Shown here: piece after piece, positions 1 through 64,000 of the stretch | Layout of the letters: each line of letters starts with the position of its first letter | Position numbering within the stretch: the stretch's first letter is position 1 | NCBI GenBank assembly: GCA_013298595.1 | Contig: JAAFIG010000002.1 | Location: 78,781 to 142,780 of the forward strand | Length of the DNA stretch: 64,000 nucleotides | Direction of reading: 5' to 3' | Source: Deinococcales bacterium | GTDB lineage: Bacteria; Deinococcota; Deinococci; Deinococcales; JAAFIG01 | Program-made: the position numbers and the translations under genes | The notes under the pieces: model-generated | Database searches by the model: none | What the model was told of the DNA's origin: nothing | What the model saw: the letters and a program-made list of their open reading frames with translations, nothing else

Positions 1-2
1 AT

Positions 3-134
3 TGCGTGTTATTTGAATCTGACAACATCAAATGCTGGGGTTTAAATACTGCTGGTCAACTTGGGTATGGCAATACCAAAAACATTGGTGATAACGAAAC
101 GCCGTCGAGTGTTGGTATCGTACCACTGTTCTAA
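3..134 (+). CDS. RCC1-repeat protein, C-terminal fragment (gene begins upstream of window)
   Basis: Frame 3 reads [43 protein letters not shown]. About 80% DNA identity to the 3' end of the 402..2255 gene (2122-2255). Confidence 0.8.
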
Positions 135-201
135 AATCTATTCTCTCGAGCTTATCAAACCATTCTTGCTCGAGAATATTTTTAATCACTTGAACTACTC
201 C

Positions 202-235
202 CCCTCGAGCCTTCAATCTCGAGGGCTTTCTTTTG
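202..235 (+). terminator. Rho-independent terminator built from two CTCGAG copies
   Basis: CCCTCGAG (202-209), loop CCTTCAAT, CTCGAGGG (218-225), then CTTTCTTTTG. Lies directly after the stop of the partial RCC1 gene. Confidence 0.7.
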
Positions 236-401
236 AACTACTCGAGGTCATATTCAAGCTTCAACCATGATGATTGCCGAAAGAGCAGCCGATTTTATTT
301 TAACAGGGCAGTAAATACGTTTCCTAAACACTGTATTTAGAAATGTAACAGCAACGTTACTGGGTCTCGAGTAGGGTGCTCGAGGAACAACGGAGGTACT
401 T

Positions 402-2255
402 ATGAAATTACTAAGTTTTTTGGTGCTGGTCGGATTAAGTTTTATGGTGGCGTGTGGTGAACCACCTAAACCACCTGAACCACTCACCGTGACTTTAACC
501 TCGAGTGAATTAAACCCAGCGTTTAACTCGAGTGTGACGTTTACAGCAACGGCAACACCCGCAGGTAAAATTGTGAAACTCGAGTTGCTAGAAGGTACAA
601 TTGTTAAAAAAACTGTGAATAATGCGGCGAACCTCGAGCAAAGTGTTGTCATGAATATTGCTGGTAAGCGTTCTTTTGTGGCTCGAGTGACCGATTCGGC
701 TGGGGTGGTGGTAAGCAGTGCAGTGGTTGAAGTGAATACCATAGCTCCGCCGTTACCAACCGTTACTTTAACCGCCAGCAACTTAAAACCAGTGCCAGGC
801 TCGGATGTGACGTTTACGGTACTAGCCACACCTGCTGGTGGCATTGTGAAGCTCGAATTACTAGAAGGAACAATTGTTACGAAAACAGTGTTTGGCGCAG
901 ATGGCTTCGAGCAAAACATTTTGATGGATGCAGAAGGCACGCGTTCTTTTACGGCTCGAGTGACCGATACGGCAGGAGTGATTGTAAATAGTGGCGTGGT
1001 TGAAGTGAATACTCAAAATGGAGCACCGGGATCAGGATCAGTAGCTCAAATGGCATTGGGTAGTCAACATACTTGTGCATTGCTAACCAGTGGTGATGTT
1101 CGTTGCTGGGGCAGAGGTATAGAAGGGCAACTTGGTTTGGGAAAAAAGCAAGTTATCGGGGATGTTAAAGCGATCACGAGCGTTCCACCAATTAGATTTC
1201 CAATTGGTTTTAAGGTCAAACAAATTGCTGCGGGTTCTAGTCATACTTGCGCTTTATCTGAAACAGGTAAAGTCATTTGTTGGGGAAGAAATGAATTTGG
1301 GCAACTTGGTTATGGCGACATCACAAACCGTGGTGACACACCAGAAACTACTCCCGATAAAATTGGTTTTGTTGGACTTCCACAAGTTCAAACAATTATT
1401 TCAGGAAATAATGCTTTGCATACTTGTGTTATTCTAGTTTCGAGAGCAGTTAAATGCTGGGGATTTAATAATACTGGTCAACTTGGCTTAGGAAATACGA
1501 ATACTATCGGTGATAGTCCAAATGAACTTGAGCAAACACCTGCCATTCAACTTGGTAATTCGCTGGTTAAGCAGATTGCTGTAGGATCTAATCATACTTG
1601 TGCTTTACTTAATGATAGTTCTTTACGCTGCTGGGGAAGCGATACGTTTGGGCAACTTGGGGATGGCGACAATGATGAAAATGCTTTTGGTGATGAGCTT
1701 GGAGAAATACCCAACACCAAAGCAGTGGCAATTGCTGATGCAGCCCAAATTGAGCTTGGAAATTCGCATACTTGCGTGCTTACCACAACAAAACAACTTC
1801 GCTGCTGGGGTAGTAATACTGTTGGTCAGCTTGGTTATGGAAATAAGATCGGCATTGGTGATGATGAGCTTCCTGTCACAGCAGGATTTGTGAATGTAGG
1901 TGCAGATGTTAAGCAACTTAGCGTGAACGGCGATTCCACTTGTGTTTTGCGCACGGATGATAAAATAAAATGCTGGGGGTTGAATAATGATGGTCAACTT
2001 GGTTATGGAAACCAGATCGACATTGGCGATAACGAACCCTTAACCGATGTTGGTACAGTTCAAGTCAATTCTGTTGCAATCCAAGGTAAAGTCACCAGAA
2101 TTTTTTCTGGTAAAAACCACAATTGTGTGTTATTTGAATCAGGTAACATCAAATGCTGGGGAGATAATAGTAGTGCGCAACTTGGGTACGGCAATACCAA
2201 TAACATTGGTGATAACGAATTCCCCTCGAGTGTCGGTATCGTCCCACTATTCTAA
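402..2255 (+). CDS. Secreted RCC1-repeat lipoprotein with two tandem Ig-like N-terminal domains
   Basis: GGAGG RBS before the ATG. Signal/lipobox LSFMVAC|G. Two ~85-aa tandem repeats (TVTLTSSELNPAFNSSVTFTATATPAGKIVKLELLEG... / TVTLTASNLKPVPGSDVTFTVLATPAGGIVKLELLEG...). These are followed by about 8 RCC1-type repeats (HTCAL...CWG.N..GQLG). Confidence 0.9.
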   Translation: MKLLSFLVLVGLSFMVACGEPPKPPEPLTVTLTSSELNPAFNSSVTFTATATPAGKIVKLELLEGTIVKKTVNNAANLEQSVVMNIAGKRSFVARVTDSAGVVVSSAVVEVNTIAPPLPTVTLTASNLKPVPGSDVTFTVLATPAGGIVKLELLEGTIVTKTVFGADGFEQNILMDAEGTRSFTARVTDTAGVIVNSGVVEVNTQNGAPGSGSVAQMALGSQHTCALLTSGDVRCWGRGIEGQLGLGKKQVIGDVKAITSVPPIRFPIGFKVKQIAAGSSHTCALSETGKVICWGRNEFGQLGYGDITNRGDTPETTPDKIGFVGLPQVQTIISGNNALHTCVILVSRAVKCWGFNNTGQLGLGNTNTIGDSPNELEQTPAIQLGNSLVKQIAVGSNHTCALLNDSSLRCWGSDTFGQLGDGDNDENAFGDELGEIPNTKAVAIADAAQIELGNSHTCVLTTTKQLRCWGSNTVGQLGYGNKIGIGDDELPVTAGFVNVGADVKQLSVNGDSTCVLRTDDKIKCWGLNNDGQLGYGNQIDIGDNEPLTDVGTVQVNSVAIQGKVTRIFSGKNHNCVLFESGNIKCWGDNSSAQLGYGNTNNIGDNEFPSSVGIVPLF

Positions 2256-2323
2256 AAAATCCTCTCGAGTTTTGCAGACCATTCTTGCTCGAGAACACTA
2301 TTTAATTCACTTGATCAACTCAC

Positions 2324-2356
2324 CCCTCGAGCCTTCAATCTCGAGGGTGGTCTTTT
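2324..2356 (+). terminator. Rho-independent terminator, paralogous copy of 202..235
   Basis: CCCTCGAG, loop CCTTCAAT, CTCGAGGG, then TGGTCTTTTGG, downstream of the stop at 2255. Confidence 0.7.
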
Positions 2357-2395
2357 GGATTACTCGAGGTCATTGCTTCGTGTGTCACGTTTGTA

Positions 2396-3151
2396 TCATT
2401 GCGAATGCCCCAAGCATTCTTGAGCCGCCTCGAGCGATTGCGCGAGCTTTGCGATCAACACATCTCGAGGTGGCAATTGCGTTAAGTATTCCGCCACATG
2501 AATTCTGCTTTTACCCAACTCGAGCAATTCGATTTGTTCTTGTTTTTTACCTGTGCAAAGAATTTTTAAGCCCAGATAATCCAGAATGTATGGGTCTTTG
2601 AACAGCATTTCAGGGGCAACCTGACCTGTTTGGTGTAATTGCTCAAGGTCATGCCGAATGGTTTGCTCGGGTTGTTGAGAGAGTGCGCTGCGTTCAAAAA
2701 GTTGTGAAGCAATACGTTCTTGCAATTGCCGTGATGACCAACGCTCGAGTTGTGCCATTTCTTGGTAAAAAGTTCGTTTTAAATCGTCTTTGATGTAAAT
2801 TAGCGTTTTGATTTTTGTCCAACTCAATGGTCTCCGCAGTGCAGAGACAATCTCGAGGTTCGTAAAAACCTTAGCAAATTGCAAACAATGACGCAGTTGT
2901 GCGACACTCCAACCACTGCCGAACTCGAGGCTTAAATCTGTTGCCAAGTGCTTCACAATTTGTTTGCCGTATTCGGCTCGAGAATGTTGCAGCACCTCTT
3001 GGTTTATTCGTGTGCCAATGTTCCAGTACAACAAACTGAGTTCGGCATTGACTGCCATGACCGTTTGATTTCGGGCTGTTTTGATCAAATGGTGCACATC
3101 GGTCAGTAACTCGAGTGGGGGTTGAAGTGCAGGGGTTTTTCGGGCGGGCAT
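2396..3151 (-). CDS. DUF1016/YhcG-family protein apparently lacking the PD-(D/E)XK nuclease core (possible gene remnant)
   Basis: The N-terminal two thirds match the YhcG/DUF1016 pattern (NAELSLLYWNIGTRINQEVL..RAEYGKQIV, KDPYILDYLGL, ELLELGK). It then jumps to the C-terminal tail motif (RIHVAEYLTQLPPRDVL). The ~95 aa that carry the nuclease core in full-length homologues are absent. Start taken at MPARK; the longer ORF start at 3223 runs into a terminator-like repeat. Confidence 0.6.
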   Translation of the reverse strand: MPARKTPALQPPLELLTDVHHLIKTARNQTVMAVNAELSLLYWNIGTRINQEVLQHSRAEYGKQIVKHLATDLSLEFGSGWSVAQLRHCLQFAKVFTNLEIVSALRRPLSWTKIKTLIYIKDDLKRTFYQEMAQLERWSSRQLQERIASQLFERSALSQQPEQTIRHDLEQLHQTGQVAPEMLFKDPYILDYLGLKILCTGKKQEQIELLELGKSRIHVAEYLTQLPPRDVLIAKLAQSLEAAQECLGHSQ

Positions 3152-3180
3152 GGTGAAGCGTTTAGCAAGTTTGTGGGTAA

Positions 3181-3214
3181 CCCTCCAGCCTTCAATCTCG
3201 AGGGTGATTTTTTG
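3181..3214 (+). repeat. Third, degenerate copy of the CCCTCGAG-CCTTCAAT-CTCGAGGG hairpin module
   Basis: CCCTCCAG, CCTTCAAT, CTCGAGGG, TGATTTTTTG. The left arm carries one mutation. It is flanked by GGCTCGAGTAGTTCAA, the reverse complement of the TTGAACTACTCGAG flank of copy 1. Confidence 0.6.
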
Positions 3215-3353
3215 TGCAAACAACTAGGCTCGAGTAGTTCAAGAATTTATTTGTAACGCACTTACTTGAATATCTCGAGATTGGTCACACGTGCCACCAT
3301 ACAGGTGTACGTCTATGGTCTCTTGAGCAACCCCTGTGCACTAATATCAAGTT

Positions 3354-3382
3354 AAAACCCCTCGAGTGAGGGGCTTGTTTTG
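3354..3382 (-). terminator. Bidirectional stem-loop terminator downstream of the peroxidase gene
   Basis: AAAA CCCCTC GAGT GAGGGG CTTGTTTTG. A 6-bp GC stem with a U-run on either strand, 16 nt after the stop at 3398. Confidence 0.65.
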
Positions 3383-3397
3383 CTTATGAGCTATTGA

Positions 3398-5800
3398 TTA
3401 CTTTTGGGTTGGGCAAATATCAAAGCCTCTTGGTACAGGTAATTCTTTGGTATTGGCATCTATGGATAAAATAAAATTAATTAAATCTTGGCGTTGTTTA
3501 GCTGCACTCGAGCCTGTTAAGAAAACAGGGTTGGCGGCTCTGGTGTGGTCTTCCCATTTTGGATTGGTCAGTAAGTCCTCTAAACTCTTGGCTTGACCAT
3601 GATGTAAGTAGGGTGCGCCTAAGCTCATGCCGTACAAACTTGGTACGTTGTAGCCACCTCGTCCTTGTGCCCTTGTACCATCGGGTTTTTTCTCGAGGGC
3701 ATCCGTATTTTCTTTACCGCCTGGTACGCCAAAAGTGCCAACGTTGCGAATCACGCAAGCCACTTGCTTCCGTCCAATTGGGTTGGGTTCGGCGGGTCCA
3801 GTGCTGGTGTCGGTGATAATGGGCTGGTTTTGAATCCAGAAACCACCAAAGTTCCAAGTTGGTGCAAACGGCGGAACTGGAACGTTAAGAACAGCTTTGT
3901 TCAGTGCGGCATTGGTTTCTGTGCTTGGTGTGAATGACAACCTCGAGACTGTCCAACCTGCTCCGCCATGACAGGCGACACAACCACCATTGTTTTGACC
4001 TGCAACTGGCATGCCAAATAATTGCATTCCTCTGGCGACGCTTTGTGAGTCTAAGAATTTCGCAGCCTTTGGTGGGCGAATACTTTTGGCATAGGCTTCG
4101 ATTTCATCCCAGTCTTTGGTGCAACTTGGTTTGGCTTCGTTTTGGGTTTCTCGGACGGGTTTATCGAGGTTGCCGCCAAGCTCTAAACGGCGTTCTTCGT
4201 TCAGGTCGCCGCAGCCATCGGTGGTGATTGCGCCCAAGCCGCCCGAAACATCCCTGGTGTTGCGTTCAAAATCATGGATTTCGTCAAAAACGGCAGTCCA
4301 GTTTAAAATGCGTTGTTTTTGTTCGCCTTGACCGTGACTGAACGTGCCGTCCATGCTGGTGGTTTGGCGTGGTCCTTCCCCAAATGTCCAAGTGATATTG
4401 TCGGACAAGCCATCTGGGTGGCAACTACCGCAACTGCTCCAGCTTTCTTTGCTCCAACGTCCGCGTCCGGTAAAGAAAAAGCGTTTGCCTTTGTTGATGG
4501 CTAAGGCTTCGCCTGTTGGGGCTTCAGCGCTTGGTAGCGTGGCAATAACTTGTTGTACCGATAAATCAATTTCGGCAATGTTACGGCTGACCCAGCAATT
4601 GACATAAGCCCTTGGTCCGTCATGAGCGGTCACAATACCAGTCGGATTCTGACAGGGTTTGTTACCATTTTTGGCTGTGCCAACATCTATTTGTTTATTA
4701 AAACTCGAGCCAATACTGATGCCTTTGGTTTCATCAAAAACGATGCGTTGCACAACATCTGCACCTTTGGAAACCGTGTAGGCAATGTTGGAACTGCCTG
4801 CAAATGCAATGTCGGATAAATCGGCTAGGAAATGCCGTGGTTGCCCCGCAGGTATGGCTTCGGCAACTTTTTTAGCTAAATTCACTGTACCTGCATTACC
4901 CAAGTCTTCTTTTCGGGTCTCGAGGTCACCAACATAAACCACGGGTTGGACATTGCCATTGAATTTCGGTGGTCCTTTGGGTGATGCTGAAATCGAGGTC
5001 ACAAAAACTTTTTGCCCTTGAATGGCAGCCGCATAAAATTGATTTGGACTGGTTTTAACCGTCCCCGCGTTTGTGCCGTCGGGAACAAAACCGCTGTCCA
5101 ATGGCGCAAAGCGAATCCCTTGGGTCGCTGTGTAATCCGAGACTTTATAGACCCGTACCAAACCTGTGCGAAGCTCATCGCTGGCTTCGGCACCTGGTCC
5201 TGGTAATCCGTAAAATTCTGGGGTTAGCACAAATTCGTCGTTGTCATCCGAGTCGCCATCATTGGTTACGGCAAGACTGCGTACATTACTGACCGCATCT
5301 ATACTGCCAATAATTTTCATGGTTGCGGTGTCAATCACCGAAACCCGCCCTTCGGCAAATTCGGCAACAAATAATTTAGCACCCGTTGGTGATAAAGCCA
5401 ATCCTGTGGGTTCTGAACCCACTTCGAGCGGCTGTGAAACCCGAGGTGATGCACTGGTTAAACTGGTTACTTTGACTACAGTGCCATCGGCGCGGTTGGC
5501 AACAAAGGCGGTTCGTCCGTCTGGGTGAATGACCACACTGGAAGGTTCGGCTCCTGTTTTGACGGTGCTGCGTTTGGCTAGGGGTTCAGCGTCGAAGACA
5601 CTAATCGAATCGTTTTCTTGGTTGACCATCACAACAAATTGGTCATCGTTAGAAATGGCTATCGTACCAGATTTAGAAGCTCGCTCGAGAATCGGAGCAC
5701 TTTGTGCAGCGGCACTGAGTAAATTGGGTTTAGTCACCATGACTGTGCCAAAAATGACACCTAGTCCGAGTAATCCAATTAACGTGGTTGGTTTGAACAT
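3398..5800 (-). CDS. Secreted beta-propeller (YVTN/lactonase-type) fused to a di-haem cytochrome c peroxidase-like domain
   Basis: GGAGG RBS 8 nt before ATG (MFKPTTLIGLLGLG signal). The N-terminal half has repeated propeller blades (..DGRTAFVANR.DGTV.., ..GAKLFVAEF.EGRVSVID..). The C-terminal half has two CxxCH haem motifs (CGSCH, CVACH). Confidence 0.8.
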   Translation of the reverse strand: MFKPTTLIGLLGLGVIFGTVMVTKPNLLSAAAQSAPILERASKSGTIAISNDDQFVVMVNQENDSISVFDAEPLAKRSTVKTGAEPSSVVIHPDGRTAFVANRADGTVVKVTSLTSASPRVSQPLEVGSEPTGLALSPTGAKLFVAEFAEGRVSVIDTATMKIIGSIDAVSNVRSLAVTNDGDSDDNDEFVLTPEFYGLPGPGAEASDELRTGLVRVYKVSDYTATQGIRFAPLDSGFVPDGTNAGTVKTSPNQFYAAAIQGQKVFVTSISASPKGPPKFNGNVQPVVYVGDLETRKEDLGNAGTVNLAKKVAEAIPAGQPRHFLADLSDIAFAGSSNIAYTVSKGADVVQRIVFDETKGISIGSSFNKQIDVGTAKNGNKPCQNPTGIVTAHDGPRAYVNCWVSRNIAEIDLSVQQVIATLPSAEAPTGEALAINKGKRFFFTGRGRWSKESWSSCGSCHPDGLSDNITWTFGEGPRQTTSMDGTFSHGQGEQKQRILNWTAVFDEIHDFERNTRDVSGGLGAITTDGCGDLNEERRLELGGNLDKPVRETQNEAKPSCTKDWDEIEAYAKSIRPPKAAKFLDSQSVARGMQLFGMPVAGQNNGGCVACHGGAGWTVSRLSFTPSTETNAALNKAVLNVPVPPFAPTWNFGGFWIQNQPIITDTSTGPAEPNPIGRKQVACVIRNVGTFGVPGGKENTDALEKKPDGTRAQGRGGYNVPSLYGMSLGAPYLHHGQAKSLEDLLTNPKWEDHTRAANPVFLTGSSAAKQRQDLINFILSIDANTKELPVPRGFDICPTQK

Positions 5801-6064
5801 GTGTTTCACCTCCAAATTTTTTTGTACAACACTACATTGCGTAGCGAAAAAAGAGCTGCCTGAAATATTTCAGAGCGATGACACTCGAGAAGAAAAGCAT
5901 AGGAGGCATGACCTCTGTTGTGTCATCGTCTGTCTGAGGAGGCATACTCGATGAGGGTTAAGTAAAAGAGTACATGATGGCTAATGGTGTTAAAGAATAA
6001 TTCGGTGGAGGACTTATCTAAGATTTCCCATTAGCCATCAAAAAAAAGAAGTACTCGAAGATGT

Positions 6065-6499
6065 TTAAATAATGTCACCACAAACAATGCCCGCGCCTGC
6101 ACCTTCGGCAGCGCCTGTGCCACGCTGATGATGTTGCACATAGGCACTGGCAGGGATTTTTGTGGTATCTACAATGGTTTCGGCACTGGCTTTACCAGTG
6201 GCATCGGCAATCAATTCGTTGAGTAGAATCGCTACAGGTCCAGCCGCACTACATTTACCATTATGAATATGACCAATATGCTTGGTATTTGGTGTTAAAC
6301 CCGTAACTGTCACAACCATTTTGGTTTTACCATCGGCAAGTAAAAATAATTCTGCTTGCCCTTTGGCAGTACTGCTCGAGCCATCAGCAAATAATCCCAA
6401 CGGACTTAATGTCATAACTCGACCATTGCCAATGGTATTGGTGGCTGGTGCACACGAAACCATTGCTAAAGCAATCAATCCAAAACCTATTAACTTCAT
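6065..6499 (-). CDS. Small lipoprotein, weak Cu/Zn-superoxide-dismutase-like features
   Basis: AGGAG RBS. Lipobox LAMVSC. HIGHIHNGKC and a C-terminal GAGIVCGDII recall the SodC His cluster and C-terminal ACG.I. The assignment is tentative. Confidence 0.5.
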   Translation of the reverse strand: MKLIGFGLIALAMVSCAPATNTIGNGRVMTLSPLGLFADGSSSTAKGQAELFLLADGKTKMVVTVTGLTPNTKHIGHIHNGKCSAAGPVAILLNELIADATGKASAETIVDTTKIPASAYVQHHQRGTGAAEGAGAGIVCGDII

Positions 6500-6582
6500 A
6501 AGTATCTCCTAGAAAACCAATGTGAGAAACGAAAACCGAGTAGCGTGTCTGAAAAAATCGTTTCCTTTCCGAAGACTAAAAT

Positions 6583-6813
6583 TTAGTCAAGTTGTGCAGG
6601 TAATTGCATTGTTTCCCAATACTGCATTCGTATAAAAAATCGGGCGAGTTCTTCTAGGCTCGAGAATCGTTCACGAATAATTCCTGGCATGACTTGGACA
6701 GCAGCTTGAAAGCCATTGATTGAATCGTTGGTGACGGTTACCAGAATGGTTAATTTTTTAACAGGATCTGTTTCTGGTGGTTGTGTGGCTGTCTGAGTAC
6801 TGGTTTGCAACAT
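6583..6813 (-). CDS. Hypothetical small protein (76 aa)
   Basis: Internal ATG preceded by GAGGAGAAAAA. No recognisable motifs. The longer 107-aa ORF-track version has no RBS. Confidence 0.4.
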   Translation of the reverse strand: MLQTSTQTATQPPETDPVKKLTILVTVTNDSINGFQAAVQVMPGIIRERFSSLEELARFFIRMQYWETMQLPAQLD

Positions 6814-7209
6814 TTTTTCTCCTCTCGAACTGTTGGGAGGTATGTTGCAATATGGCTGGTAACGTTGCTGTAACGAATAAAATTTAAGTCGTTGGCAACA
6901 ATACAAATGCGTATTTGTAAAAATGCGTGTTACAAAACCCCAGACTTTTATGAGAACACGGATGCCACAAACGTTACATAGAAAGCACAGGTTGTACTGC
7001 TATTTTTTTGCCCTACCAAGCGGAACTAAGTTGTCATGTACAATAAAAAACAATTTTAGCAACCTTCGTTTGAGCGCAAAATCAGGTCTTTGATTTAGGC
7101 TAAAAAGTTTTGTTATGCCCACGTTACTGGCTGCAAAGCAGAATGCGTTTCGATGTCTGGTTACGTGGCTCGAGTTGGAACAACGCTTAGTCAGTACAAA
7201 GGAGAAAGT

Positions 7210-8940
7210 ATGAAACAACTCAATTGGTTTATTTGTTTAACCCTGTGCATCAGTGTCCTAGTCGCCTGCGGTTCACCCACAGCCACCATTACAGGGGTCA
7301 GTATTACCGCTTCACCCAGCGCTCAACCACTGGATGCTGGTGGAACAGTCACCTTAAACGCCATTGTTACAGGAACAGGAGCATTTAACACCGCTGTCAC
7401 TTGGAGCGTAGTCAGTGGTGCGGGAACATTATCGGAAATCACAACCTCGAGTGCGATTTTAACCGCACCAAATTTAGGGGTTGATTCGGTGGTGCAAATT
7501 CGGGCGGTCAGTCTGCAAGACTCGAGTAAAACCAAGGATGTAACATTTAGGGTTAATAAGGGTGCAACTGTTTCGGATGTCACCATTGCTGCTTCGCTGG
7601 TGGCTTTGCGTGAGGGAAGCACCAGTGAAATACAAGCCACTGTTCTTGGAACGGGTGCGTTCAGTTCAGAAGTAAACTGGACTCTTGAACCAAGTGGGTT
7701 TGGGACGCTCTCGAGTTCGACTGGTGCTAATGTCACGTACACTGCTCCAGCCATAAGTTTTGGTCGGGTGGTGCAAATTACTGCCAGCAGTGTCGAAGAC
7801 TCGAGTAAGCGTAAATCCATTTTTCTCAGTGTCAATGCAGTCAAAGCCAGTATTGCAGCGGGTAGCTTTCATTCATTGGCTTTAAAAACCGATAGAACAA
7901 TTCTCAGTTGGGGAAGTGATACCAATGGGCAACTTGGCGATGGCGGTTCAAGCACCGATCAATTCTTACCAGTGAGCGTTGCAAATGCCACAAACATTGT
8001 TGCAATAGCGGCTGGTGATTCACATTCATTGGCTTTGAAATTTGATGGCACAATTCTCAGTTGGGGAAATGATTTTAAAGGTCAACTTGGTGATGGTGGT
8101 TCAAACACCAATCAATCAGCACCTGTTCCCGTTACTGGGGCTAAGAATATTGTGGCAATAGCGGCTAGTGAATCCAATTCACTGGCACTAAAAGAAGATG
8201 GCACCATACTGGCTTGGGGAAGCGATGCGTTTAATCAACTTGGTAATGGCGCTGTAAATGAAACTAAATCTGTACCAGTTCCTGTTTTGAATGCCATAAA
8301 CATTGTTGCAATTGCGGCTGGTAGAAGACACGCCTTGGCTTTGCAAGCTGATGGAAGGCTCCTCAGTTGGGGTTCGGATGAGGATGGGCAACTGGGTGAT
8401 GGTGGTACAAATTCCGATAAAGACGCGCCTACGTTTATACCCAATGTCAATAACATCATCGCAATTGCGGCTGGAGAAGACTTCTCTTTGGCACTCAAAG
8501 CCGACGGAACAATGCTCAGTTGGGGAAGCGATGAGTTTGGTCAACTTGGTGACAGTGCCGAATTGAGCGATAAAGTCGCACCTGTAGTGGTGGCTGGTGT
8601 CACAAATATTATTGGAATAGCAGCGGGTCTGAATTATGCTCTTGCTCTAAAAGCAGATGGCACACTCATCAGTTGGGGTTCGGATGAGGGTGGTAAACTT
8701 GGTAATCCGAACAGTAGCGATAACCAGCCAACTTTTGTGCCAGCACTTATTGCAACAAATATTGTTGCAATAAGTGCTGGTGCATTCCATTCACTGGCTC
8801 TTAAATCTGATGGAACAATGCTGAGTTGGGGAAATTTTTTCTTTGGGCAACTGGGACAGGATACTAATTCGCCAACTTTCAATCCTAATGTACCTAGCCC
8901 CGTTGCTCTTGGTCAATTCAATAAAATCCGTGTTCCATAA
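7210..8940 (+). CDS. RCC1-repeat lipoprotein with two Big_2-like Ig domains
   Basis: GGAGAA RBS. MKQLNWFICLTLCISVLVAC|G lipobox. Two Ig-like repeats (ITASPSAQPLDAGGTVTLNAIVTGTGAFNTAVTWSV / IAASLVALREGSTSEIQATVLGTGAFSSEVNWTL). Then about 7 RCC1 repeats (HSLALK.DGT.LSWG....GQLGDG). Confidence 0.9.
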   Translation: MKQLNWFICLTLCISVLVACGSPTATITGVSITASPSAQPLDAGGTVTLNAIVTGTGAFNTAVTWSVVSGAGTLSEITTSSAILTAPNLGVDSVVQIRAVSLQDSSKTKDVTFRVNKGATVSDVTIAASLVALREGSTSEIQATVLGTGAFSSEVNWTLEPSGFGTLSSSTGANVTYTAPAISFGRVVQITASSVEDSSKRKSIFLSVNAVKASIAAGSFHSLALKTDRTILSWGSDTNGQLGDGGSSTDQFLPVSVANATNIVAIAAGDSHSLALKFDGTILSWGNDFKGQLGDGGSNTNQSAPVPVTGAKNIVAIAASESNSLALKEDGTILAWGSDAFNQLGNGAVNETKSVPVPVLNAINIVAIAAGRRHALALQADGRLLSWGSDEDGQLGDGGTNSDKDAPTFIPNVNNIIAIAAGEDFSLALKADGTMLSWGSDEFGQLGDSAELSDKVAPVVVAGVTNIIGIAAGLNYALALKADGTLISWGSDEGGKLGNPNSSDNQPTFVPALIATNIVAISAGAFHSLALKSDGTMLSWGNFFFGQLGQDTNSPTFNPNVPSPVALGQFNKIRVP

Positions 8941-9079
8941 ACCACCCGCTCGAGATCAGAAAGTCTTGTCTCGAGCCACACTTTTTGTTCTGCTCACGTT
9001 ACCTACTGTATGCAAAACGCTTGTTGCAGCACCATAAACCTCCCATTGAACTTGCTGCACCCATTAAGGAGCAAACCCC

Positions 9080-9229
9080 ATGAATACCATCCATTGTTAT
9101 CAAAACTTCCATCTGGCTGCTTGTGGTCTGATGGCTGTGCAAATCGTATCAAATATCGGTTTAGCCAAGGATTGTTTTGCACCACCCAAGCCAACACTAC
9201 TTATTGCAACAGGATTGTTACGCAAATGA
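9080..9229 (+). CDS. Possible 49-aa leader ORF translationally coupled to the next RCC1 gene
   Basis: TAAGGAG RBS 8 nt upstream of the ATG at 9080. Peptide MNTIHCYQNFHLAACGLMAVQIVSNIGLAKDCFAPPKPTLLIATGLLRK. Its TGA overlaps the ATG of the 9226 gene (AAATGA). Below the ORF-track size cutoff. Confidence 0.25.
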   Translation: MNTIHCYQNFHLAACGLMAVQIVSNIGLAKDCFAPPKPTLLIATGLLRK

Positions 9230-10560
9230 GCGCAGCATTCTCGGAAGTACCGTTGCTCGAGGATTTTCCCGAATTGGAGATTCGAGCGGATCGTTTTGTG
9301 GTGTTGCAAGGTCAACAAATTCTCTTAGAAGCTTGTATTTTTGCTCATCCAGCCTCAGAGCATAGTGTTCGTTGGACACTCGAGCAAGGCGCGGCTTGTT
9401 TATCACAGAATTTTGGTAGAACCACAGTGCTGCAAACCGATCATCGCTCGGAAACTGTTGTTGTGGCAGCACACACCGCCGATAGACGTTTGTCGCATCG
9501 TGTGGAAGTCAAGGCTAAACCGCTCAGTCATCAATCGTTTTCTTGTGGCGATGCCCATAGTTTGGCATTAACATCCGATGGTCAAGTGCTGGTTTGGGGT
9601 GAAAAGTATGTTTCAGAACCAACACTGGTTGGTTTAACACAAATTCAGTCTGTAGCGGCTGGTAGTAAGCATAGTTTAGCTTTAACACAAGCACAGACCG
9701 TGCTTTCTTGGGGTGATAATTCCTTAAATCAATTAGGGCGTTTATGGCAAGATCCAGGTATTGCATTAGAAGTCACCGATTTAACCGAGGTACTCGAGAT
9801 TAACGCAGGTACAGTGCATTCCTTAGCCACTCATCTGGATGGGTCTGCTAGTGCTTGGGGCAGTAATTTGTTTGGACAACTTGGGTTTGCATCATTAAGC
9901 GCTCAACTGCAATTTTCTCGAGTGCCGCGTCTCGAGCGTGTCAGTGCAGTGCAAGCTGGTTTTGGGCATTCTTTAGCTTTGACCGACACTGGTCAGGTGT
10001 TGGCGTGGGGTGCAAATGATTCTGGTCAACTGGGGATTGGTACAACCAAAGATATGTCCGAACCTACGCCGATTGTATTACCTATGGCTGTGGCTGCGAT
10101 TCAAACAGGGATGTACCATTCGGCTGCTTTAACCAACGATGGGCAAGTTTTAACTTGGGGGCGTAGTTTTCGGGATGGAATGGGTAAACCTTTACGCGAC
10201 TCATATCGCAGCTTGCCAATAATTGTTCCCGACTTAGGTGATATTGCTTCGATAGCGGCTGGGCATGGCTTTATAGTGGCACGTAGTGGACAAGGGAATG
10301 TTTTTATTTGGAATCAGCATCGGGTTTGGAATAGTAAATTCTCGGCAAATAGTCATTATCCAACACTTGTAACTGGTCTCGAGGAAATCGTGGCAGTTCA
10401 AGCGGGTACAGCGCACGTATTAGCCTTGCGTGCTGATGGAACATTATTTGCTTGGGGCGATAATAGTTTTGGGCAGCTTGGTATCACAGAAACCCATTGT
10501 CTAAATTCGCCTTGCAAAGTGGTTTTACCAAAAGGGATTCGTCTTAAAATGCCTGTGTAA
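9226..10560 (+). CDS. Cytoplasmic (no signal peptide) RCC1-repeat protein
   Basis: Start chosen at MSAAFSEVPLL. Repeats of the type HSLAL..DG.V..WG.N..GQLG. Confidence 0.8.
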   Translation: MSAAFSEVPLLEDFPELEIRADRFVVLQGQQILLEACIFAHPASEHSVRWTLEQGAACLSQNFGRTTVLQTDHRSETVVVAAHTADRRLSHRVEVKAKPLSHQSFSCGDAHSLALTSDGQVLVWGEKYVSEPTLVGLTQIQSVAAGSKHSLALTQAQTVLSWGDNSLNQLGRLWQDPGIALEVTDLTEVLEINAGTVHSLATHLDGSASAWGSNLFGQLGFASLSAQLQFSRVPRLERVSAVQAGFGHSLALTDTGQVLAWGANDSGQLGIGTTKDMSEPTPIVLPMAVAAIQTGMYHSAALTNDGQVLTWGRSFRDGMGKPLRDSYRSLPIIVPDLGDIASIAAGHGFIVARSGQGNVFIWNQHRVWNSKFSANSHYPTLVTGLEEIVAVQAGTAHVLALRADGTLFAWGDNSFGQLGITETHCLNSPCKVVLPKGIRLKMPV

Positions 10561-10607
10561 AGGCTGGCGTTAGTCAACCGTTAGGCAGTTTTACCGATGC
10601 TGTTGGC

Positions 10608-13469
10608 ATGACCGAAGTTTTAACTGGACTGGACTGGCAAATCAAAACCCTTCGCAGCCGTGTGATGAATAACCAACACAAAGTATTTGCAGTTGTTGGT
10701 GCAGATGGGCTGGGCAAGTCTTTTACGGTTCAAACCATGTTGCAGCAATTACCGTGGGCTGTGCTAAGTGTTCCAGCCACCGAATCACTAACGGCGCTTC
10801 TTGGGCGTTTAACGGTACTGAATCCCGAAGCAATTCAGTGGACTGCAGAGACCGTCAATACCCTCGAGTCTGGACAAGACTTACCGAACCATCAGGTTTT
10901 ACCGTTGCTACAAACCCAACTGATGGCATTAGCACCAATTGCAATTCATCTTGAAAATATTGAAAATGTGCAACCGTGGTTGGCTTTTATCAGAACCGCT
11001 CAATCAATTCGGGGAGTAACCGTTGTTGCCACCAGCCGTCATTCCTTACCAGCAGTATTCAGCGAAATCCGATTAGCTTATTTCAATCAATCACAAATTC
11101 AGGCTTTACTCGAGCAACATGGGTATGTACTACCTACTCAAGCCATCACATGGTTGTATGCTCGAGCCAACGGCAACCCTCGGTATACCCTCGAGTTTTG
11201 TTTGCAACTCTGCCAAATAGGGGCATTACGCAACGACGCTGGGCAATGGGTCTGGTCTGAACCTCAACAGATTATTGTGCCACTTGGTTTACAAAGCGAA
11301 ATGACTGAACAACTCGAGGTTTTGGTTGCTCAAGTCTCAGATCCGCAAAAAGCAAAAATGGTTTTATTAACCAGAGCCTTAGTTACCACCGAGGTATTAG
11401 CCAACCAATACTTACCTGCTTTTATTGGCATTCAAATACAAGCCGAACTGGAAAAAGTTACTCTCAAACAACAATTAGGCAATAAAAACGGATTTTACAA
11501 TCCTTTATTCAACGATTTACTCCGCCAAGATGTCTGGCAGACCGAACGGCGCTTAATTGCTCGGACTTTACTCGAGCCTGTTGGTGCAAAGCAACCTAAA
11601 GCAGCAATCCAATTGATACAAGCTGCACAACTCGAACCCAGTGCCGAATTAGCTGCTTGGCAACTGATTGCCGAACAAGCTATGCAATTACAAATGCTTA
11701 GTGTTGCAGGAGAATGCTATATCGCTGCTATGGAACTCTGCACAGGTACTTTACAAGCCGATTTTGCTTTAAAAGCCTCGAGATGCGTTCGTTTGTCCAA
11801 TCGAGCAAAATCGTTACAACTAATCAATCATGCCATGAGTATTGCACCAAATAACGAAACATACCAACTCGAGCGTTGCAAAGCCTTATTAGCTAACGGG
11901 CAACTTGAACCCTTACAAGCATTTTTACAAACCAAAGATCAGCAAAATCCCGCTTGGCTTGAATTACACTTACAAACCTTATTTCGGTCAGGTCAAGACC
12001 AAAAAGCCCTTGACTTATGGCAAGAAAACCTTTTGTTACAACCATTGTTATGTGAAACAACCCACCAACAAGTAGCAACAGGATTTTTACGAATGGGTCA
12101 ACAAAAACAGGCTTTTATAATTCTTGAACAAAAAAAATCAGTGGCTCGAGATGTCATCACAGCTGTTGGTTTGCGCCAAATCGGACAGTTAAATGCAGCA
12201 CTTACTTTGCTGAAACAAACCTTAGAAACCGATATGGCAAAATTACAACTCGAGTCTGTTTTACATCAAAGAGCTTTAGTACATCAGGAACTAGGTAATT
12301 TACCAGCAGCCATGCACGATGCCGAAAATGCGCTCGAGATTCTACAAATCTGTGGTGACGAATTTAGAATCGCTGCACGTAAAAACACCTTAGCTGGAAT
12401 CCTGATCGAACGAGCTGAATTTGTAATTGCTGAACAATTATTGCTCGAAGCCAGACGCATCATAGAGCATTTTGGATACTCACAACAATTGGTGTGTATC
12501 GAAAGAAATTTAGCTTGGCTATATCTCGAATGGCAACCAGAAATGGGTGGGGCTTTGGCGGTAAAACACGCCAGAAATGCTTTACGTCATGCCCGAACCA
12601 TATGTGGTGTCACAGAATTACATGAACACTTAGTTTTTATTGCCTGGGCAGAAGCTTTACATGGCAACCCCAAAACGGCTTTGCAACTCATACTCGAAAC
12701 ACCACGTTCAAGTGCCTTTAGTCAATGGGTGCATTTGCTTTGCTTAGAGAACACTGGTCAAAAAAATATGGCACAATTGTTTAAAACATGGCTGCGAGAC
12801 CAACCATACTCCACTCGCCGCACACGATTTGCTTTGGAATTACAACGACTGACCAAAACAACAAAAACATTACCCCACGAAATGACCGAAAACCCATTAA
12901 CTTTATTCATTGCAAAACGTTACTTTCCAACACTTAATCAAACAAATCTAACCGCAAATACACATAAACTCGAGGTGCTAGGAACACTCAAAGTCAATGG
13001 CATTATTATGTCTGGCAGGTTGCGTCGAGCCAAAGACATTTTACTGTTACTACTAGAAGCTCGGATTATGGGTAAACCCGAAGTCACACTCTTAGAATTA
13101 ATGGATGTCCTCTATCCAAACGAAGACGAAATACAAGCCTCGAGTGCAATTCGGCAACTGATTTACCGCTTGCGTAAAACATATGGTGATAATGTAATTA
13201 CACGTAGCTTACACGGATATTCACTAGGAATCCTTTCGGATGTCGAAGAATTCTTAGCAACAAACAACACCTTACTATGGCAAGGTTTATACCAATTTCG
13301 AGCAGATAGTGACTCGAGTGTCAGCACTGCCATTCATCAGCACTTAGAAAAGTGTATTGAGAATTTACGCCACCACAATCCCAGTGAAGCAGCTCGAGTG
13401 CAAAGATTTATCCCTCGAATGTATCTCAAAACAACTAAAAATACGGATTTACTTGTACTAGAAGCCTAA
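10608..13469 (+). CDS. Large AAA+ ATPase / TPR / C-terminal OmpR-type winged-helix transcriptional regulator (STAND/SARP-like)
   Basis: Walker A VVGADGLGKS. A long helical TPR-like middle region. The C-terminus has LEVLGTLKVNG...AKDILLLLLEARIMGKPEVTLLELMDVLYPNEDE..AIRQLIYRLRKTYG, a trans_reg_C-like wHTH. Confidence 0.75.
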   Translation: MTEVLTGLDWQIKTLRSRVMNNQHKVFAVVGADGLGKSFTVQTMLQQLPWAVLSVPATESLTALLGRLTVLNPEAIQWTAETVNTLESGQDLPNHQVLPLLQTQLMALAPIAIHLENIENVQPWLAFIRTAQSIRGVTVVATSRHSLPAVFSEIRLAYFNQSQIQALLEQHGYVLPTQAITWLYARANGNPRYTLEFCLQLCQIGALRNDAGQWVWSEPQQIIVPLGLQSEMTEQLEVLVAQVSDPQKAKMVLLTRALVTTEVLANQYLPAFIGIQIQAELEKVTLKQQLGNKNGFYNPLFNDLLRQDVWQTERRLIARTLLEPVGAKQPKAAIQLIQAAQLEPSAELAAWQLIAEQAMQLQMLSVAGECYIAAMELCTGTLQADFALKASRCVRLSNRAKSLQLINHAMSIAPNNETYQLERCKALLANGQLEPLQAFLQTKDQQNPAWLELHLQTLFRSGQDQKALDLWQENLLLQPLLCETTHQQVATGFLRMGQQKQAFIILEQKKSVARDVITAVGLRQIGQLNAALTLLKQTLETDMAKLQLESVLHQRALVHQELGNLPAAMHDAENALEILQICGDEFRIAARKNTLAGILIERAEFVIAEQLLLEARRIIEHFGYSQQLVCIERNLAWLYLEWQPEMGGALAVKHARNALRHARTICGVTELHEHLVFIAWAEALHGNPKTALQLILETPRSSAFSQWVHLLCLENTGQKNMAQLFKTWLRDQPYSTRRTRFALELQRLTKTTKTLPHEMTENPLTLFIAKRYFPTLNQTNLTANTHKLEVLGTLKVNGIIMSGRLRRAKDILLLLLEARIMGKPEVTLLELMDVLYPNEDEIQASSAIRQLIYRLRKTYGDNVITRSLHGYSLGILSDVEEFLATNNTLLWQGLYQFRADSDSSVSTAIHQHLEKCIENLRHHNPSEAARVQRFIPRMYLKTTKNTDLLVLEA

Positions 13470-13543
13470 AATATATACCACTTCGCAAAACTATTTCACT
13501 TAAAACTCGAATCAAGTCTATTAAACCTGACGGAGCGTTGAGT

Positions 13544-14239
13544 ATGAAAATCCGCATATCATACCGAGATATCCATGAGCAATATCATACTGAATTACCC
13601 CTCGAGCAATTACCAGTAATTGAACAACTACGATGGATACGACAAGAATGGTCACACAGTAAGCAAAACCACACCCCGTTAATGTTTTATTTCTCGAGCT
13701 TAAAACGATTAGTCTACTGTGAAAGCTATTTAGAAGCACAAACACTGCTGGATCTCGATTTTCGAGGTGAAACAAATTGTATCGTTGAACAACCATTTAT
13801 CTTACATTACAACAAGAAATTTCATATCCCCGATTATGTTCTACGGCAAGGTTTTACAACCATATTGATCAATGTTAAACCAAAAAAATTTCTTGAAACT
13901 CCAGAGAATATTACTGATTTTGCATTGGCATCTGAAGCAGCGCGGCAATTGGGCTGGATGTACCAAACTGTATCAGAATGCAATCCACAATATCTCGAAA
14001 ATATCAATTGGTTAGGTTCATTTAAGCACAGACCGTTTCAAGTTGAAACTTATGAAGTTGAGATTCTGAAGTATCTGAACCAATCATCAACGCTGCTCGA
14101 GTTGCTTAAACATTTCAAAAACGATTTCATCGTAAAACCAATAGTTTTCTATTTACTGTGGCATCGGCGTATTCAAACCAGTTTAGATCAGCGATTCTCA
14201 TTGCAAATGCCGTTATGGAAATCAACGGAGTATTCATGA
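13544..14239 (+). CDS. tnsA: TnsA-like endonuclease
   Basis: GGAG RBS. Restriction-endonuclease-like motif series CESYLE ... HIPDYVL ... ILINVKP (compare Tn7 TnsA E63/D114/Q130-x-K132). First gene of the tns operon. Its stop overlaps the tnsB ATG (ATGA). Confidence 0.75.
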   Translation: MKIRISYRDIHEQYHTELPLEQLPVIEQLRWIRQEWSHSKQNHTPLMFYFSSLKRLVYCESYLEAQTLLDLDFRGETNCIVEQPFILHYNKKFHIPDYVLRQGFTTILINVKPKKFLETPENITDFALASEAARQLGWMYQTVSECNPQYLENINWLGSFKHRPFQVETYEVEILKYLNQSSTLLELLKHFKNDFIVKPIVFYLLWHRRIQTSLDQRFSLQMPLWKSTEYS

Positions 14240-16314
14240 ATAAGTGGAACTTAGAGATTAACAATCTATATTTATGGTGTGATGAACACGTCAAACTAAT
14301 GCGATTTGTCAATCAACAAGTAATCCTCGAACGTGAAAATGGTCAAGTCATAACTATGAAGACTTCTGAATTCGTCAGTAAATATCCTATACCAGTCAAT
14401 GCTGATCCCTCCTTGATCATACAGCCAACGCCATCAATTTTTGACAATATCTCTAAATCAGCTCTTAAACAAGTTGACGTATTACAAGCTCACCTCGAGA
14501 TTGCAATTCACGGTATCGAACCAATGAATGAAAGTGAAACATGCTACGATGCAGAGTTAACCACGTTAACGTGTCGGATGAAAAAAAAGGCAGAAGAACT
14601 GAAAATGGATTTAAGCTCTTTCTGGCGAAAGAAAAAAAAGTATGAGCGATTTGGGCGATATGGTTTAATAGATCGTCGTTCATTACCGCTAGCACGCAGT
14701 AAACGCAATGATTCAGACCCAGTAGTCTTAACAATTGAAAAAGTACTGAAACAAACTATTGGTGCTTCTGATGTAACGAATATAATTCTATATAGAAAAA
14801 TCAAGAAACTATTGATACAAGACTATGGTGATACAGTCTCATTGCCATCGGTTGCGACGCTAAACAGATTATTAGCAGAAATAAGGCATCGATTAGGGAT
14901 ATATGGTAATGCTAATCAGCGTCAAAAATCTGCGCTAACACCTAAAAAACTATTTGGTTCTTTTCGTTCTACACACCCAGGGCAACTGGTAATGTTCGAT
15001 AGTACAAAACTTGATATGTTTGCACTCGACCCAATGAATAACGATTGGATTCAAGTTGCTTTGACTATTGCCTTTGATTTTTATTCTCGTTCAATTATTG
15101 GCTGGCGGTTCACACCTGTAGATACTAAAGGAGTAGATGCAGCTTTAGTTTTGTTTGATGTATTACATCCAAAAATTGCAATGCCAGATTGGGCAGATAT
15201 TGCTCATTGGAATTATTTTGGAGTACCAAGTGATATTCGCATTATTGAATACACCAATGATGATTCAAGCATACAGATTGCAGCTGTGCCATTTGTACAA
15301 CCAGATACAGTACTAATCGATCATGGCAAGGTTTTTATCTCGCATACATTTCAAGATGTTTGCACAAGACTTGGTATTCATATTCAACGAGCGCGTATCC
15401 GTCGTCCAACGGATAAATCGCCAGTAGAGAATGTATTTAAGCATATATCTCAGGATTTTTGTCAGCGATTGCCTGGATATAAAGGGCGCAGTATTGCTAC
15501 TAGAGGCATAGACATTGAAAAGAAAGCTTTTTATTACATTGAAGAAATCGATACGCTTTTTGCTGAATGGGTTGCGACTAAGTGGCAAAATCACATACCA
15601 AGATCGTTGCATTATCCTGCATCAGGAGCCGTTGAAGCTGATGTAACCCCTAATGATGCTTATACATTAGGTTTAACCCAAACTGGTTTTATACCGATAC
15701 CAAATCTGGTTTACTTCGATTGTCTTGAGACCGAATACCGTATTGTTAGTGAAAGTGGAATTACCATTCAATACCTTGAGTATGACAGTATTGAACTCGA
15801 GCCATTTCGTAATTATCCATCCGAGATTAGATCAGGCATTCATAAAGGAGATTATAGGATCAAAGCTGACCCACGAGACCGTAGTCAAATTTTTTTCTTC
15901 GATGAAATCCGCAAAACATGGATCACTATTCCGTGGCGTGGAAAACAGCATTTTTCACATCCATTTAGCGATCTAACACTTGCTTTTGCAAAAGCAACAG
16001 CCATTGAACATTTACATGGAAAAAAACCAACTAATGACGAAATTCGTTTTGCTTTGGAGGAAATGTATTCGCGTTGGGAGGCGAAAGAGTTTAGAACTCG
16101 CCGAGAGCGTCGTGTTGCTGCTCGAGATAAAATCCTAACCCAGCAAGCCCAAAAAGATCGTCTGCAAAAAAGTAAATCTACAGCATTAAATACTATTCCA
16201 GCAGCTGAGTTGAATCAATCAAATCAACCAATGATTCCAGAAGATATTAACGGTATTTTCAAGCGTTTTGACCAAATTAAAAGCTTGTATCAGGAGGATG
16301 ATGATGAGTTCTAA
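14236..16314 (+). CDS. tnsB: TnsB-like DDE transposase
   Basis: rve-type DDE triad context (LVMFDSTKLD, TVLIDHGKVF, DKSPVENVFKH). About 690 aa, with a Mu/Tn7-type architecture and an acidic C-terminal tail (YQEDDDEF). Confidence 0.85.
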   Translation: MNKWNLEINNLYLWCDEHVKLMRFVNQQVILERENGQVITMKTSEFVSKYPIPVNADPSLIIQPTPSIFDNISKSALKQVDVLQAHLEIAIHGIEPMNESETCYDAELTTLTCRMKKKAEELKMDLSSFWRKKKKYERFGRYGLIDRRSLPLARSKRNDSDPVVLTIEKVLKQTIGASDVTNIILYRKIKKLLIQDYGDTVSLPSVATLNRLLAEIRHRLGIYGNANQRQKSALTPKKLFGSFRSTHPGQLVMFDSTKLDMFALDPMNNDWIQVALTIAFDFYSRSIIGWRFTPVDTKGVDAALVLFDVLHPKIAMPDWADIAHWNYFGVPSDIRIIEYTNDDSSIQIAAVPFVQPDTVLIDHGKVFISHTFQDVCTRLGIHIQRARIRRPTDKSPVENVFKHISQDFCQRLPGYKGRSIATRGIDIEKKAFYYIEEIDTLFAEWVATKWQNHIPRSLHYPASGAVEADVTPNDAYTLGLTQTGFIPIPNLVYFDCLETEYRIVSESGITIQYLEYDSIELEPFRNYPSEIRSGIHKGDYRIKADPRDRSQIFFFDEIRKTWITIPWRGKQHFSHPFSDLTLAFAKATAIEHLHGKKPTNDEIRFALEEMYSRWEAKEFRTRRERRVAARDKILTQQAQKDRLQKSKSTALNTIPAAELNQSNQPMIPEDINGIFKRFDQIKSLYQEDDDEF

Positions 16315-17464
16315 ACCTAACTTGGAAGGTTTTGGCAACAATGAAACTGAAATGTATTTAGAAGAAGCTCCTATTTCGGAAATCAACAATTTTGATGAAT
16401 GGCTTCATTTTGTTTACGAACCAATATCAATTCGTCCCGATGTACCTACGCCCATAGAGTTTGCCGAAATGAGTCAAAAACAGAAAAAAAATTCGTGTAC
16501 ATTGCGTTTTCAGCATATTGCACGATTTCAACCGATTTCTACGACATCACGGAATAAAATCATTGATACCTTACTGCAGAGACTTCATGTGAACCGTATT
16601 GGAGGTCGTGGTGCTCGAGGAAGCGCTGTATTAACGGGCTACCCTTACATTGGAAAAACAACAATAGCTGTGGATATTGGCAGACGCTATGATCTTGATA
16701 TGCGGAAACTTCTCAAAAAGAGAACAGGTCAAGAACTTTTTATTCCAGAAACAAATGATCGCTTTATCCCTGTAATTTATGTGTGTTTAAGCAGCGAAGA
16801 TGTCTCCAACCTGAAAGCGTTGTATGCAACTTTTGCTCGATTCTTAGGTATACCAAAATATGAAAAAAAGACAACCAAACAACTCGAAGATGCTGTTGTT
16901 AAATGGGCGAAAGCTTGTCAAACAAGTTTTATCATCGTAGACGAAATTCATTATATTGATATTCGTTCGCGTGGTGTACGAAAAACCAATAATGCTATTA
17001 AAACACTGATGAATCGAATTCCTGCCACATTTTTATTCGCTGGGATTGAGTGTGAAAACACAGGAATCTTTTTTGACCATGACAGTGATCAAAAACGTAA
17101 AGCTGACCCAAGATTAGCGCAATTAAATCATCGCTGCTTAAAACTCGAACTAAAACCGTTTCAAAGTCTTTATGGTAATTATCAAGAAGGTATCAAACTT
17201 ATCAATACAATTGACCAAGAAATCGTACTAGTGAATCATCAAACAGGCGATTTGGTTCAACTAGCACCTTATATTCTAGCTAGAACAAATGGTCATATTG
17301 GAAGTATTCGGGATTTTATTTCACTAGGGTGTTATAAGGCTTTAAAAGAGAAAACCGAACGTCTCACCAAAGAGATATTAGAAGAAATTCAGCTTGATAA
17401 CGCGGCTGAAACAGCTTATCAAAATTATTTGGCAAGCAATCCACCCGCCCTCGAGACATACTAA
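16298..17464 (+). CDS. tnsC: TnsC/TniB-like AAA+ ATPase
   Basis: AGGAGG RBS inside the tnsB 3' end. Walker A GYPYIGKTT and Walker B FIIVDEIHY. Confidence 0.85.
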   Translation: MMMSSKPNLEGFGNNETEMYLEEAPISEINNFDEWLHFVYEPISIRPDVPTPIEFAEMSQKQKKNSCTLRFQHIARFQPISTTSRNKIIDTLLQRLHVNRIGGRGARGSAVLTGYPYIGKTTIAVDIGRRYDLDMRKLLKKRTGQELFIPETNDRFIPVIYVCLSSEDVSNLKALYATFARFLGIPKYEKKTTKQLEDAVVKWAKACQTSFIIVDEIHYIDIRSRGVRKTNNAIKTLMNRIPATFLFAGIECENTGIFFDHDSDQKRKADPRLAQLNHRCLKLELKPFQSLYGNYQEGIKLINTIDQEIVLVNHQTGDLVQLAPYILARTNGHIGSIRDFISLGCYKALKEKTERLTKEILEEIQLDNAAETAYQNYLASNPPALETY

Positions 17465-17477
17465 GCCTACGAGTCTT

Positions 17478-18626
17478 ATGAATAATCAACATCATCCACT
17501 CAACCGCCAATTTCCAAAGCGTGCCAATCTTAAAGCTGGTAATGCGTTGATTCCCCAATTGATCGAACTGGCTCGAGATTTGGAAATTACAACAGAAGAC
17601 TTATCAGCATTTCTCGAGGTCAGATTTGGGTTGGTACAAACAGCATTTGATCGTTTGCCATTCTTGACAACTCGAGAAATGGAGCAACTAGCACATGAGT
17701 TCGGCGTTTCAGTGCAAACGATAGAAGAAACCACCGCAGCCTATTTCTCGAGCAGAATTGGTACATCTCAGGATTCTGAACTACAGGAGCTTTTAGTTCC
17801 CTTTACCAAACGTCTTAAAGTATGCCCAAAGTGCCTACAAGAAAAACAAAACTACCAACTATCTTGGCAAGTTTCGTGGTCTTTTGTCTGTACTCGACAT
17901 CACGTTTTGCTCCAAGATATTTGTCCACACTGTGAGTATCCAATCGCTTCTAAACGTCGCACAACAGGCATTCCTGTTGAACATTTCCGCTGCGGTAATC
18001 ACATTGTCAACCAAAGTGTTTGCCATGAACGACTGGATCAACTTCCTCGAGTCTCTGTGGCAAACTACCCCGCAATTCTGAAAGCCCAAAATATTCTTGA
18101 AGCTGTTATCAATGGTAAATCGGTTTTGATATTTAACCAAACGGTTGTTCCGAAAGTGTTCTTGCAGAATTGTATTGCACTTCTTAAAATTCTTTGGGGA
18201 TTTATTGTGCCAGAACAGTTAGCCTCGGCTCCAATCAAATGCACAGGTGCATACCATCAATTTACCCGCGCTCGAGAAAAATATTTTCAATACCTCGAGC
18301 AGGAAAATCCGCTCGAGGACTCACCTGCTGCTATTTCTAGGCTTTGGGGAACACTTGATTTGATGACTGGCACAATGCCTTTGGTTTTAGAGATTCTTGC
18401 TTTATCCTCGAGACAAGCTATGGTGAATAGACTGATTGCCCTGATACAACAAAGCTGTTATCAAAGACCCCAATACCCACTTTGGATTTTGCAACACTTT
18501 GAACGACAAGCCATTGAAAATCACCATTGGATGTACACAATTAAGGAGTTGCAAAATTGGCTTAGAAGGACGTACTTTTTAAGAAAGGAGGTAGTGGCGC
18601 ATGTACCAAACCCTTATCCACTTTAA
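17478..18626 (+). CDS. tniQ: TniQ-family target-selection protein
   Basis: TniQ zinc-ribbon pattern CPKCLQEK...VCTRHHVLLQDICPHCEYPI. At 382 aa it is small-TniQ sized, like Cascade-associated TniQ. Its 3' end overlaps cas6 by 26 nt. Confidence 0.8.
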   Translation: MNNQHHPLNRQFPKRANLKAGNALIPQLIELARDLEITTEDLSAFLEVRFGLVQTAFDRLPFLTTREMEQLAHEFGVSVQTIEETTAAYFSSRIGTSQDSELQELLVPFTKRLKVCPKCLQEKQNYQLSWQVSWSFVCTRHHVLLQDICPHCEYPIASKRRTTGIPVEHFRCGNHIVNQSVCHERLDQLPRVSVANYPAILKAQNILEAVINGKSVLIFNQTVVPKVFLQNCIALLKILWGFIVPEQLASAPIKCTGAYHQFTRAREKYFQYLEQENPLEDSPAAISRLWGTLDLMTGTMPLVLEILALSSRQAMVNRLIALIQQSCYQRPQYPLWILQHFERQAIENHHWMYTIKELQNWLRRTYFLRKEVVAHVPNPYPL

Positions 18627-19173
18627 TCCTTCCTCTCCTCATGCTCAACGATTGCTAGACCAACCTTACCGAATCCACTACATGCTCGAGCATATTAATA
18701 CAAGTAGAACGCGAATATTATGGCGTTTAAGCGAAGATCGATTGCTAGTTAGGCATATTAACCCTCTTGACTGGACTGAACTTGATAAAACGCATCCAAG
18801 CCTTGGAGATAGAAGTCATACACAGGTGAACTTAGATTTGCCTTTGGGAACAATTCACCTGTTCAACTTGTTCGCGTTTATTTGTAAGCCAGATGACAAC
18901 GGAAAATGGAAAGTACAACAACCCAAACAGTATATTGATTGGCTTATTAAGCGTTCCAAACACATTGGTTTTGAATTACGTGAGATCCAAATCAACAAAG
19001 CCCCTGATCACTTTGTCCGAATGAACAGCGCTCAAATTAGAGCGCAGCCAATGAAGGTATCTGGAATTTTACAAATTACAGATACAACTGCCTTAATACA
19101 TAGTTTGGAAAGTGGAATAGGAAGGATGCGTGCTTATGGTTGTGGAATGTTAATATTGCAACCAATTGGATAA
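18601..19173 (+). CDS. cas6: Cas6e (CasE)-like crRNA endoribonuclease
   Basis: N-terminus MYQTLIHF...PYRIHYML (CasE has MYLSKV...LYQLHQGLW). C-terminus SGILQITDTTALIHSLESGIGRMRAYGCGMLILQP, against E. coli CasE EGVLTINDAPALIDLVQQGIGPAKSMGCGLLSLAP. Confidence 0.85.
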   Translation: MYQTLIHFNPSSPHAQRLLDQPYRIHYMLEHINTSRTRILWRLSEDRLLVRHINPLDWTELDKTHPSLGDRSHTQVNLDLPLGTIHLFNLFAFICKPDDNGKWKVQQPKQYIDWLIKRSKHIGFELREIQINKAPDHFVRMNSAQIRAQPMKVSGILQITDTTALIHSLESGIGRMRAYGCGMLILQPIG

Positions 19174-19193
19174 ATACTTAGAAACTTTATAAT
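19166..19193 (+). promoter_or_regulatory. Sigma70-type promoter for the CRISPR array
   Basis: TTGGAT (19166-19171), a 16-nt spacer, then TATAAT (19188-19193), about 25 nt before repeat 1. It overlaps the cas6 stop. Confidence 0.5.
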
Positions 19194-19218
19194 AGTGAAG
19201 TTTTGTCTGTTTCAAGCC

Positions 19219-19600
19219 GTTCTGCCCTCACGTGTAGGGGTCATCCGTAATTGCTGTAGTTGAAGTAAGAATTCTTGTAGTTCTTTCCTTACGTGTAGGG
19301 GTCATCCGCGAAACAGCTCTACAAAAACCATTGTTCCGCGTTCTTCTCTCACGCGTAGGGGTCATTCGGCGACGAACAGGTTTGATTTTCCAGATTCTTG
19401 AGTTCTTCCTTCATGTGTAGGGGTCATCCAATGTGAATAGAGTCATTGCACATATGTTACCGCGTTCTTCCCTCATGTATAGGGATCATCCGAAAGGAGT
19501 TGTGGAACGCCAAACCTCTTTCGGTGTTCTTCCCTCACGCGTATGGGTTATTCGGCTGCATCTAGCATCGTGTATTTCTCTCACGTATAGGGATCATCCA
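19219..19600 (+). CRISPR. CRISPR array, 7 x 29-bp type I-E-like repeats, 6 spacers (32, 31, 33, 33, 33, 17 bp)
   Basis: R1 GTTCTGCCCTCACGTGTAGGGGTCATCCG (19219). R2 GTTCTTTCCTTACGTGTAGGGGTCATCCG (19280). R3 GTTCTTCTCTCACGCGTAGGGGTCATTCG (19340). R4 GTTCTTCCTTCATGTGTAGGGGTCATCCA (19402). R5 GTTCTTCCCTCATGTATAGGGATCATCCG (19464). R6 GTTCTTCCCTCACGCGTATGGGTTATTCG (19526). R7 GTATTTCTCTCACGTATAGGGATCATCCA (19572). Confidence 0.9.
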
Positions 19601-19673
19601 GCACAAACACGAGTTCAAGTTTCATTGGGTACTTTTCTTTTCGTGAGAATCACTCTCTTCTAAGGTCTACAAC

Positions 19674-20858
19674 ATGAATCTACTATTTGATGCTTGGATT
19701 CCAACAACAAATTCACTTCAATCCCTTGTTTCAGTTCTTGAGAATGCAAATTCTTTGCAGCTTTTTTCTCGAGGAACTCAATTTGCTTCTATTTTGCGGT
19801 TGCTGCTGGCGATTTGTTATCAAAGTGGTGAAACCAGTCAAACATTAATACGAAATGGCATTAGTAATAAAACATTTAAGCATCTCGAGCAGTACAAAAA
19901 CGCTTTTGATCTTCATCATGGTTTTTTGACTTGCCCAGACCTTGATGCCGATTTGAGCACCATGGCAAAATTGATTCCGTTGTTACCTTCGGGCAATACC
20001 ATCGTTTTTTTTAATCATGCTCGAGATGATCAATTTCCCATTGTTTCTAGCGACGAACTAGCTCGTTATGTCCTTGATTATCATGCTTTTGCTGCCGCAG
20101 GAGGTCAAAGTGTAACTGGTTATCGTGGGCTTAGCCCTTGTGTTGATGTGGTTCTTGGGATAGCAATTGGAGAAACTCTACTCGAGACACTCGCCCTTAA
20201 TTTAGTACCTGATTCGCGTCTGCAAAGCGCAAGCTGGACACTTTCTCGAGTCACTAAACAAGATTTTCAAGATAATAGACGGCAGACAGCTGGAAGTCTC
20301 GCAGGGCAGTATTCATGGCTTGGGCAAGCAGTTCGGTTATTTGAGCATGGTGTTGGTACAGCCAAAGGCTTTAAATTACGCTTTGACTCTGACCCGATGA
20401 TGAGCAAAAAGATTGATCGAAATGGTCAACTAATAAGCTTTGTGCGTCCAGAGTCATTTGAGCCTATTCTTTTAGCTGCTCGACTGATGGGTTTGCAGTC
20501 TATTTGTGCAGCAACTTTTTCACATGCACAAAGTTTGGATATTCCTTTCCAGTGGCGAGTCATTTCGCAAGTCAGTTCTCCAACCCACAAAGTCAAAGTG
20601 CTTGAAACGATTGATTCGGTGTATTCACCACAAACCCTAGACCTTCAAACATTAGCTCGAGTTCTTGCCATTCGAGGCGAATTGGTAAAACACCAGTCTG
20701 AATTTGTGGCTCGAGCTTTTGTGTCTACTTTTGAGGATTTTTTAAGACTTAACCAAACTATTGAACTTGATTCGTTTGTAGAACAATACCCTTTTCAAAC
20801 GGATAATAAATTACTGGGGATACTTCGCAAATTAACTCGGAAGGCAATAGGTGAATAA
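19674..20858 (+). CDS. cas8: Cas8e (Cse1/CasA)-like large subunit, shortened (394 aa)
   Basis: N-terminus MNLLFDAWIPTT, against E. coli Cse1 MNLLIDNWIPVR. It sits immediately upstream of cas7 (3-nt gap). Confidence 0.7.
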   Translation: MNLLFDAWIPTTNSLQSLVSVLENANSLQLFSRGTQFASILRLLLAICYQSGETSQTLIRNGISNKTFKHLEQYKNAFDLHHGFLTCPDLDADLSTMAKLIPLLPSGNTIVFFNHARDDQFPIVSSDELARYVLDYHAFAAAGGQSVTGYRGLSPCVDVVLGIAIGETLLETLALNLVPDSRLQSASWTLSRVTKQDFQDNRRQTAGSLAGQYSWLGQAVRLFEHGVGTAKGFKLRFDSDPMMSKKIDRNGQLISFVRPESFEPILLAARLMGLQSICAATFSHAQSLDIPFQWRVISQVSSPTHKVKVLETIDSVYSPQTLDLQTLARVLAIRGELVKHQSEFVARAFVSTFEDFLRLNQTIELDSFVEQYPFQTDNKLLGILRKLTRKAIGE

Positions 20859-20861
20859 TTT

Positions 20862-22085
20862 ATGCTCATTGAAATCCACTGTATTCAATCGGTCCCTATA
20901 TCTCACTTGAATTCTGATAGAAATGGTCAACCCAAGACAGTCATGTACGGCGGTGTTCTTCGTGCCCGAATCTCGAGTCAAGCTCAAAAACGCAGTTTAA
21001 GGCTCTTTATTCATGAGCATGGGCTTTTAGATGTGCTGGATTTCGCGTATCGAACAAGGCGTTTTACGCAACTGGCTGCTGAAAAACTTGAAAAATTAGG
21101 TATACAGCAAACAGAAGCCCTAAATTTGGCAGTTCGTTCGATGGCTGCCCTCAAGCTTGGGCATAAAGAAAAAGCTAATGAGGATGACCCTGTACTGAAC
21201 GAATTCTTGATCTTTTTTTCAGAGTCAGAATTACAAGCGTTTGCCAATACAATTTATGAGCATCAGTCTGTAATCTCGAGAATCAACATGGATGTCCATA
21301 AAGAACTCGATGCTATAGACGCAGTTGAAGGCGAGAAGAAAAAACAAAAATCCAGTAAGTTGACCAAGGCTGAAATCAAATCGGCAATCAAAAAAGAATT
21401 CCCACTTGAGGTGATTAAAGCCCTACAAAACCCCTTTATTGAAACTCGTTCTCTTGAAATGAATTTATTGGGGCGGCAACTCACCAACTTTCCTGATGGT
21501 ACAGTAGATGGGCAAGTTCAAGTCGCCCATGCTTTTTCCGTGGATGAAAGTCGTACCACACAAGACTTCTTTACTGCTGTTGATGATTATGCCTTTAAGG
21601 GCATGACAAAAGTAGGTATGCTTGAAGAGATTGGCTTCAATGCACCAACACTATATCGTGTGGCTGCGGTTAACGTCTCTCAGCTTGCTGAAGCTTCTGG
21701 CGATCTTGCCGCTGCCAAACGCGGGGCTGCCGCTTTTTTAGAGGCATTTGTGTCCACATTAGCGCACGGTGGGCAAAACTCTTTTCTCAGCCTTACTGTT
21801 CCGAGTTTTGTATTGATCCAAATCGTTGATAAAGGTCATGCTTTATCGTATGCCCCAGCGTTTCTTAAACCTGTCCAAAGCAGCAAAGAGTTCAGCACTG
21901 CTGAGGCTGCTATTGTGCAGTTATCCCGATACATTGAATACCAAGAGGCTGCTTTTCCTCGATTTAAGCGTTCACACAAAGTATTTTTTAGTCAAACAGA
22001 TCAAGATTTCAAAGGTGCTAAACGAGTCATCGGAATTGACCAAGCAATCAAATTTATTCTAGGCAAAATCGGGGATGAAAAGTGA
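20862..22085 (+). CDS. cas7: Cas7e (CasC)-like backbone subunit
   Basis: IHCIQSVPISHLNSDRNGQPKTVMYGGVLRARISSQAQKRSLR, against CasC [50 protein letters not shown]...VDGQVQVAHAFSV....QDFFTAVDD, against LSGRMAT...VDGAMSIAHAITT....IDWFTAVDD. Confidence 0.85.
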   Translation: MLIEIHCIQSVPISHLNSDRNGQPKTVMYGGVLRARISSQAQKRSLRLFIHEHGLLDVLDFAYRTRRFTQLAAEKLEKLGIQQTEALNLAVRSMAALKLGHKEKANEDDPVLNEFLIFFSESELQAFANTIYEHQSVISRINMDVHKELDAIDAVEGEKKKQKSSKLTKAEIKSAIKKEFPLEVIKALQNPFIETRSLEMNLLGRQLTNFPDGTVDGQVQVAHAFSVDESRTTQDFFTAVDDYAFKGMTKVGMLEEIGFNAPTLYRVAAVNVSQLAEASGDLAAAKRGAAAFLEAFVSTLAHGGQNSFLSLTVPSFVLIQIVDKGHALSYAPAFLKPVQSSKEFSTAEAAIVQLSRYIEYQEAAFPRFKRSHKVFFSQTDQDFKGAKRVIGIDQAIKFILGKIGDEK

Positions 22086-22573
22086 AACAGGTTCGTCTTT
22101 GTTTGGAAGGTCTACTGCAAGCATGGGGCGTGGATAATGCGCTTCAGCGTCGCCGTACTCATAACCAACCGCAACGACGAACCGTTTTTGGATTGATTCG
22201 GGCTGCAAAAGGACTCAAACGACATGAATCTTGGGAAGCTCTCGAGACACTTGATTTCAAGTGTGAAATCCATAAAGCTGGGTATCGAATGTGGGATTTT
22301 GCTTCTATGTCTAATATTATTCGTGCCAATGGTGAAGGCATTCAAGACCAAGCTATTCAAGAAAAAGAGTATCTGGTTGATGCAGCATTCATAGTCACCC
22401 TAACAGGCAAAGATCAACTCATTGATGAAGTCATTGCCGCTCTCGAGGATCCTGTTTTCCTTTTAGGGCTTGGAAGGCGCGATTGTATGCCAACACAACC
22501 AATTTTGTCGAATTATGATGTTGAGATTGATTTAGTCAAAATGTCAAAGAAAGCCAAAACGTACACCATATAG
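22082..22573 (+). CDS. cas5: Cas5e (CasD)-like subunit, shortened (163 aa)
   Basis: GTG start overlapping the cas7 stop (GTGA). LCLEGLLQAWG...PQRRTVFGLIRAAKGL, KEYLVDAAFIVTL and LGLGRRDCMPTQP, against CasD LRLAGPMQAWG...PTRSGLLGLLGACLGI, REYLCDASFTVAL and YLGRRSCPLTHP. Confidence 0.8.
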   Translation: MKQVRLCLEGLLQAWGVDNALQRRRTHNQPQRRTVFGLIRAAKGLKRHESWEALETLDFKCEIHKAGYRMWDFASMSNIIRANGEGIQDQAIQEKEYLVDAAFIVTLTGKDQLIDEVIAALEDPVFLLGLGRRDCMPTQPILSNYDVEIDLVKMSKKAKTYTI

Positions 22574-22875
22574 TGTAAAACTCAAACTATCTAGATCACA
22601 CACTAGTGCCAATAAAGTCTTGATAGACCTAAATGCCGCTCAAAAGCCAGTATCCAAGTAGTCTGAGATAAGCCTGTTTTTAGAGGAAGATGAACTTCAG
22701 TCTGAAAGACCAAGAAAACGTAAACGAGCAAATTGAACAGGAAATTTTCTACGAGAAGTTGAAGTTTTCCTTAACCCCAAGACACACCTTATGAGTTAAG
22801 TAGGGGACTACAACCAAATGTTTGATGAGGAAGTTTATTCGCAGAATTGCTTTTGAGAATTAGAGCACTTAAAAT

Positions 22876-23166
22876 CTAACCACTACTGCTTTTTCGAGGT
22901 CGTTTATTGCTTGGGAATGGCATTACCAGTTCTTTTGCACTTGGCAAAGCTAATAGCTTTGCAATTGGTATCTGGAGCTGAGTGGATACTTGCATGATTG
23001 TCTCGAGGGAGGGATTGGTGCGTTTGGCATTTTCAGACTCAAGTATTTGGTATGTTCGCAAGGGTAAACCAATCAATTCGGATGCTTCTTCTTGGGATAA
23101 GCCTTTTTTTAACCGAGCTTTACGAATTCGGAGTCGAAAAGCTCGGAGGAAAGCAGCGTCAAACAC
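22876..23166 (-). CDS. XRE-family helix-turn-helix regulator
   Basis: LRIRKARLKKGLSQEEASELIGLPLRTYQILESE is a typical HTH_3 motif. It is divergent from the 23408 operon. Confidence 0.8.
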   Translation of the reverse strand: MFDAAFLRAFRLRIRKARLKKGLSQEEASELIGLPLRTYQILESENAKRTNPSLETIMQVSTQLQIPIAKLLALPSAKELVMPFPSNKRPRKSSSG

Positions 23167-23407
23167 AATGCTATGCTGCTCATTTTTATGGTATTTTGTA
23201 ACGATTCAAATTATGTCATAAAATAATCTGAGTTAAAATCTTGATTTGTCCCCAAGCACACAAATATGTTACAGTCCTTAAACCAAGCCAAACACATCAC
23301 CCAGATGTACAGGCAAAAGCTTTCCCAAAAGGTTCGCAACAGCTTCGCCCCTTCCAACGGGCAACAACCGAAGCTGTTGTTTTTATTTTCCCAAGGAGAC
23401 AAGCTCA

Positions 23408-23992
23408 ATGCCAAACACTCTCGAGACCAACAACCCCGATTATGAAGTACAAATCAACCAGCAATACCATGCTTTTCTGGTCTGTAACGTCTTCATTAAC
23501 GATTCTGGACGTGGTAAACAAGTACAAATCATCATCGAAGGTAAAGCTTACAAAGCTGTTGTCAGTGTTGAAGCATTACGTGTATCACCAAATTTAACTG
23601 GTCAATGGCGAGCTACTTTGCACATTCGTTGTAAACCCGATGGCACACTAGACAAAACCATGTCCCTAAGACGAATTCGGGCATTAAGCCCACAAACTAC
23701 TGATCAACCTGCTTTCTGGGCTTGTACAGGTGATGTTACCAGTATTGATGTAAAAACAGGCTTACTCAAAGTTCGTATTTATCCTGGTAGACGCAAAGCC
23801 AGTGTTTTTTCCTTATTCGTTCAAGCCAGTCCTATTGTGCTCGAGCAAATTTCCCAAGCGAAATTTGTGCATCTAACAGGAACACTCGAAAAGCATTCAT
23901 TGGTTGTGCAACATTTTGAACCTCGAGATAGTGTTGATGCTGTCTTACAGGGTTTGAATGAGATTGAATCTGACAGGAGCAGTCATAAATGA
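23408..23992 (+). CDS. Hypothetical protein, paralogue A of a duplicated pair
   Basis: Shares an ordered motif series with the next gene: YH.F(L/F)V, G.WRATL, FW...G.V, (V/I)R(I/V)YP, (F/Y)VH(L/M)TG..E...L.(V/A)Q..EP. No family recognised. Confidence 0.6.
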   Translation: MPNTLETNNPDYEVQINQQYHAFLVCNVFINDSGRGKQVQIIIEGKAYKAVVSVEALRVSPNLTGQWRATLHIRCKPDGTLDKTMSLRRIRALSPQTTDQPAFWACTGDVTSIDVKTGLLKVRIYPGRRKASVFSLFVQASPIVLEQISQAKFVHLTGTLEKHSLVVQHFEPRDSVDAVLQGLNEIESDRSSHK

Positions 23993-24705
23993 AATCTAAT
24001 ACAGTAGAAACACCAGTACTTCAATCCTTAGTAACTATCCCTGTTCTCAAGCCAAAAGGTTTGAACATCGCATATCAACATCATTTCTTTGTCCAAACCA
24101 ATATCACCATCAGAGACACCAGTCAAGCAACTCGAGTCTGGTTAGACCTAGACTCTGATAATGGTTCATTCCTAGCTCGAGTGCATTCTAAAGTCTTTGC
24201 ACAATGGCAAAAATCACATCCAGAGCAAAGCTCGGTCAATCTTTCTGGTGTATGGCGAGCCACTTTGTATGGTCAAACAATGCCAAATCAGTCCCTCAAG
24301 TCCTTACAGATAATTCGATTAACTCCTCTCGAGAATGCCATTGATCTGAATGGACAAAGTACCTTCTGGAGTGCAGCAGGTAAAGTCCTACGCTTAGACC
24401 GAGCTGAACGCATTGTAATCATTCGGGTGTACCCAAGAACCAAAGGGTTTGAACCATTTGTGATCAGTGCTAAAACCACCCTCGAGTTACTGAACCTAGT
24501 TCAAGATGCCTGGTATGTGCATATGACAGGTGTAGTTGAACAAGGGTACTTAATTGCTCAGAACCTCGAGCCAATGCGTTTAGATATTCCAAGCGTGTGG
24601 AAAGACTGGATTCCACCAAGTAAACGCAAAGTCATACTCGAGAATACCTTAAACAGTGAATCCAGTGACTCTTCATTGGATGCTGGTACAAATCTTGGAT
24701 TTTAA
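23989..24705 (+). CDS. Hypothetical protein, paralogue B of a duplicated pair
   Basis: ATGA overlap with the preceding gene, and the same motif series as 23408..23992. Confidence 0.6.
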   Translation: MKSNTVETPVLQSLVTIPVLKPKGLNIAYQHHFFVQTNITIRDTSQATRVWLDLDSDNGSFLARVHSKVFAQWQKSHPEQSSVNLSGVWRATLYGQTMPNQSLKSLQIIRLTPLENAIDLNGQSTFWSAAGKVLRLDRAERIVIIRVYPRTKGFEPFVISAKTTLELLNLVQDAWYVHMTGVVEQGYLIAQNLEPMRLDIPSVWKDWIPPSKRKVILENTLNSESSDSSLDAGTNLGF

Positions 24706-24710
24706 GGGGT

Positions 24711-25187
24711 ATGAGAATGAAACAAGCCTTAGTTTATCTTCAAGTCTTACAAAGTATCTTTGTTGTGGTTAATCGAATAAATACTCGAGCTAATGCAGTA
24801 ATGAACGTAGTGCACGTGGCATGGGAATTTTACTTAGCTATGCCAACACAAGATTTAGCGTTAGACGTGATTCATTTAGTGACGGTGCAAACAAGGAATT
24901 ATCGACAGGTGACCTATGGTATTTCAGTGCAAGAAATGAATCTAAATGTAGTAGAAAAACACTCAGTCGAATTTGCAAGGGATCTCGAAGAAGCGCTACT
25001 GACTTGTGTAACTCTTTTTGAATCTGACCAAGCTACTTCTGGTTTACGGCAAGTTAAAAGAAAGATCAAAATGAGTTTCGTGCTTAATGAACAATGCCAA
25101 TGGACTTTTAAGCACGCTTCTCAGCAAAGTAAAAGTGATTTATTACAAATTCTTGAATTTAGCATCAACCCCAAGGTTATCAAATGA
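24711..25187 (+). CDS. Hypothetical protein (158 aa)
   Basis: 6-nt gap after the preceding gene, and its stop overlaps the next ATG (ATGA). No motifs recognised. Confidence 0.5.
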   Translation: MRMKQALVYLQVLQSIFVVVNRINTRANAVMNVVHVAWEFYLAMPTQDLALDVIHLVTVQTRNYRQVTYGISVQEMNLNVVEKHSVEFARDLEEALLTCVTLFESDQATSGLRQVKRKIKMSFVLNEQCQWTFKHASQQSKSDLLQILEFSINPKVIK

Positions 25188-25516
25188 TGCGTGGTAAACC
25201 TGCTTACACATCGGAATTCAAACTCCGTATGGTTAAAGAAGTACTCGAGCAAGGTAAAAGACCCAGTGCCGTAGCTCGAGAACATAAGATTCTGGCTTCC
25301 ACATTGTTTTCTTGGCGGGCTTTGTATGAACGGTTCGGTGAAGCTGCGTTTACAATGGTTGAGCAAAGCAGTTTACTTGAGGTGGAGAACATCAATTTGC
25401 AAAAGCAACTCGAGCGATTAAAATCTCAGGAGATCGTTTTTGAGCGGTTACTGGGCAAAATGACGCTCGAGAATCATCGGTTGCGAGAACAATTAAGTCT
25501 GCGCCTATCTGTGTAA
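25184..25516 (+). CDS. IS3-family OrfA-like HTH/coiled-coil protein (no OrfB follows)
   Basis: YTSEFKLRMVKEVLEQGKRPSAVAREHKILASTLFSWRALYERFGE is the classic IS3/IS911 OrfA HTH_Tnp_1 pattern, followed by a leucine-zipper-like tail. No DDE OrfB or IS inverted repeats are visible downstream. Confidence 0.7.
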   Translation: MMRGKPAYTSEFKLRMVKEVLEQGKRPSAVAREHKILASTLFSWRALYERFGEAAFTMVEQSSLLEVENINLQKQLERLKSQEIVFERLLGKMTLENHRLREQLSLRLSV

Positions 25517-25630
25517 CAGTACAAATACCACAGCTCCAAAAGATAGCAATTGTTACTTTAGTAACAGTAAATAGGAGGAAGTTATAACATTTGGGTGAAT
25601 TAGGAGACTACGTCAAATACAGTATTTAGG
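25513..25630. repeat. Three spaced ACAGTA-AATA motifs (candidate TnsB-binding sites, right end)
   Basis: GTAACAGTACAAATAC (25513), TAGTAACAGTAAAT (25559) and CAAATACAGTATTTAGG (25614). The reverse complement of the second (ATTTACTGTTACTA) matches ATTTACTTGTACTA at 13447-13460 in 12 of 14 positions. Confidence 0.35.
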
Positions 25631-25644
25631 CAACTCTTACATAA

Positions 25645-25803
25645 TTTGATTCAAATCACTCTTATATGCAATGATTTGTGATGAATATACATTGTGTTTA
25701 ACGTAGATGGCAGTTACAGATTAAATGATTTTCTATAATGTTATAGAAAATCATTTGATCTGCAACTAAATCACTGTATATAAGAGTGACTTGAGAGTAA
25801 ATC
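25645..25803. repeat. Long imperfect palindrome (inner 22-bp arms, outer arms with an ~35-bp asymmetric insert)
   Basis: Inner arms: CAGATTAAATGATTTTCTATAA (25717-25738), tg, TTATAGAAAATCATTTGATCTG (25741-25762), with 1 mismatch. Outer arms: TCACTCTTATAT (25656-25667) against ATATAAGAGTGA (25778-25789). Confidence 0.8.
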
Positions 25804-25823
25804 AAGCTACTTGAGAGTAAAAC
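25789..25823. repeat. Tandem 20-bp-period direct repeat at the candidate right terminus
   Basis: ACTTGAGAGTAAATC (25789-25803) and ACTTGAGAGTAAAAC (25809-25823). Read on the other strand, the terminus is TGTTTTACTCTCAAGT followed by TGATTTACTCTCAAGT. Confidence 0.6.
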
Positions 25824-25859
25824 AAAGTTAAAACTACCATTTCCTTTGCCATCAATCTC

Positions 25860-26780
25860 TTAATCACGTGGGTAAAGTAGTTTTGCAGTTGCAATCCATC
25901 CCTCACGGGCACTTGGATACTTTGGAACCCAGCCAGTTGCAATGCAAAAGCGTTTGTTACTCACGCGTAATGACCATGTAAGTGACGTTGAACGATCACC
26001 AAGCAGTAATGCTGCTCGTCCAGGAACGCGTAACCAAGCTGTTTTACCAGCAGCGGCTGCAAGTGCATTGGCATATTCACGCTTTTGTAAAGGTTCATCA
26101 TCAACGATATTGTACGTTCCCGCTGCTACATTTAAAGCTGCGACTACAGCTGTATCTGCGTCGCTCACGTGAATAGATGACACGTATCCGTTAGGCGATC
26201 CCATTTGTACACAGATATGATGGCGAGCCAATGCCAAAAATTCTTCGCTGTGTTTTGCGCCCGGTCCGTAAAACCAACCAAACCGTAATACAACACCTAT
26301 GCTTCCACTGGTTGTAAAACGATTTGCATTTGCTTCGGCAGCCAGATTAGCTCGAGCCATTGGATACTGGTCCGTTGGCATAGCCTCGTCAATCCAAGCT
26401 GAACCATTATCTGGATAAAGCATGCTGACCGACTCTTGGATAACTCGAGTAACACCTGCGGCAAGGGCAGCATCTACGATGGCGGTTGAACCTTCGACTC
26501 GAACTTTTTCGTTTGCAACCCAAGCATTTGAATTCATAAACTGAGCTGTCGGTGGAATAGCAGAGGTTAAGTTGATAACTGCGTCTTGCCCTTTAAACAC
26601 TTTGGTCAAGGCTGACCTGTCAAACACGGATACATTGACTGCTTTTGCGCCTTGAAGCTCGAGCATGGCGGCTTTTTCTGATGTTCGTGCCAGTGCAGTG
26701 ACTGTATGCCCAGCATCAATGAGTGCTTGAGTGGCATATTTACCACTTGCACCTGTGCCACCAGCAATGAATACCTTCAT
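25860..26780 (-). CDS. NAD(P)-binding SDR/NmrA-like oxidoreductase
   Basis: MKVFIAGGTGASGKYATQALIDAGHTVTALART is a Rossmann GxxGxxG motif. About 306 aa. Confidence 0.8.
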   Translation of the reverse strand: MKVFIAGGTGASGKYATQALIDAGHTVTALARTSEKAAMLELQGAKAVNVSVFDRSALTKVFKGQDAVINLTSAIPPTAQFMNSNAWVANEKVRVEGSTAIVDAALAAGVTRVIQESVSMLYPDNGSAWIDEAMPTDQYPMARANLAAEANANRFTTSGSIGVVLRFGWFYGPGAKHSEEFLALARHHICVQMGSPNGYVSSIHVSDADTAVVAALNVAAGTYNIVDDEPLQKREYANALAAAAGKTAWLRVPGRAALLLGDRSTSLTWSLRVSNKRFCIATGWVPKYPSAREGWIATAKLLYPRD

Positions 26781-26858
26781 TGTATTAAAGTAGCAGTGAT
26801 AGCTTAGGATTTTGCCCTCAACATGTTATTTTACTAAAAATGTGGAGCCAGATCAGTT

Positions 26859-27431
26859 TTATGGCTTTGGATGGATAATACGAGGAAGATTGTCTCGTCT
26901 CCAAGCATGATCATGTTCAAAGGTCGAACGCAACTTTTGCTGGCTGGCAAGCTCAAGGGCTGTAAATAAGATTGTTGCTTGTGGAAAACCTAGGCGTTTA
27001 CCGATGTCAGAAAGTTCTGTTATCGAAAGCTCCAAAGATTCGTAATACTCGATTAATAAGTGCGAAAGTAAGTACGCAAATTGCGAACCAAAATCTTTTA
27101 ATATCTGATCTTGTTCAAGTGCTAAGTAAACAAATTTTGCCTCGAGTGAATTTGATAAATACACATAGAAAAGGTTGGTGTGACTATCGCAAATCGGGGT
27201 GATTTCCCAACCTGCAAGACATTGGTATTTGTCAAAAATTTGGGGTAAATAATGATAAGCAGCATCGGGTGGTTGCAGGATATCGCCAAGACCCACAAAA
27301 TTCTCGAGGTTATTGAATGCACTAAGAAACTCGAGTGGTACGCCAGCGGCGAGTAGTTTGCTCATTCGGTGTTCGTTGCTTGTGATCATAACGTTATCCA
27401 CGAAAACAAAGTTGCTCGAGTGCCCTATCAA
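26859..27431 (-). CDS. Hypothetical protein (possibly SUKH/SMI1-KNR4-like)
   Basis: Intact ORF. The weak resemblance to SMI1/KNR4 immunity-type proteins comes from pattern memory only. Confidence 0.35.
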
Positions 27432-27454
27432 CCGAGCTAAGGATAGAATATCGC

Positions 27455-28102
27455 ATGATGAAAAAAGTTTTATTTGTCTGGGGCGGTTGGGAAGGTCATG
27501 AACCTAAAGCTTGCACGGATTTATTTGCTTTGCATCTTGGGCAACTGGGGTACGATGTGATTGTTTCAGATTCCCTAGATTCGTATTTGGATGCAGATTT
27601 GATGGCTTCGCTTGATTTGATCGTGCAGTGTTACACAATGAGCCAAATAACCCCTGAGCAAGAACATGGTTTGCTCGAGACGATCAAAGCAGGTACGGGT
27701 TTTGCGGGTTGGCATGGTGGTATGATTGATGCGTTTCGCAACAGTACCGAGTACCAATTTATGGTGGGGGCACAGTGGGTGGCGCATCCTGGAAATATTA
27801 TTGATTACACAGTGCAGATTACCAAACCACTTGACCCAATTGTGGCTGGTTTAGCAGATTTTGCGATGCACTCCGAGCAGTATTTAATGCACATAGACCC
27901 AAGTCTCGAGGTGTTAGCCGCGACAACTTTTACTGCCGAGCATTGTGCTTGGATTGATGGTTTGGTCATGCCTGTTGCTTGGAAAAAACGTTGGGGGCAA
28001 GGCAAAGTTTTTGCTTGTGCCTTGGGGCATGTGCGTCAGGATTTTGATGTGCCAGAAGCTTTGGCAATTACTTTACGTGGGATGCAATGGGCGACGCGCT
28101 AA
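27455..28102 (+). CDS. ThuA-domain protein
   Basis: [15 protein letters not shown]...FAGWHGG...VAHPG matches the ThuA (trehalose-utilisation-like) family pattern. Confidence 0.7.
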
Positions 28103-31100
28103 GTTTTTCCACTGGTTGAGTTGGTGGTTTAGCCTCGAGAAACGGGCTTTCGATGTGCCGATAAGAAATACTGGCAGCAGTGTAGGCTAAGCCCAGTGCT
28201 AAACTGGCTAACCATAGAAACTCGAGTGGATTTTGAATGCCTGCGTAACGAAAATTTTCGTTGTGTAAAAAATTAATCAGCTCGAGAATTGGGAAGTGCC
28301 AGATGTAAAGCCCAAAGGATAATTTAGCTGTGAAACGCAAGAATGTATTGTCAAATAATTTACCGAGCACTCGAGAAAATGGCAGAGACACCAGCATAAT
28401 GGCAATACAAATCGGGAACCAAGGGTAACGGTATGGTTGGGCTTGGAAACTCCCAGCGTATTCGTCTGTGCCTTTACCAAACCACATAATGGCAATCATT
28501 CCGATCAATCCAAGTAGTGCTAGTGCGTCAAAGGCTGTGCTGGGTTGGCGTTCGCGGCGTTGTCTGTCCACAATAAAACCAGCTGCCAGCACACCAATAA
28601 TGTAATGGGCGAACATACCAATAGCGTTGTAATTAGGCATCCATTGTTTTGCCCCACCAACTAAGCCATGATCCCAACCACGATTAACATTGTCTGGAAC
28701 TAATCCCTCGAGAATCAGTTGGTTTGCCATCAGCACCACTGCCAGCACACAAAGCCAGAATTGCAGGGCAAAACGGAATCCTTTGGCTGGGTATTTAGCA
28801 AACATTAACCACATACCAAGTGGCATCAACATATAACAAAAGACTTCAAATCCGATGCTCCAGAGTGGTCCGTTCATTTCGACAGGAAACAGCGTGACAT
28901 AATGAAAAGCACTGGTAAAGGTTGCTCCAGAGAGCAGACGAATCCAGACTTTTTCGCCTTCACGCACAAAATACAATGCCAGTAAAAAACAAACAAATAA
29001 ACTAGCATAAAACCCAGGTACAATTCGCACAGCGCGCCGCCGCACATACTCGAGCATATTAGGTAATGGTTGAGCCGCTAAGTAAGCTTTCCAAAACGGA
29101 ATCGAAAGTAACATACCAGATAAAACAAAAAAAGCACTCACGCCAGCGCTGCCTTGCTCGAGAAAACCATCAATGGCTTGTACAGTGCTGTTGGCATTGC
29201 TTGCGTCAAAGCGTTGCCAGAGATGATGCAAAATCACCATTAAACATGCAATGGCACGGACACCATCGGCACCACTGAGGGTATTACTAAGCGGTTGGGT
29301 TGCCACTCGAGGGCGTTGTTGCCAGTCCTGCCAGATTTTCAGCCACCAAGCTGGTTGGGGTTGCCGATTCTCGAGATTGAGAGCTAAACGAATTTGTCCA
29401 GCGCAAATCAAAAAAGCCAACAATGGAATCAGGCTGGCAAGTGCCATACCAGTGGCATAGCCATTGCTATTTTTGGCTTGCATATACGATAAAATTTGTG
29501 AAACCATTTGTTGCTCGGGGGCTTTTAATAAAGCCAGTGCCACCGAATTATTATTCCAAACGGTGACAAAAGTAATTAAACCCAGTGTCGCCAGAGCTGG
29601 TCTGGCAATGGGTAACATGATTTGCCAATAAATACGTAAATCTGTAGCACCATCTATCCGAGCCGCCTCGAGTAAGGATTTTGGTACAGCACTTTGCACG
29701 TATTGCCGAATTAAAAACACACCAAAAGCACTGACCATACCGGGTACCCAAACAGCTCGGGCTTGGTCTATCCAACCAAGAATTGCCATGTTAATAGCGG
29801 TTGGAATCAGATTCATTAAACTTGGGAAAAGCATGATGCTCAGCACCACACCATATAAAAAAGCTTTATGACGAAACTCGAGTAAGGCAAAGGCAAATCC
29901 TGCTAGACTCGAGATGATTACAGCGCCAATGGTGGCGAGACTGGCAATGTAGGTGCTATTCCAGATGTTGCGCCAAAAAGTGGGTTGTTCCTCGAGCAGC
30001 AAAGTATAATTAGCACTAAGTGAATTACCAAAACCAAGCCATTGCCCCGAGTAACTATTGGTGGCATTGAGTAGTAAATTCAGCATTGGTAAAATAGCAA
30101 TGGCAAGTCCAACAAATAAAATAAATTTCATTATAATTCGCCACAGACTCGAGAAGCGCAGGGGAGAGGTATCGGCTTCGTTTAAAGCAGTGGTCTCGAG
30201 AGTGGTGAAATTACGTCCAACAAAGAAGTAGAAAATACCAACCAGCACAGCAATACCAGCGAAGAAAACCCAAGTTTGAGCACTGGCAAGTCCAAAATCG
30301 GTGTCCCAAAAAGCGGTGCGGATGATATAGGTTGGTAAATCTATGGTGCGAATATCGGATATTGGACCAAACCAAGTACCAACTGAAGTTTGTGTACCAC
30401 GCAAAAAACTCATGGTAAATGCCACAAAAATCATTGGGCGCATCATCGGTAAGGCAACATTCCAAAATAAACGCCAAAAATTTGCGCCGTCAAGTTGAGC
30501 CGCTTCGTATAAACTGCGAGGCACAATATTTAAGACCATTAAGTACAACAACACATTCCAGCCTGTGACATTCCATAATTGCGTAAAAGCAGCGGTAGCT
30601 TCGGAATAAAACCCTGCAATTGAAGGAATACTCGAGCCAATGATTGGTAATGAACTAAGAAAATCGTTGATTTGAATGAGAAAAGACCACAAAGCTGCAA
30701 AAATCGAAGCGAGCACCGCTGTAGCTGCTAAACTCGATGTCATAAAAGGCACAAAGAGAATCGCTGCGATGCTGCCTTGTACGCGTTTAAAAGCAGTATG
30801 TAAACAAAAAGCTAAAGGTATGGCGATCAGATGTTGACCAATGGCGGTAAATAAAGCTAAGCGCAATGAACGAAATAAACCTTGCCAGAAAATTGGGTCT
30901 TTGAGTGTGTAATCAAATGCCCATAAACCGTCAAAACGCATTTTGTTGATACCACTGGCAGGGTTCCATTCCATAAAAGAAACAAGCAGTGATAACCCAA
31001 GTGGGGCAAAAGCAAAGAGCACCAATAAAGTAAAGAACGGAGCAATAAACCAATAAGCACTACTTGAACGCATTGGTGATGATTTTGATTGAACTCGAGA

Positions 31101-31130
31101 AGATTGTTTTGGTAATGGCTGGGTGGTCAT
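28068..31130 (-). CDS. Triple fusion: MalF-type ABC permease + MalG-type ABC permease + acyltransferase-3 domain
   Basis: AGGAG RBS before MTTQPLPK. First EAA loop [25 protein letters not shown]; second EAA loop [25 protein letters not shown]. The C-terminal ~400 aa has [17 protein letters not shown]...[16 protein letters not shown], typical of membrane O-acyltransferases (acyltransferase_3). Confidence 0.8.
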
Positions 31131-31194
31131 AAGTACTCCTCGAGTTGAACACAAAACTTTTTAAACAGATACTTGGTAACTATCTGGTGCGATT

Positions 31195-32691
31195 TTATAC
31201 GCCTGTTTGATTTGATGAATTTGAAAAGCCTTTTACTGCTGCAAAACCATGCTTGAAATTGTCATAAGCTGCTTCTAAGGTACTATCTCGAGCAATTTCG
31301 ACTAAAGCTGATTGTGGGGCTGTGGCTGCTAAGGCTGTGGCAACATTGGCATACAAACCAGCGCCAACCAATCCAAGAATGGCTGCCCCTCGAGCTGGAC
31401 CTTCTTCGAGGGCTGGTTTTTCGAGCGGAACGCCTAAGGCATTACCAATAATTGCTTGCCAGAGGCTCGAGCGAGTACCACCGCCAACAGTTAAGAGTTT
31501 ATTGGCTTTTGCAATCGGGTTCATCACTTCGAGGGTGTCGCGTAAACTAAAGGCAACCCCTTCAAGAATGGCTCGAGTCATATGCCCGCGAGTATGGGCA
31601 AGGCTTAACCCTAACCACGAGCCACGTAGATTTGGGTCGAGGTGTGGGCTGCGTTCACCTGCTAAGTATGGCATCCAGACCAAACCTTCCGAGCCACTCG
31701 CTACATTGCCAGCCTCGAGCATTAATTCGTCAAAAGGGACATCTTTGGCAAGGGTATCGCGGAACCATTGCAAACTGCCAGCTGCACTAAGGGTGCAACC
31801 TAAAAAGAAATAGCCACCATCGGCATGGCAAAATAAGTGCACACGTCCGTTGGGTTCAGCAATCGGTTGCTCGAGTGGTACAACAATCACACCACTTGTA
31901 CCCAGTGAAACACTACCGACCCCTGGTCTGGCACTGGAAACACCCAACCCAATTTGTGCACCAGCATTATCACCCGCTCCTGCCACCACAGGAATACCTG
32001 CGGGCAAGCCTGTCTCGAGCGCCCAAGTGTCCGATAAGCCACCAACAACACTATGTGAGGGTTGGACAGTTGGGAAAAGGCTCGAGTCGAGTTTAAGGGC
32101 ACTCAGGATGTCTGTATCCCAAGTTCGTGAAGCCAAGTTCAAAGCACCAACACCACTGGCATCAGAAGGGTCGGCTGCAATCACACCCGTTAGAGCAAAA
32201 TTGAGATAATCCTTAGGCAGTAAAACATGGCGAACTCGAGCGTACACATCGGGTTCGGCTTGGCGTAACCAAACCAACTTAGGCAATTGAAAACCGGTCA
32301 CTGCTGGATTCCCTGTGCGTTGAATCAACTCGAGACGCGGAATGGCAGCCTCAATTTCAGTGCAAGCTGCGCCAGTTCGTTGATCGTTCCAAAGCGGGGC
32401 AGGGCGCAAAACATTCATCTTTGCATCCAAAAAAACTGCGCCGTGCATCTGTCCAGCCACACCAATAGCCACAACCTCAAACTTTCCCTCGAGTTGCGGT
32501 ATTAACGTTTTAAGCGCAGATTTTGTACCCTCAAGCCAATCAGTAGGATTTTGCTCAGTCCAACCCGGATGTGGCGTAAACAACGGATAAGACGCACTCG
32601 CTTCAGCCACACTCGAGCCATCCTTGGTCACTGCCATGATTTTTACACCACTTGTACCAAGGTCAATACCAATTGAAACAGGTTTAGACAT
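31195..32691 (-). CDS. xylB: Xylulokinase
   Basis: FGGY kinase N-terminus [17 protein letters not shown], about 498 aa, adjacent to xylA. Confidence 0.85.
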
Positions 32692-32766
32692 AATGCCTTT
32701 CATGCAATTCTGCGTGGGCGAGGCATGCCTTGTCCCTACGGGTAGAATCAATAGGATGATAAATCT

Positions 32767-33927
32767 TTAACGAGTACCTAGCAAAACTTCCATCGTCAAT
32801 TGATCTAAACGTTCCAAACCAGGTCCACGAGCACCTAGGGCAGCCCGATCAAAGGTGTGGGCTTTGAGGTTAGCAGCATTGTCGCGGCTAAACTTAGCCG
32901 TTAAACCAGAAACAATTGGGTCTTTGAAATGGTAATGCTCGAGTAAAGCTTTGATTTCGCTATCAGCATGAAATTGTTTGACTTTTTCTGCCAAAATTAA
33001 GTAGGTTCGCATGCAGCCTTTAGCAAAATCCCAGACTCCAGCTTCATCTTCGGTACGTAATGCGTGAGCATCGAAGTGTTTCATGCCTGTGTAACCTGTA
33101 TCCTCGAGCAATTTGACCAGCAAAAAGGCTTGTTTAATGTTTTCTGCACCAAAGCGTAAATCCTGATCAAAACGACCCATTTTCTGATCGTTTAAGTCAA
33201 TGTGGAACAGTTTTTTAGCATCAATAGCTTGGGCAACTGCGTGCACAAAATTAAGACCTGCCATGGTTTCGTGGGCAACTTCTGGGTTTAAACCAAATAA
33301 ATCTGGTTTATCAAGGGTGTAAATAAAGGCAAGAGCAGCACCAACCACTGGAAAGTAAATATCGCCACGAGGTTCGTTTGGTTTTGGCTCGAGTGCAAAT
33401 TTATACCCATACTTTTGATCTTCGCTGTACTCAGCTAAGAAATTCATGGCTTCACGCATGTACTCGAGGGCATTGAGTGTATTGCTACCTGCGTCTACTT
33501 CTGCGCCTTCACGACCACCCCAGAAAACATAGGTTTTTGCACCAAGTTCGGCACCTAAATCCATAGCGTTCATGGCTTTTTGAATCGCATAACCACGAAT
33601 CCGAGCATTCGCATTGGTAAATGCACCATCTTTGAAGGCAGGGTCGCCGAACAGATTGGTGGTTGCCATTGGCACTTTCATCCCTGTTTCGGATAGGGCT
33701 TTTTTGAAATCACGCAGAATTTGATCGCGTTCGCCTGAGGTTGCGTCAATTGGAATTAAATCGTTATCGTGCAAATTCACACCATATGCACCAAGCTTGG
33801 CGAGTTTATGAACAATATACGGTGCGCTTAGTGGTTGACGAGTTGGATTACCAAATGGGTCGCGTCCGATATTGCCAACAGTCCAGAGTCCAAAAGTAAA
33901 GTGATGTTCAGGTTTTGCTTCGTACAT
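32767..33927 (-). CDS. xylA: Xylose isomerase, short class I
   Basis: 386 aa. [18 protein letters not shown] and [13 protein letters not shown]-type motifs (here [15 protein letters not shown]). Confidence 0.9.
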
Positions 33928-33994
33928 AGTGCCTCCAAATAGGTTTGAGCTTGCTCGAGGATACAGGATAATGTCATTGTTTGTTCACCCCAGT

Positions 33995-35620
33995 TTACGA
34001 AATTGGGGTGTACACAAACAAATCAAAATCGGCAGAAGCCTTAGTACCTGCTAAATCCTGAGCGCACAAGCCAATGAACGCACCTGTGAACGATAAACCA
34101 TTGCAGTAATCATCGGAGAGTTTATAGGTTTCAAAATCGGCACCAATACGTTGCCATGTTGTGCCATCACTCGAGTATTCAAAATGAAAGTGGTGTTTTG
34201 CAAAAACAACTTTTAAGTGAACACTCTGCCAACCTTCAATACCGATTTCTTGCTCGAGTGGTTCGCTGTAATTACCTGCATCGAGTACTAAGATACTCAG
34301 GGTTTTACCAAGTTTTTCATCTCTCGAGACCCGCAAGTAAACCCAGTGTTTACTATCGTAAAAAGCCACCATACCAGCCATTTGTTGGAAGTGCTGCGGT
34401 TCAAACTCGAGTTTGGTACTGGCAGTGGCATGGAAATCTTGTAAACGCCGAGCAATCAGGCTTTGGTCGTGGTTGCTTGTTAGGCTTTCGCGTCCGTATA
34501 AGCGCAAAAACCCTGGGCGATCAGTTAACGATAACCAACTGGAATCCACAGGGATACGTAAACTCTGCCAATCTAAACGCAGTTCGGGTTGGTCAAAATG
34601 ATCTGTGGTTGGCTCGGTGCTCCACGGATGCGCCTCGAGTTTTGGTGCAGGAGCAAGGCGATGAGGTGTGTTACCGCCACCTTGCACATAGAGCCAATCA
34701 TCATCATGCCACTCCATAGCTTGTAAACTGGTTTCCCGACCAAGTGGGCAATAACCGCGTTCAAGTCCTGCCTCGAGTGGTCTGCCACACAAATGCGCTA
34801 AGTACCATTCATCATTTTGGGTTTGCACAAGGCTGGCATGACCAGCTTTACGAATCTCGAGATGCGGATGCCCCCACGAACTTAACAACGGATTATTGGG
34901 ATGAATTTCGTACTCACCATCAAGGGTTCTCGAGCGTGCCAGCGAAGCTGCGTGCTCGTAGCTAGTGCCACCTTCAGCGGTTAAAAGGTAGTACCAACCA
35001 TTGCGTTTATAAATATGTGGACCTTCGACTAAACCAAGGGGGGTACCTAAGAAAATATTTTTAGTCTCACCCACCAGTTTTTGCTGTTTAGCATCGTATT
35101 CTTGTAGTAAAATTCCACTAAACTGATTTTTGCCAACTCGATGATCCCAAAGCATATTGACCAACCACTTACGACCATCGTCATCGTGAAATAAACTCGG
35201 ATCAAAACCACTCGAGTTTAAATAAATTGGTTCTGACCATTCACCTTCGATATCGGTGGCTGTGACCAAATAATTATGCGAGTCCTTAAATGGACCCGAA
35301 TTCCAAGTTCTCACATTGGTGTAAATCAAATGAAATTTTTCGCCATCATGGCTTAAACATGGTGCCCAAATCCCACAAGAATTAGGGTTACCTCGCATAT
35401 CAAGTTGGCTCGAGCGGCGCAAAGGCGATTTTACGGTGCGCCAATGAATTAAATCGCGGCTATGATGAATCCGTACACCAGGAAACCACTCAAAAGTACT
35501 TGTAGCCAAGTAGTAATCGTTACCAACCCGCAGAATACTGGGGTCTGGATGAAAGCCTGTCAGCACTGGGTTGCTGATATGAGTCATGACAGAAGATGGT
35601 GGGTTAAGCAGTTGTGTCAT
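33995..35620 (-). CDS. GH43 beta-xylosidase/alpha-L-arabinofuranosidase (XynB-like)
   Basis: NPVLTGFHPDPSILRVGNDYYLATSTFEWFPGV is the GH43 XynB-type N-terminus, with a C-terminal beta-sandwich domain. The start could also be the Met at 35587. Confidence 0.85.
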   Translation of the reverse strand: MTQLLNPPSSVMTHISNPVLTGFHPDPSILRVGNDYYLATSTFEWFPGVRIHHSRDLIHWRTVKSPLRRSSQLDMRGNPNSCGIWAPCLSHDGEKFHLIYTNVRTWNSGPFKDSHNYLVTATDIEGEWSEPIYLNSSGFDPSLFHDDDGRKWLVNMLWDHRVGKNQFSGILLQEYDAKQQKLVGETKNIFLGTPLGLVEGPHIYKRNGWYYLLTAEGGTSYEHAASLARSRTLDGEYEIHPNNPLLSSWGHPHLEIRKAGHASLVQTQNDEWYLAHLCGRPLEAGLERGYCPLGRETSLQAMEWHDDDWLYVQGGGNTPHRLAPAPKLEAHPWSTEPTTDHFDQPELRLDWQSLRIPVDSSWLSLTDRPGFLRLYGRESLTSNHDQSLIARRLQDFHATASTKLEFEPQHFQQMAGMVAFYDSKHWVYLRVSRDEKLGKTLSILVLDAGNYSEPLEQEIGIEGWQSVHLKVVFAKHHFHFEYSSDGTTWQRIGADFETYKLSDDYCNGLSFTGAFIGLCAQDLAGTKASADFDLFVYTPIS

Positions 35621-35657
35621 GGGTTGCTCCGACGGGTTGGTATTCGCATGTTTTCTC

Positions 35658-36728
35658 CTATTGCTGTATTGTTCGTTTACCACGATTCATCATTAATTTT
35701 AATGAGCTTCGCATACGTTCCAAAGCGTCACTTAAATCAGCAATTTCATCATTTGAAGTAGCGGTTATAACTTGTTCAAGATCACCATCAGACATGGTGT
35801 TCGCTTGTTGGGTTAAACGAGTAATAGGTTGTACGATTCTCGAGATCAAACCAAATGCCAGCAGCGCTGTGATCACAATAGCAATTAGTACCGCCAGAAT
35901 TGTTGGGATTAAAGTTCGTAATAAGTCGGCTTGGGTTCGGTCTTGTTTTAAGCCCACAAATATTCTACCGCTACCAACTCCGTTACCAACCGAAACAATA
36001 CCAACGGTGTAATCAACACCTTGGATGTTAAGTATGGCTGTTTGACTATTGCTTGAATCCCCAGCTCGCACATTAACCGAAAGTTTGCGTAGACGTTGAT
36101 TAAGGTCTTGTTGTAATGCAGTTGTATCATCTTCTTGTAAACGACTTTCAAAAGCGATAATGCCACCTTGTGAAACACCAGCAAAAGCCACAGCGGGGAT
36201 TTGTCTACCAAGTCCACGAATGACACGTTTGACCTCTTTTAAGTCATCTGGTTCATCCAGAGCAAAATTAATAACTTCAGTAATCGCAATACCACCTGCA
36301 ATAGATGCTGATAAAGCACGATCACGTAATTGGGCATCGAAAATTCCAGGTAGTGTCCAGAGCAAATACCCAGCTAAAGCCAAACCAGCAATCAGCAGTG
36401 GTGCTAAAGCACTTAACAAAATGCGTTGCCCCAAGCCTCGTCGAGCTTTACGTGGAGCAGCAATTTGACTACTACCAGCTTCAGCAACAGCTGCCATTGT
36501 TTCTGGGGCGCTGACAGAAACACGCACACCCAAATCGCTCAAGGTTTTAGCCACTTGTTGGGCTTGGAATTCGTTTGGTGCTCGAGCAATGACAGAACCA
36601 GTTTGACGTTCGAGTAAAGCTTCAAGTTGTTGTACCGAAATACCCAGTTGTTTGGCAGCATTCAGGGCAATGCGATTACGCAGTGTCGGGTCTTGGATTG
36701 GTTCTTGTAAGTAAATGGTAAAAATCAT
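35658..36728 (-). CDS. Membrane protein with C-terminal HAMP domain only
   Basis: Two predicted TM segments flank a periplasmic-type region. The HAMP-like segment is IVQPITRLTQQANTMSDGDLEQVITATSNDEIADLSDALERM. There is no output domain. Confidence 0.65.
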   Translation of the reverse strand: MIFTIYLQEPIQDPTLRNRIALNAAKQLGISVQQLEALLERQTGSVIARAPNEFQAQQVAKTLSDLGVRVSVSAPETMAAVAEAGSSQIAAPRKARRGLGQRILLSALAPLLIAGLALAGYLLWTLPGIFDAQLRDRALSASIAGGIAITEVINFALDEPDDLKEVKRVIRGLGRQIPAVAFAGVSQGGIIAFESRLQEDDTTALQQDLNQRLRKLSVNVRAGDSSNSQTAILNIQGVDYTVGIVSVGNGVGSGRIFVGLKQDRTQADLLRTLIPTILAVLIAIVITALLAFGLISRIVQPITRLTQQANTMSDGDLEQVITATSNDEIADLSDALERMRSSLKLMMNRGKRTIQQ

Positions 36729-37366
36729 GATTTTGCCCCACTTAACCCAGCTTTTTTGAGTGCAGTTTCTAGTCTTGCATGGGTGCTTGGATCATTGACA
36801 ATCTGACCAAGTGTCTCGAGTAATGTAGGTAAGTGTTGTTGTGGTAATGCCACTAATTCCCAACCAAGTTCGGCGGCGGCATCCTCGAGTACCAGACCAC
36901 CAGCAGGTCCGAGGGCTTCAATGGCGACTCGGGTTAAGGTAGTTAACATATTAGCAGTGATTGGTTTTTCAGTGGCACTGTTGTTGCCTTCACCTGTGGT
37001 GACTGTAATACTATTTTCGGTTTTTGCTATTTGTGTTTCACCACTGACATGGGTTGGGTGTTTACGGGTATGTCCAACAGCAATACGGCTAAAACTATCA
37101 ACAATGGTACGGGTTTGGCTTTCTAAACCTGATTCAAATTGGTAATCGGCAAATTCGACATCTAAACAAGTAAATAAGGCTTCTGAACCGCTCGAGGTAT
37201 CGGTTTGGGCATGAATAACCCAACCTGTGCGAATAAAAATTTCGGCTCGAGTTTCTGGCATTTGTAAAGATAAACGCCCAGTCACATTAGATGTAATAAA
37301 TTCACGTAATAAATCGACTAAACGACCACGAAATTGTCCTTGATATGCCAAAACAGCGGACATCAT
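36725..37366 (-). CDS. DUF4388-domain protein
   Basis: GRLVDLLREFITSNVTGRLSLQMPETRAEIFIRTGWVIHAQ...GSEALF matches the DUF4388 pattern. Coupled to its neighbours (TAATG and ATGA overlaps). Confidence 0.6.
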   Translation of the reverse strand: MMSAVLAYQGQFRGRLVDLLREFITSNVTGRLSLQMPETRAEIFIRTGWVIHAQTDTSSGSEALFTCLDVEFADYQFESGLESQTRTIVDSFSRIAVGHTRKHPTHVSGETQIAKTENSITVTTGEGNNSATEKPITANMLTTLTRVAIEALGPAGGLVLEDAAAELGWELVALPQQHLPTLLETLGQIVNDPSTHARLETALKKAGLSGAKS

Positions 37367-38760
37367 TACACCTCACCCGAAAGTAAGAAATCTTGAAACC
37401 ATCTAGCAGATTGTTTAGGAGTACGTTTTTGTGTGACAAAATCAACGTAGGTAATACCAAAACGTTTTTCGTAACCTTCTGCCCATTCAAAATTATCAAG
37501 GAAACTCCAAGCAAAATACCCATCGAGTTTCACACCATTCTGAACTGCCTCGAGACTGGCGGCTAAGTGCTGTTGAAAATACAAAGTGCGTTCAGTGTCG
37601 TGGATACTGCCATCTGCTTCGAGATGATCTTGGTACGTTGCACCATTCTCGGAAATAAAAATACTTTTTGGTTTGTAATCGTATTGTAAACGCTCGAGGA
37701 AATCGGTTAAGCCTTGTGGGTAGACTTCCCAGTTAAAAAAAGTTCGTGGCACATTTGGTAGATCAACGTATTCATAGCCCAGTAAAGTATGTGGCGCAGG
37801 TATAGCTTCAACCACAGCATCTTTGACTACGGTTCTTGTATAGTAATTGATGCCAATAAAATCTAGTGGTGCTGCAATAATTTCAAGATCACCCACTTCG
37901 ACTTTTGGTGCATAAGCCCCATACGATGCCAATGTATCAGTGGGGTAGCCTTTACCAAAAACAGGATCAAAGTACCAACGATTCTGGAAACCATCAGCCC
38001 GATGCGCCGCTGCAATATCTGCACTCGAGTTGGAGGCTGGGTAAACAGGGGCTGGATTGAGAACAATGCCAGCTTTGGCATCAGCTACATTGTTACGAAT
38101 GATTGGCATTGTAAGCCCATGAGCCAATAACAAATGATGGGTGGCTTGTAAAGAAGCAGCAAAATCGCTTTGACCAGGCGCATGAACACCAACACCGTAA
38201 CCAAGAAATGCCGAACACCACGGCTCGTTAAGGGTTGTCCAATTTTTCAGACGATCACCAAGAACCTGAGTGACTGCATTGGTATATTCAGCAAAAGCAA
38301 AAGCTGTATCACGGTTTAACCAGCCACCTGTATCCTCGAGAATCTGAGGTAAATCCCAGTGATACAGTGTTACGTATGGTTCAATACCACGCTCGAGTAA
38401 AGCATCCACAATTCGGTCATAAAATGCCATACCAGCAGCGTTGATTTCACCACGTCCATTTGGCATGACTCGAGACCACGAAATCGAAAAGCGGTAAGCG
38501 TTAAAACCCATTTGCTGCATCAGATCAAAATCGTTTTCGTAACGGTGATAATGATCGCAGGCAATATCGCCAGTGTCACCATTTTGCACTTTGCCAGGAG
38601 TTTTTGAAAAGGTATCCCAAATGCTAGGGCTGCGTCCATCTGTCGCAAAAGCCCCTTCGATTTGGTAGGAAGCGGTAGCAGTTCCCCAAACAAATTTTTT
38701 TCCAAAAAGATGTCGTTGAAATGCCGTCGTGAGTGACGGTTTATCTAAGAGTTGCGTCAT
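37366..38760 (-). CDS. GH1 beta-glucosidase
   Basis: FVWGTATASYQIEGA, the TLNEPW acid/base motif and the ISENGA nucleophile motif. Confidence 0.9.
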   Translation of the reverse strand: MTQLLDKPSLTTAFQRHLFGKKFVWGTATASYQIEGAFATDGRSPSIWDTFSKTPGKVQNGDTGDIACDHYHRYENDFDLMQQMGFNAYRFSISWSRVMPNGRGEINAAGMAFYDRIVDALLERGIEPYVTLYHWDLPQILEDTGGWLNRDTAFAFAEYTNAVTQVLGDRLKNWTTLNEPWCSAFLGYGVGVHAPGQSDFAASLQATHHLLLAHGLTMPIIRNNVADAKAGIVLNPAPVYPASNSSADIAAAHRADGFQNRWYFDPVFGKGYPTDTLASYGAYAPKVEVGDLEIIAAPLDFIGINYYTRTVVKDAVVEAIPAPHTLLGYEYVDLPNVPRTFFNWEVYPQGLTDFLERLQYDYKPKSIFISENGATYQDHLEADGSIHDTERTLYFQQHLAASLEAVQNGVKLDGYFAWSFLDNFEWAEGYEKRFGITYVDFVTQKRTPKQSARWFQDFLLSGEV

Positions 38761-41700
38761 GGTTGAACCTCTTTGGTTTGAGTGGCATACTGACCTGCTG
38801 GGATAACCAGTAACGTGCCATCAGAAAATGTAGCAGTTTTTATGCGATTACTTTGGTTAAAACCAGCATAGGTACGCTGATTTTGTTTTTGCAGGACAGC
38901 AAATTGGGCTACATCTGCGCTCATGTTCTGTACTGGCGTACCAAATTGTTCAAGACTGCTGAACCAATGAAAAATTTGGGGTTGAGAATTACCAAATTCC
39001 ACAGGTAATTCTGGGTTGTATTCTGCTTGTCCTCGAGTTGGATTTAACAAAGCTAAGTACATTGCGGCAAGGTCGTTCCAGTATCGTTGCTGCTTAAAAT
39101 TTGCAAAGTTTTCGGCAATAAAATTTGGTTTTCGAGCTAAGTATAAACTTGCACCAGTTAACGGTAAGGCGTTAATCAGATGAATTGCACCTTTTGACCC
39201 TGTCCACCAAGTCCCGTATTGCCCACCGTCTCCCCAAAGAATACCAATGGCTGAGGGTGTAAAAGCACTTGGGAAATTTTGACCAGCTGCAAACCAGTAC
39301 TGCCAAACTGCATTGGTCTCGAGTGTATACATACCTACAGCACGTTCAAGTAGCAAATCGTTACCACTGACTTCGGCATAACGAATTAACCCAGCCCAAG
39401 CGTTAATTGCTTCGCTTGAGCTTTCCTGATTAGCACCACGCATTTGTCCTCGGCTATCACCACTTGCCCATGAATGCCCAGCGTAAGCATCAAAGTTACG
39501 GGTTTTGGTAAAACTTGGGTCGTTGCTTGGTGCAGCTATTTCTCGAGCAATCACGTCGAGCAAAGTGCGATGCTTCTCGAGCCAAATAGGATCTTGGGTT
39601 GCAACACTGGCAGCAGCTTGCAAAAAGTAGCCAAAATTAAAATGATGATCGTTGAGTTGATAATCTGCACCATGTGAAGCAGGCACTGGAATCAGTGTGC
39701 CCCAACGTCCATCCCATAGCAGTGCGTGAGGCGGTGCAGGGTCAAACCATTCATCAAGTCGTTCTTTGAGAGCAGTTAATAATGTTTGCACAGCGCTGGT
39801 TTCGCCAAGTTGATTAGCAATTTCTAAGGCTTGGCTTAAACGTCCAAAATTTCGGGCATCGGTGTAGGCATCTGTGATGCGAACACTTTCAGGGGCAAGT
39901 GGAAAAAAGCGTTTGCGTTCAACAAAGGCAAGTAAAGCTGTTCGTACACTTTCTCGAGCAGTACTATTTGTGGTCAGAGGTAAATTAGGCAAAATACCAG
40001 TGTAAGCAGTACGGGTTGTAAACGAATTGGTTGTAGCAAGTTTAATCTGTCCTCGAGCGGAAATATAACTCCAAGAAGTCAAAGGCATTTGCGAATTTTT
40101 CCATTGGTGAGGATATAAACCCATGATGGTTGGCTGACTTGCAACAGTTTCGAGGCGATGCGTGGTTTCGACCATTGCCGAACTTCGCTGCCACTGCCAT
40201 GAAACGTTGGAGTCCACAGGTTTTTCTTTGTGCAAATATAAAAACGCTGTGGCTTGGAGTCGTAAAGTAGGATTTTGTTGTGCTTCTTCAGGCAGTGCAG
40301 CCACAACCAAAGTGCTACCCGTCACTGCTCTCGAGACTCCTATACCCTGCCATTGCGCTCCAAGCGAAGTAAAAAGCACATAATCACGCCCTGCAACACG
40401 AAGACCAAGAGTGTCACAAGGTACTTCTTGGCAAGAACGTGCCCAAATTTCTGGGTTTTGAGTAAAGGAAATACTTAGTGGCGCACCTGAAGTAGTAAAC
40501 CAAGCAAATGGTACACCATGCCCAAATGTTGAAGTTAATTTCGACTGTCCTGCTTGACTAACAACGCTGACAAGAAAATCACTGGCAGCATCCACTCGAG
40601 TATCTAAGAATTGTTTACCCTGTAACCCAACAGTGATATCAGGTGCAAATGGTGTGGAAAAACCGTCTTCGTTAACCTCGAGTTTAGGGTAATTCAGTGC
40701 CATACCTTTGGCTGTGGCTTGTAATGCCAAAGGATGAGCCATGAGCGCACCCGAAAACTTTTCCCAGAGCACAGAACCCCACCATGTATTGGTTGCATAT
40801 GGCGCAGCTAAATTAGCGGTTTTAAATTCTGGTTCAGGTGGTGCACGAAAATTGCCTTCACGCCAGACAGTGGCAAGATTGACCAAAGGTTTTGTGGCAG
40901 TGACAGCTTTGCGGTACACCAAACGCCAGAAACTCCGTGCAGGTAAGGCGAGATTGGCTTTAGTGGCTAAAGCAATGTCAGGTGCTTCTTTTTGTACGGT
41001 GGCATTGGTAAAACCTTTGACCCCAATTAATTCCCAGCCTGCAATGGTTGACTCGAGTGTTTGCGTAGTAGTGCTGGTATTGGACGCAATGATTGTCAAA
41101 CGATTCTCGAGTTGCGCTGCATGTAGCCACAATTGAGGATTATCTGATCGAACTTCAAAGGCTTGTCCAACAAAATGGGTTAAATGCCGAAACGCATAAT
41201 AAGTGGCCGTCGGTACACCTGAAATATCGAGTGTGCCATGGGGTCCAATCCCTTGCAGTGCAAAGTAGGTATTCAAAGTTGCACCAGCTTGTGCCATTCG
41301 CAATGTGGTTTCGGCTGCCCATAAACCCGCCAATTGATCGCCGATGTGTCTGGCACTTTCGGTGCGATATGATAACCCATACTCGGTTAAACCAAACTCA
41401 ATGGGTTTAGCAAATGCCAAAGGATTTTTAACAGGGTCTTTCCATAGTGTTATGTATTGTTCGCGTTCAATATCCACTCGAGCAATACTGGCAATAGCAG
41501 CTTCGTCGGTGGCTCTGCCATCGGTTGGATAAACATGCCAAGTTAAAACATCTATTTGGTCACCACATAAACGCACAAAATTCTCGAGAAACACCGCATC
41601 ACCTGTGGTACTCGGACCAGCAAATTTGGCGTTAGGTTGTACAGCCAAAATCGCTGCCCGATGCGCCTTAAAAGTTTGACAGTATTTCTCAGCTGTCCAA

Positions 41701-42164
41701 CTTTTGTCACCTCGAGTCACAGCGTATAAATTGGGTTCATTACCAACGCTCCAATAATCAACTCGGATATTATTGGCTAACGCCAACCGAGCCGCATTGG
41801 CTGCGTCCTCAGCCTGATTTTTGCCATTGCCTCGAGCACCTTGAAAAGCCCGAGTTTGCATAATCACCTGAGGAGGAACACCATTTTTCTCAAGCAATTT
41901 GAGATTAATAGAAAAAATCTTTAAACTCGAAGCATTCAAATCTTGGTCATCACCAACATTACCCGCAGGGAAACGCACAATAGCGGGTTGTAACTCGAGT
42001 AATGCCTTGCGGTTCTCAATAATATTCATCATATTGCCAAGATTAAATCCCCGCACGGCTTCAAGTTGAATTTGCGCTAAGGGTTTCCCTAATTCGAGTT
42101 TTGCACTTTGTGCAAAAGCCATACTCGAGAGTAAAGGCAGAGCAAGAATCCAAGATGTGTTCAT
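38757..42164 (-). CDS. Secreted two-domain glycoside hydrolase: N-terminal clan GH-A-like (beta/alpha)8 domain + C-terminal GH81 endo-beta-1,3-glucanase
   Basis: Signal peptide MNTSWILALPLLSSMAFA. N-terminal WSVGNEPNLY / LTEYG motifs. C-terminal GH81 signature NDHHFNFGYFLQAAA...FDAYAGHSWASG...GANQESSSEAINAW. Confidence 0.8.
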   Translation of the reverse strand: MNTSWILALPLLSSMAFAQSAKLELGKPLAQIQLEAVRGFNLGNMMNIIENRKALLELQPAIVRFPAGNVGDDQDLNASSLKIFSINLKLLEKNGVPPQVIMQTRAFQGARGNGKNQAEDAANAARLALANNIRVDYWSVGNEPNLYAVTRGDKSWTAEKYCQTFKAHRAAILAVQPNAKFAGPSTTGDAVFLENFVRLCGDQIDVLTWHVYPTDGRATDEAAIASIARVDIEREQYITLWKDPVKNPLAFAKPIEFGLTEYGLSYRTESARHIGDQLAGLWAAETTLRMAQAGATLNTYFALQGIGPHGTLDISGVPTATYYAFRHLTHFVGQAFEVRSDNPQLWLHAAQLENRLTIIASNTSTTTQTLESTIAGWELIGVKGFTNATVQKEAPDIALATKANLALPARSFWRLVYRKAVTATKPLVNLATVWREGNFRAPPEPEFKTANLAAPYATNTWWGSVLWEKFSGALMAHPLALQATAKGMALNYPKLEVNEDGFSTPFAPDITVGLQGKQFLDTRVDAASDFLVSVVSQAGQSKLTSTFGHGVPFAWFTTSGAPLSISFTQNPEIWARSCQEVPCDTLGLRVAGRDYVLFTSLGAQWQGIGVSRAVTGSTLVVAALPEEAQQNPTLRLQATAFLYLHKEKPVDSNVSWQWQRSSAMVETTHRLETVASQPTIMGLYPHQWKNSQMPLTSWSYISARGQIKLATTNSFTTRTAYTGILPNLPLTTNSTARESVRTALLAFVERKRFFPLAPESVRITDAYTDARNFGRLSQALEIANQLGETSAVQTLLTALKERLDEWFDPAPPHALLWDGRWGTLIPVPASHGADYQLNDHHFNFGYFLQAAASVATQDPIWLEKHRTLLDVIAREIAAPSNDPSFTKTRNFDAYAGHSWASGDSRGQMRGANQESSSEAINAWAGLIRYAEVSGNDLLLERAVGMYTLETNAVWQYWFAAGQNFPSAFTPSAIGILWGDGGQYGTWWTGSKGAIHLINALPLTGASLYLARKPNFIAENFANFKQQRYWNDLAAMYLALLNPTRGQAEYNPELPVEFGNSQPQIFHWFSSLEQFGTPVQNMSADVAQFAVLQKQNQRTYAGFNQSNRIKTATFSDGTLLVIPAGQYATQTKEVQP

Positions 42165-42232
42165 CAACAACCTCACTTGATAAGAAGACTATGTATGAAT
42201 TTCGGGTGGAACTCCAACGAAACCAATTGAAA

Positions 42233-43081
42233 TTAGCTTTTGACCGAACCAGCGGTTAAACCAGAAATTAGTTGTTTGGAAGTGAAAATAAAAAGAATTA
42301 ATAAGGGTAATACCGTAATAGCCGTACCCATCATAAAACCACCGTAATCAATATTGGTAACAGTAGTACCACCAGAAATTGTACGAATCAGGGTTTGCAA
42401 AGTACGGGTTTCATTATTACGCAGAATCAGGCTTTGTAAAACATACTCGTTCCAAACACCAATAAAAGAAATCAAACCAAGTGTACCAAGCGCAGGTCGG
42501 ATAAGCGGTAAAATAACGCGCCAAAAAATACCAAATTCAGTACAACCATCCACTCGAGCAGCGTCCATCAATTCTCGAGGAATAGCACTTTGAATGTACT
42601 GACGGGTTAAGAAAATACCAAAAGCACTTGCCATACCAGGAAACCAAAGGGCTTTTGGTTGATCTATCCAACCAATTAAATTCATGATTAAGAAAAACGG
42701 AATTAAATTAAGAGCAGCAGGAATGGCTTGGGTGGCAACAACGATATTGAAAATCCAGTTTTTACCTTTGAAATCATACATGGCAAAACCGTAACCAGCC
42801 AATGTTGAAAAGAATAAGGTTGTGATGGTTGCAACACTGGCAAGATAAAAACTATTCCAAAAAACACGCCAGAATAACCCTTTGGTCATTTCCATCAGTG
42901 CATTGTAATTACTGATAATTTGCTCAAAACTGCCAGGCAGCATTGGTGGTGGAAAACTAAAGATAACTTCTCGGCTTTGGGTTGCAAAAATAAGCATGAA
43001 ATACAGCGGAATAATCATTAATACACCACCAATAAAAATTAGTGTGTAAATGGCTAAGTTAGGCAAAGAGAATTTGGTCAT
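42233..43081 (-). CDS. Sugar ABC transporter permease (MalG type)
   Basis: EAA loop MDAARVDGCTEFGIFWRVILPLIRP; six TM segments. Confidence 0.85.
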   Translation of the reverse strand: MTKFSLPNLAIYTLIFIGGVLMIIPLYFMLIFATQSREVIFSFPPPMLPGSFEQIISNYNALMEMTKGLFWRVFWNSFYLASVATITTLFFSTLAGYGFAMYDFKGKNWIFNIVVATQAIPAALNLIPFFLIMNLIGWIDQPKALWFPGMASAFGIFLTRQYIQSAIPRELMDAARVDGCTEFGIFWRVILPLIRPALGTLGLISFIGVWNEYVLQSLILRNNETRTLQTLIRTISGGTTVTNIDYGGFMMGTAITVLPLLILFIFTSKQLISGLTAGSVKS

Positions 43082-43092
43082 GACTATTCCTT

Positions 43093-44088
43093 TTAATCGT
43101 TACGAATCTTGTTAAATATCCAGTTGTTAACTGCCGATAACGAGAAAATAATGACAAATAACACCCATGTCTGTGCAGCTGCATCGCCAACCAAGAGATT
43201 GTTAAAAGCATTGTCGAGCAAGTACATCACCGAAGTACGACCAGCATTTTGGTTACCACCACCTCGGTCAACCAAAAGGAATGCCTCGAGGAATAATTGC
43301 ATACCGCCTAGAATTGAGAAAGTAACAGCCGTAAACATGGTTGGGCGTAATAAGGGCAATGTGATGTAACGGAAACGCTCAAATTTACTTGCACCATCCA
43401 CTTCGGCAGCTTCGTATAAATCTTGTGGGATGGCTTGTAAACCTGCTAGATACAAAACAGTGTTCCAACCTGTGTAACGCCAGATCACCAGAATTGAAAT
43501 CGAAATAGGAATCATGTCTTTGTTGCCTAACCATTTAATTGGTTCGTCAGTAATAATGCTGTTTAATAAAGGTATTTTATTAAGAACTTCCAGAATAAAC
43601 CAATTCAGGAACCCATTACGTTCAGAGTACAAAACACCAAAAACAGCCGCAATAGCTGCAACCGAAGTCACAAAAGGCGCAAAATACACGGCTGTCACAA
43701 AGCCTTGCATCCGCTTCATACCAGTATGAATCATAAAAGCCAATGGAATAGCAATTAAATGTTGCGGTAAACCAGAAATAACTGCAATATAGGCGGTTTG
43801 GCGAATGGCTTTCCAAAAATCGGTGTCGCCTTTAGAAGGATCAAAAAGACCATCAAGCAAAAATTTATAATTACTTAAACCAACAAATTTCATACCACCC
43901 AAACCAGAAATAGCATCCCAGCTTGTCATAGAAACATAGATTGAAAAAATCATTGGAAAAAGACCAAAAATAAGAAATAAAATAAAAAATGGGCTAATAA
44001 AAACATATGGCGCTAAAATTCGTTGCCAACGCGTATACGTTTGAGTCCAATGTTGTGGTACTTCGGATTTAATCGCAGGACTGATCAC
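43093..44088 (-). CDS. Sugar ABC transporter permease (MalF type)
   Basis: EAA loop YEAAEVDGASKFERFRYITLPLLRP. GTG start at 44088 preferred (AAGGGG RBS). The longer ORF start at 44124 lies inside a 12-bp stem-loop. Confidence 0.8.
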   Translation of the reverse strand: MISPAIKSEVPQHWTQTYTRWQRILAPYVFISPFFILFLIFGLFPMIFSIYVSMTSWDAISGLGGMKFVGLSNYKFLLDGLFDPSKGDTDFWKAIRQTAYIAVISGLPQHLIAIPLAFMIHTGMKRMQGFVTAVYFAPFVTSVAAIAAVFGVLYSERNGFLNWFILEVLNKIPLLNSIITDEPIKWLGNKDMIPISISILVIWRYTGWNTVLYLAGLQAIPQDLYEAAEVDGASKFERFRYITLPLLRPTMFTAVTFSILGGMQLFLEAFLLVDRGGGNQNAGRTSVMYLLDNAFNNLLVGDAAAQTWVLFVIIFSLSAVNNWIFNKIRND

Positions 44089-44120
44089 GTGAAACCCCTT
44101 AAATGAACACTGGTGTTTAC

Positions 44121-44155
44121 CCAAGGCTCGAGATTAGCGCAAACTCGAGCCTTGG
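44121..44155 (-). promoter_or_regulatory. Intercistronic 12-bp perfect stem-loop
   Basis: CCAAGGCTCGAG, loop attagcgcaaa, CTCGAGCCTTGG, between the SBP and permease genes. Confidence 0.7.
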
Positions 44156-44171
44156 TACAGCGGAGGAGGAG

Positions 44172-44198
44172 GCGTTAAGAGTTAAGTACTCTTAACGC
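44172..44198 (-). promoter_or_regulatory. Intercistronic 10-bp perfect stem-loop
   Basis: GCGTTAAGAG, loop ttaagta, CTCTTAACGC, 15 nt after the SBP stop. No U-run on the minus strand, so it more likely stabilises mRNA than terminates it. Confidence 0.65.
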
Positions 44199-44212
44199 AA
44201 AGGTGTTTTGTT

Positions 44213-45472
44213 TTAACGACGAGCGCGTTTTTCGATTTCAGCGCGGGCTTCTGTAAGAGCAGCTTTGATATCTTTGCCTTCGTCAAGCACTGCGGTGAGT
44301 TGGGTGGTGACAATGGTTTCGGCTACGCTGTCGTACTTGTTGACATCAAGTGGCTTGATACGGTTCGCAGCAGCTTTCCAGAGCAAGCGTGCTTTTTGAC
44401 CACCAAGGAATTCAACGGGTTCGTTGAAGCTCGAGTCTGCCCATGCTGATTTGAGTGCTGGGAAGGCACCATTGCCACGGAAAGAAGCGATTTGTTGAGC
44501 ACGGTCTGTGGTCAAGTACTTGATGACATTCCAAGCTTCAGGCTTGTTTTTGCTGGCATTAGGAATGGTGTAGAAGCTGCCGCCCCAAGGAGCATAGGCA
44601 CCATCTGGCAAGTCTTGAACGCGCCACAAGCCTTTGGTATCTGGTGCCATCCAGTTTTGGAAGTGACCTTGTAACCATGCACCGCTGAATTGGGTTGCAA
44701 CTGTGCCACCTTTGAAGCCTTCGTACCATTCATTGCTCCACTCGCCAATTTTTGCATCGAGTTTTGCATCGCGGATTTGCTTAGCAATGGTGAATGCTTT
44801 GACCCAACGTGCGCTGTCTGGTCCAACAATAACTTTGTTATCCTTGGAGAAGAAAATACCTTCGCCAGAAGGAATATTTGAGCGCCAGATCAAACCTGCT
44901 GCACTAGCAGCACTGTTAATCAAGAAAACTTTTTTATCTTTGGCTTGGATCTTTTTACCAGCAGCAATGTAGCCTTCCCATGTGGTGAGTTCAGTAGATG
45001 AAATGCCAGCTTTGTCGAGGATATCTTTGCGGTAGAAAGTTGTACCAGGTCCAATGTCGGCTGGCATACCAATAAAGCGTCCGTCGCTGCTGGTGGCTTG
45101 TGCCACGGTGTAATCAACAAACAAACGTTGGAAGCTCTTACCGTTATAAGGTGCTTTGTTCAAATCTTCGAGACCGCCGCCTTCAGCAAATTTACCAACA
45201 AAGCCAATTTCTACAGCTTCGATATCGTGTAAACCTTGACCAGTTGCCAGTGCTGTGGTCAATGCTTGGTGGTGATCGCCGTATTGCAAAGCAGTCAATT
45301 CGATGTCGTAGTTAGGGTATTTCTTTTTTAAACCTGGCAATGCAATTTTCACAGCTTCATCGAGGCTTGGGAAAGCAGCAATGGTAATTTTTTTCATACC
45401 TGTTTGGGCGCTGACTAAACCAGCAACAGCTGCTGTGGCAAGTCCAAAAGCAATAATGGTACGGAGTTTCAT
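44213..45472 (-). CDS. Sugar ABC transporter substrate-binding protein
   Basis: Signal peptide MKLRTIIAFGLATAAVAGLVSA; about 420 aa, family-1 SBP; first gene of the transporter operon. Confidence 0.85.
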   Translation of the reverse strand: MKLRTIIAFGLATAAVAGLVSAQTGMKKITIAAFPSLDEAVKIALPGLKKKYPNYDIELTALQYGDHHQALTTALATGQGLHDIEAVEIGFVGKFAEGGGLEDLNKAPYNGKSFQRLFVDYTVAQATSSDGRFIGMPADIGPGTTFYRKDILDKAGISSTELTTWEGYIAAGKKIQAKDKKVFLINSAASAAGLIWRSNIPSGEGIFFSKDNKVIVGPDSARWVKAFTIAKQIRDAKLDAKIGEWSNEWYEGFKGGTVATQFSGAWLQGHFQNWMAPDTKGLWRVQDLPDGAYAPWGGSFYTIPNASKNKPEAWNVIKYLTTDRAQQIASFRGNGAFPALKSAWADSSFNEPVEFLGGQKARLLWKAAANRIKPLDVNKYDSVAETIVTTQLTAVLDEGKDIKAALTEARAEIEKRARR

Positions 45473-45511
45473 GGTTTTCCTCCTCAGGAATTGAATGATG
45501 GCTTAGTGCTT

Positions 45512-45525
45512 GAAACCGCTTGCAA
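45512..45525. promoter_or_regulatory. LacI-family operator
   Basis: TGAAACCGCTTGCA fits the TGnAAnCGnTTnCA consensus exactly. It lies between the LacI gene and the SBP start. Confidence 0.6.
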
Positions 45526-45562
45526 AATCAGCTTGAAATCCTCCTTTTACTTGTCCAACAAA

Positions 45563-46570
45563 TTACGAATGTCTTAATCGAGTGGTTGACTCACGAACCA
45601 CTAAATGAGGGGTAAAAATCAAAGATGGTAGTTTTCGGTGCTCGAGTAGCGACAATACCATTTGAGCTGCGGCATTGCCCATTTCCTGTCCAGGTTGACG
45701 AACAGTTGTCAGTGGCGGAGTTGAATAACTCGAGCCGAATAAATCATCAAAACCAATAATGCTGATGTCTTCTGGAACTCGAATGCCTCGGCGGTATAGG
45801 GCTAAACGCGCACCTGATGCCATTTGGTCGTTGGCTGAAAAAACAGCGGTAATACTGGTATCTCGAGTTAGTAATTGTTCCATAGCAAGTAAGCCACTGT
45901 GTTCTTGGAAATTGCCTGATACAACTAAATTAGGGTCAAAAGGGATATCGTTAGCAGCTAAGACTTGTTGGTAACCGTGTAAGCGTCCTGTCGAGTCACG
46001 ATGTGACGCTGGTCCTGCGATATGGGCAATTCGATGGTGTCCTAAGTCAATCAGGTGTTGCACTCCTGCGGCAGCACCTTGTATTTGGTCAATATGAATA
46101 CATTGATTTTCTAAGCCTTGAATGAAACGTCCAACGGCTACCAGAGGAATTTGTTGAGATAACTGCAATAAATATTGATCGTCTAAGTTGCCACCTAAAA
46201 TAATTAGGCTATCTACGCGTCTAGCGGTCAAAATTTCAATTGCCTCGAGTTCTTTATCCTGTCGCCAATGCCCAGAAATAAACATTGGATGATACACACT
46301 ATCGGCAAACCCTTGTTCGATACCTGCTAGTGTTTCGGCATAAAACGGACTCGAGATGGCTTGGGTGACAACACCAACGGTCATTGAACGTCCTTTGGCA
46401 AGGGCTTGCGCCATCACATTTGGACGATAGCCTAGCGTTGCAATGGCTGTTTCGACTTGCTTACGTTTCTCAGGGCTGACGACTGCCGTGCCATTCAGAA
46501 TCCTCGAGACAGTACTCGGGGAGACTTGGGCGATTTTGGCAACATCATTGAGTGTTCGTGTGCGAGACAC
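45563..46570 (-). CDS. LacI-family transcriptional regulator
   Basis: GTG start with a GGAGG RBS. HTH TLNDVAKIAQVSPSTVSRILNG, with a periplasmic-binding-protein-like core. Confidence 0.85.
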   Translation of the reverse strand: MSRTRTLNDVAKIAQVSPSTVSRILNGTAVVSPEKRKQVETAIATLGYRPNVMAQALAKGRSMTVGVVTQAISSPFYAETLAGIEQGFADSVYHPMFISGHWRQDKELEAIEILTARRVDSLIILGGNLDDQYLLQLSQQIPLVAVGRFIQGLENQCIHIDQIQGAAAGVQHLIDLGHHRIAHIAGPASHRDSTGRLHGYQQVLAANDIPFDPNLVVSGNFQEHSGLLAMEQLLTRDTSITAVFSANDQMASGARLALYRRGIRVPEDISIIGFDDLFGSSYSTPPLTTVRQPGQEMGNAAAQMVLSLLEHRKLPSLIFTPHLVVRESTTRLRHS

Positions 46571-46966
46571 TGGCTTTTCCTCCGTTTGGATGGTTTGATT
46601 GTGCGAAGTGTAACAGTATCTGAAAGCGCTGTCAAGAGGTTTGGTCACAAGAACAAAAATCAAGAGCAAATCAGTTTGGTGGTATCACAAAGCGCAGCTC
46701 TACTGAAGATAAATGTCTAAAAAAGTAGCTTAGAAAGTCTATTTCTCGAGTATATAACCTAAAATATATAGTGTTTTAGGCAGAGATATTTTTGTGAGCC
46801 AGATTTCTTTTTTGGATAATATCGATGGGTAACTGACAAGTGCTTTTGACTAAGTACGTACTTCAATTTATGAAAGGGCTTTCAGGCAAAATAAGTAAGT
46901 TATTTTTAACAATGCAACAGCGCACACCACAATTCTGGTAGTACCATTTTTGTAAACTGGTCAGTT

Positions 46967-47923
46967 GTGGATATTCTCGAGTTATTGCGTTTCAATCTGC
47001 TTTCACCAATGGTCTTAGCGTTCTTACTGGGTTTACTGGCTGTTTGGGTGCGTTCTGATCTCAGCTTACCCAAAGATTTTGCAGCCATTATCAGTGTCTA
47101 CTTATTGTTCGCAATTGGCTTAAAAGGTGGTGCTGAACTTTCTGTCACACCATTCTCGAGCATTATTATGCCTATCATCGCCACTCTCATTTTAGGTGTG
47201 ATCACACCACTGATTGCTTTTTGGGTTTTACGAAAACGTTTTGATGCAACCAATGCAGCTGCTATTGCCGCGCATTATGGCAGTGTATCAGCAGTCACTT
47301 TTACAGCGGCTTTTACTTTTGCCCAAGTAAAATTTCCCAATGTCGAAGGTTTTATGCCAGCTTTGGTAGCAGTACTCGAGATACCAGGCATTGCCATTGC
47401 CATTGCTTTAGCAAAAAATACACAAAGTAAATCCCAGCATTTATGGCATGAACTTATAACAGGACGCAGTTTGTTTGTTTTACTTGGCGGCGTTGTCATT
47501 GGTTTACTGGCAGGCAAACCTGGTCTCGAGCAAGTGAAACCATTTTTTGTGGATCCATTTAAAGGGGTTTTAACCTTGTTTTTACTCGAGATGGGATTAA
47601 TTGCAGGGCAGCGTTTGCGTGACTTACAAAAAGCAGGTGTTTTCTTGGTTGGTTTTGCCACACTCATGCCAATTGTCTTTGGTTGCTTAGGCATCCTGTT
47701 AGCTCGAGTTGCAGGAATGAGTGAAGGTGGTGCTTTTGTGCTGGGGACAATGGCAGCCAGTGCCAGTTATATTGCTGCGCCAGCAGCGGTTCGAGTTGCA
47801 TTACCGGAAGCTAACCCTGCCTACTATCTTGGCTCGAGTATTGGTATGACATTTCCGTTTAATTTGACATTAGGCATTCCGTTATATGCACTTTTTGCCG
47901 AACTTGTTTATGGTTGGTTCTAA
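46967..47923 (+). CDS. SbtA/DUF897-family permease (putative Na+-dependent bicarbonate-type transporter)
   Basis: GTG start. LLSPMVLAFLLGLLAVWVRSDLSLP...YLLFAIGLKGG matches the DUF897/SbtA pattern. About 10 TM segments. Confidence 0.6.
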   Translation: MDILELLRFNLLSPMVLAFLLGLLAVWVRSDLSLPKDFAAIISVYLLFAIGLKGGAELSVTPFSSIIMPIIATLILGVITPLIAFWVLRKRFDATNAAAIAAHYGSVSAVTFTAAFTFAQVKFPNVEGFMPALVAVLEIPGIAIAIALAKNTQSKSQHLWHELITGRSLFVLLGGVVIGLLAGKPGLEQVKPFFVDPFKGVLTLFLLEMGLIAGQRLRDLQKAGVFLVGFATLMPIVFGCLGILLARVAGMSEGGAFVLGTMAASASYIAAPAAVRVALPEANPAYYLGSSIGMTFPFNLTLGIPLYALFAELVYGWF

Positions 47924-49005
47924 TTACCGACTAGCATCTGACTGAGTTCTCGAGCGATTCGTTCCATTGGTGCTTGATCTTGGTTACAAAGAATAATCAG
48001 GCTGGCTCGAGCGGCTGGGTATTTGATAAAAACGGTTCTGTAACCCGGTAATTCACCTGTGTGGACATAGCGTTTTTGCCCAAAGCGCTGATCTATAAAC
48101 CAACCAAAACCATAACTACCCAGTTTGGCAGTGAAAATTGTGGATGCTTCAGGTAATGTATCGAGTACTTGACTCCATTGGTACAAATCCTTGAGTGTGC
48201 TGACCAGTGCAGCATCGCCAGCAGGCGGGGTTAAAGCCAGTGGCGGAACTCTTTGCCAGTTTTTTGTGTAACCAACCGCAATGGTATTGCGGTTACTGCT
48301 TGGCTCGAGCATTAATGTAGAACGCAGTTTAACTGGTTTGAGAATAGTATCTTGGACAATTTGAGTAAAAGGTTGCCGACCAACTTGTTCAATTAATTTT
48401 GAAAGTACAATATAAGCTGTGTTGCTATAAGAAAATTTTGTTCCAGGCTTAAACTCGAGCGGGGCTTTATATGCTTGCTCAAGAATGGTTTGGGTGGCAT
48501 TTTCCCGAGTCATAAAATTCAAATACGTTTGGCTATGTAAACCAAGAGGTTTTTCATAATCAGCAATACCGCTCGAGTGATGAATGAGTTGACTAATGGT
48601 AATCAGTTTCCATTGCTTGGCGCAGGGTTTGAGGTATTTGCAAAGGCTATCTGTGAGTTTCAATTTACCTTGGTTACTGAGTTTTAAAGCTGTAATCGCT
48701 GTGAACATTTTTGAAATAGATGCCACATGGAATTTTGTACTGGGTAAGAAATTTTCTCGAGTTTTGCGGTTTGCTAATCCGTACCCTTGGCTCAACACAA
48801 TTTGATTATTCACAGCAAGTAATACTGCACCACTAAATTGTTCGGCTTTTACCAATTTTTCTAAATATAGATTTGCTTTTTGCGTTGTATTTTTTGATTG
48901 TGCAAAAATAATTCCGATACCAGACCCCAGAATTCCGATACTGTAACCAAAAAAAATCAATCCTCGAGCCAGCGTTTGGATATCATGAGGGTATCTGAAT
49001 AACAT
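47920..49005 (-). CDS. Serine hydrolase, beta-lactamase/PBP4* (class C-like) family
   Basis: SxxK motif SISK and YxN motif YSN. The start is uncertain (49005 chosen to avoid overlapping the divergent gene). Confidence 0.75.
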   Translation of the reverse strand: MLFRYPHDIQTLARGLIFFGYSIGILGSGIGIIFAQSKNTTQKANLYLEKLVKAEQFSGAVLLAVNNQIVLSQGYGLANRKTRENFLPSTKFHVASISKMFTAITALKLSNQGKLKLTDSLCKYLKPCAKQWKLITISQLIHHSSGIADYEKPLGLHSQTYLNFMTRENATQTILEQAYKAPLEFKPGTKFSYSNTAYIVLSKLIEQVGRQPFTQIVQDTILKPVKLRSTLMLEPSSNRNTIAVGYTKNWQRVPPLALTPPAGDAALVSTLKDLYQWSQVLDTLPEASTIFTAKLGSYGFGWFIDQRFGQKRYVHTGELPGYRTVFIKYPAARASLIILCNQDQAPMERIARELSQMLVGN

Positions 49006-49043
49006 ATCATTATGGTACCTGAACAAAAGGTGTAGAGTTTCGT

Positions 49044-50147
49044 ATGCGATTTTTATTAGCAGTTGGTGCATTGGCAGTAGCCGTCTCGAGTTTAGCTGCA
49101 CAACCAGCTTTAATGGCTCGAGGACAGTACAAAGTGGGCGTTAAAACCATGCAGCTCGAGTATGGGCAACGCAAATTAACCCTCGAGGTTTGGTATCCTG
49201 CTAAAACCGATACGCTCGAGCAAATTGTGTATCGTTCAACGGTGGGTGATACACCGTATGCCTTAGCTGGTAAAGCAGGTCGAGATGCCACAGCCCTAGA
49301 TGGTACATTTCCCATGTTGATTTATTCGCATGGGCAACCAGGAGCACGTTTCCAAGCAGCCTATCTACTCGAGCACTTAGCTTCGCAGGGTTTTGTGGTG
49401 GCAGCCATAGATCACGCAGATGCCACTTATGCCGATTTAAAACAAGAAAGTTATGTTTCTGGGTTGGTCAATCGTCCACTGGATATTTTGGCAGTGCTTA
49501 ACGATTTACCTAAGAAATTACCCAATGCCGATGGCAATAATGTCGGTTTGATTGGCTATAGTTATGGTGGTTACTCGAGTCTGAATGCGGCTGGCTTGGG
49601 TTTAGATAGTGCTACTTTAAAAGCCTATTGCCAACAAAGCAATAACGAAGGTCCATGTTTTGTTTTGCCGTACTTTGCTGCGCTCGAGGCAGCTCGAGGT
49701 ACACAAATTAGTCTTGACCCTCGGATTAAAGCAGTCATGGTTTTTGCACCTTATGGTATTCCGTGGTTATCAGCAAAAATGATTGCTGATATGAAAGTGC
49801 CTTTATTTGTTGGTGTTGGCAGTGCCGATACTGTTGCCACAGCCAGCCGAGATGCTTTTTCTTTATTTAAGCAAAGTGGCTCGAGTCAAAAGTATTTGTT
49901 AACCCTTGAAGCTGCCACCCATAATCCATGGATTGTTTGTCCGCCAGAAGTAAAAGTAAATGCTAAGGATTACGAAAGGTGCAGCGAACCAAATTGGGAT
50001 CATGCGGTTTCACATGGTTTAGCTCAGCATTTCGCAACCGCGTTTTTTGCTTTACAAATGCAAAAAAATACTGTAATGCGCCAATATTTAACCCCGAGTC
50101 TCGAGGGTGTGAGTGATAAGAACCGTGTCAAACTCGAGACTCGTTAA
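49044..50147 (+). CDS. Secreted alpha/beta hydrolase (PAF-acetylhydrolase/dienelactone-hydrolase-like)
   Basis: Signal peptide MRFLLAVGALAVAVSSLAA and nucleophile elbow GYSYGG. Confidence 0.7.
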   Translation: MRFLLAVGALAVAVSSLAAQPALMARGQYKVGVKTMQLEYGQRKLTLEVWYPAKTDTLEQIVYRSTVGDTPYALAGKAGRDATALDGTFPMLIYSHGQPGARFQAAYLLEHLASQGFVVAAIDHADATYADLKQESYVSGLVNRPLDILAVLNDLPKKLPNADGNNVGLIGYSYGGYSSLNAAGLGLDSATLKAYCQQSNNEGPCFVLPYFAALEAARGTQISLDPRIKAVMVFAPYGIPWLSAKMIADMKVPLFVGVGSADTVATASRDAFSLFKQSGSSQKYLLTLEAATHNPWIVCPPEVKVNAKDYERCSEPNWDHAVSHGLAQHFATAFFALQMQKNTVMRQYLTPSLEGVSDKNRVKLETR

Positions 50148-50152
50148 CAATT

Positions 50153-50677
50153 CTAATTGGTGATGGTGACTTTCCAATTAACCAGTACTGGTTTCAGGTT
50201 ACGTATCGAAATGCGTCCTTCAATAAAATAAGTGCCTGGTTTGCTGTCCTTAGGAATATTCAGGGTTGCTCCCATGCGGTATCTACCCAACGCAACTTGT
50301 GTGACTGTATTAATGGTTTCAGCATTAGAGATGCTGCTCGAGGTCGCAATCAGTTCAACTTCATCGCCCAAGAATCGCAAATTCCAATTCTCGGGCAGTA
50401 TCGAGGTTTCTAATGTGGCTAAATCTGCATTGACAAAAATATTCTTGCTACCAGAAAGTAAAATACTGCTGTCATTGCTTGCGCGAAATAAAGCCGCTGG
50501 TTGTAAACCAACTTTTGGAGCTTCGCCAAGTGATAAAAAGATTTGGTTATTGCTGCCTGCTTTGGTGATAAAGGCACTGATTGGTTCGATACGTAACGGG
50601 TTAAAAGAACCACCCGGCTCGAAAGAGCTGCATGCCGTGATAGAAAGTAAACTCAAGCAGAAAAGAATTTTTTTCAT
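50153..50677 (-). CDS. Hypothetical lipoprotein
   Basis: Lipobox LLSITAC|S. No other motifs. Confidence 0.6.
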   Translation of the reverse strand: MKKILFCLSLLSITACSSFEPGGSFNPLRIEPISAFITKAGSNNQIFLSLGEAPKVGLQPAALFRASNDSSILLSGSKNIFVNADLATLETSILPENWNLRFLGDEVELIATSSSISNAETINTVTQVALGRYRMGATLNIPKDSKPGTYFIEGRISIRNLKPVLVNWKVTITN

Positions 50678-50736
50678 AGATCAAGGGTAGCACAGGAATC
50701 AAAAAGTATAGCATCAGATTAAGGTATGCTAAAGCC

Positions 50737-51498
50737 ATGAAACCAGTGGTGATTAAATACGGTGGAAATGCGATGAAAAGTCTCGAGTTGCGTCGAGCGA
50801 TTGCCAGCGAAATTGCAGAGTTGCGCCAATCTCGAGCTGTGGTGGTGGTGCATGGTGGTGGTCCGGTCATAGAACGCGATTTAACACGTCTTGGTATTGA
50901 ATCGCATTTTTTGCGTGGGATGCGTGTGACCACGCCAGAAGCGATGGAAGTGATTGAAAAAGCCATTACTGTGCTAAGTAAAGCATTAGCCCAAGATATT
51001 GGTCATGCTATTGGTTTAACGGGGCGTGATGCCAATTTACTCGAGGCGAAAATGCTTGAGCCAGAATTTGGACGGGTTGGTAAGGTACGTCAAGTCAATA
51101 CCGAGTTAATTGAAATTTTGTTAGCCCAAGGTATTACGCCTGTGATTGGTTGTATTGCTGTGGATAGTGCTGGTGAAGCGCTGAACGTCAATGCGGATTG
51201 GGCAGCGGGTGCAGTGGCTGGTTTGCTCGAGACGGATATTGTTTTCTTAACCGATGTCAGTGGTGTGATGCGCGACCCCAAAGACCCAAGTAGCCTGATT
51301 CGGCAATTGACCGAATTTCAAGGGGTCGGTTTAATCGAAGATGGCGTTGTCACAGGTGGCATGATTCCTAAGGTTGAAGCGGCATTGAATGCACTAGCAA
51401 TGGGTGCGACCAGTGCTACTATTGCCAGCGGAATGACTGCAGGGGTACTGCGCTCAGCCTTACACGGAGAAGCAGGCACGACCCTGAAACCTAATTAG
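50737..51498 (+). CDS. argB: Acetylglutamate kinase
   Basis: VIKYGGNAM ... VVVHGGGP ... AAK-family pattern; 253 aa. Confidence 0.85.
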
Positions 51499-52748
51499 CG
51501 GGTGCTGTTCTCGAGCCAACCAAAAGCACGTTCCAGCCCTGTGTCTCGACCTTGGATCAGGGCTGATTGATTTTCGGCTAAGACATCGTTTGGAGTCACT
51601 CGAGATGGGAAAGGCTGCATATTTTCGTTCAAACTGCGCCCAACACTGACTGCTAAACTCGAGCCATCAGGTAAACTATAAAAAGTGTTGGTGGTGTTCA
51701 GTGCGCCAAGGGTTGGTTCGCCAACCACCCGAGCGCGTTTACTGCGTTGCAATAAATATGATACGTATTCTGGGGCGCTTTTGCTGCGTTGACTGGTGAG
51801 AATAACAATACGACCTTTAAAACGGGTTGGTTCTTTGACAATTTTAGCAATGTATCTCGAGCCATCCGATTCTTCTTGGCTGTAATTGCCATTGCTGACT
51901 TCAAAACGGGTGCGGGTTGTTTTAAAACTGGCATGGAATGTGGCATGTTCGATAAAAGCTGAGGTAACTGCCAGCATTTCTGTGACTAAACCACCTTTGC
52001 TATCGCGTAAATCGAGCACAATGCCACTGACATTTTTACTGATTGCTTCGCGCACTAAGGCATGAACTCGAGTGGCAATAGCAGATTTGAATTGGAAAAT
52101 CTCGAGAATAGCGATGTTATTACGAATTTCCAGTTGTGGCTGCCAGACACCTAAGGCTTTTGGGAAGATACTGACACTGCGTTTTGTGGTTTTTGTATTA
52201 CTGACTTCTAAACTCAAGGCTGCTTGGGTTTCGGCGCGCTGCACTGCTTCTAGGGCTTCTTTGCTGTTTTTGGCTTGCTCGAGTAGCAAATTATTGACTT
52301 TCCAAATTTGGTCACCACGGCGTAAACCAGCATTCCAAGCGGGGCTATTTTGCCGAACTCGAGTGATCAGTAAAGAACTGCTATCGGCAACTGGCTCGAG
52401 TTGAATACCAATACTCAGTTGTGTGGCTTGCCCGCTGCTTTCCCGTTCGCGGGCTTGGGTTTCGCTCGGACTGAGCAGATAGGTGTGTGGGTCGTTGAGT
52501 TCCTCGAGCATATTTTCCAGCAGAGGTGTGGCGGTTTCGCTTGGGCAAGGGTTGATGTTTTGGCAAGCCGATTCGAGTGCCCGAGTGTATGTTTGGCGTT
52601 CCCGACCATCAAAGTTGGCATAACCATAATAATTTTCTTCTAAGGTGTGCAGTGTTGTTTCGAGTAATTCAAAAGCAGGTGAGGCTGGTTGGGCATGACT
52701 CAACCCGAGCAATACTCCGCATAGGGTCAGCCAACGCAACTTGGACAT
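51495..52748 (-). CDS. S41-family C-terminal processing peptidase with PDZ domain
   Basis: Signal [22 protein letters not shown]-like [29 protein letters not shown]41 core [10 protein letters not shown]...[12 protein letters not shown]. Confidence 0.75.
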
Positions 52749-52994
52749 TTTTAAATTGTAATGTGTTTGGCTAATTTTGCATGAGGAGTCTCTTGACTTC
52801 TTGAGAAAACCCAGTACACTAGGTCTATGCTCCAACAGGGGCTTGTATAATTTAGTTCTCATTCTCCGCAGGTTCTCGCCTGCGGTCTTGTTGCGTCATC
52901 CATGATCGGCACTGGCAAACAAGGTTTCGGCTTTTCGGCGATTCGTTTTTCGCATAGCCAGACCACGTTCAAGTCTGGCAGACAGGGAGCAAGG

Positions 52995-55900
52995 ATGAAA
53001 GAAATCATCCGTTTCGGCACCATCAAGGAAATTCTCGAGCTTCCACGATTAGTGGAATTGCAAATTGGTTCGTTTAACCATTTTTTGCAAAAAGGTGTTC
53101 TGGCTAAAGACCGCGAGGACTTTGGTTTGCAAGGCGCATTCAGAGAGATCTTTCCCATAGACGAATCCGAGAAAAACCGCACAGGTGGTTTGGTCTTGGA
53201 TTTTCTCGAGTATGAATTGGGCGACCCGCCCTATAGTCCAGACGAAAGCCGCGATAAGGATTTAACTTATCAAGCGCCAATGTTTGCCAAATTACAACTC
53301 ATTCACCGCGATACTGGTCTGATTAAAGAAGACAAAGTCTTCCTTGGCGACCTACCCCTAATGACCGATGAAGGTAGCTTTATCGTCAATGGTGCAGACC
53401 GCGTGATTGTTTCACAAATTCACCGTTCACCTGGTGTGTACTTCACCAAATCGTACCGTGGTTCAAAACCACTTTACGCTGGTTCAATCATTCCAATGCC
53501 TAAACGCGGACCGTGGATTGAACTCGAGTTTGCCACTTCCGATGTGCTCGAAATGAAAGTCAATAAGCGCAAATTCCCAGTTACTATGTTGTTGCGGGTA
53601 CTGGGTTATGACGATCAATCGATGCGAAAAATCTTCAAAGGTGCCGATGCTGTTTTAGAAGCCACCTTTAACGAAGATAAAACCGCTGGTATGAGCGGCG
53701 AAGAAGCCTTGTTGCGTTTGTTCACTATTTTGCGTCCTGGTGACCCACCTAAGCGTGACAAAGCGGTTTCGTACTTGTATGGCTTACTCGCCGACCCAAA
53801 GCGTTACGATTTAGGTGATGCTGGTCGTTTCAAAGTCAACAGCAAACTTGGGATTAAAAACCCAGAAAAAACCTTGCTGATTTTTGAAGACGGACAATTT
53901 AAAGATGCTGGTTTAATCGCCACCATTCAGTACTTGTTAACCCTACAAAGCGGCGCAGAAGGCTACTCCGAAGACGACATCGACCACTTGGGTAATCGCC
54001 GTGTTCGTACCGTTGGCGAGTTGCTCGGCGACCAATTCCGTGTTGGCTTAGGGCGTATGGCAAGAGGCGTGCGTGAACGTATGTTACTTGGCAACCCAGA
54101 CGCTGCCACCCCAAGCAAATTGGTCAACAACCGCCCAATTGTGGCTGCTATGCGTGAATTCTTCGGACGTTCGCAACTCAGCCAATTCAAAGACCAAATT
54201 AATCCACTGGCAGAACTTCGTCACAAACGCCGTATTTCGGCGCTTGGACCGGGTGGTTTAACCCGTGAACGCGCAGGTTTCGATGTCCGCGACGTGCACC
54301 GTACCCATTACGGACGCATCTGCCCAATCGAAACACCAGAAGGCGCAAACATTGGTCTGATCTCGAGCTTGGCTTCATTTGCTAAGGTCAATCCACTTGG
54401 TTTTATCGAAGCACCCTACCGTAAAGTGGTCAAAGGCAAGCTGACCGATACCATCGAGTACATGGCAGCCCATACCGAAGACAAATACATTATCGCTCAA
54501 GCCAGTACCGTGGTAATTGATGGCATGTTATCGGGTCAAGTGGTAGCCCGTAAAAAAGGTGACCCTGTGATTGTGGCAGGCGAAGAATGCGATTACATGG
54601 ATGTGACCCCGAAACAAATTGTTTCGATCAGCACCAGTTTAATTCCATTCCTCGAGCACGACGACGCAAACCGTGCCCTCATGGGTAGCAATATGCAATC
54701 CCAAGCAGTGCCTTTGGTTCGTGCCGAACCACCGATGGTGGGTACGGGTATCGAAGAGCGTATTGTGCTTGATTCTGGTACCAATTTAATTTGCGATGTG
54801 GATGGCGAAGTTGTTGAAGTAGACGGTGCGAAAATTGTTGTCAAATACGGCAAAAATAACATCCGCGAATTCAAGCTAACCCGCTTCCAACGCAGCAATT
54901 ACGGCACCAACCACGATCAAAAACCAATTGTCAAACTAGGCGATACTGTCAAAGCTGGACAAGTCCTTGCCGATGGTCCTGCTTCACAAAATGGTCGTTT
55001 GGCACTGGGTCAGAATATCACCATTGCGATTATGCCTTTTGATGGTTACAACTACGAAGACGCGATTGTGCTGTCTGAAAACCTGATTCGCAAGGATTTC
55101 TACACCAGCATTCACATCGAAAAGCACGAAAAAGAGGCTCGAGATACCAAGCTCGGACCTGAGAAAATCACCAGAGATATCCCAGGTTTGTCCGAAGCTG
55201 CATTGCGCGACCTCGACGAGGACGGCATTGTCCGTGTTGGAGCCGAAGTCAAACAAGGTGATATCTTGGTAGGGCACACCAGCTTCAAGGGCGAAACCGA
55301 ACCAACCCCAGAAGAACGCTTGTTACGTTCGATTTTCGGCGAAAAAGCCAGAGAAGTCAAAGACACTTCGGCTCGAGTTCCATCGGGTGAAGGTGGCATT
55401 GTTATTCGTACAGTCCGCTTTAAGCGTGGCGAAGAAGGCGTGGACTTAAAACCTGGTGTGCGCGAAATGGTGCGTATTTACGTGGCGCAACGCCGCAAGT
55501 TGCAAGTCGGCGATAAGTTAGCCAATCGTCACGGTAACAAAGGTGTCGTGGCTCGTATCCAAGCCCCAGAAGATATGCCGTACTTACCAGATGGTACCCC
55601 AGTAGACCTTGTTTTCAATCCGCTTGGTGTGCCTAGCCGTATGAATCTTGGTCAAATCTTTGAGACGCACCTTGGTGAAGTTGCCCGTCGCATGGGAGTC
55701 AGTTTTGTTACTCCAGTTTTTGATAGTGCTACCGAAGCCCAAATTAAAGAACGTCTGATTTCCACTGCTAAAGAAGCCGTCGAAGCCCATGAAAAACTTG
55801 GTTATGGCATGGATAACCGTGAAGCCGAAGTGATTACTCGTGCCCAAAAACTCGGTGTGATTTCTATGGAAAACACCCTCGAGAAAGCTCGAGAAAACCT

Positions 55901-56363
55901 TTGGGGAACGGGTAAGACCACCTTGTTTGATGGTCGTACTGGCGAAGCCATCGAAGGTCCTGTGGTGGTTGGCACAATGTATGTCTTGAAGCTTTACCAC
56001 ATGGTTGAAGACAAGATGCACGCCCGTAGCACTGGACCCTACAGCTTGATTACTCAACAACCCTTGGGTGGTAAAGCCCAAAACGGTGGTCAACGCTTCG
56101 GTGAAATGGAAGTTTGGGCACTCGAGGCTTACGGCGCAGCTCATACTTTGCAAGAAATTTTGACGGTCAAATCTGACGATATCGGTGGACGCGACGATGC
56201 GTACCAAGCCATTGTCAAAGGCGAAGAAGTGCAGGATGCCAGCATTCCAGAGTCGTTCAAAGTGCTTGTCAAAGAACTTCACAGCCTCGGTTTAGATGTA
56301 CAAGTGCTTGACCAAAACGATAAAACCGTGGACATCTTTGAAGGAATGATGCCTAGAAGATAA
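52995..56363 (+). CDS. rpoB: DNA-directed RNA polymerase subunit beta
   Basis: Start at MKEIIRFG (GGGAG RBS). Universal motifs RHKRRISALGPGGL, NMQSQAVPL, LANRHGNKGV and GGQRFGEMEVWALEAYGAA. Confidence 0.97.
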   Translation: MKEIIRFGTIKEILELPRLVELQIGSFNHFLQKGVLAKDREDFGLQGAFREIFPIDESEKNRTGGLVLDFLEYELGDPPYSPDESRDKDLTYQAPMFAKLQLIHRDTGLIKEDKVFLGDLPLMTDEGSFIVNGADRVIVSQIHRSPGVYFTKSYRGSKPLYAGSIIPMPKRGPWIELEFATSDVLEMKVNKRKFPVTMLLRVLGYDDQSMRKIFKGADAVLEATFNEDKTAGMSGEEALLRLFTILRPGDPPKRDKAVSYLYGLLADPKRYDLGDAGRFKVNSKLGIKNPEKTLLIFEDGQFKDAGLIATIQYLLTLQSGAEGYSEDDIDHLGNRRVRTVGELLGDQFRVGLGRMARGVRERMLLGNPDAATPSKLVNNRPIVAAMREFFGRSQLSQFKDQINPLAELRHKRRISALGPGGLTRERAGFDVRDVHRTHYGRICPIETPEGANIGLISSLASFAKVNPLGFIEAPYRKVVKGKLTDTIEYMAAHTEDKYIIAQASTVVIDGMLSGQVVARKKGDPVIVAGEECDYMDVTPKQIVSISTSLIPFLEHDDANRALMGSNMQSQAVPLVRAEPPMVGTGIEERIVLDSGTNLICDVDGEVVEVDGAKIVVKYGKNNIREFKLTRFQRSNYGTNHDQKPIVKLGDTVKAGQVLADGPASQNGRLALGQNITIAIMPFDGYNYEDAIVLSENLIRKDFYTSIHIEKHEKEARDTKLGPEKITRDIPGLSEAALRDLDEDGIVRVGAEVKQGDILVGHTSFKGETEPTPEERLLRSIFGEKAREVKDTSARVPSGEGGIVIRTVRFKRGEEGVDLKPGVREMVRIYVAQRRKLQVGDKLANRHGNKGVVARIQAPEDMPYLPDGTPVDLVFNPLGVPSRMNLGQIFETHLGEVARRMGVSFVTPVFDSATEAQIKERLISTAKEAVEAHEKLGYGMDNREAEVITRAQKLGVISMENTLEKARENLWGTGKTTLFDGRTGEAIEGPVVVGTMYVLKLYHMVEDKMHARSTGPYSLITQQPLGGKAQNGGQRFGEMEVWALEAYGAAHTLQEILTVKSDDIGGRDDAYQAIVKGEEVQDASIPESFKVLVKELHSLGLDVQVLDQNDKTVDIFEGMMPRR

Positions 56364-56438
56364 AAGGCAAAAGGTGAAAGGTAAAAGTTTTTCTCATGCC
56401 TTTCGCCCTTTGCCCTTCGCCTCTCCGAAGGAGAAAAC

Positions 56439-59400
56439 ATGCGCGACTTTAGCAAAGTAAAAATTCAACTTGCCAGCCCCGAGAAAATCCGTTCTTGGAG
56501 TTATGGTGAAGTCGAAAAACCAGAAACCATTAATTACCGTACACTCAAACCAGAACGTGATGGTTTGTTTGACGAGCGGATTTTCGGACCTGAAAAGGAT
56601 TACGAATGCGCTTGCGGTAAGTACAAACGTCAACGTTATGAAGGTAAAGTCTGTGAGCGTTGCGGTGTCGAAGTGACTAAACGCATCGTGCGTCGTTACC
56701 GCATGGGACATATCGAACTTGCTACGGCAGCTGCCCATATTTGGTATGTCAAAGATATTCCAAGTAAAATTGGTACCTTACTCGACCTCAGCGCTGGGCA
56801 ACTCGAGCAAGTCTTGTACTTTGGTAAGTTCATTGTGACCGATCCACAAGGTGCAATTAAAGATGGTCGCCCACTGAAAAAAGGCGAGTTGCTTTCCGAC
56901 GAAGAGTACCGCGAACTACGCATTGGTAAGCAAGAAACGTATTCTTTACAAGTTGGAACCCATGCCGAAGTGCGTGACGGAGAATACGTCACTCGAGGAC
57001 AAAAACTCGGTGGCAATGTCGTCTCGAAAATGGATGGTGTTGCCCAGTATCGTTTCCCACGCAAAGCAACCCTCGAGTACGCTCGAGAAGGCGAAGCCAA
57101 ATTCACACTGCCAAAAGGTGTGACCATTGAACTCGAAGCTTTCCGAGCTGGCGAAGAAATTTGTGATGGCATTGAAAATCACAGTATTCTAGCCACTCGA
57201 GATGGTGTGATCAGCATTACCGAACTTGGCGAAGGCTTTGGTCGTGGTGGTGTGATTATCGAAGTCCAAGACCCTGAAGATGCCCAAGTGCTCGAGCGTG
57301 TCTTTGTGCCAATGGGCTTTGAAGTGCTGGTTGGCGATGGCGAAAGTGTCGAATCTGATACCGAACTCGCCCAAGCCAATGGCGATTTAATTCGTATGCC
57401 CCGTGGTGCAAATGCCAGTGCTGTCAGCAGCAAAAAACGTGGTTCTAATCTCGATGTTTCCTTGACACTGCACTGGAATCTCGAGAAAACCCTCGAGATT
57501 AACCCAACCATGCACGTCTTGGTTGGCGATGGCGCAGAGTTTAGTGCTGGTGACCGTTTAATTGGTGCCATAGACCCATCCCAAGAAATTATGGCAGAAG
57601 CTGATGGTACATTAACACTGCAAGAACCAGCCAGCATCATTGTTTCTCGAGCAAAATTGTACAAATACGAAGATGAACCGATTGTGGTCAATGGCGACCG
57701 TGTTGAACCAGGCGATGACTTGGCAGACAAAGGCAATCTCAAATCCGAAATTCATGGTCGTATCGAAATTGATTTGGTACGTCGTCAAGTGCGCGTTGTT
57801 GAAGCTTACGACTTTGAAGCTCGCATGGGTGCAGAAGCCATCAAGCAATTGCTAGAAGGTATTGTTCTCGAGACCCTCGAAGCCGAATTAAACGAAGAAA
57901 TGACCAACCCAAGTCGCCACAAACGAGCCAAAGCCCGTAAGCGTCTCGAGGTGGCTCGTGCTTTCCGTAAGAGCGGGAATCGCCCAGAGTGGATGATTCT
58001 TGACAGCGTACCTGTGATGCCGCCAGATTTGCGTCCGATGGTGCAAGTGGATGGTGGGCGTTTTGCGACTTCAGATTTGAACGATTTGTACCGCCGCTTG
58101 ATTAACCGCAACAACCGTTTGAAGAAGTTAATGACCACGGGCGCACCAGAAATGATTGTTCGCAACGAAAAACGCATGTTGCAAGAAGCTGTAGATGCGC
58201 TGATTGACAATGGTCGTCGTGGTACTCCAGTCACCCACCCAGGTTCAGATCGAGCATTACGTAGCCTCACCGATTTACTTGGTGGTAAACAGGGTCGTTT
58301 CCGTCAGAACTTGCTTGGTAAACGCGTAGATTACTCTGGTCGTTCGGTGATTGTGGTTGGTCCACAATTGCGTTTACATCAATGCGGATTGCCAAAACGT
58401 ATGGCACTCGAGTTATTCAAACCATTTTTGTTTAAAGTGCTCGAGGAAAAAGGTGTTGTTACCAACATCAAGCAAGCCCGTAAGCTGCTCGAGCGTTACC
58501 GCGACACCCGCGACGAAATTTGGGATGCCTTAGAAGAAGTCATCCAAGACAAAGTGGTGCTGTTAAACCGCGCACCGACCTTGCACCGTCTTGGTATTCA
58601 AGCTTTCACCCCAGTTTTGGTTGAAGGTCAGGCTATTCAATTGCACCCACTGGTTTGCGAAGCCTTCAACGCCGATTTCGATGGCGACCAAATGGCAATT
58701 CACGTACCACTCTCGCCATACGCCCAAGCAGAAGCTCGAGTACAAATGCTTTCGGCACATAATTTGCTTTCGCCTGCTAACGGCGAACCAAACGTCAAAC
58801 CAGCTAAAGACATTATTTTAGGTATTTACACCCTGACCCAACCACGCCCAGGCAAAGTTGGTATGGGCAGTAAATTCAAAGATCAAGAAGAAGTCTTAAA
58901 AGCCCTCGAGAAGAACAAAGTTGATCTGAACTCTCGCATTGTTGTTGGTGGCAGAGAAACCAGCGCAGGCGCAATTCGCCATATCTTTGGTAATCTCGAT
59001 GAAGCCTTACATGCAGTACAACGCGGCGAAATTGACACCCAAGACAGTGTTTCAATCCGCTTAGATTTAGTCAGTGGCTCAGAGATTATTGAAACCACCA
59101 CAGGACGGGCATTGTTCCGTCGTATGGTCAACGAAACCATCACCGAAGATGGCAGTATCCTATCTCGAGAATACGTCAACCTGACCACCACCTACGGCAA
59201 GAACCCTTTGACCGAAATGGTGATTGATATCTTCAAAACCATGGGTGTGGAAAAAACTGCTGCGATTCTTGACGCACTCAAATCCAATGGTTTCAAACTC
59301 GCCAGTACCAGCGGCGTAACTGTCGGTATTGACGATGCCATGATTCCACCCGAGAAAACCGAATTGCTGCGAAAAGCCGACCTTGAACTCGAGCAAATCC

Positions 59401-61028
59401 GCGAAGATTCAGACCTTGGTTTGGTCACCGAAGAAGAACGTTACCGCCAAGTGATTACCTTGTGGACAAACACCACCGAGGATGTCACCAACGCTGCCTA
59501 CGCCAACTTTGAAAAGCATTACCCACTCAACCCGTTCTACGTCATGAGCCAATCAGGTGCCCGTGGTAACAAACAACAACTCCGCCAACTCATGGGTATG
59601 CGCGGATTGATGCAAAAACCAAACGGCGACACCATCGAACTCCCTGTACGCGCCAACTTCCGCGAAGGTCTGAACGTGCTCGAGTACTTCACCAGCACCC
59701 ACGGTGCACGTAAAGGTGGAGCTGACACGGCGCTTCGTACCGCAGACTCGGGTTACTTAACCCGTAAGCTTCACGATGTTGCCCACGAAATTGTCATCCG
59801 TGAACCAGACTGTGGTACATCCGATTACTTAACAATACCGCTGCTCGAGGATGGTAAACAACGCAAAGCTGGCGATATCGAAATGGGCTTATATGGTCGT
59901 CACCTCGGCGCTGACCTCGAGATTGGTGGCAAAACCCTCGAAGCTGGCTTGTTACTGAACACCGACGAAGTCAAATTTATCCTCAAACACCGCGAGCAAC
60001 TGGCAGGTGTACCAGTTCGTAGTCCAATTACCTGCCGTACTCGAGCTGGCGCTTGCCAAAAGTGCTACGGTTTTGACCTTTCACAAGCCAAACTTGTTTC
60101 CAAAGGCGAAGCTGTTGGTGTGATTGCCGCGCAATCCATCGGAGAACCAGGCACACAGCTAACCATGCGTACCTTCCACACAGGTGGTGTAGCAGGTGCC
60201 CAAGACATCACCCTTGGTTTGCCTCGCGTTGTTGAACTTTTCGAGGCTCGTAAGCCAAAAATCAAAGCCACACTCTCGGAAATTGATGGTATCGTCTCCA
60301 TCGCTGATGAAGACGGCAGCGATAAGATCATCCTGACTGTGACTGACAACGACCTTGCCAAGAAATATAAAGTCGAACGCAATACCCGTTTGTTAGTCCG
60401 TGAAGGCGACAAAGTCGAAGCTGGTCAAGTCATGACACGCGGTGCAATCAACCCAGAAGACTTACTCGACTCCAAAGGTGTTGAAGCAGCCCAACGTTAC
60501 CTCGTAGATGGTATCCAACAAGTGTACCGTCAACAAGGCGTGAAAATTCACGACAAGCACATCGAATTAATTGTCAAACAAATGTTCAAATACGTCGAAA
60601 TCCTCGAGGATACAGGCGATAGCGAATTCCTCGAAGGACAAGTACTCGAGAAATTCGATGTTGAACGCGAAAACGAACGACTCGAAGAAGCAGGCAAAAA
60701 TCCTGCTTCATGGAAACCAAAACTCATGGGTATCACCAAGAGCGCTTTATCCACCAAGTCGTGGTTATCAGCAGCCAGTTTCCAACACACCACTCACGTA
60801 CTCACCGAAGCCAGCGTCAGCGGCAAAGTAGACGAACTGATTGGCTTAAAAGAAAACGTGATTCTAGGCAAACTGATCCCAGCGGGAACAGGCTTAGCCG
60901 AAGTCAAAGAAATTCAAGTCATGGACGACCGCCTCCGCGAGAAAGTACTCGAGGGCAACGACCGAGCAACCCGCCTTGCCCAGAGCGGCAATGCAAATAT
61001 GCCACAAGCACCAGCTGGCGACGATTAA
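56439..61028 (+). CDS. rpoC: DNA-directed RNA polymerase subunit beta' (1529 aa, with ~300-aa lineage-specific insertion)
   Basis: Zn motif CACGKY...CERCGV; catalytic [12 protein letters not shown]; trigger-loop and bridge-helix motifs. A non-conserved block lies at about residues 162-460. Confidence 0.97.
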
Positions 61029-61047
61029 AACCCGTTATAAGCTCAAG

Positions 61048-61080
61048 AAACCCCCAAGCCGTAACTTGGGGGTTTTTGTG
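61048..61080 (+). terminator. Rho-independent terminator after rpoC
   Basis: AAA CCCCCAAG ccgtaa CTTGGGGG TTTTTGTG. Confidence 0.85.
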
Positions 61081-61109
61081 TTTACAGACAACACTGCTAT
61101 ACTTTTTAT

Positions 61110-61529
61110 ATGGCTCGAGACAAATACCATCAAGCCGTAAAGACAGCCCTGCAAAAAGCTGGTTGGAACGTCACCCATGACCCATTGCGCTTACAAATAG
61201 AAAGTATTCCAGTCTTAATAGACCTTGGAGCGGAACGACTGATTGCGGCTGAACGCAACGATGAAAAAATTGCCATTGAGATAAAAACATTTGGTGGAAA
61301 CTCAGACATCAACGATTTTCATGTAGCGCTTGGACAATACCTGAACTACCAAGTTTTTTTACACGAAGCAGAATCAAACAGAACTTTGTTTATTGCTGTG
61401 CCTGAAGATACTTGGTTTGATTTTTTTCAAAACCGAGTGATTCAAAAAATTTGTCAGCAACACAAGATTCGTTTCTTGGTCTACAACTCGTTACTCGAGG
61501 AGGTTATCTTATGGACATCCAGCAGTTAA
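61110..61529 (+). CDS. xisH: XisH-family protein
   Basis: MARDKYHQAVKTALQKAGWNVTHDP...IAAERNDEKIAIEIKTF...ALGQYLNY matches the XisH (fdxN-element excision factor) family pattern. Confidence 0.85.
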   Translation: MARDKYHQAVKTALQKAGWNVTHDPLRLQIESIPVLIDLGAERLIAAERNDEKIAIEIKTFGGNSDINDFHVALGQYLNYQVFLHEAESNRTLFIAVPEDTWFDFFQNRVIQKICQQHKIRFLVYNSLLEEVILWTSSS

Positions 61530-61846
61530 GAGAAATTATTCAAAAAACCCTAAAAGAATACGCTTCCATACCAAGCATCAATTCTACAAGTCAAGACCGT
61601 CTGATATTTGACACCAATGCAGATTCGTACCAATGGCTGAGTATGGGTTGGAATGGAATGCAACGCATTTTCAATGTCATCATCCACATTGAAATTCGTC
61701 AGAACTTGGTGTGGATTGAACGCAACAACTCGAGTATCGAAATTGGTGAAATTCTAGTCGAGCAAGGTGTTCCAAGAAACCAAATCGTACTGGCATTCCA
61801 TGCGCCATACAAACGTGGTTTACACGGTTATGCAACAGGCGAGTAA
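61511..61846 (+). CDS. xisI: XisI-family protein
   Basis: Start MDIQQLREIIQKTLKEYA overlaps the xisH 3' end by 19 nt. XisI-type N-terminus, in the usual pairing with xisH. Confidence 0.8.
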   Translation: MDIQQLREIIQKTLKEYASIPSINSTSQDRLIFDTNADSYQWLSMGWNGMQRIFNVIIHIEIRQNLVWIERNNSSIEIGEILVEQGVPRNQIVLAFHAPYKRGLHGYATGE

Positions 61847-62001
61847 AGTGAATTCCAGCAGGAACGGGTTTAGCCGAAGTCAAAGAAATTCAAGTCATGG
61901 ATGACCGTCTGCGCGAGAAGGTACTCGAGGGCAATGACCGTGCGGCAAGGCTGGCTCAAAGCGGCAGCGCACAAATCCAAGCCCCTGCTGGCGATGATTG
62001 A
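61847..62001 (+). pseudogene. Displaced duplicate of the rpoC 3' end
   Basis: Encodes [49 protein letters not shown]. The live rpoC tail (60871-61028) encodes [50 protein letters not shown]. About 82% DNA identity, with mostly synonymous differences in the first 90 nt. Confidence 0.85.
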
Positions 62002-62011
62002 AGAATAGAAT

Positions 62012-63259
62012 TTGCTCGAGATGAAGAGATTAAGAACCCGCAAGTCACAGCTCGGGGGGTTTGGTTTGACTCGAGATGACAATGAAAGTACAGTTCAAGA
62101 TATGGAAAAGCACCTAGAAAAAAAGAATAAGAATAAGAATGAGAATGAGTTTAACTGGAAGGGATGCTTGGTCATCTTTTTCGTGAGCTTGCTTGTACTG
62201 CCTTTTTTTGCAGTTCGTAGCCAAGACTCACTCCCACAAGTCAATATCGAAACCGTGGCGGCAAGTGACCATTCGTTGGTGGTCCGTTCAGATGGTGCTT
62301 TGTGGGCTTTTGGAGCAAATGAATCGGGGCAATTGGGCATGGGTACAACGGAAAACCAACTGAAACCTGTTCAAGTCATGACTGATGTCTCGAGTGTCGC
62401 GGCTGGTGGTCACTCGTTGGTTTTGAAGTCTGATGATTCTTTATGGACGTTTGGTCGCAATAATGTATGGCAACTTGGCGATGCAACCAAGATCAATAGG
62501 AGTAAACCAATACAAATCATGGGCGATGTCATCAATATTGCTACGGGTGCTGCTCACTCTTTTGCGATTAAAAAAGATCGTTCTTTATGGGCGTTTGGAT
62601 TCAATAATCAAGGGCAGCTTGGAGATGGTACAACTAACAGTCGGGGAAAGCCTGTCAAAATCATGGAAAATGTAGCAGAAGTTAGGGCAGGTGTTTTTAT
62701 CTCCCTTGTCTTAAAACTGGATGGTACACTTTGGTCTTTTGGTCAAGGAGGGTATTTGGGTGATGGTACTCTTAAGCAACGCCAAAAACCCGTAAAAGTG
62801 ATGGAAAATATCATCAAGATTGGAACAGGTGATTTTCATTCTTTGGCGTTAGGCAAAGACAAAACGCTTTGGGGATTTGGCTTGAATTACTATGGACAAC
62901 TTGGTGATGGTACAGATATTCAGGGGTGGATGAAACCAATTAGAATCATGTCCGATGTTTCATATGTCAGTGCTGGTTCTTATCATTCCTTAGTTATAAA
63001 AACGGATGGCACGCTTTGGGCATTTGGTAGAAATGATTTTGGTCAGCTTGGAAATGGGACAAACATCAATCAAAGAAAGCCAGTCAAAGTTATGGATAAT
63101 GTTGCTTTTGGAGCAGCAGGTAATATGTACTCTTTGGTAACAAAAACAGATGGTTCGTTGTGGGCATTTGGACAAAACAAGTTTGGACAACTTGGAGATG
63201 GGACAACAATAAACAGAAATCAACCTGTTCAAATTTTGACAGATGTACGAATCCCCTAA
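62012..63259 (+). CDS. Membrane-anchored RCC1-repeat protein
   Basis: N-terminal basic region plus a TM segment (CLVIFFVSLLVLPFFAV), then 7 RCC1 repeats (HSLV.K.DG.LW.FG.N..GQLGDGT). The exact start is uncertain. Confidence 0.8.
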   Translation: MLEMKRLRTRKSQLGGFGLTRDDNESTVQDMEKHLEKKNKNKNENEFNWKGCLVIFFVSLLVLPFFAVRSQDSLPQVNIETVAASDHSLVVRSDGALWAFGANESGQLGMGTTENQLKPVQVMTDVSSVAAGGHSLVLKSDDSLWTFGRNNVWQLGDATKINRSKPIQIMGDVINIATGAAHSFAIKKDRSLWAFGFNNQGQLGDGTTNSRGKPVKIMENVAEVRAGVFISLVLKLDGTLWSFGQGGYLGDGTLKQRQKPVKVMENIIKIGTGDFHSLALGKDKTLWGFGLNYYGQLGDGTDIQGWMKPIRIMSDVSYVSAGSYHSLVIKTDGTLWAFGRNDFGQLGNGTNINQRKPVKVMDNVAFGAAGNMYSLVTKTDGSLWAFGQNKFGQLGDGTTINRNQPVQILTDVRIP

Positions 63260-63404
63260 AGTCTTGCAAGGGGTGTTTCTTTTTCTCGAGAAACCTATTG
63301 TTTTCATGGCTCGAGAATCACTCTTCTGCTCTGTGCCATTCTTTCAGGCGCTACCTTCGCGCTTGGTCGGTAGGGCGCTTAGGCTCGAGCTTGTGCTGGT
63401 TGCG

Positions 63405-63827
63405 CTATGGCTCGAGGCTGATTGCTGCAACATTTTCGCCTAAGCGCATAAAATGCTTTAAATTCAGGGTGTATAACTTCTTCGCCCCAACTTTTAATGC
63501 ACTGGTTGCTATCAATGTGTCAAAAATTGTGCCACCTTGAATGCCTAAGTCAATTAACCGCTCCACACTGCTTTGATAATCGCTTGGCTCGAGAATAATT
63601 TGTTCAACACCTTTTAAGTTTCCATCCAGCATTTTCTTGACTTCTTTTGGCGGTATTAAATGCCGTCCTGTCAGTACCGAGTACAATTCTGCAATAGTAT
63701 GGGTGCTAATTGCGGCTCGAGATGCGGCTCGGCTTTCTGTAAAAACTTTTTTGCAACGCAGGTGTGCTTCGCGACACGGTAGCATTAAAGCAATCAGGAC
63801 ACTTGTGTCAAAAACATCTTTACTCAA
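63405..63827 (-). CDS. vapC: PIN-domain toxin (VapC-like)
   Basis: TTG start overlapping the upstream stop. VFDTSVLIAL ... IAELY ... FDTLIA gives PIN acidic residues in the canonical order. Confidence 0.7.
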   Translation of the reverse strand: MSKDVFDTSVLIALMLPCREAHLRCKKVFTESRAASRAAISTHTIAELYSVLTGRHLIPPKEVKKMLDGNLKGVEQIILEPSDYQSSVERLIDLGIQGGTIFDTLIATSALKVGAKKLYTLNLKHFMRLGENVAAISLEP

Positions 63828-64000
63828 GGTCGTCCATTCGGGTAGCTCGAGCAGTTACTATCATTTCTTCGATGGAATCTGGAATATCTGTGCCTGTCCA
63901 GACGTATATGCCATCTTGTTCGATTACTTCCCCGTCGCAGCGTGGACTGAGTACAAGTGAACCATCTTGGATTTGGATATCGAATTGACTTTGAGGCTCG
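63820..64000 (-). CDS. Putative antitoxin partner of VapC, partial (runs off window)
   Basis: Minus-strand frame reads ...DGSLVLSPRCDGEVIEQDGIYVWTGTDIPDSIEEMIVTARATRMDDLE*. Its stop overlaps the vapC start by 8 nt. Confidence 0.45.
   Translation of the reverse strand, partial: EPQSQFDIQIQDGSLVLSPRCDGEVIEQDGIYVWTGTDIPDSIEEMIVTARATRMDDLE

Follow-up and report, generated by a model that had tools for sequence, protein, structure and literature searches.

The repeats of a CRISPR array on a contig of a Deinococcales bacterium all differ from one another and one of its spacers measures only 17 bp, which raises the question of what the guides stored there are for and which unit, if any, directs the surrounding element to a target. 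We analysed the window, i.e. the whole stretch of 64,000 nucleotides (64 kb) around this array, together with related loci. The array likely stores the guide RNAs of a Tn7-like CRISPR-associated transposon (CAST), in which a type I-E Cascade and TniQ select the target, the last unit (repeat R7, spacer S7 and repeat R8) homes and the 17-bp spacer S6 is a scar.

Genes of a Tn7-like transposition module and of a type I-E effector follow one another in the order tnsA-tnsB-tnsC-tniQ-cas6e-array-cas8e-cas7e-cas5e:

13544-14239, plus strand: tnsA (231 aa), TnsA-like endonuclease subunit (NCBIfam NF033179, 116 bits, cut-off 110)
14158-16314, plus strand: tnsB, DDE (rve-type) transposase, start codon uncertain (Pfam rve, 27 bits, below the gathering score)
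16268-17464, plus strand: tnsC, AAA+ regulator of the TniB family (Pfam TniB 43.8 bits, AAA_22 46.5 bits)
17394-18626, plus strand: tniQ (Pfam TniQ, 48.9 bits, cut-off 27)
18601-19173, plus strand: cas6e (CasE/Cse3), repeat-hairpin endoribonuclease (PF08798, 97.5 bits; TIGR01907, 51.7, cut-off 45.2)
19674-20858, plus strand: cas8e (Cse1), short 394-aa form without the Cas11/Cse2 part (Pfam Cse1, 91 bits)
20862-22085, plus strand: cas7e (Cse4/CasC) (TIGR01869, 193.6, cut-off 178)
22082-22573, plus strand: cas5e (CasD) (TIGR01868, 76.7, cut-off 68.95)
22876-25516: small cargo region with a minus-strand HTH regulator (22876-23166), three other ORFs and an HTH_Tnp_1 protein (25184-25516)

Both the TniB and the TniQ score exceed the Pfam cut-offs, tnsA has an additional weak match to Pfam Tn7_TnsA-like_N, and tnsB is syntenic in all relatives. 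The product of cas8e, which scores 57.8 with NCBIfam casA (cut-off 70), aligns to residues 21-375 of P0010, a Cse1-Cse2 fusion of 554 aa that occurs in more distant relatives; only 16 cas8e homologues were found. The effector set is thus that of type I-E (Cas8e, Cas7e, Cas5e and Cas6e). Domain scans of the element ORFs and of 28 other window ORFs did not find cas1, cas2, cas3 or cas11, and a cse2 gene for the small subunit Cas11 is absent from the element. With tnsA, tnsB, tnsC and tniQ adjoining the effector genes, and with Cas3 and cas1-cas2 not found, the element has the composition of a class 1 CAST.

The layout, whole or as far as the contig covers it, recurs in 12 distinct loci (L001-L005, L012 and L014-L020, with L005 and L016 being the same element and counted once), and those bearing organism titles are Deinococcales MAGs. 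In L012, the DNA corresponding to 14890-19206 (tnsB to cas6) is 75% identical to the window and that of cas8e-cas5e 84% identical; all eight genes of the window element are full length relative to L012, and two ORFs of the cargo region are common to both elements.

The array region is made up of the following parts:

19174-19218, plus strand: leader with a candidate promoter read from the sequence (TTGGAT at 19176-19181, 16 nt, TATAAT at 19198-19203)
19219-19525, plus strand: block with repeats R1-R5, 29 bp each, beginning at 19219, 19280, 19340, 19402 and 19464
19248-19279, 19309-19339, 19369-19401, 19431-19463 and 19493-19525, plus strand: spacers S1-S5
19526-19554, plus strand: R6, the most damaged repeat, 5' handle GTTATTCG, with G19>T as an internal stem break in the table of pairs
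19555-19571, plus strand: S6, 17-bp spacer, GCTGCATCTAGCATCGT
19572-19600, plus strand: R7, atypical repeat, 3' end ATCATCCA, six differences from the consensus, stem intact
19601-19633, plus strand: S7, putative homing spacer, 31/33 identity to the terminal spacer of L012
19634-19657, plus strand: R8, degenerate terminal repeat, with a hairpin of TTCT (19635-19638), loop TTTCGTG and AGAA (19646-19649), followed by TCAC

A profile derived from the repeats recovered all seven 29-bp repeats (19219-19600; R6 and R7 begin at 19526 and 19572) with E values of 5e-8 to 3e-6 and nothing comparable elsewhere in the window. Start-to-start spacing is 61, 60, 62, 62, 62 and 46, corresponding to spacers S1-S6 of 32, 31, 33, 33, 33 and 17 bp, and the 33-bp S7 and the degenerate eighth repeat come after them. 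Coordinates and comparison thus bear out a preliminary description of this DNA in that there are seven non-identical repeats in three look-alike sets (R1/R2/R4, R3/R6 and R5/R7), five spacers of 31-33 bp and a sixth of 17 bp, all placed between cas6 and cas8, now identified as cas6e and cas8e; its range of 2-7 differences between repeats has to be replaced by 3-10 on recounting. As it also held, the array is not visibly acquiring spacers, in keeping with cas1-cas2 not having been found. The near-consensus promoter that it proposed is present as TTGGAT-16-TATAAT with a perfect -10 hexamer, but the -35 hexamer matches at only 3/6 positions, and a consensus promoter scan therefore makes no call. 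The leader is partly kept in L012. Tandem Repeats Finder was silent at the array because the spacers are mutually unrelated, and Rfam gave no match there.

Although the repeats vary in sequence, their fold is largely preserved. Across R1-R8 the pairs 6-22, 7-21, 8-20, 9-19 and 10-18 are intact in 37 of 40 cells, compared with 15-28 of 40 when the 3' partner was slid. Positions 7-9 of the 5' arm carry four changes, every one of them C>T with a G-U pair retained, and positions 19-21 of the stem show no G>A change at all; 17 of the 22 repeat substitutions are GC>AT. R6 and R7 are the most divergent of the seven, with four and six differences from the consensus. The predicted fold of R6, the sole repeat whose stem is broken internally, retains only a 3-bp stem, and its 5' handle carries two changes. 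The 3' part of R7 is identical to that of R4 in L012. The hairpins are weak (-1.8 to -5.9 kcal/mol, compared with -15 for E. coli), so that processing by Cas6e is not assured. With a 29-nt repeat, a hairpin, an 8-nt 5' handle and, judged from the relatives, an AAG-type PAM, the repeats have the features of type I-E.

Evidence for the function of the last unit came from the relatives. In eight loci the last or second-last spacer matches the plus strand 146-309 bp upstream of tnsA, next to the PAM AAG at six sites, GAG at one and AAA at one:

L012: 28/33, PAM AAG
L001: 24/32, PAM AAG
L004: 26/32, PAM AAG
L015: 27/33, PAM AAG
L016 (the same element as L005): 29/32, PAM AAA
L017: 23/32, PAM AAG
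L019: 24/33, PAM GAG; a second spacer matches the same site at 23/32
L002: 20/30, PAM AAG

As a control, 2000 shuffled spacers per locus were compared with the 450 nt upstream of tnsA. None of them equalled the real match, except for one in the case of L002, whose match is good over roughly the first 17 nt only. Where the target encodes protein, mismatches fall mostly at positions that are multiples of 3. The last spacer of L014 was not counted as homing, since its match of 22/32 lies 700 bp away from tnsA and lacks an AAG PAM. In L012 the target is the 3' half of a tRNA-Glu(CTC) gene at 2845-2920 with an AAG PAM, and the right end of the transposon begins between 2960 and 2975, that is 43-58 bp past the protospacer end; the spacer has five mismatches to its own tRNA-Glu, one of them in the seed (position 3). 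Neither left ends nor a target duplication were found within the locus DNA of the relatives that was examined.

S7 is the window counterpart of this L012 spacer. Over the stretch that runs from the R7 handle ATCATCCA across S7 as far as ...GGGTAC, a single base separates the two elements, while their cas8e-cas5e DNA is 84% identical and the flanking repeats and spacers have diverged further than that, and the unit of S7 and R8 is conserved in L012 as a whole. R8 has its hairpin in the register of R1-R7 with the same 7-nt loop; two of its stem pairs are swapped from C-G to U-A, which is compensatory, and its equivalent in L012 reads TTCTC/GAGAA followed by TCAC. The weak TTCTT... segment that the preliminary description had tentatively taken for a degenerate terminal repeat is therefore one, and 19601-19633 together with it forms a real eighth unit, so that S6 is not the terminal spacer. 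An alternative 28-nt S7, with R8 starting at 19629 (GTACTT...), was rejected: the L012 spacer end ...TGGGTACA reads as tRNA acceptor strand plus discriminator base, and S7 is thus a true 33-mer. By analogy with the relatives, the homing guide would be this full-length terminal spacer, with the 3' half of tRNA-Glu as its target, from the T arm over the acceptor strand to the discriminator base. For the window copy the argument is one of analogy, since the window contains neither a tRNA gene nor a protospacer. In every related array read (11 of the 12 loci and the duplicate contig L021, 12 arrays in all) the homing spacer is followed by an atypical repeat. The idea that atypical repeats mark the homing guide thus holds in principle, but the unit so marked is S7 between R7 and R8 and not S6.

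Other guides gave no comparable lead. Within the window S1-S7 reach at most 22/33 and shuffled spacers 22-23, in agreement with the earlier remark that no convincing protospacer lies there. For S1-S5 none was found in the window, the related loci or the phage, plasmid and viral collections. The search of such collections that had been proposed returned only matches with E >= 0.4 from phages and plasmids, or matches at control level or otherwise unsupported. Seed-style patterns of S2-S5 with positions 6, 12 and 18 left free did not match IMG/VR. S1 agrees with a viral lineage in IMG/VR (L024-L026) at 22 of its first 23 nt, but there is little agreement over its other 9 nt (23/32 overall) and the site is flanked by TTT instead of AAG, and the match was treated as possibly due to chance.

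S6 itself is unique in length: related-array spacers all measure about 27-35 bp, and no other among the 12 arrays is near 17 bp. At its position L012 has a full 32-bp spacer, with an alignment gap of 14 nt at the S6/R7 boundary. This is what a simple deletion from a 32-bp spacer predicts, but only 7/17 positions are identical (counted by eye), and the case for deletion is one of length and alignment because homology to the L012 spacer cannot be demonstrated. Small indels are frequent in this sub-clade, for instance in L018 with its 25-nt repeat and spacers of 28-35 nt. S6 is best read, from the sequence, as what is left of a spacer that once measured about 32 bp and lost about 14-16 bp by deletion, and is most likely non-functional.

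The ends of the element are unusual in the window copy, where the two of them abut:

25651-25738, minus strand: left end of the transposon with repeats resembling TnsB sites, terminus near 25738, forming inverted repeats with the right-end segment
25739-25811, plus strand: outer portion of the cognate right end, displaced, with 87% identity to the right end of L012 (2975-3034)

The left end and the right-end segment share two inverted repeats of 27 nt, one at 93% and the other at 89%. The right-end segment is separated from the left end by 0-2 bp and is not located upstream of tnsA, where no right-end sites were found (local score 19, shuffle mean 17). At the abutting ends no target-site duplication was identifiable. 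Mis-assembly was rejected as a cause, since both junctions are exact in two independent short-read assemblies: that of the right-end segment with the host epimerase gene in L022 and that of tnsA with the upstream ORF in L023. A weaker possibility is that the abutted junction records a circular form of the element.

Could S6 nevertheless be the guide that matters? The preliminary description had suggested that the 17-bp unit may be functional rather than decayed, in the manner of the ~17-nt homing guide of type V-K elements; action as a mini-Cascade is a variant of this reading. It does lie between the two most divergent repeats, the L002 spacer matches its target well over a similar length, and there are precedents in homing spacers of 20 bp in I-F3c and of 6-23 bp under normal in I-B4 as well as in the short V-K guides (bioRxiv 10.1101/2021.08.16.456562). 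However, S6 found no target above noise in the window and 327 kb of related loci (best 14/17, shuffles 15), the L012 attachment region gave at best 11/17, and the match near an insertion site on which its role depended was thus found in none of the related loci. No relative has a short spacer; known short homing spacers lie beyond the last canonical repeat, but S6 is followed by a complete, conserved unit; and the stem of R6, the repeat that would supply its handle and processing site, is broken, with two further changes in the handle. Moreover, Cas7 of I-E Cascade binds in steps of 6 nt, into which the missing 15-16 nt do not divide evenly. An exact 17/17 match to a recA-like gene of one low-GC viral lineage (7 contigs) has the flank TAT and no AAG PAM, and it is not significant because two composition-matched control 17-mers were as frequent (0 and 1 lineage). 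A short-guide role for S6 is therefore very unlikely. Even less credible, to the point of being extremely improbable, is the idea that an ordinary type I-E defence system left behind an orphan, degenerate array that happens to lie beside transposon genes. It would account for the I-E-like repeats (29 nt, hairpin, handle ending in CCG) and for cas1, cas2 and cas3 not being found, but the array sits inside the operon, with tnsABC-tniQ, in all 12 distinct related loci, and in eight loci self-matching spacers are placed and oriented like CAST homing guides.

A more serious doubt concerns the present state of the window copy. It is not beside a tRNA gene and its right end is displaced, so that it may no longer move for want of recognisable right-end sites upstream of tnsA. 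That it is a fossil, rearranged and deprived of a usable right end, with guides that lead to no transposition and with repeat divergence and a short spacer as signs of decay, is possible, though we would not favour it. The right-end segment beyond the left end, the lack of a tRNA-Glu nearby, the reality of both unusual junctions in independent assemblies and the excess of GC>AT substitutions all fit. Against this, none of the eight genes is shortened, changes in the stems tend to be those that preserve pairs, and S7 and its handle are almost invariant compared with L012, pointing to selection until recently; furthermore, another copy could still be served in trans by the proteins and guides. 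This reading is compatible with a guide-RNA store of a CAST as the explanation for the family and contests present activity only. The heterogeneity of the repeats might itself have been selected, either as it blocks recombinational loss of irreplaceable spacers or as it ranks the guides and lets the homing crRNA be treated in a way of its own; we regard this as rather unlikely. CASTs lack cas1-cas2 and spacer loss is therefore irreversible, and L020 and L021, with nine near-identical repeats, differ by exactly one lost repeat-spacer unit. In L001 the loops vary in every repeat while the stems are constant, and the atypical repeat after the homing spacer found in every related array is also in its favour. 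But heterogeneity is not required, because L004, L015 and L020 retain near-identical repeats, and the mutation spectrum resembles ordinary AT-biased drift.

For the guide-RNA store of a Tn7-like CAST, we propose the following course of events. The array would be transcribed with, or just after, tniQ-cas6e, reading on into cas8e. Cas6e would bind every repeat hairpin and cut at its 3' base, so that each crRNA begins with a 5' handle of 8 nt (consensus GTCATCCG), continues with about 32 nt of spacer and ends in a 3' hairpin; the 3' end of R7 would supply the handle of the homing crRNA. If this is true, the cut at the degenerate last repeat would both finish the homing crRNA and free the cas8e-cas7e-cas5e message. 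The crRNA may then assemble with Cas8e, Cas7e, Cas5e and Cas6e, Cas11 and Cas3 not being encoded, and the complex would bind DNA adjoining an AAG-type PAM. TniQ and TnsC are expected to bring TnsA/TnsB, which would insert the element about 45-60 bp past the PAM-distal side of the target, with the right end nearest to it. R7-S7-R8 (19572-19657) would thus serve as the homing guide for the 3' half of the tRNA-Glu gene and S1-S5 as ordinary guides. The differences among repeats would reflect mostly GC-to-AT drift where there is no array turnover and selection keeps the hairpin and the 5' handle.

RNA-guided transposons are not numerous, and our searches of the published literature found no TniQ-bearing Tn7-like CAST of type I-E. 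In the 2025 CRISPR-Cas classification class 1 CASTs derive from I-F, I-B, I-D, I-C, IV-A and I-A, and I-E is represented by just a TniQ-less, Cas3-bearing telomeric form (PMC12669027). We see an even chance that the family in Deinococcales MAGs is an active, undescribed CAST lineage: TniQ-dependent and Tn7-like, with an independently captured, Cas11-less I-E Cascade, AAG/GAG PAMs, an array within the operon and homing by the terminal spacer. If so, it would be another independent capture event, in a lineage whose terminal spacer steers it to tRNA-Glu or to conserved genes at their 3' ends, and the rule that the last spacer and an atypical repeat make the homing guide would recur in another lineage. 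I-E Cascade is probably the best-understood Cascade, and a compact, Cas11-less effector with an AAG PAM could be compared with I-F3 and possibly engineered. The result also corrects which unit of the array matters and points to the 3' half of tRNA-Glu with an AAG PAM.

The closest parallel is with the I-F3 CASTs (Tn6677/VchCAST). Both have a Tn7-like tnsA-tnsB-tnsC-tniQ module, a Cas3-less Cascade, no cas1-cas2 and a short array whose 3'-most spacer, between atypical repeats, matches a conserved chromosomal site; in both, mismatches at third codon positions are tolerated and the insertion lies at a fixed distance, about 50 bp past the PAM-distal end, its right end being proximal. These homing-spacer, mismatch and insertion-distance properties of I-F3 are summarised in bioRxiv 10.1101/2021.08.16.456562. 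The family described here differs in its I-E effector (Cas8e, Cas7e, Cas5e, Cas6e) instead of I-F, its AAG/GAG instead of CC PAM, its array between cas6 and cas8 instead of after the cas genes, its 29-nt, I-E-like repeat, and its hosts, Deinococcales MAGs instead of Proteobacteria. The I-E5 'type I-E CAST' of Streptomyces telomeric TnsBC transposons (Hsieh et al., bioRxiv 10.1101/2024.11.13.623437; I-E5 in PMC12669027) likewise couples a type I-E Cascade genetically to TnsB/TnsC genes without cas1-cas2. I-E5 lacks TniQ, its TnsBC are not Tn7-like, its Cas3 has an intact nuclease site, its long fragmented arrays lie upstream of cas3 and its ends have no adjoining protospacer (bioRxiv 10.1101/2024.11.13.623437; PMC12669027). 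The window element, in contrast, has TnsA and TniQ and no Cas3, and protospacers adjoin the right ends of its relatives; it is thus not a member of I-E5.

With type V-K CASTs the family shares predicted homing downstream of a tRNA gene, as in L012, and a homing guide set apart by an atypical repeat (bioRxiv 10.1101/2021.08.16.456562). V-K elements have Cas12k and a tracrRNA and lack TnsA, whereas the window has a class 1 array; the tRNA-directed guide is here a full 33-nt spacer, unlike the ~17-nt guide of V-K, and it is not the 17-bp spacer that matches. The short homing spacers of I-F3c and I-B4 (the proposed 'mini-Cascade', Rybarski et al.) resemble S6 in lying beside atypical repeats in a CAST array. 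Those spacers follow the final canonical repeat, and the DNA that they match is about 64 bp away from the end of the element (bioRxiv 10.1101/2021.08.16.456562), whereas S6 is internal, has no end-adjacent match and is absent from relatives. The type I-E array of E. coli K-12 has in common with the window array the 29-nt repeat with a stem-loop and an 8-nt handle ending in CCG, spacers of 32-33 nt and an AAG PAM, with GAG also used. Its repeats form a stem of 7 bp with a 4-nt loop, whereas those of the window are all non-identical, with a stem of 5 bp and a 7-nt loop, in an array that lies inside the effector operon without adaptation genes and without Cas11.

The array is embedded in a single co-oriented gene string, tnsA-tnsB-tnsC-tniQ-cas6e-array-cas8e-cas7e-cas5e.

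Genes and array of the element (window coordinates)
13544-14239, tnsA
end at 16314, tnsB
end at 17464, tnsC
end at 18626, tniQ
18601-19173, cas6e
19219-19657, array
19674-20858, cas8e
20862-22085, cas7e
22082-22573, cas5e

Cas7e, Cas5e and Cas6e matched above the NCBI type I-E equivalog cut-offs. cas1, cas2, cas3 and cse2 were not detected either in the element or in the remaining window ORFs that were scanned, in agreement with the preliminary description, which had noted the absence of cas1-cas2 and rightly placed the array between cas6 (cas6e ends at 19173) and cas8 (cas8e starts at 19674). The window carries rpoB and rpoC (52.9-61 kb) and is chromosomal. Its Cas8e has 394 aa and no accompanying cas11/cse2 gene, while the more distant homologues P0010, P0012 and P0014 have ~550 aa and two of them carry a faint C-terminal Cse2 domain. 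This implies that the Cas8e family includes fused-Cas11 and Cas11-less forms.

The published "type I-E CAST" (CRISPR-associated transposon) is the Streptomyces telomeric TnsBC element (bioRxiv 10.1101/2024.11.13.623437), I-E5 in the 2025 classification (PMC12669027), which lists Tn7-like CASTs from I-F, I-B, I-D, I-C and IV-A and none from I-E. That element was described as non-Tn7-like, without end-adjacent protospacers (bioRxiv 10.1101/2024.11.13.623437); it lacks TniQ and retains Cas3, whereas in the window element tniQ is present and no cas3 was found. No other type I-E CAST emerged from a targeted literature search that left subscription journals mostly outside its scope, so that an earlier description is possible. 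The array appears to belong to a new TniQ-dependent variant of CAST of type I-E, and its interest lies there.

Among 5.8 billion proteins, just 16 homologues of the short Cas8e were detectable. Contigs encoding them (L001-L005, titled Deinococcales MAGs, and L012-L021, metagenome or MAG contigs; 12 distinct loci after accounting for the duplicates L013, L005/L016 and L021) show the window gene order, wholly or as far as the contig reaches, and always a short array between cas6e and cas8e. The arrays read, from 11 of these loci and the duplicate contig L021 (L018 by eye only), contain between 3 and 9 repeats, with spacers about 27-35 bp long and none near 17 bp, and in each an atypical repeat follows the homing or last spacer. 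In L012, the closest relative, an IS element (8834-9732, also in L013; DDE_Tnp_1 and DUF4096 ORFs) lies inside the first repeat and splits the leader from the four remaining repeats. L020 (3640-4230) and L021 (695-1225), two metagenome contigs with the same element and nine near-identical repeats, are distinguished by exactly one unit of repeat plus spacer (CCAGCACAGACACAAGCGTTCCCGGAAGGGAA), which L021 lacks. This amounts to loss or gain of a spacer at the population level in an element without cas1-cas2. Defence-type genes are among the cargo of related elements: L014 (13365-21161) encodes two DncV-like nucleotidyltransferases, an SLFN/AlbA_2 protein and an Upx-like giant protein, and L016 (13669-21671) a PLD-SNF2 helicase with DUF1156, DUF499 and DUF3780, as well as a HigB-like toxin.

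Each related array was scanned against its own locus for self-matching spacers. At eight loci the last or second-last spacer matched the same strand 146-309 bp upstream of tnsA.

Homing spacers of related loci (identities, PAM)
L012, 28/33, AAG
L001, 24/32, AAG
L004, 26/32, AAG
L015, 27/33, AAG
L016 (element identical to that of L005), 29/32, AAA
L017, 23/32, AAG
L019, 24/33, GAG; a second spacer also matches, 23/32
L002, 20/30, AAG

In E. coli type I-E, AAG and GAG are interference-proficient PAMs. With shuffled spacers as controls, 0/2000 reached the observed score within the 450 nt upstream of tnsA (1/2000 for L002). In protein-coding targets the mismatches fell mostly at multiples of three (in L001, for example, 3, 6, 9, 15, 18, 21 and 27), which is the signature of a guide to conserved coding sequence followed by synonymous divergence. 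L019 (6505-6537, 6567-6598) and L003 (2262-2293, 2383-2414) each hold two diverged homing-spacer copies; both L019 copies match one target, the 3' end of the ORF next upstream of tnsA (34-68). Such doubling could be a way of homing into diverged hosts.

Within 18900-19900, the window array was read as seven direct 29-bp repeats (R1-R7) starting at 19219, 19280, 19340, 19402, 19464, 19526 and 19572, i.e. at distances of 61, 60, 62, 62, 62 and 46, with the consensus GTTCTTCCCTCACGTGTAGGGGTCATCCG and spacers S1-S6 of 32, 31, 33, 33, 33 and 17 bp. A profile built from the seven repeats recovered them with E = 5e-8 to 3e-6. The preliminary description was sound as to the array and its three look-alike repeat sets, and needed correction in the pairwise repeat differences (3-10, not 2-7; 1-6 from the consensus) and in the homing unit. 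The promoter-like TTGGAT-16-TATAAT it reported ahead of the array is there, but its -35 matches only 3/6 and it is absent from the consensus-scan list.

The 17-bp S6 (GCTGCATCTAGCATCGT, 19555-19571), taken earlier for the terminal spacer, is not the last one: R7 is directly followed by the 33-bp S7 (GCACAAACACGAGTTCAAGTTTCATTGGGTACT, 19601-19633) and an eighth repeat, R8. S7 and the terminal spacer of L012 agree at 31/33 positions; the Cas8e proteins of the two elements are 83% identical. The L012 spacer matches the T arm, acceptor strand and discriminator base of a tRNA-Glu(CTC) (2845-2920), with AAG in front. Since the terminator hairpin of the tRNA gene ends near 2959 and similarity to the window right-end segment begins at 2975, the L012 element begins 43-58 bp past the protospacer. 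From the R7 handle ATCATCCA through S7 to ...GGGTAC, window and L012 differ by one base, whereas cas8e-cas5e DNA is 84% identical and neighbouring repeats and spacers have diverged further. R8, previously only a very weak repeat-like segment proposed as a degenerate terminal repeat, forms a hairpin in register (TTCT, 19635-19638; AGAA, 19646-19649; 7-nt loop) followed by TCAC, with two stem pairs changed from C-G to U-A; the L012 counterpart is TTCTC/GAGAA plus TCAC. Conservation of S7 and the R8 hairpin together point to R7-S7-R8 as the conserved homing unit, which resembles the I-F3 CAST homing unit in lying between atypical repeats. Atypical repeats thus do flag the homing guide, as proposed, but that guide is not S6. 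R7 (end 19600) closes in A where G is usual (...CCA|spacer); the same A precedes the homing spacer in L012, L004, L015 and L002, not in L001, L016 and L017, and also precedes non-homing spacers after window R4 (19430) and L015 R3.

That S6 is a functional mini-guide rather than decay, as had been suggested, is conceivable but unsupported, and we consider it very improbable. R6, which precedes it, alone among the repeats has its stem interrupted internally (G19>T), and two positions are changed in the 8-nt handle predicted for the S6 crRNA; S6 has no match above noise in the window plus 327 kb of related sequence; and the related arrays read offer no spacer of similar length. L012 has a 32-bp spacer at this position, with an alignment gap of 14 nt at the S6/R7 boundary, where R7 starts aberrantly with GTAT, not GTTC, and small indels are frequent in the sub-clade, as in L018. 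S6 is best read as the probable deletion remnant of a spacer.

Among IMG/VR viral contigs, the exact S6 17-mer occurs in a single low-GC (33-35%) lineage (L027-L033, seven metagenomes), inside a recA/UvsX-like gene with the 5' flank TAT, not AAG. Two control 17-mers hit 0 and 1 lineage, suggesting that this match is probably chance, and it was rejected as a protospacer. The first 23 nt of S1 match another viral lineage (L024-L026) at 22/23 positions and the remaining 9 nt hardly do (23/32 overall, 5' flank TTT).

Across R1-R8, pairs 6-22, 7-21, 8-20, 9-19 and 10-18 are formed in 37/40 cells, compared with only 15-28/40 when the 3' partner was slid. R1-R7 contain 22 substitutions, among them 19 transitions and 17 GC->AT changes. 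The four changes at 5' arm positions 7-9 are without exception C>T, so that in RNA of the array strand a G-U pair persists; the mirror, pair-breaking G>A at 19-21 does not occur. The repeat divergence is read as AT-biased drift filtered by hairpin selection, for which the four events give modest support. The hairpins fold weakly (-1.8 to -5.9 kcal/mol).

The ends of the window copy are permuted. Its left end (25651-25738) abuts, with 0-2 bp between, the outer part of the cognate right end (25739-25811), a segment 87% identical to the L012 right end, while tnsA is separated from an upstream 953-aa host-like AAA/TPR ORF by only 74 bp (13470-13543), and no right-end sites are recognisable upstream of tnsA. 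Both odd junctions are exact in the independent assemblies L022 and L023 (two sequencing runs), and host genes downstream of the L012 element are upstream of the window element. This pattern is compatible with a circle that joined left and right ends and was opened within the right end, or with tandem copies that later underwent deletions. This permutation explains why no tRNA-Glu or protospacer lies near the window element, and the copy may be immobile. CCGCGG, CCCGGG, ATGCAT and AGGCCT have zero occurrences in the window. CTCGAG is a highly iterated palindrome there (298 sites where base composition predicts 11.8, a 25-fold excess), with 44 of the 298 sites within 13544-25738, and is frequent in the related loci too.

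Follow-up and report, generated by a model that had tools for sequence, protein, structure and literature searches.

Why should the end of an essential gene be present twice on a bacterial chromosome, with little more than two small genes lodged between the copies? The question is raised by a 64,000-nucleotide stretch of DNA from a Deinococcales-like genome (hereafter the window, meaning the whole stretch analysed), in which the tail of rpoC is found again immediately behind an adjacent, co-oriented xisH-xisI pair (xisHI). For almost three decades, XisH and XisI have been regarded as accessories to a single developmental recombinase. To our knowledge, most copies of both proteins occur in genomes that lack this recombinase, and their role there is not known. 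Orphan xisH-xisI pairs are abundant in cyanobacteria, in Beggiatoaceae and in the Deinococcales-like lineage considered here.

The answer that we favor, with moderate confidence, is that xisH-xisI constitutes a compact, integrase-free, nuclease-encoding selfish cassette, and that it entered behind rpoC by what has been termed insertion with long target duplication. An integrase-free, recombination-driven insertion of this type is so far undescribed for xisHI.

Anatomy and divergence of the duplicated rpoC end

Table 1. Features of the rpoC-xisHI region (positions within the window).
Feature	Position	Strand	Basis and remarks
rpoC (RNA polymerase beta')	56439..61028	+	1529 aa, intact; ORF and PF04998 match in C-terminal part
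DR1, upstream repeat copy: rpoC tail (stop 61026-61028) and working terminator	60870..61087	+	alignments
32-nt block, identical to 61870-61901	60894..60925	+	longest identity tract between DR1 and DR2
rpoC intrinsic terminator hairpin (AAACCCCCAAG...CTTGGGGGTTTTT)	61041..61081	+	folding -21 kcal/mol, z = -3.4
Extended -10-like element TGcTATACT	61095..61103	+	6 nt 5' of xisH ATG; read from sequence
xisH, PD-(D/E)XK-fold nuclease-family protein	61110..61529	+	139 aa; PF08814, E = 3e-50
xisI	61511..61846	+	111 aa; PF08869, E = 7e-33
DR2, downstream repeat copy: displaced rpoC tail and terminator remnant	61845..62068	+	alignments
RCC1-repeat protein gene	62102..63259	+	PF25390/PF00415; first gene 3' of DR2 relic

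A preliminary description of this DNA had reported that the rpoC tail recurs after the xisI stop codon with about 82% identity and a single 3-nt indel, and both observations hold. The upstream repeat comprises the final ~52 codons of rpoC, and in a local alignment positions 60870-61029 pair with 61845-62002. Self-blastn places the identity of the two tails at 80.5% over 154 nt (E = 8e-34), and a repeat search at 82% over 125 nt. The coding repeat amounts to ~155 bp in direct orientation at 82% identity, and the similarity extends beyond the stop codon and across the terminator hairpin to ~61087 and ~62068, so that the repeat with its terminator spans ~220 bp. Past the terminator (61088-61110 versus 62069-62102, up to both start codons) the alignment is gapped and weak, and no homology is claimed there. 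The start of DR2 coincides with the xisI stop codon. Between the coding copies lie the terminator, xisH and xisI only (818 bp), in keeping with the preliminary description, and the unique insert of ~760 bp (61088-61845) holds only the two genes and no mobility genes. No recombinase ORF was found between the repeats, and no serine or tyrosine recombinase within the 64-kb window, where transposase-type genes occur only in a Tn7-like element, 36 kb distant.

The pattern of divergence between the two tails is that of coding sequence under constraint. In a codon alignment of 60876-61028 against 61852-62001 (50 codons), 27 codons are identical, 19 differ synonymously, 4 differ non-synonymously and one single-codon indel is present, with dS ~1.10, dN ~0.055 and dN/dS ~0.05 by the NG86 method; the differences are thus mostly synonymous, as had been noted. 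The downstream tail keeps an open frame (61852-62001) that yields a nearly identical peptide of 49 letters and ends in its own TGA stop, again as described at the outset. The Leu codon just 5' of this frame has become TGA (61849-61851), and the frame is therefore joined to no ORF. The earlier claim that each copy had evolved as the functional end of rpoC, the two in different lineages, is supported by the dN/dS of 0.05 together with the presence of the copy-2-type ending SGSAQIQAPAGD as the working RpoC end of a relative (L004). Hairpins homologous to the rpoC terminator fold at -25.4 in L004 and -28.1 in a second relative (L003), whereas the remnant in DR2 carries a 13-nt insertion and folds like shuffled sequence (z = 0.03). 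Since this terminator no longer folds, the downstream copy is to be read as a relic, which bears out the proposal that one of the copies had been displaced.

The start of xisI overlaps the end of xisH by 19 nt. The structural relatives of XisH (PDB 2inb/2okf, E ~1e-33) and the assignment of its fold class to PD-(D/E)XK (PMC3424549) are accompanied by catalytic-type residues D38, E57 and K59 that are invariant among the aligned homologues; XisI finds its structural relatives in PDB 2nlv/2nvm/3d7q. PADLOC returned no defence-system model for XisH or XisI, nor for the RCC1 and PIN proteins, and no XisH homologue was found in the phage records searched.

The rpoC end in related genomes

The RpoC of the window is 92, 88 and 87% identical to the Deinococcales-like RpoC fragments P0001-P0003, and the first of these (P0001, locus L004) marks its closest relative. 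Across the whole of rpoC, the window and L004 show the same divergence as copy 1 and copy 2 (82%), and the L004 tail is equidistant from the two copies, with 87.5% identity to either. The tail of the cassette-free L003 is 80.3% identical to copy 2 and 76.7% to copy 1, and copy 2 and L004 have a codon deletion in common, observations that lean towards copy 2 as the native tail, albeit on too few sites. DR1 is probably the imported tail and DR2 the resident one; given the equidistance of L004, the designation of DR2 as native draws only on the shared codon deletion and on the decay of the terminator. The identity profile of the window versus L004 along rpoC gave no clear recombination breakpoint 5' of the tail. 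L003 (RpoC 88%), which has no xisHI, carries a single tail and a single terminator followed by infC rather than by the RCC1 gene. None of the relatives compared has an RCC1 neighbor or provides a true empty site, in which rpoC with one tail would be followed by the RCC1 gene, and hence we infer both the direction and the route of the event.

The xisH gene is found directly 3' of rpoC in three Deinococcales-like genomes (the window, L004 and L005). These three genes are only ~55% identical pairwise, each has closer relatives elsewhere and they are not orthologous. The rpoC 3' site is a recurrent landing site in this lineage, occupied by three lineages of xisH. A wobble-tolerant pattern covering 62 nt of the tail produced 0 matches in a metagenome collection, from which the lineage is essentially absent, and a scan of a genome collection with the RpoC tail peptide was swamped by the ubiquitous word KLIPAGTG, its sole yield being two loci in distant Firmicutes.

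Cassettes at other loci

The architecture seen at rpoC is encountered at other genes. A cassette 70% identical to that of the window lies between two copies of the end of a VWA/CoxE gene in L007-L009, the copies being 77% identical and differing by an in-frame indel, with their own stop; this arrangement was assembled independently in three samples, and a further locus (L010) stops inside xisI. In an unrelated organism (L061), the 3' part of an AP-endonuclease gene is duplicated around the cassette, with 90% identity between copies; 10 codons differ synonymously and 11 non-synonymously, and the relic is interrupted by a premature stop. The end of a Band7 gene is likewise duplicated around a second, diverged cassette (L050).

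Direct repeats of the flanks abutting the cassette boundary were found in 11 of 70 xisHI cassettes, versus 10 of 717 control placements within the same loci (odds ratio 13, P = 2e-7). This final control employs a position-aware criterion; a first control with shifted cassettes had been dropped, as 8 of 110 exceeded 40 bits owing to other local repeats nearby, and the neighborhoods of the cassettes are generally rich in repeats. Controls with inverted orientation and with mismatched loci gave nothing above 32 bits. The footprint is that of a minority, for ~84% of the surveyed cassettes show no flank repeat, and neither do 4 of the 6 readable cassette contexts in this lineage. It is also heterogeneous, the repeats falling on the 3' or the 5' ends of genes, on noncoding DNA or on tandem cassettes. 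Cassettes 60-77% identical to that of the window reside at VWA_CoxE and beside GHL10, p450 genes, an acetyltransferase and an aminotransferase.

The recurrence of this footprint at related cassettes suggests that xisHI pairs are self-spreading, integrase-free DNA, and the duplicated ends in L007-L009, L061 and L050, together with the 13-fold enrichment in repeats, lend weight to the initial proposal that they behave as small mobile modules. That proposal had also envisaged a general targeting of the terminus of an essential gene, a notion that is not supported as a general rule in view of the close cassette relatives at VWA/CoxE, at AP-endonuclease, at 5' ends and in noncoding DNA. Strict targeting of rpoC itself is unsupported, because the duplicated targets vary.

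A proposed route of entry and its alternatives

In the insertion with long target duplication that we propose, a relative at about the level of a sister species would have donated DNA with the cassette and its own rpoC tail and terminator, and homologous recombination would have taken place within the rpoC tail of the recipient. The likeliest route would be a single Campbell-type crossover with a circularised molecule made up of tail, terminator and xisHI, or else a one-sided, homology-anchored insertion; the block of 32 identical nucleotides is the candidate site for this crossover. The product would be an rpoC that is hybrid but intact and has a working terminator, followed by xisHI and by the displaced resident tail with its decaying terminator. 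Being copies of the conserved end of an essential gene, the flanks could then act as portable homology arms for excision, replacement and transfer to relatives, and such arms would explain the presence of three xisH lineages at one site in three genomes. The recombination route, the choice of which copy is foreign, a role of XisH cutting in promoting insertion and a toxin-antidote role for XisI are all parts that we infer.

A rival explanation is true homing, in which XisH would cut the cassette-free 3' sequence of rpoC at the KLIPAGTG-coding stretch and the repair of the double-strand break would copy in the foreign tail with xisHI. The order of parts is that of mobile-ORF elements (in-phase inserted C-terminus, endonuclease, displaced native C-terminus; PMC3630166), XisH combines a nuclease fold with catalytic residues that are conserved, the same rpoC site harbors three xisH lineages and the boundary of the repeat falls inside a universally conserved coding stretch. 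Nonetheless, we regard homing as unlikely, since cassettes 60-77% identical are found at unrelated sites that share no evident target sequence, and the duplications in the survey extend to gene 5' ends and noncoding DNA. Variation of targets among cassettes also weighs against site-specific integration catalysed from outside the cassette, by an XisF-like large serine recombinase or a tyrosine integrase, for which XisH and XisI would serve as accessory proteins or directionality factors and the tails as attL and attR. In Anabaena, XisF does require xisH and xisI to excise the fdxN element (cited in PMC4874684 and PMC4853749), and the repeats do contain a 32-nt identical core. Yet neither the cassette nor the 64 kb around it encodes such an enzyme, xisHI without xisF is common (PMC4853749), and ~220 bp of homology at 82% identity with coding-type divergence is unlike the att sites left by one exchange at a short core, all of which makes this a distinctly improbable explanation.

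Two further explanations dispense with any traffic of the cassette, and both have very little to recommend them. Tandem duplication of the rpoC end around a vertically inherited xisHI, with subsequent divergence or patching by gene conversion, could draw on the position of xisH after rpoC in three relatives, which might suggest common ancestry, and on the copies in L061, whose divergence and premature stop fit decay in place. At rpoC, however, a dN/dS of 0.05 at a dS of 1.1 is incompatible with the neutral drift of one copy, and the hypothesis of a local duplication followed by decay in situ is rejected (P ~7e-5 for a mean omega of 0.5; range 7e-5 to 1e-8). Moreover, the xisH genes next to rpoC in the three genomes are not orthologues, and the relic has a decayed terminator beside a protein-coding part that is hardly altered. 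The least credible of all is an assembly artefact joining the rpoC ends of two co-occurring species through shared sequence, even if this lineage is known mainly from metagenomes. The same architecture was assembled independently at another gene in L007-L009, the junction is placed precisely at the xisI stop, and the decay of the relic (the TGA, the 13-nt insertion and the loss of the hairpin) would be unexpected had two working genes been joined as a chimera; in addition, an XisH identical to that of the window (P0121) is encoded on a 271 kb NCBI contig.

Comparison with known mobile systems

Insertion with long target duplication, our preferred reading, is known for restriction-modification gene complexes (Nobusato et al. 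2000; Furuta, Abe and Kobayashi 2010, PMC2853133). Furuta et al. defined it by an insert below 20 kb without mobility genes, a direct target duplication above 30 bp, an empty site, and the presence of restriction and modification genes. The xisHI locus agrees with this definition in the size of its insert, in its lack of mobility genes and in the length of its duplication, and departs from it in that the insert does not hold both a restriction and a modification gene. The likeness goes further: both are small nuclease-encoding complexes devoid of transposase or integrase, both leave direct duplications of host DNA (above 30 bp in the former, some overlapping gene 3' ends, and ~220 bp here), and both display allelic substitution at one locus and a statistical enrichment in flank repeats. 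Occurrence in naturally competent groups, including Thermus, and in cyanobacteria is a further point in common. On the other hand, the cargo here is XisH and XisI, there is no methyltransferase in the insert and XisI has no such domain, so the locus is not a restriction-modification system, even though it behaves like a member of the class. The copies at rpoC are also 82% identical and orthologue-like, whereas published restriction-modification cases mostly exceed 90%, and the duplicated target is in this instance the end of an essential gene.

A second parallel is found in fungal mitochondria, where mobile-ORF endonuclease elements with C-terminal duplication have been reported in atp6 of Allomyces macrogynus and in atp6, atp9, cox2 and nad3 of Glomus (PMC3630166). 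Their order is matched by the rpoC core, in-frame tail 1, xisH and xisI, and tail 2 with its own stop, and in both settings the copies have diverged in DNA with nearly identical protein, a pattern that was read there as horizontal transfer. The differences lie in the bacterial chromosome, in the use of a PD-(D/E)XK XisH with XisI instead of LAGLIDADG or GIY-YIG enzymes, in the organization of xisHI as a separate operon behind a terminator, with no in-frame fusion, and in that homing is a conjecture here. Integrase-driven elements at tRNA, tmRNA and protein genes similarly restore the 3' end of their target and leave a direct repeat on the far side. They differ in possessing an integrase and an identical short core in place of long, diverged repeats, and the xisHI insert is only ~760 bp, with related cassettes at many targets. 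The preliminary description had named integrative elements at tRNA or tmRNA genes and, alternatively, homing-type cassettes spread by recombination through flanking homology; of these, recombination through flanking homology fits better than the integrase-driven elements do.

The Anabaena fdxN element features the same families (PF08814 and PF08869) in the same overlapping gene-pair organization and is a 55-kb element excised by the serine recombinase XisF during heterocyst development (Ramaswamy et al. 1997; Hwang et al. 2014, via PMC4853749, PMC4874684). Here, by contrast, XisF is absent from the 64 kb, nothing like a large element surrounds the pair, the host is not a cyanobacterium, rpoC is intact and the pair itself is the repeat-flanked unit. 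It is conceivable, albeit doubtful, that orphan xisHI pairs at large are widespread selfish nuclease cassettes in which XisH makes breaks, XisI restrains it and duplicated host DNA provides the homology arms, the fdxN role being a domesticated case. The rpoC locus and the survey nevertheless provide the first sequence-level evidence that the xisHI pair itself behaves as a mobile unit, in the form of long duplications of host DNA, swapping between lineages at one site and movement without an integrase. If this holds true, gene mobility by long target duplication extends beyond restriction-modification systems, and the xisHI locus would represent, in bacteria, the equivalent of those mitochondrial endonuclease elements by which the C-termini of genes are overwritten. 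It also cautions those who use rpoC as a phylogenetic marker that its 3' end can have a foreign origin.

Transcriptional signals flanking the cassette

The extended -10-like element upstream of xisH probably acts as the promoter of a leaderless xisHI transcript, although a consensus promoter scan did not call it; the stretch that contains it (61075-61114) is 93% identical to L004. On the far side of the relic, a promoter-like site (62066-62094) precedes the RCC1-repeat gene. The listed ORF of this gene begins at a TTG (62012), and its putative start codon is the ATG at 62102, located 7 nt 3' of a -10-like hexamer.

The duplicated rpoC tail

Local alignment within the window, self-blastn and a codon alignment all agree with the preliminary description of a repeated rpoC tail, coordinates included. 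The xisH-xisI pair (xisHI) stands directly behind an intact rpoC, between the end of the gene itself (copy 1) and a second tail (copy 2) that follows the xisI stop (Table). By self-blastn, 154 nt of the repeat are 80.5% identical (E = 8e-34), and in the rpoC frame 50 codons divide into 27 identical, 19 synonymous and 4 non-synonymous, with a one-codon indel (Nei-Gojobori dS ~1.10, dN ~0.055, dN/dS ~0.05). Copy 2 keeps its own stop codon; at its upstream end, a TGA that replaces a Leu codon closes the frame. Homology runs past the stop codon and through the terminator hairpin, so that the repeated unit spans about 220 bp, with a single long tract of identity. The reported lack of an integrase between the tails also holds, and extends to any recombinase in the cassette or in the whole 64 kb.

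Coordinates of features in the window and in metagenomic contigs (L handles)
Sequence	Position	Feature	Remark
window	402-2255; 7153-8940; 9010-10560; 62012-63259	RCC1-repeat genes	last one after xisI
window	1-251 / 2122-2373; 7870-8831	DNA repeats of RCC1 genes	internal and between genes
window	2396-3223 (- strand)	DUF1016 gene	YhcG-like, PD-(D/E)XK-related
window	13538-22573	Tn7-like set, then Cascade genes	weak TnsA-like, rve/TnsB-like, TniB/AAA_22, TniQ, Cas6, array, Cse1/Cas8e, Cas7, Cas5
window	19213-19602	CRISPR-like array	7 degenerate repeats, period 61-62 nt
window	52902-56363	rpoB	
window	56439-61028	rpoC	1529 aa, unsplit
window	60870-61029 / 61845-62002	paired tails, copy 1 / copy 2	homology to ~61087 / 62068
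window	60894-60925 / 61870-61901	identity tract of the tails	32 nt
window	61849-61851	TGA for Leu codon	copy 2
window	61999-62001	TGA stop	copy 2
window	61110-61529	xisH	after rpoC
window	61511-61846	xisI	after xisH
window	61110-63827	xisHI, RCC1 and PIN genes	3' of rpoC
window	63405-63827 (- strand)	PIN-domain gene (VapC-like)	beyond RCC1-repeat gene, opposite strand
window	63824-64000	likely small upstream partner of PIN gene	runs off window end
L006	1828-4865	Piwi (prokaryotic Argonaute) + SIR2 pair	downstream of rpoC
L007	2125-2213 / 2962-3035	VWA_CoxE end / its repeat	repeat right behind xisI stop
L018	6720-6728	xisI end / convergent P450 gene end	9-nt overlap
L022	2911-2945	xisH / aminotransferase 3' end	35-nt overlap
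L033	1968-4752	cassette within row of other small ORFs	
L050	1945-3740	tandem diverged cassettes	
L095	1668-4045	tandem diverged cassettes	

The hairpin behind copy 1 (-21 kcal/mol, z = -3.4 against shuffled sequence) has homologues in two relatives (-25.4 and -28.1 kcal/mol). Copy 2 is a decaying relic because, unlike this hairpin, its terminator remnant, with a 13-nt insertion and mismatches, no longer folds better than shuffled sequence (z = 0.03). Its coding part is almost unaltered as protein, so the many synonymous differences have to be older than the event.

Along all of rpoC, the window differs by ~18% in DNA from L004, a metagenomic contig, and the two tails differ from each other equally. 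L004 has the copy-2 type of ending (…SGSAQIQAPAGD, codon deletion included) as the functional terminus of its RpoC; hence both tail types are functional ends in this clade. Together with the age of the synonymous differences, this supports the proposal that both copies evolved as functional rpoC ends, in different lineages. The L004 tail is 87.5% identical to each copy, as a fine-scale mosaic of both. The codon deletion is common to copy 2 and L004 and absent from copy 1, L003 and L005, and copy 2 is slightly closer than copy 1 to the cassette-free L003 (80.3% versus 76.7%). Given these data and the decayed terminator, it is suggestive, over only ~150 sites, that copy 2 may be the resident tail and copy 1 the imported one.

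Occupation of the rpoC 3' site

The closest matches to the C-terminal part of RpoC are metagenomic fragments: P0001 (on L004; 92%), P0002 (on L003, named as a Deinococcales bacterium MAG; 88%), P0003 (on L005; 87%) and P0004 (on L006; 69%). In L004 the same terminator and promoter-like segment precede an xisH in which the contig ends; the 42 residues it holds are 55% identical to the window XisH. L005 has a different terminator and a third xisH type, which fits the invariant N-terminal positions of the family, while L003 lacks xisHI and presents one tail, one strong terminator and a convergent infC. The rpoC-adjacent xisH genes of the window, L004 and L005 are ~55% identical to one another, and have much closer relatives elsewhere: over the same residues, that of the window is 69-93% identical to cassettes at other loci, and that of L004 matches P0171 at 38/42 residues. 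By this comparison, cassettes of three different lineages occupy this one site, which means recurrent occupation or replacement rather than vertical descent. No empty site was found among the relatives compared, from a lineage with few sampled genomes.

The DNA 3' of rpoC also varies in other ways, with xisHI, RCC1 and PIN genes in the window, infC in L003 and a Piwi-SIR2 pair in L006; this stretch could be a hotspot at which defence or addiction modules gather.

The same footprint at other genes

The nearest XisH homologues (60-77% identical) belong to the same CTCGAG-rich lineage but lie at other loci. Three independent assemblies (L007, L008 and L009; L010 breaks off inside xisI) share the order ROK, VWA_CoxE, xisH, xisI. 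In them the last ~24 codons of VWA_CoxE, the stop codon and ~10 nt beyond are repeated behind xisI (L007 positions in the Table) at 77% identity, with an in-frame 12-nt indel and an own stop codon. Four other contexts of this lineage (L013, L018, L021, L022) have no flank repeat. The tight overlaps in L022 and L018 suggest that insertion rewrote the last codons of neighbouring genes.

For a wider survey, 80 further xisH loci were taken from metagenomes by profile query, 91 xisH-xisI pairs were delimited with HMMs, and the 500 nt after xisI were compared with the 1200 nt before xisH. Direct matches reached 359 bits, against maxima of 31.9 bits for inverted matches and 26.5 bits for mismatched loci. 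A first shifted-cassette control was unclean, owing to further local repeats in these regions. Positives were hence defined by position: besides a score of at least 40 bits, the downstream copy had to begin no more than 100 nt from the xisI stop, and the upstream copy to end no more than 500 nt from xisH. They comprised 11 of 70 non-redundant cassettes, compared with 10 positives in 717 placements of pseudo-cassettes at the same loci (odds ratio 13, Fisher P = 2e-7). The positive cassettes are heterogeneous. Duplicated gene 3' ends recur beyond the window (rpoC): at L007, at L061 (AP-endonuclease family; 87 codons or more at 90% identity, with TGG to TAG in the relic) and at L050, where a convergent Band7 gene has its end repeated behind both of two highly diverged tandem cassettes. 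Gene 5' ends with promoters are repeated at L026 (protein kinase) and L092, noncoding DNA at L049, L063, L030 and L034, and paired small-ORF or low-complexity segments at L033. L043 (noncoding) and L095 (42.8 bits, a weaker match) also have flank repeats, outside the position criterion. L095 further encodes an additional xisI-like gene, 82% identical to the xisI of its first cassette.

Mechanism and known parallels

The best-fitting known process is insertion with long target duplication, which has been reported for restriction-modification gene complexes. These are small nuclease-encoding inserts without mobility genes, between direct target repeats of >30 bp, some of which overlap the 3' ends of genes; they are found mainly in naturally competent bacteria including Thermus and in Microcystis, and undergo allelic substitution at one locus (PMC2853133). 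The window locus is built in exactly the same order as the mobile-ORF elements of fungal mitochondria (atp6, atp9, cox2, nad3): the core of the gene comes first, then a foreign C-terminus in phase, the endonuclease and finally the displaced native C-terminus (PMC3630166). XisH belongs to the PD-(D/E)XK nuclease superfamily (PMC3424549); it has structural relatives in PDB 2inb/2okf and keeps D38, E57 and K59. Pairs of xisHI are carried by 40 cyanobacterial plasmids (14 conjugative) and by none of the phage records searched.

The donor and the recombination route are inferred, as is any XisH-made break. A donor at sister-species level would have supplied a segment of tail, terminator and xisHI. 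Homologous recombination of this segment inside the rpoC tail of the recipient would have duplicated that tail, either by a Campbell-type single crossover with a circular form, for which the 32-nt identity block is a plausible site, or by one-sided homology-anchored insertion. Lying on both sides of the cassette, the two conserved tails could then provide portable homology arms by which it is later replaced, excised or transferred, which would account for three cassette lineages at the rpoC site.

Other explanations fare less well. Nuclease-specific homing into rpoC draws on the three lineages at the rpoC end, but close cassette relatives at unrelated targets weaken it, and we consider it unlikely. 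The same relatives leave the proposed targeting of an essential gene's terminus unsupported as a general rule. A recombinase supplied in trans, to which XisHI would be accessory, is still less probable, fitting poorly both 220-bp repeats at 82% identity and the variety of targets. Local duplication followed by divergence in place has very little probability left and is rejected for the window by the substitution pattern, given that neutral drift of one copy (mean omega ~0.5) would yield at most 6 non-synonymous among 26 changes with P = 7e-5. Least probable of all is an assembly chimera, in view of the specific decay of the relic and the independently assembled structure of L007-L009.

In papers that name them, xisH and xisI figure as excision factors of the fdxN element, or as markers for the exchange of genes between filamentous bacteria; none in the literature searched describes xisHI as a cassette that is autonomous and lies between target duplications. 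On sequence grounds, xisHI would represent a new cargo family for a known kind of insertion event, offering a testable explanation for orphan xisHI pairs.

Iterated CTCGAG and other features of the window

The window holds 298 CTCGAG sites (~1 per 215 bp; next commonest hexamer palindrome, 56 sites), evenly spread over coding as well as intergenic DNA; those in rpoB and rpoC mostly share one codon frame. This extraordinary excess is shared with related contigs (L003, L004, L005, L006, L007, L013, L018, L021, L022) and is comparable to cyanobacterial HIP1 as a highly iterated palindrome; no link between CTCGAG and iterated palindromes was found in the literature searched. CTCGAG lies within 25 nt after the xisI stop in four of six independent cassettes of this lineage (present in L007, L013, L018 and L021, missing in the window and L022), compared with 9-12% as background (binomial P ~0.003), and forms codons 2-3 of xisH (ATGGCTCGAGAC) in the window, L004 and L007. 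Cassette junctions may, in this small sample, form at CTCGAG sites.

Elsewhere in the window, a Tn7-like gene set directly followed by Cascade genes, with no Cas3, Cas1 or Cas2 seen at the locus, resembles a CRISPR-associated transposon equipped with a type I-E-like Cascade. The DUF1016 protein gave the only, weak, second tblastn match to XisH in the window (E = 0.09) and is not an xisH. Four RCC1-repeat (beta-propeller) proteins are encoded, and an 83%-identical 250-nt repeat pair stands at the window start. Beside the last RCC1 gene, the PIN-domain gene and its small partner are probably a toxin-antitoxin pair.
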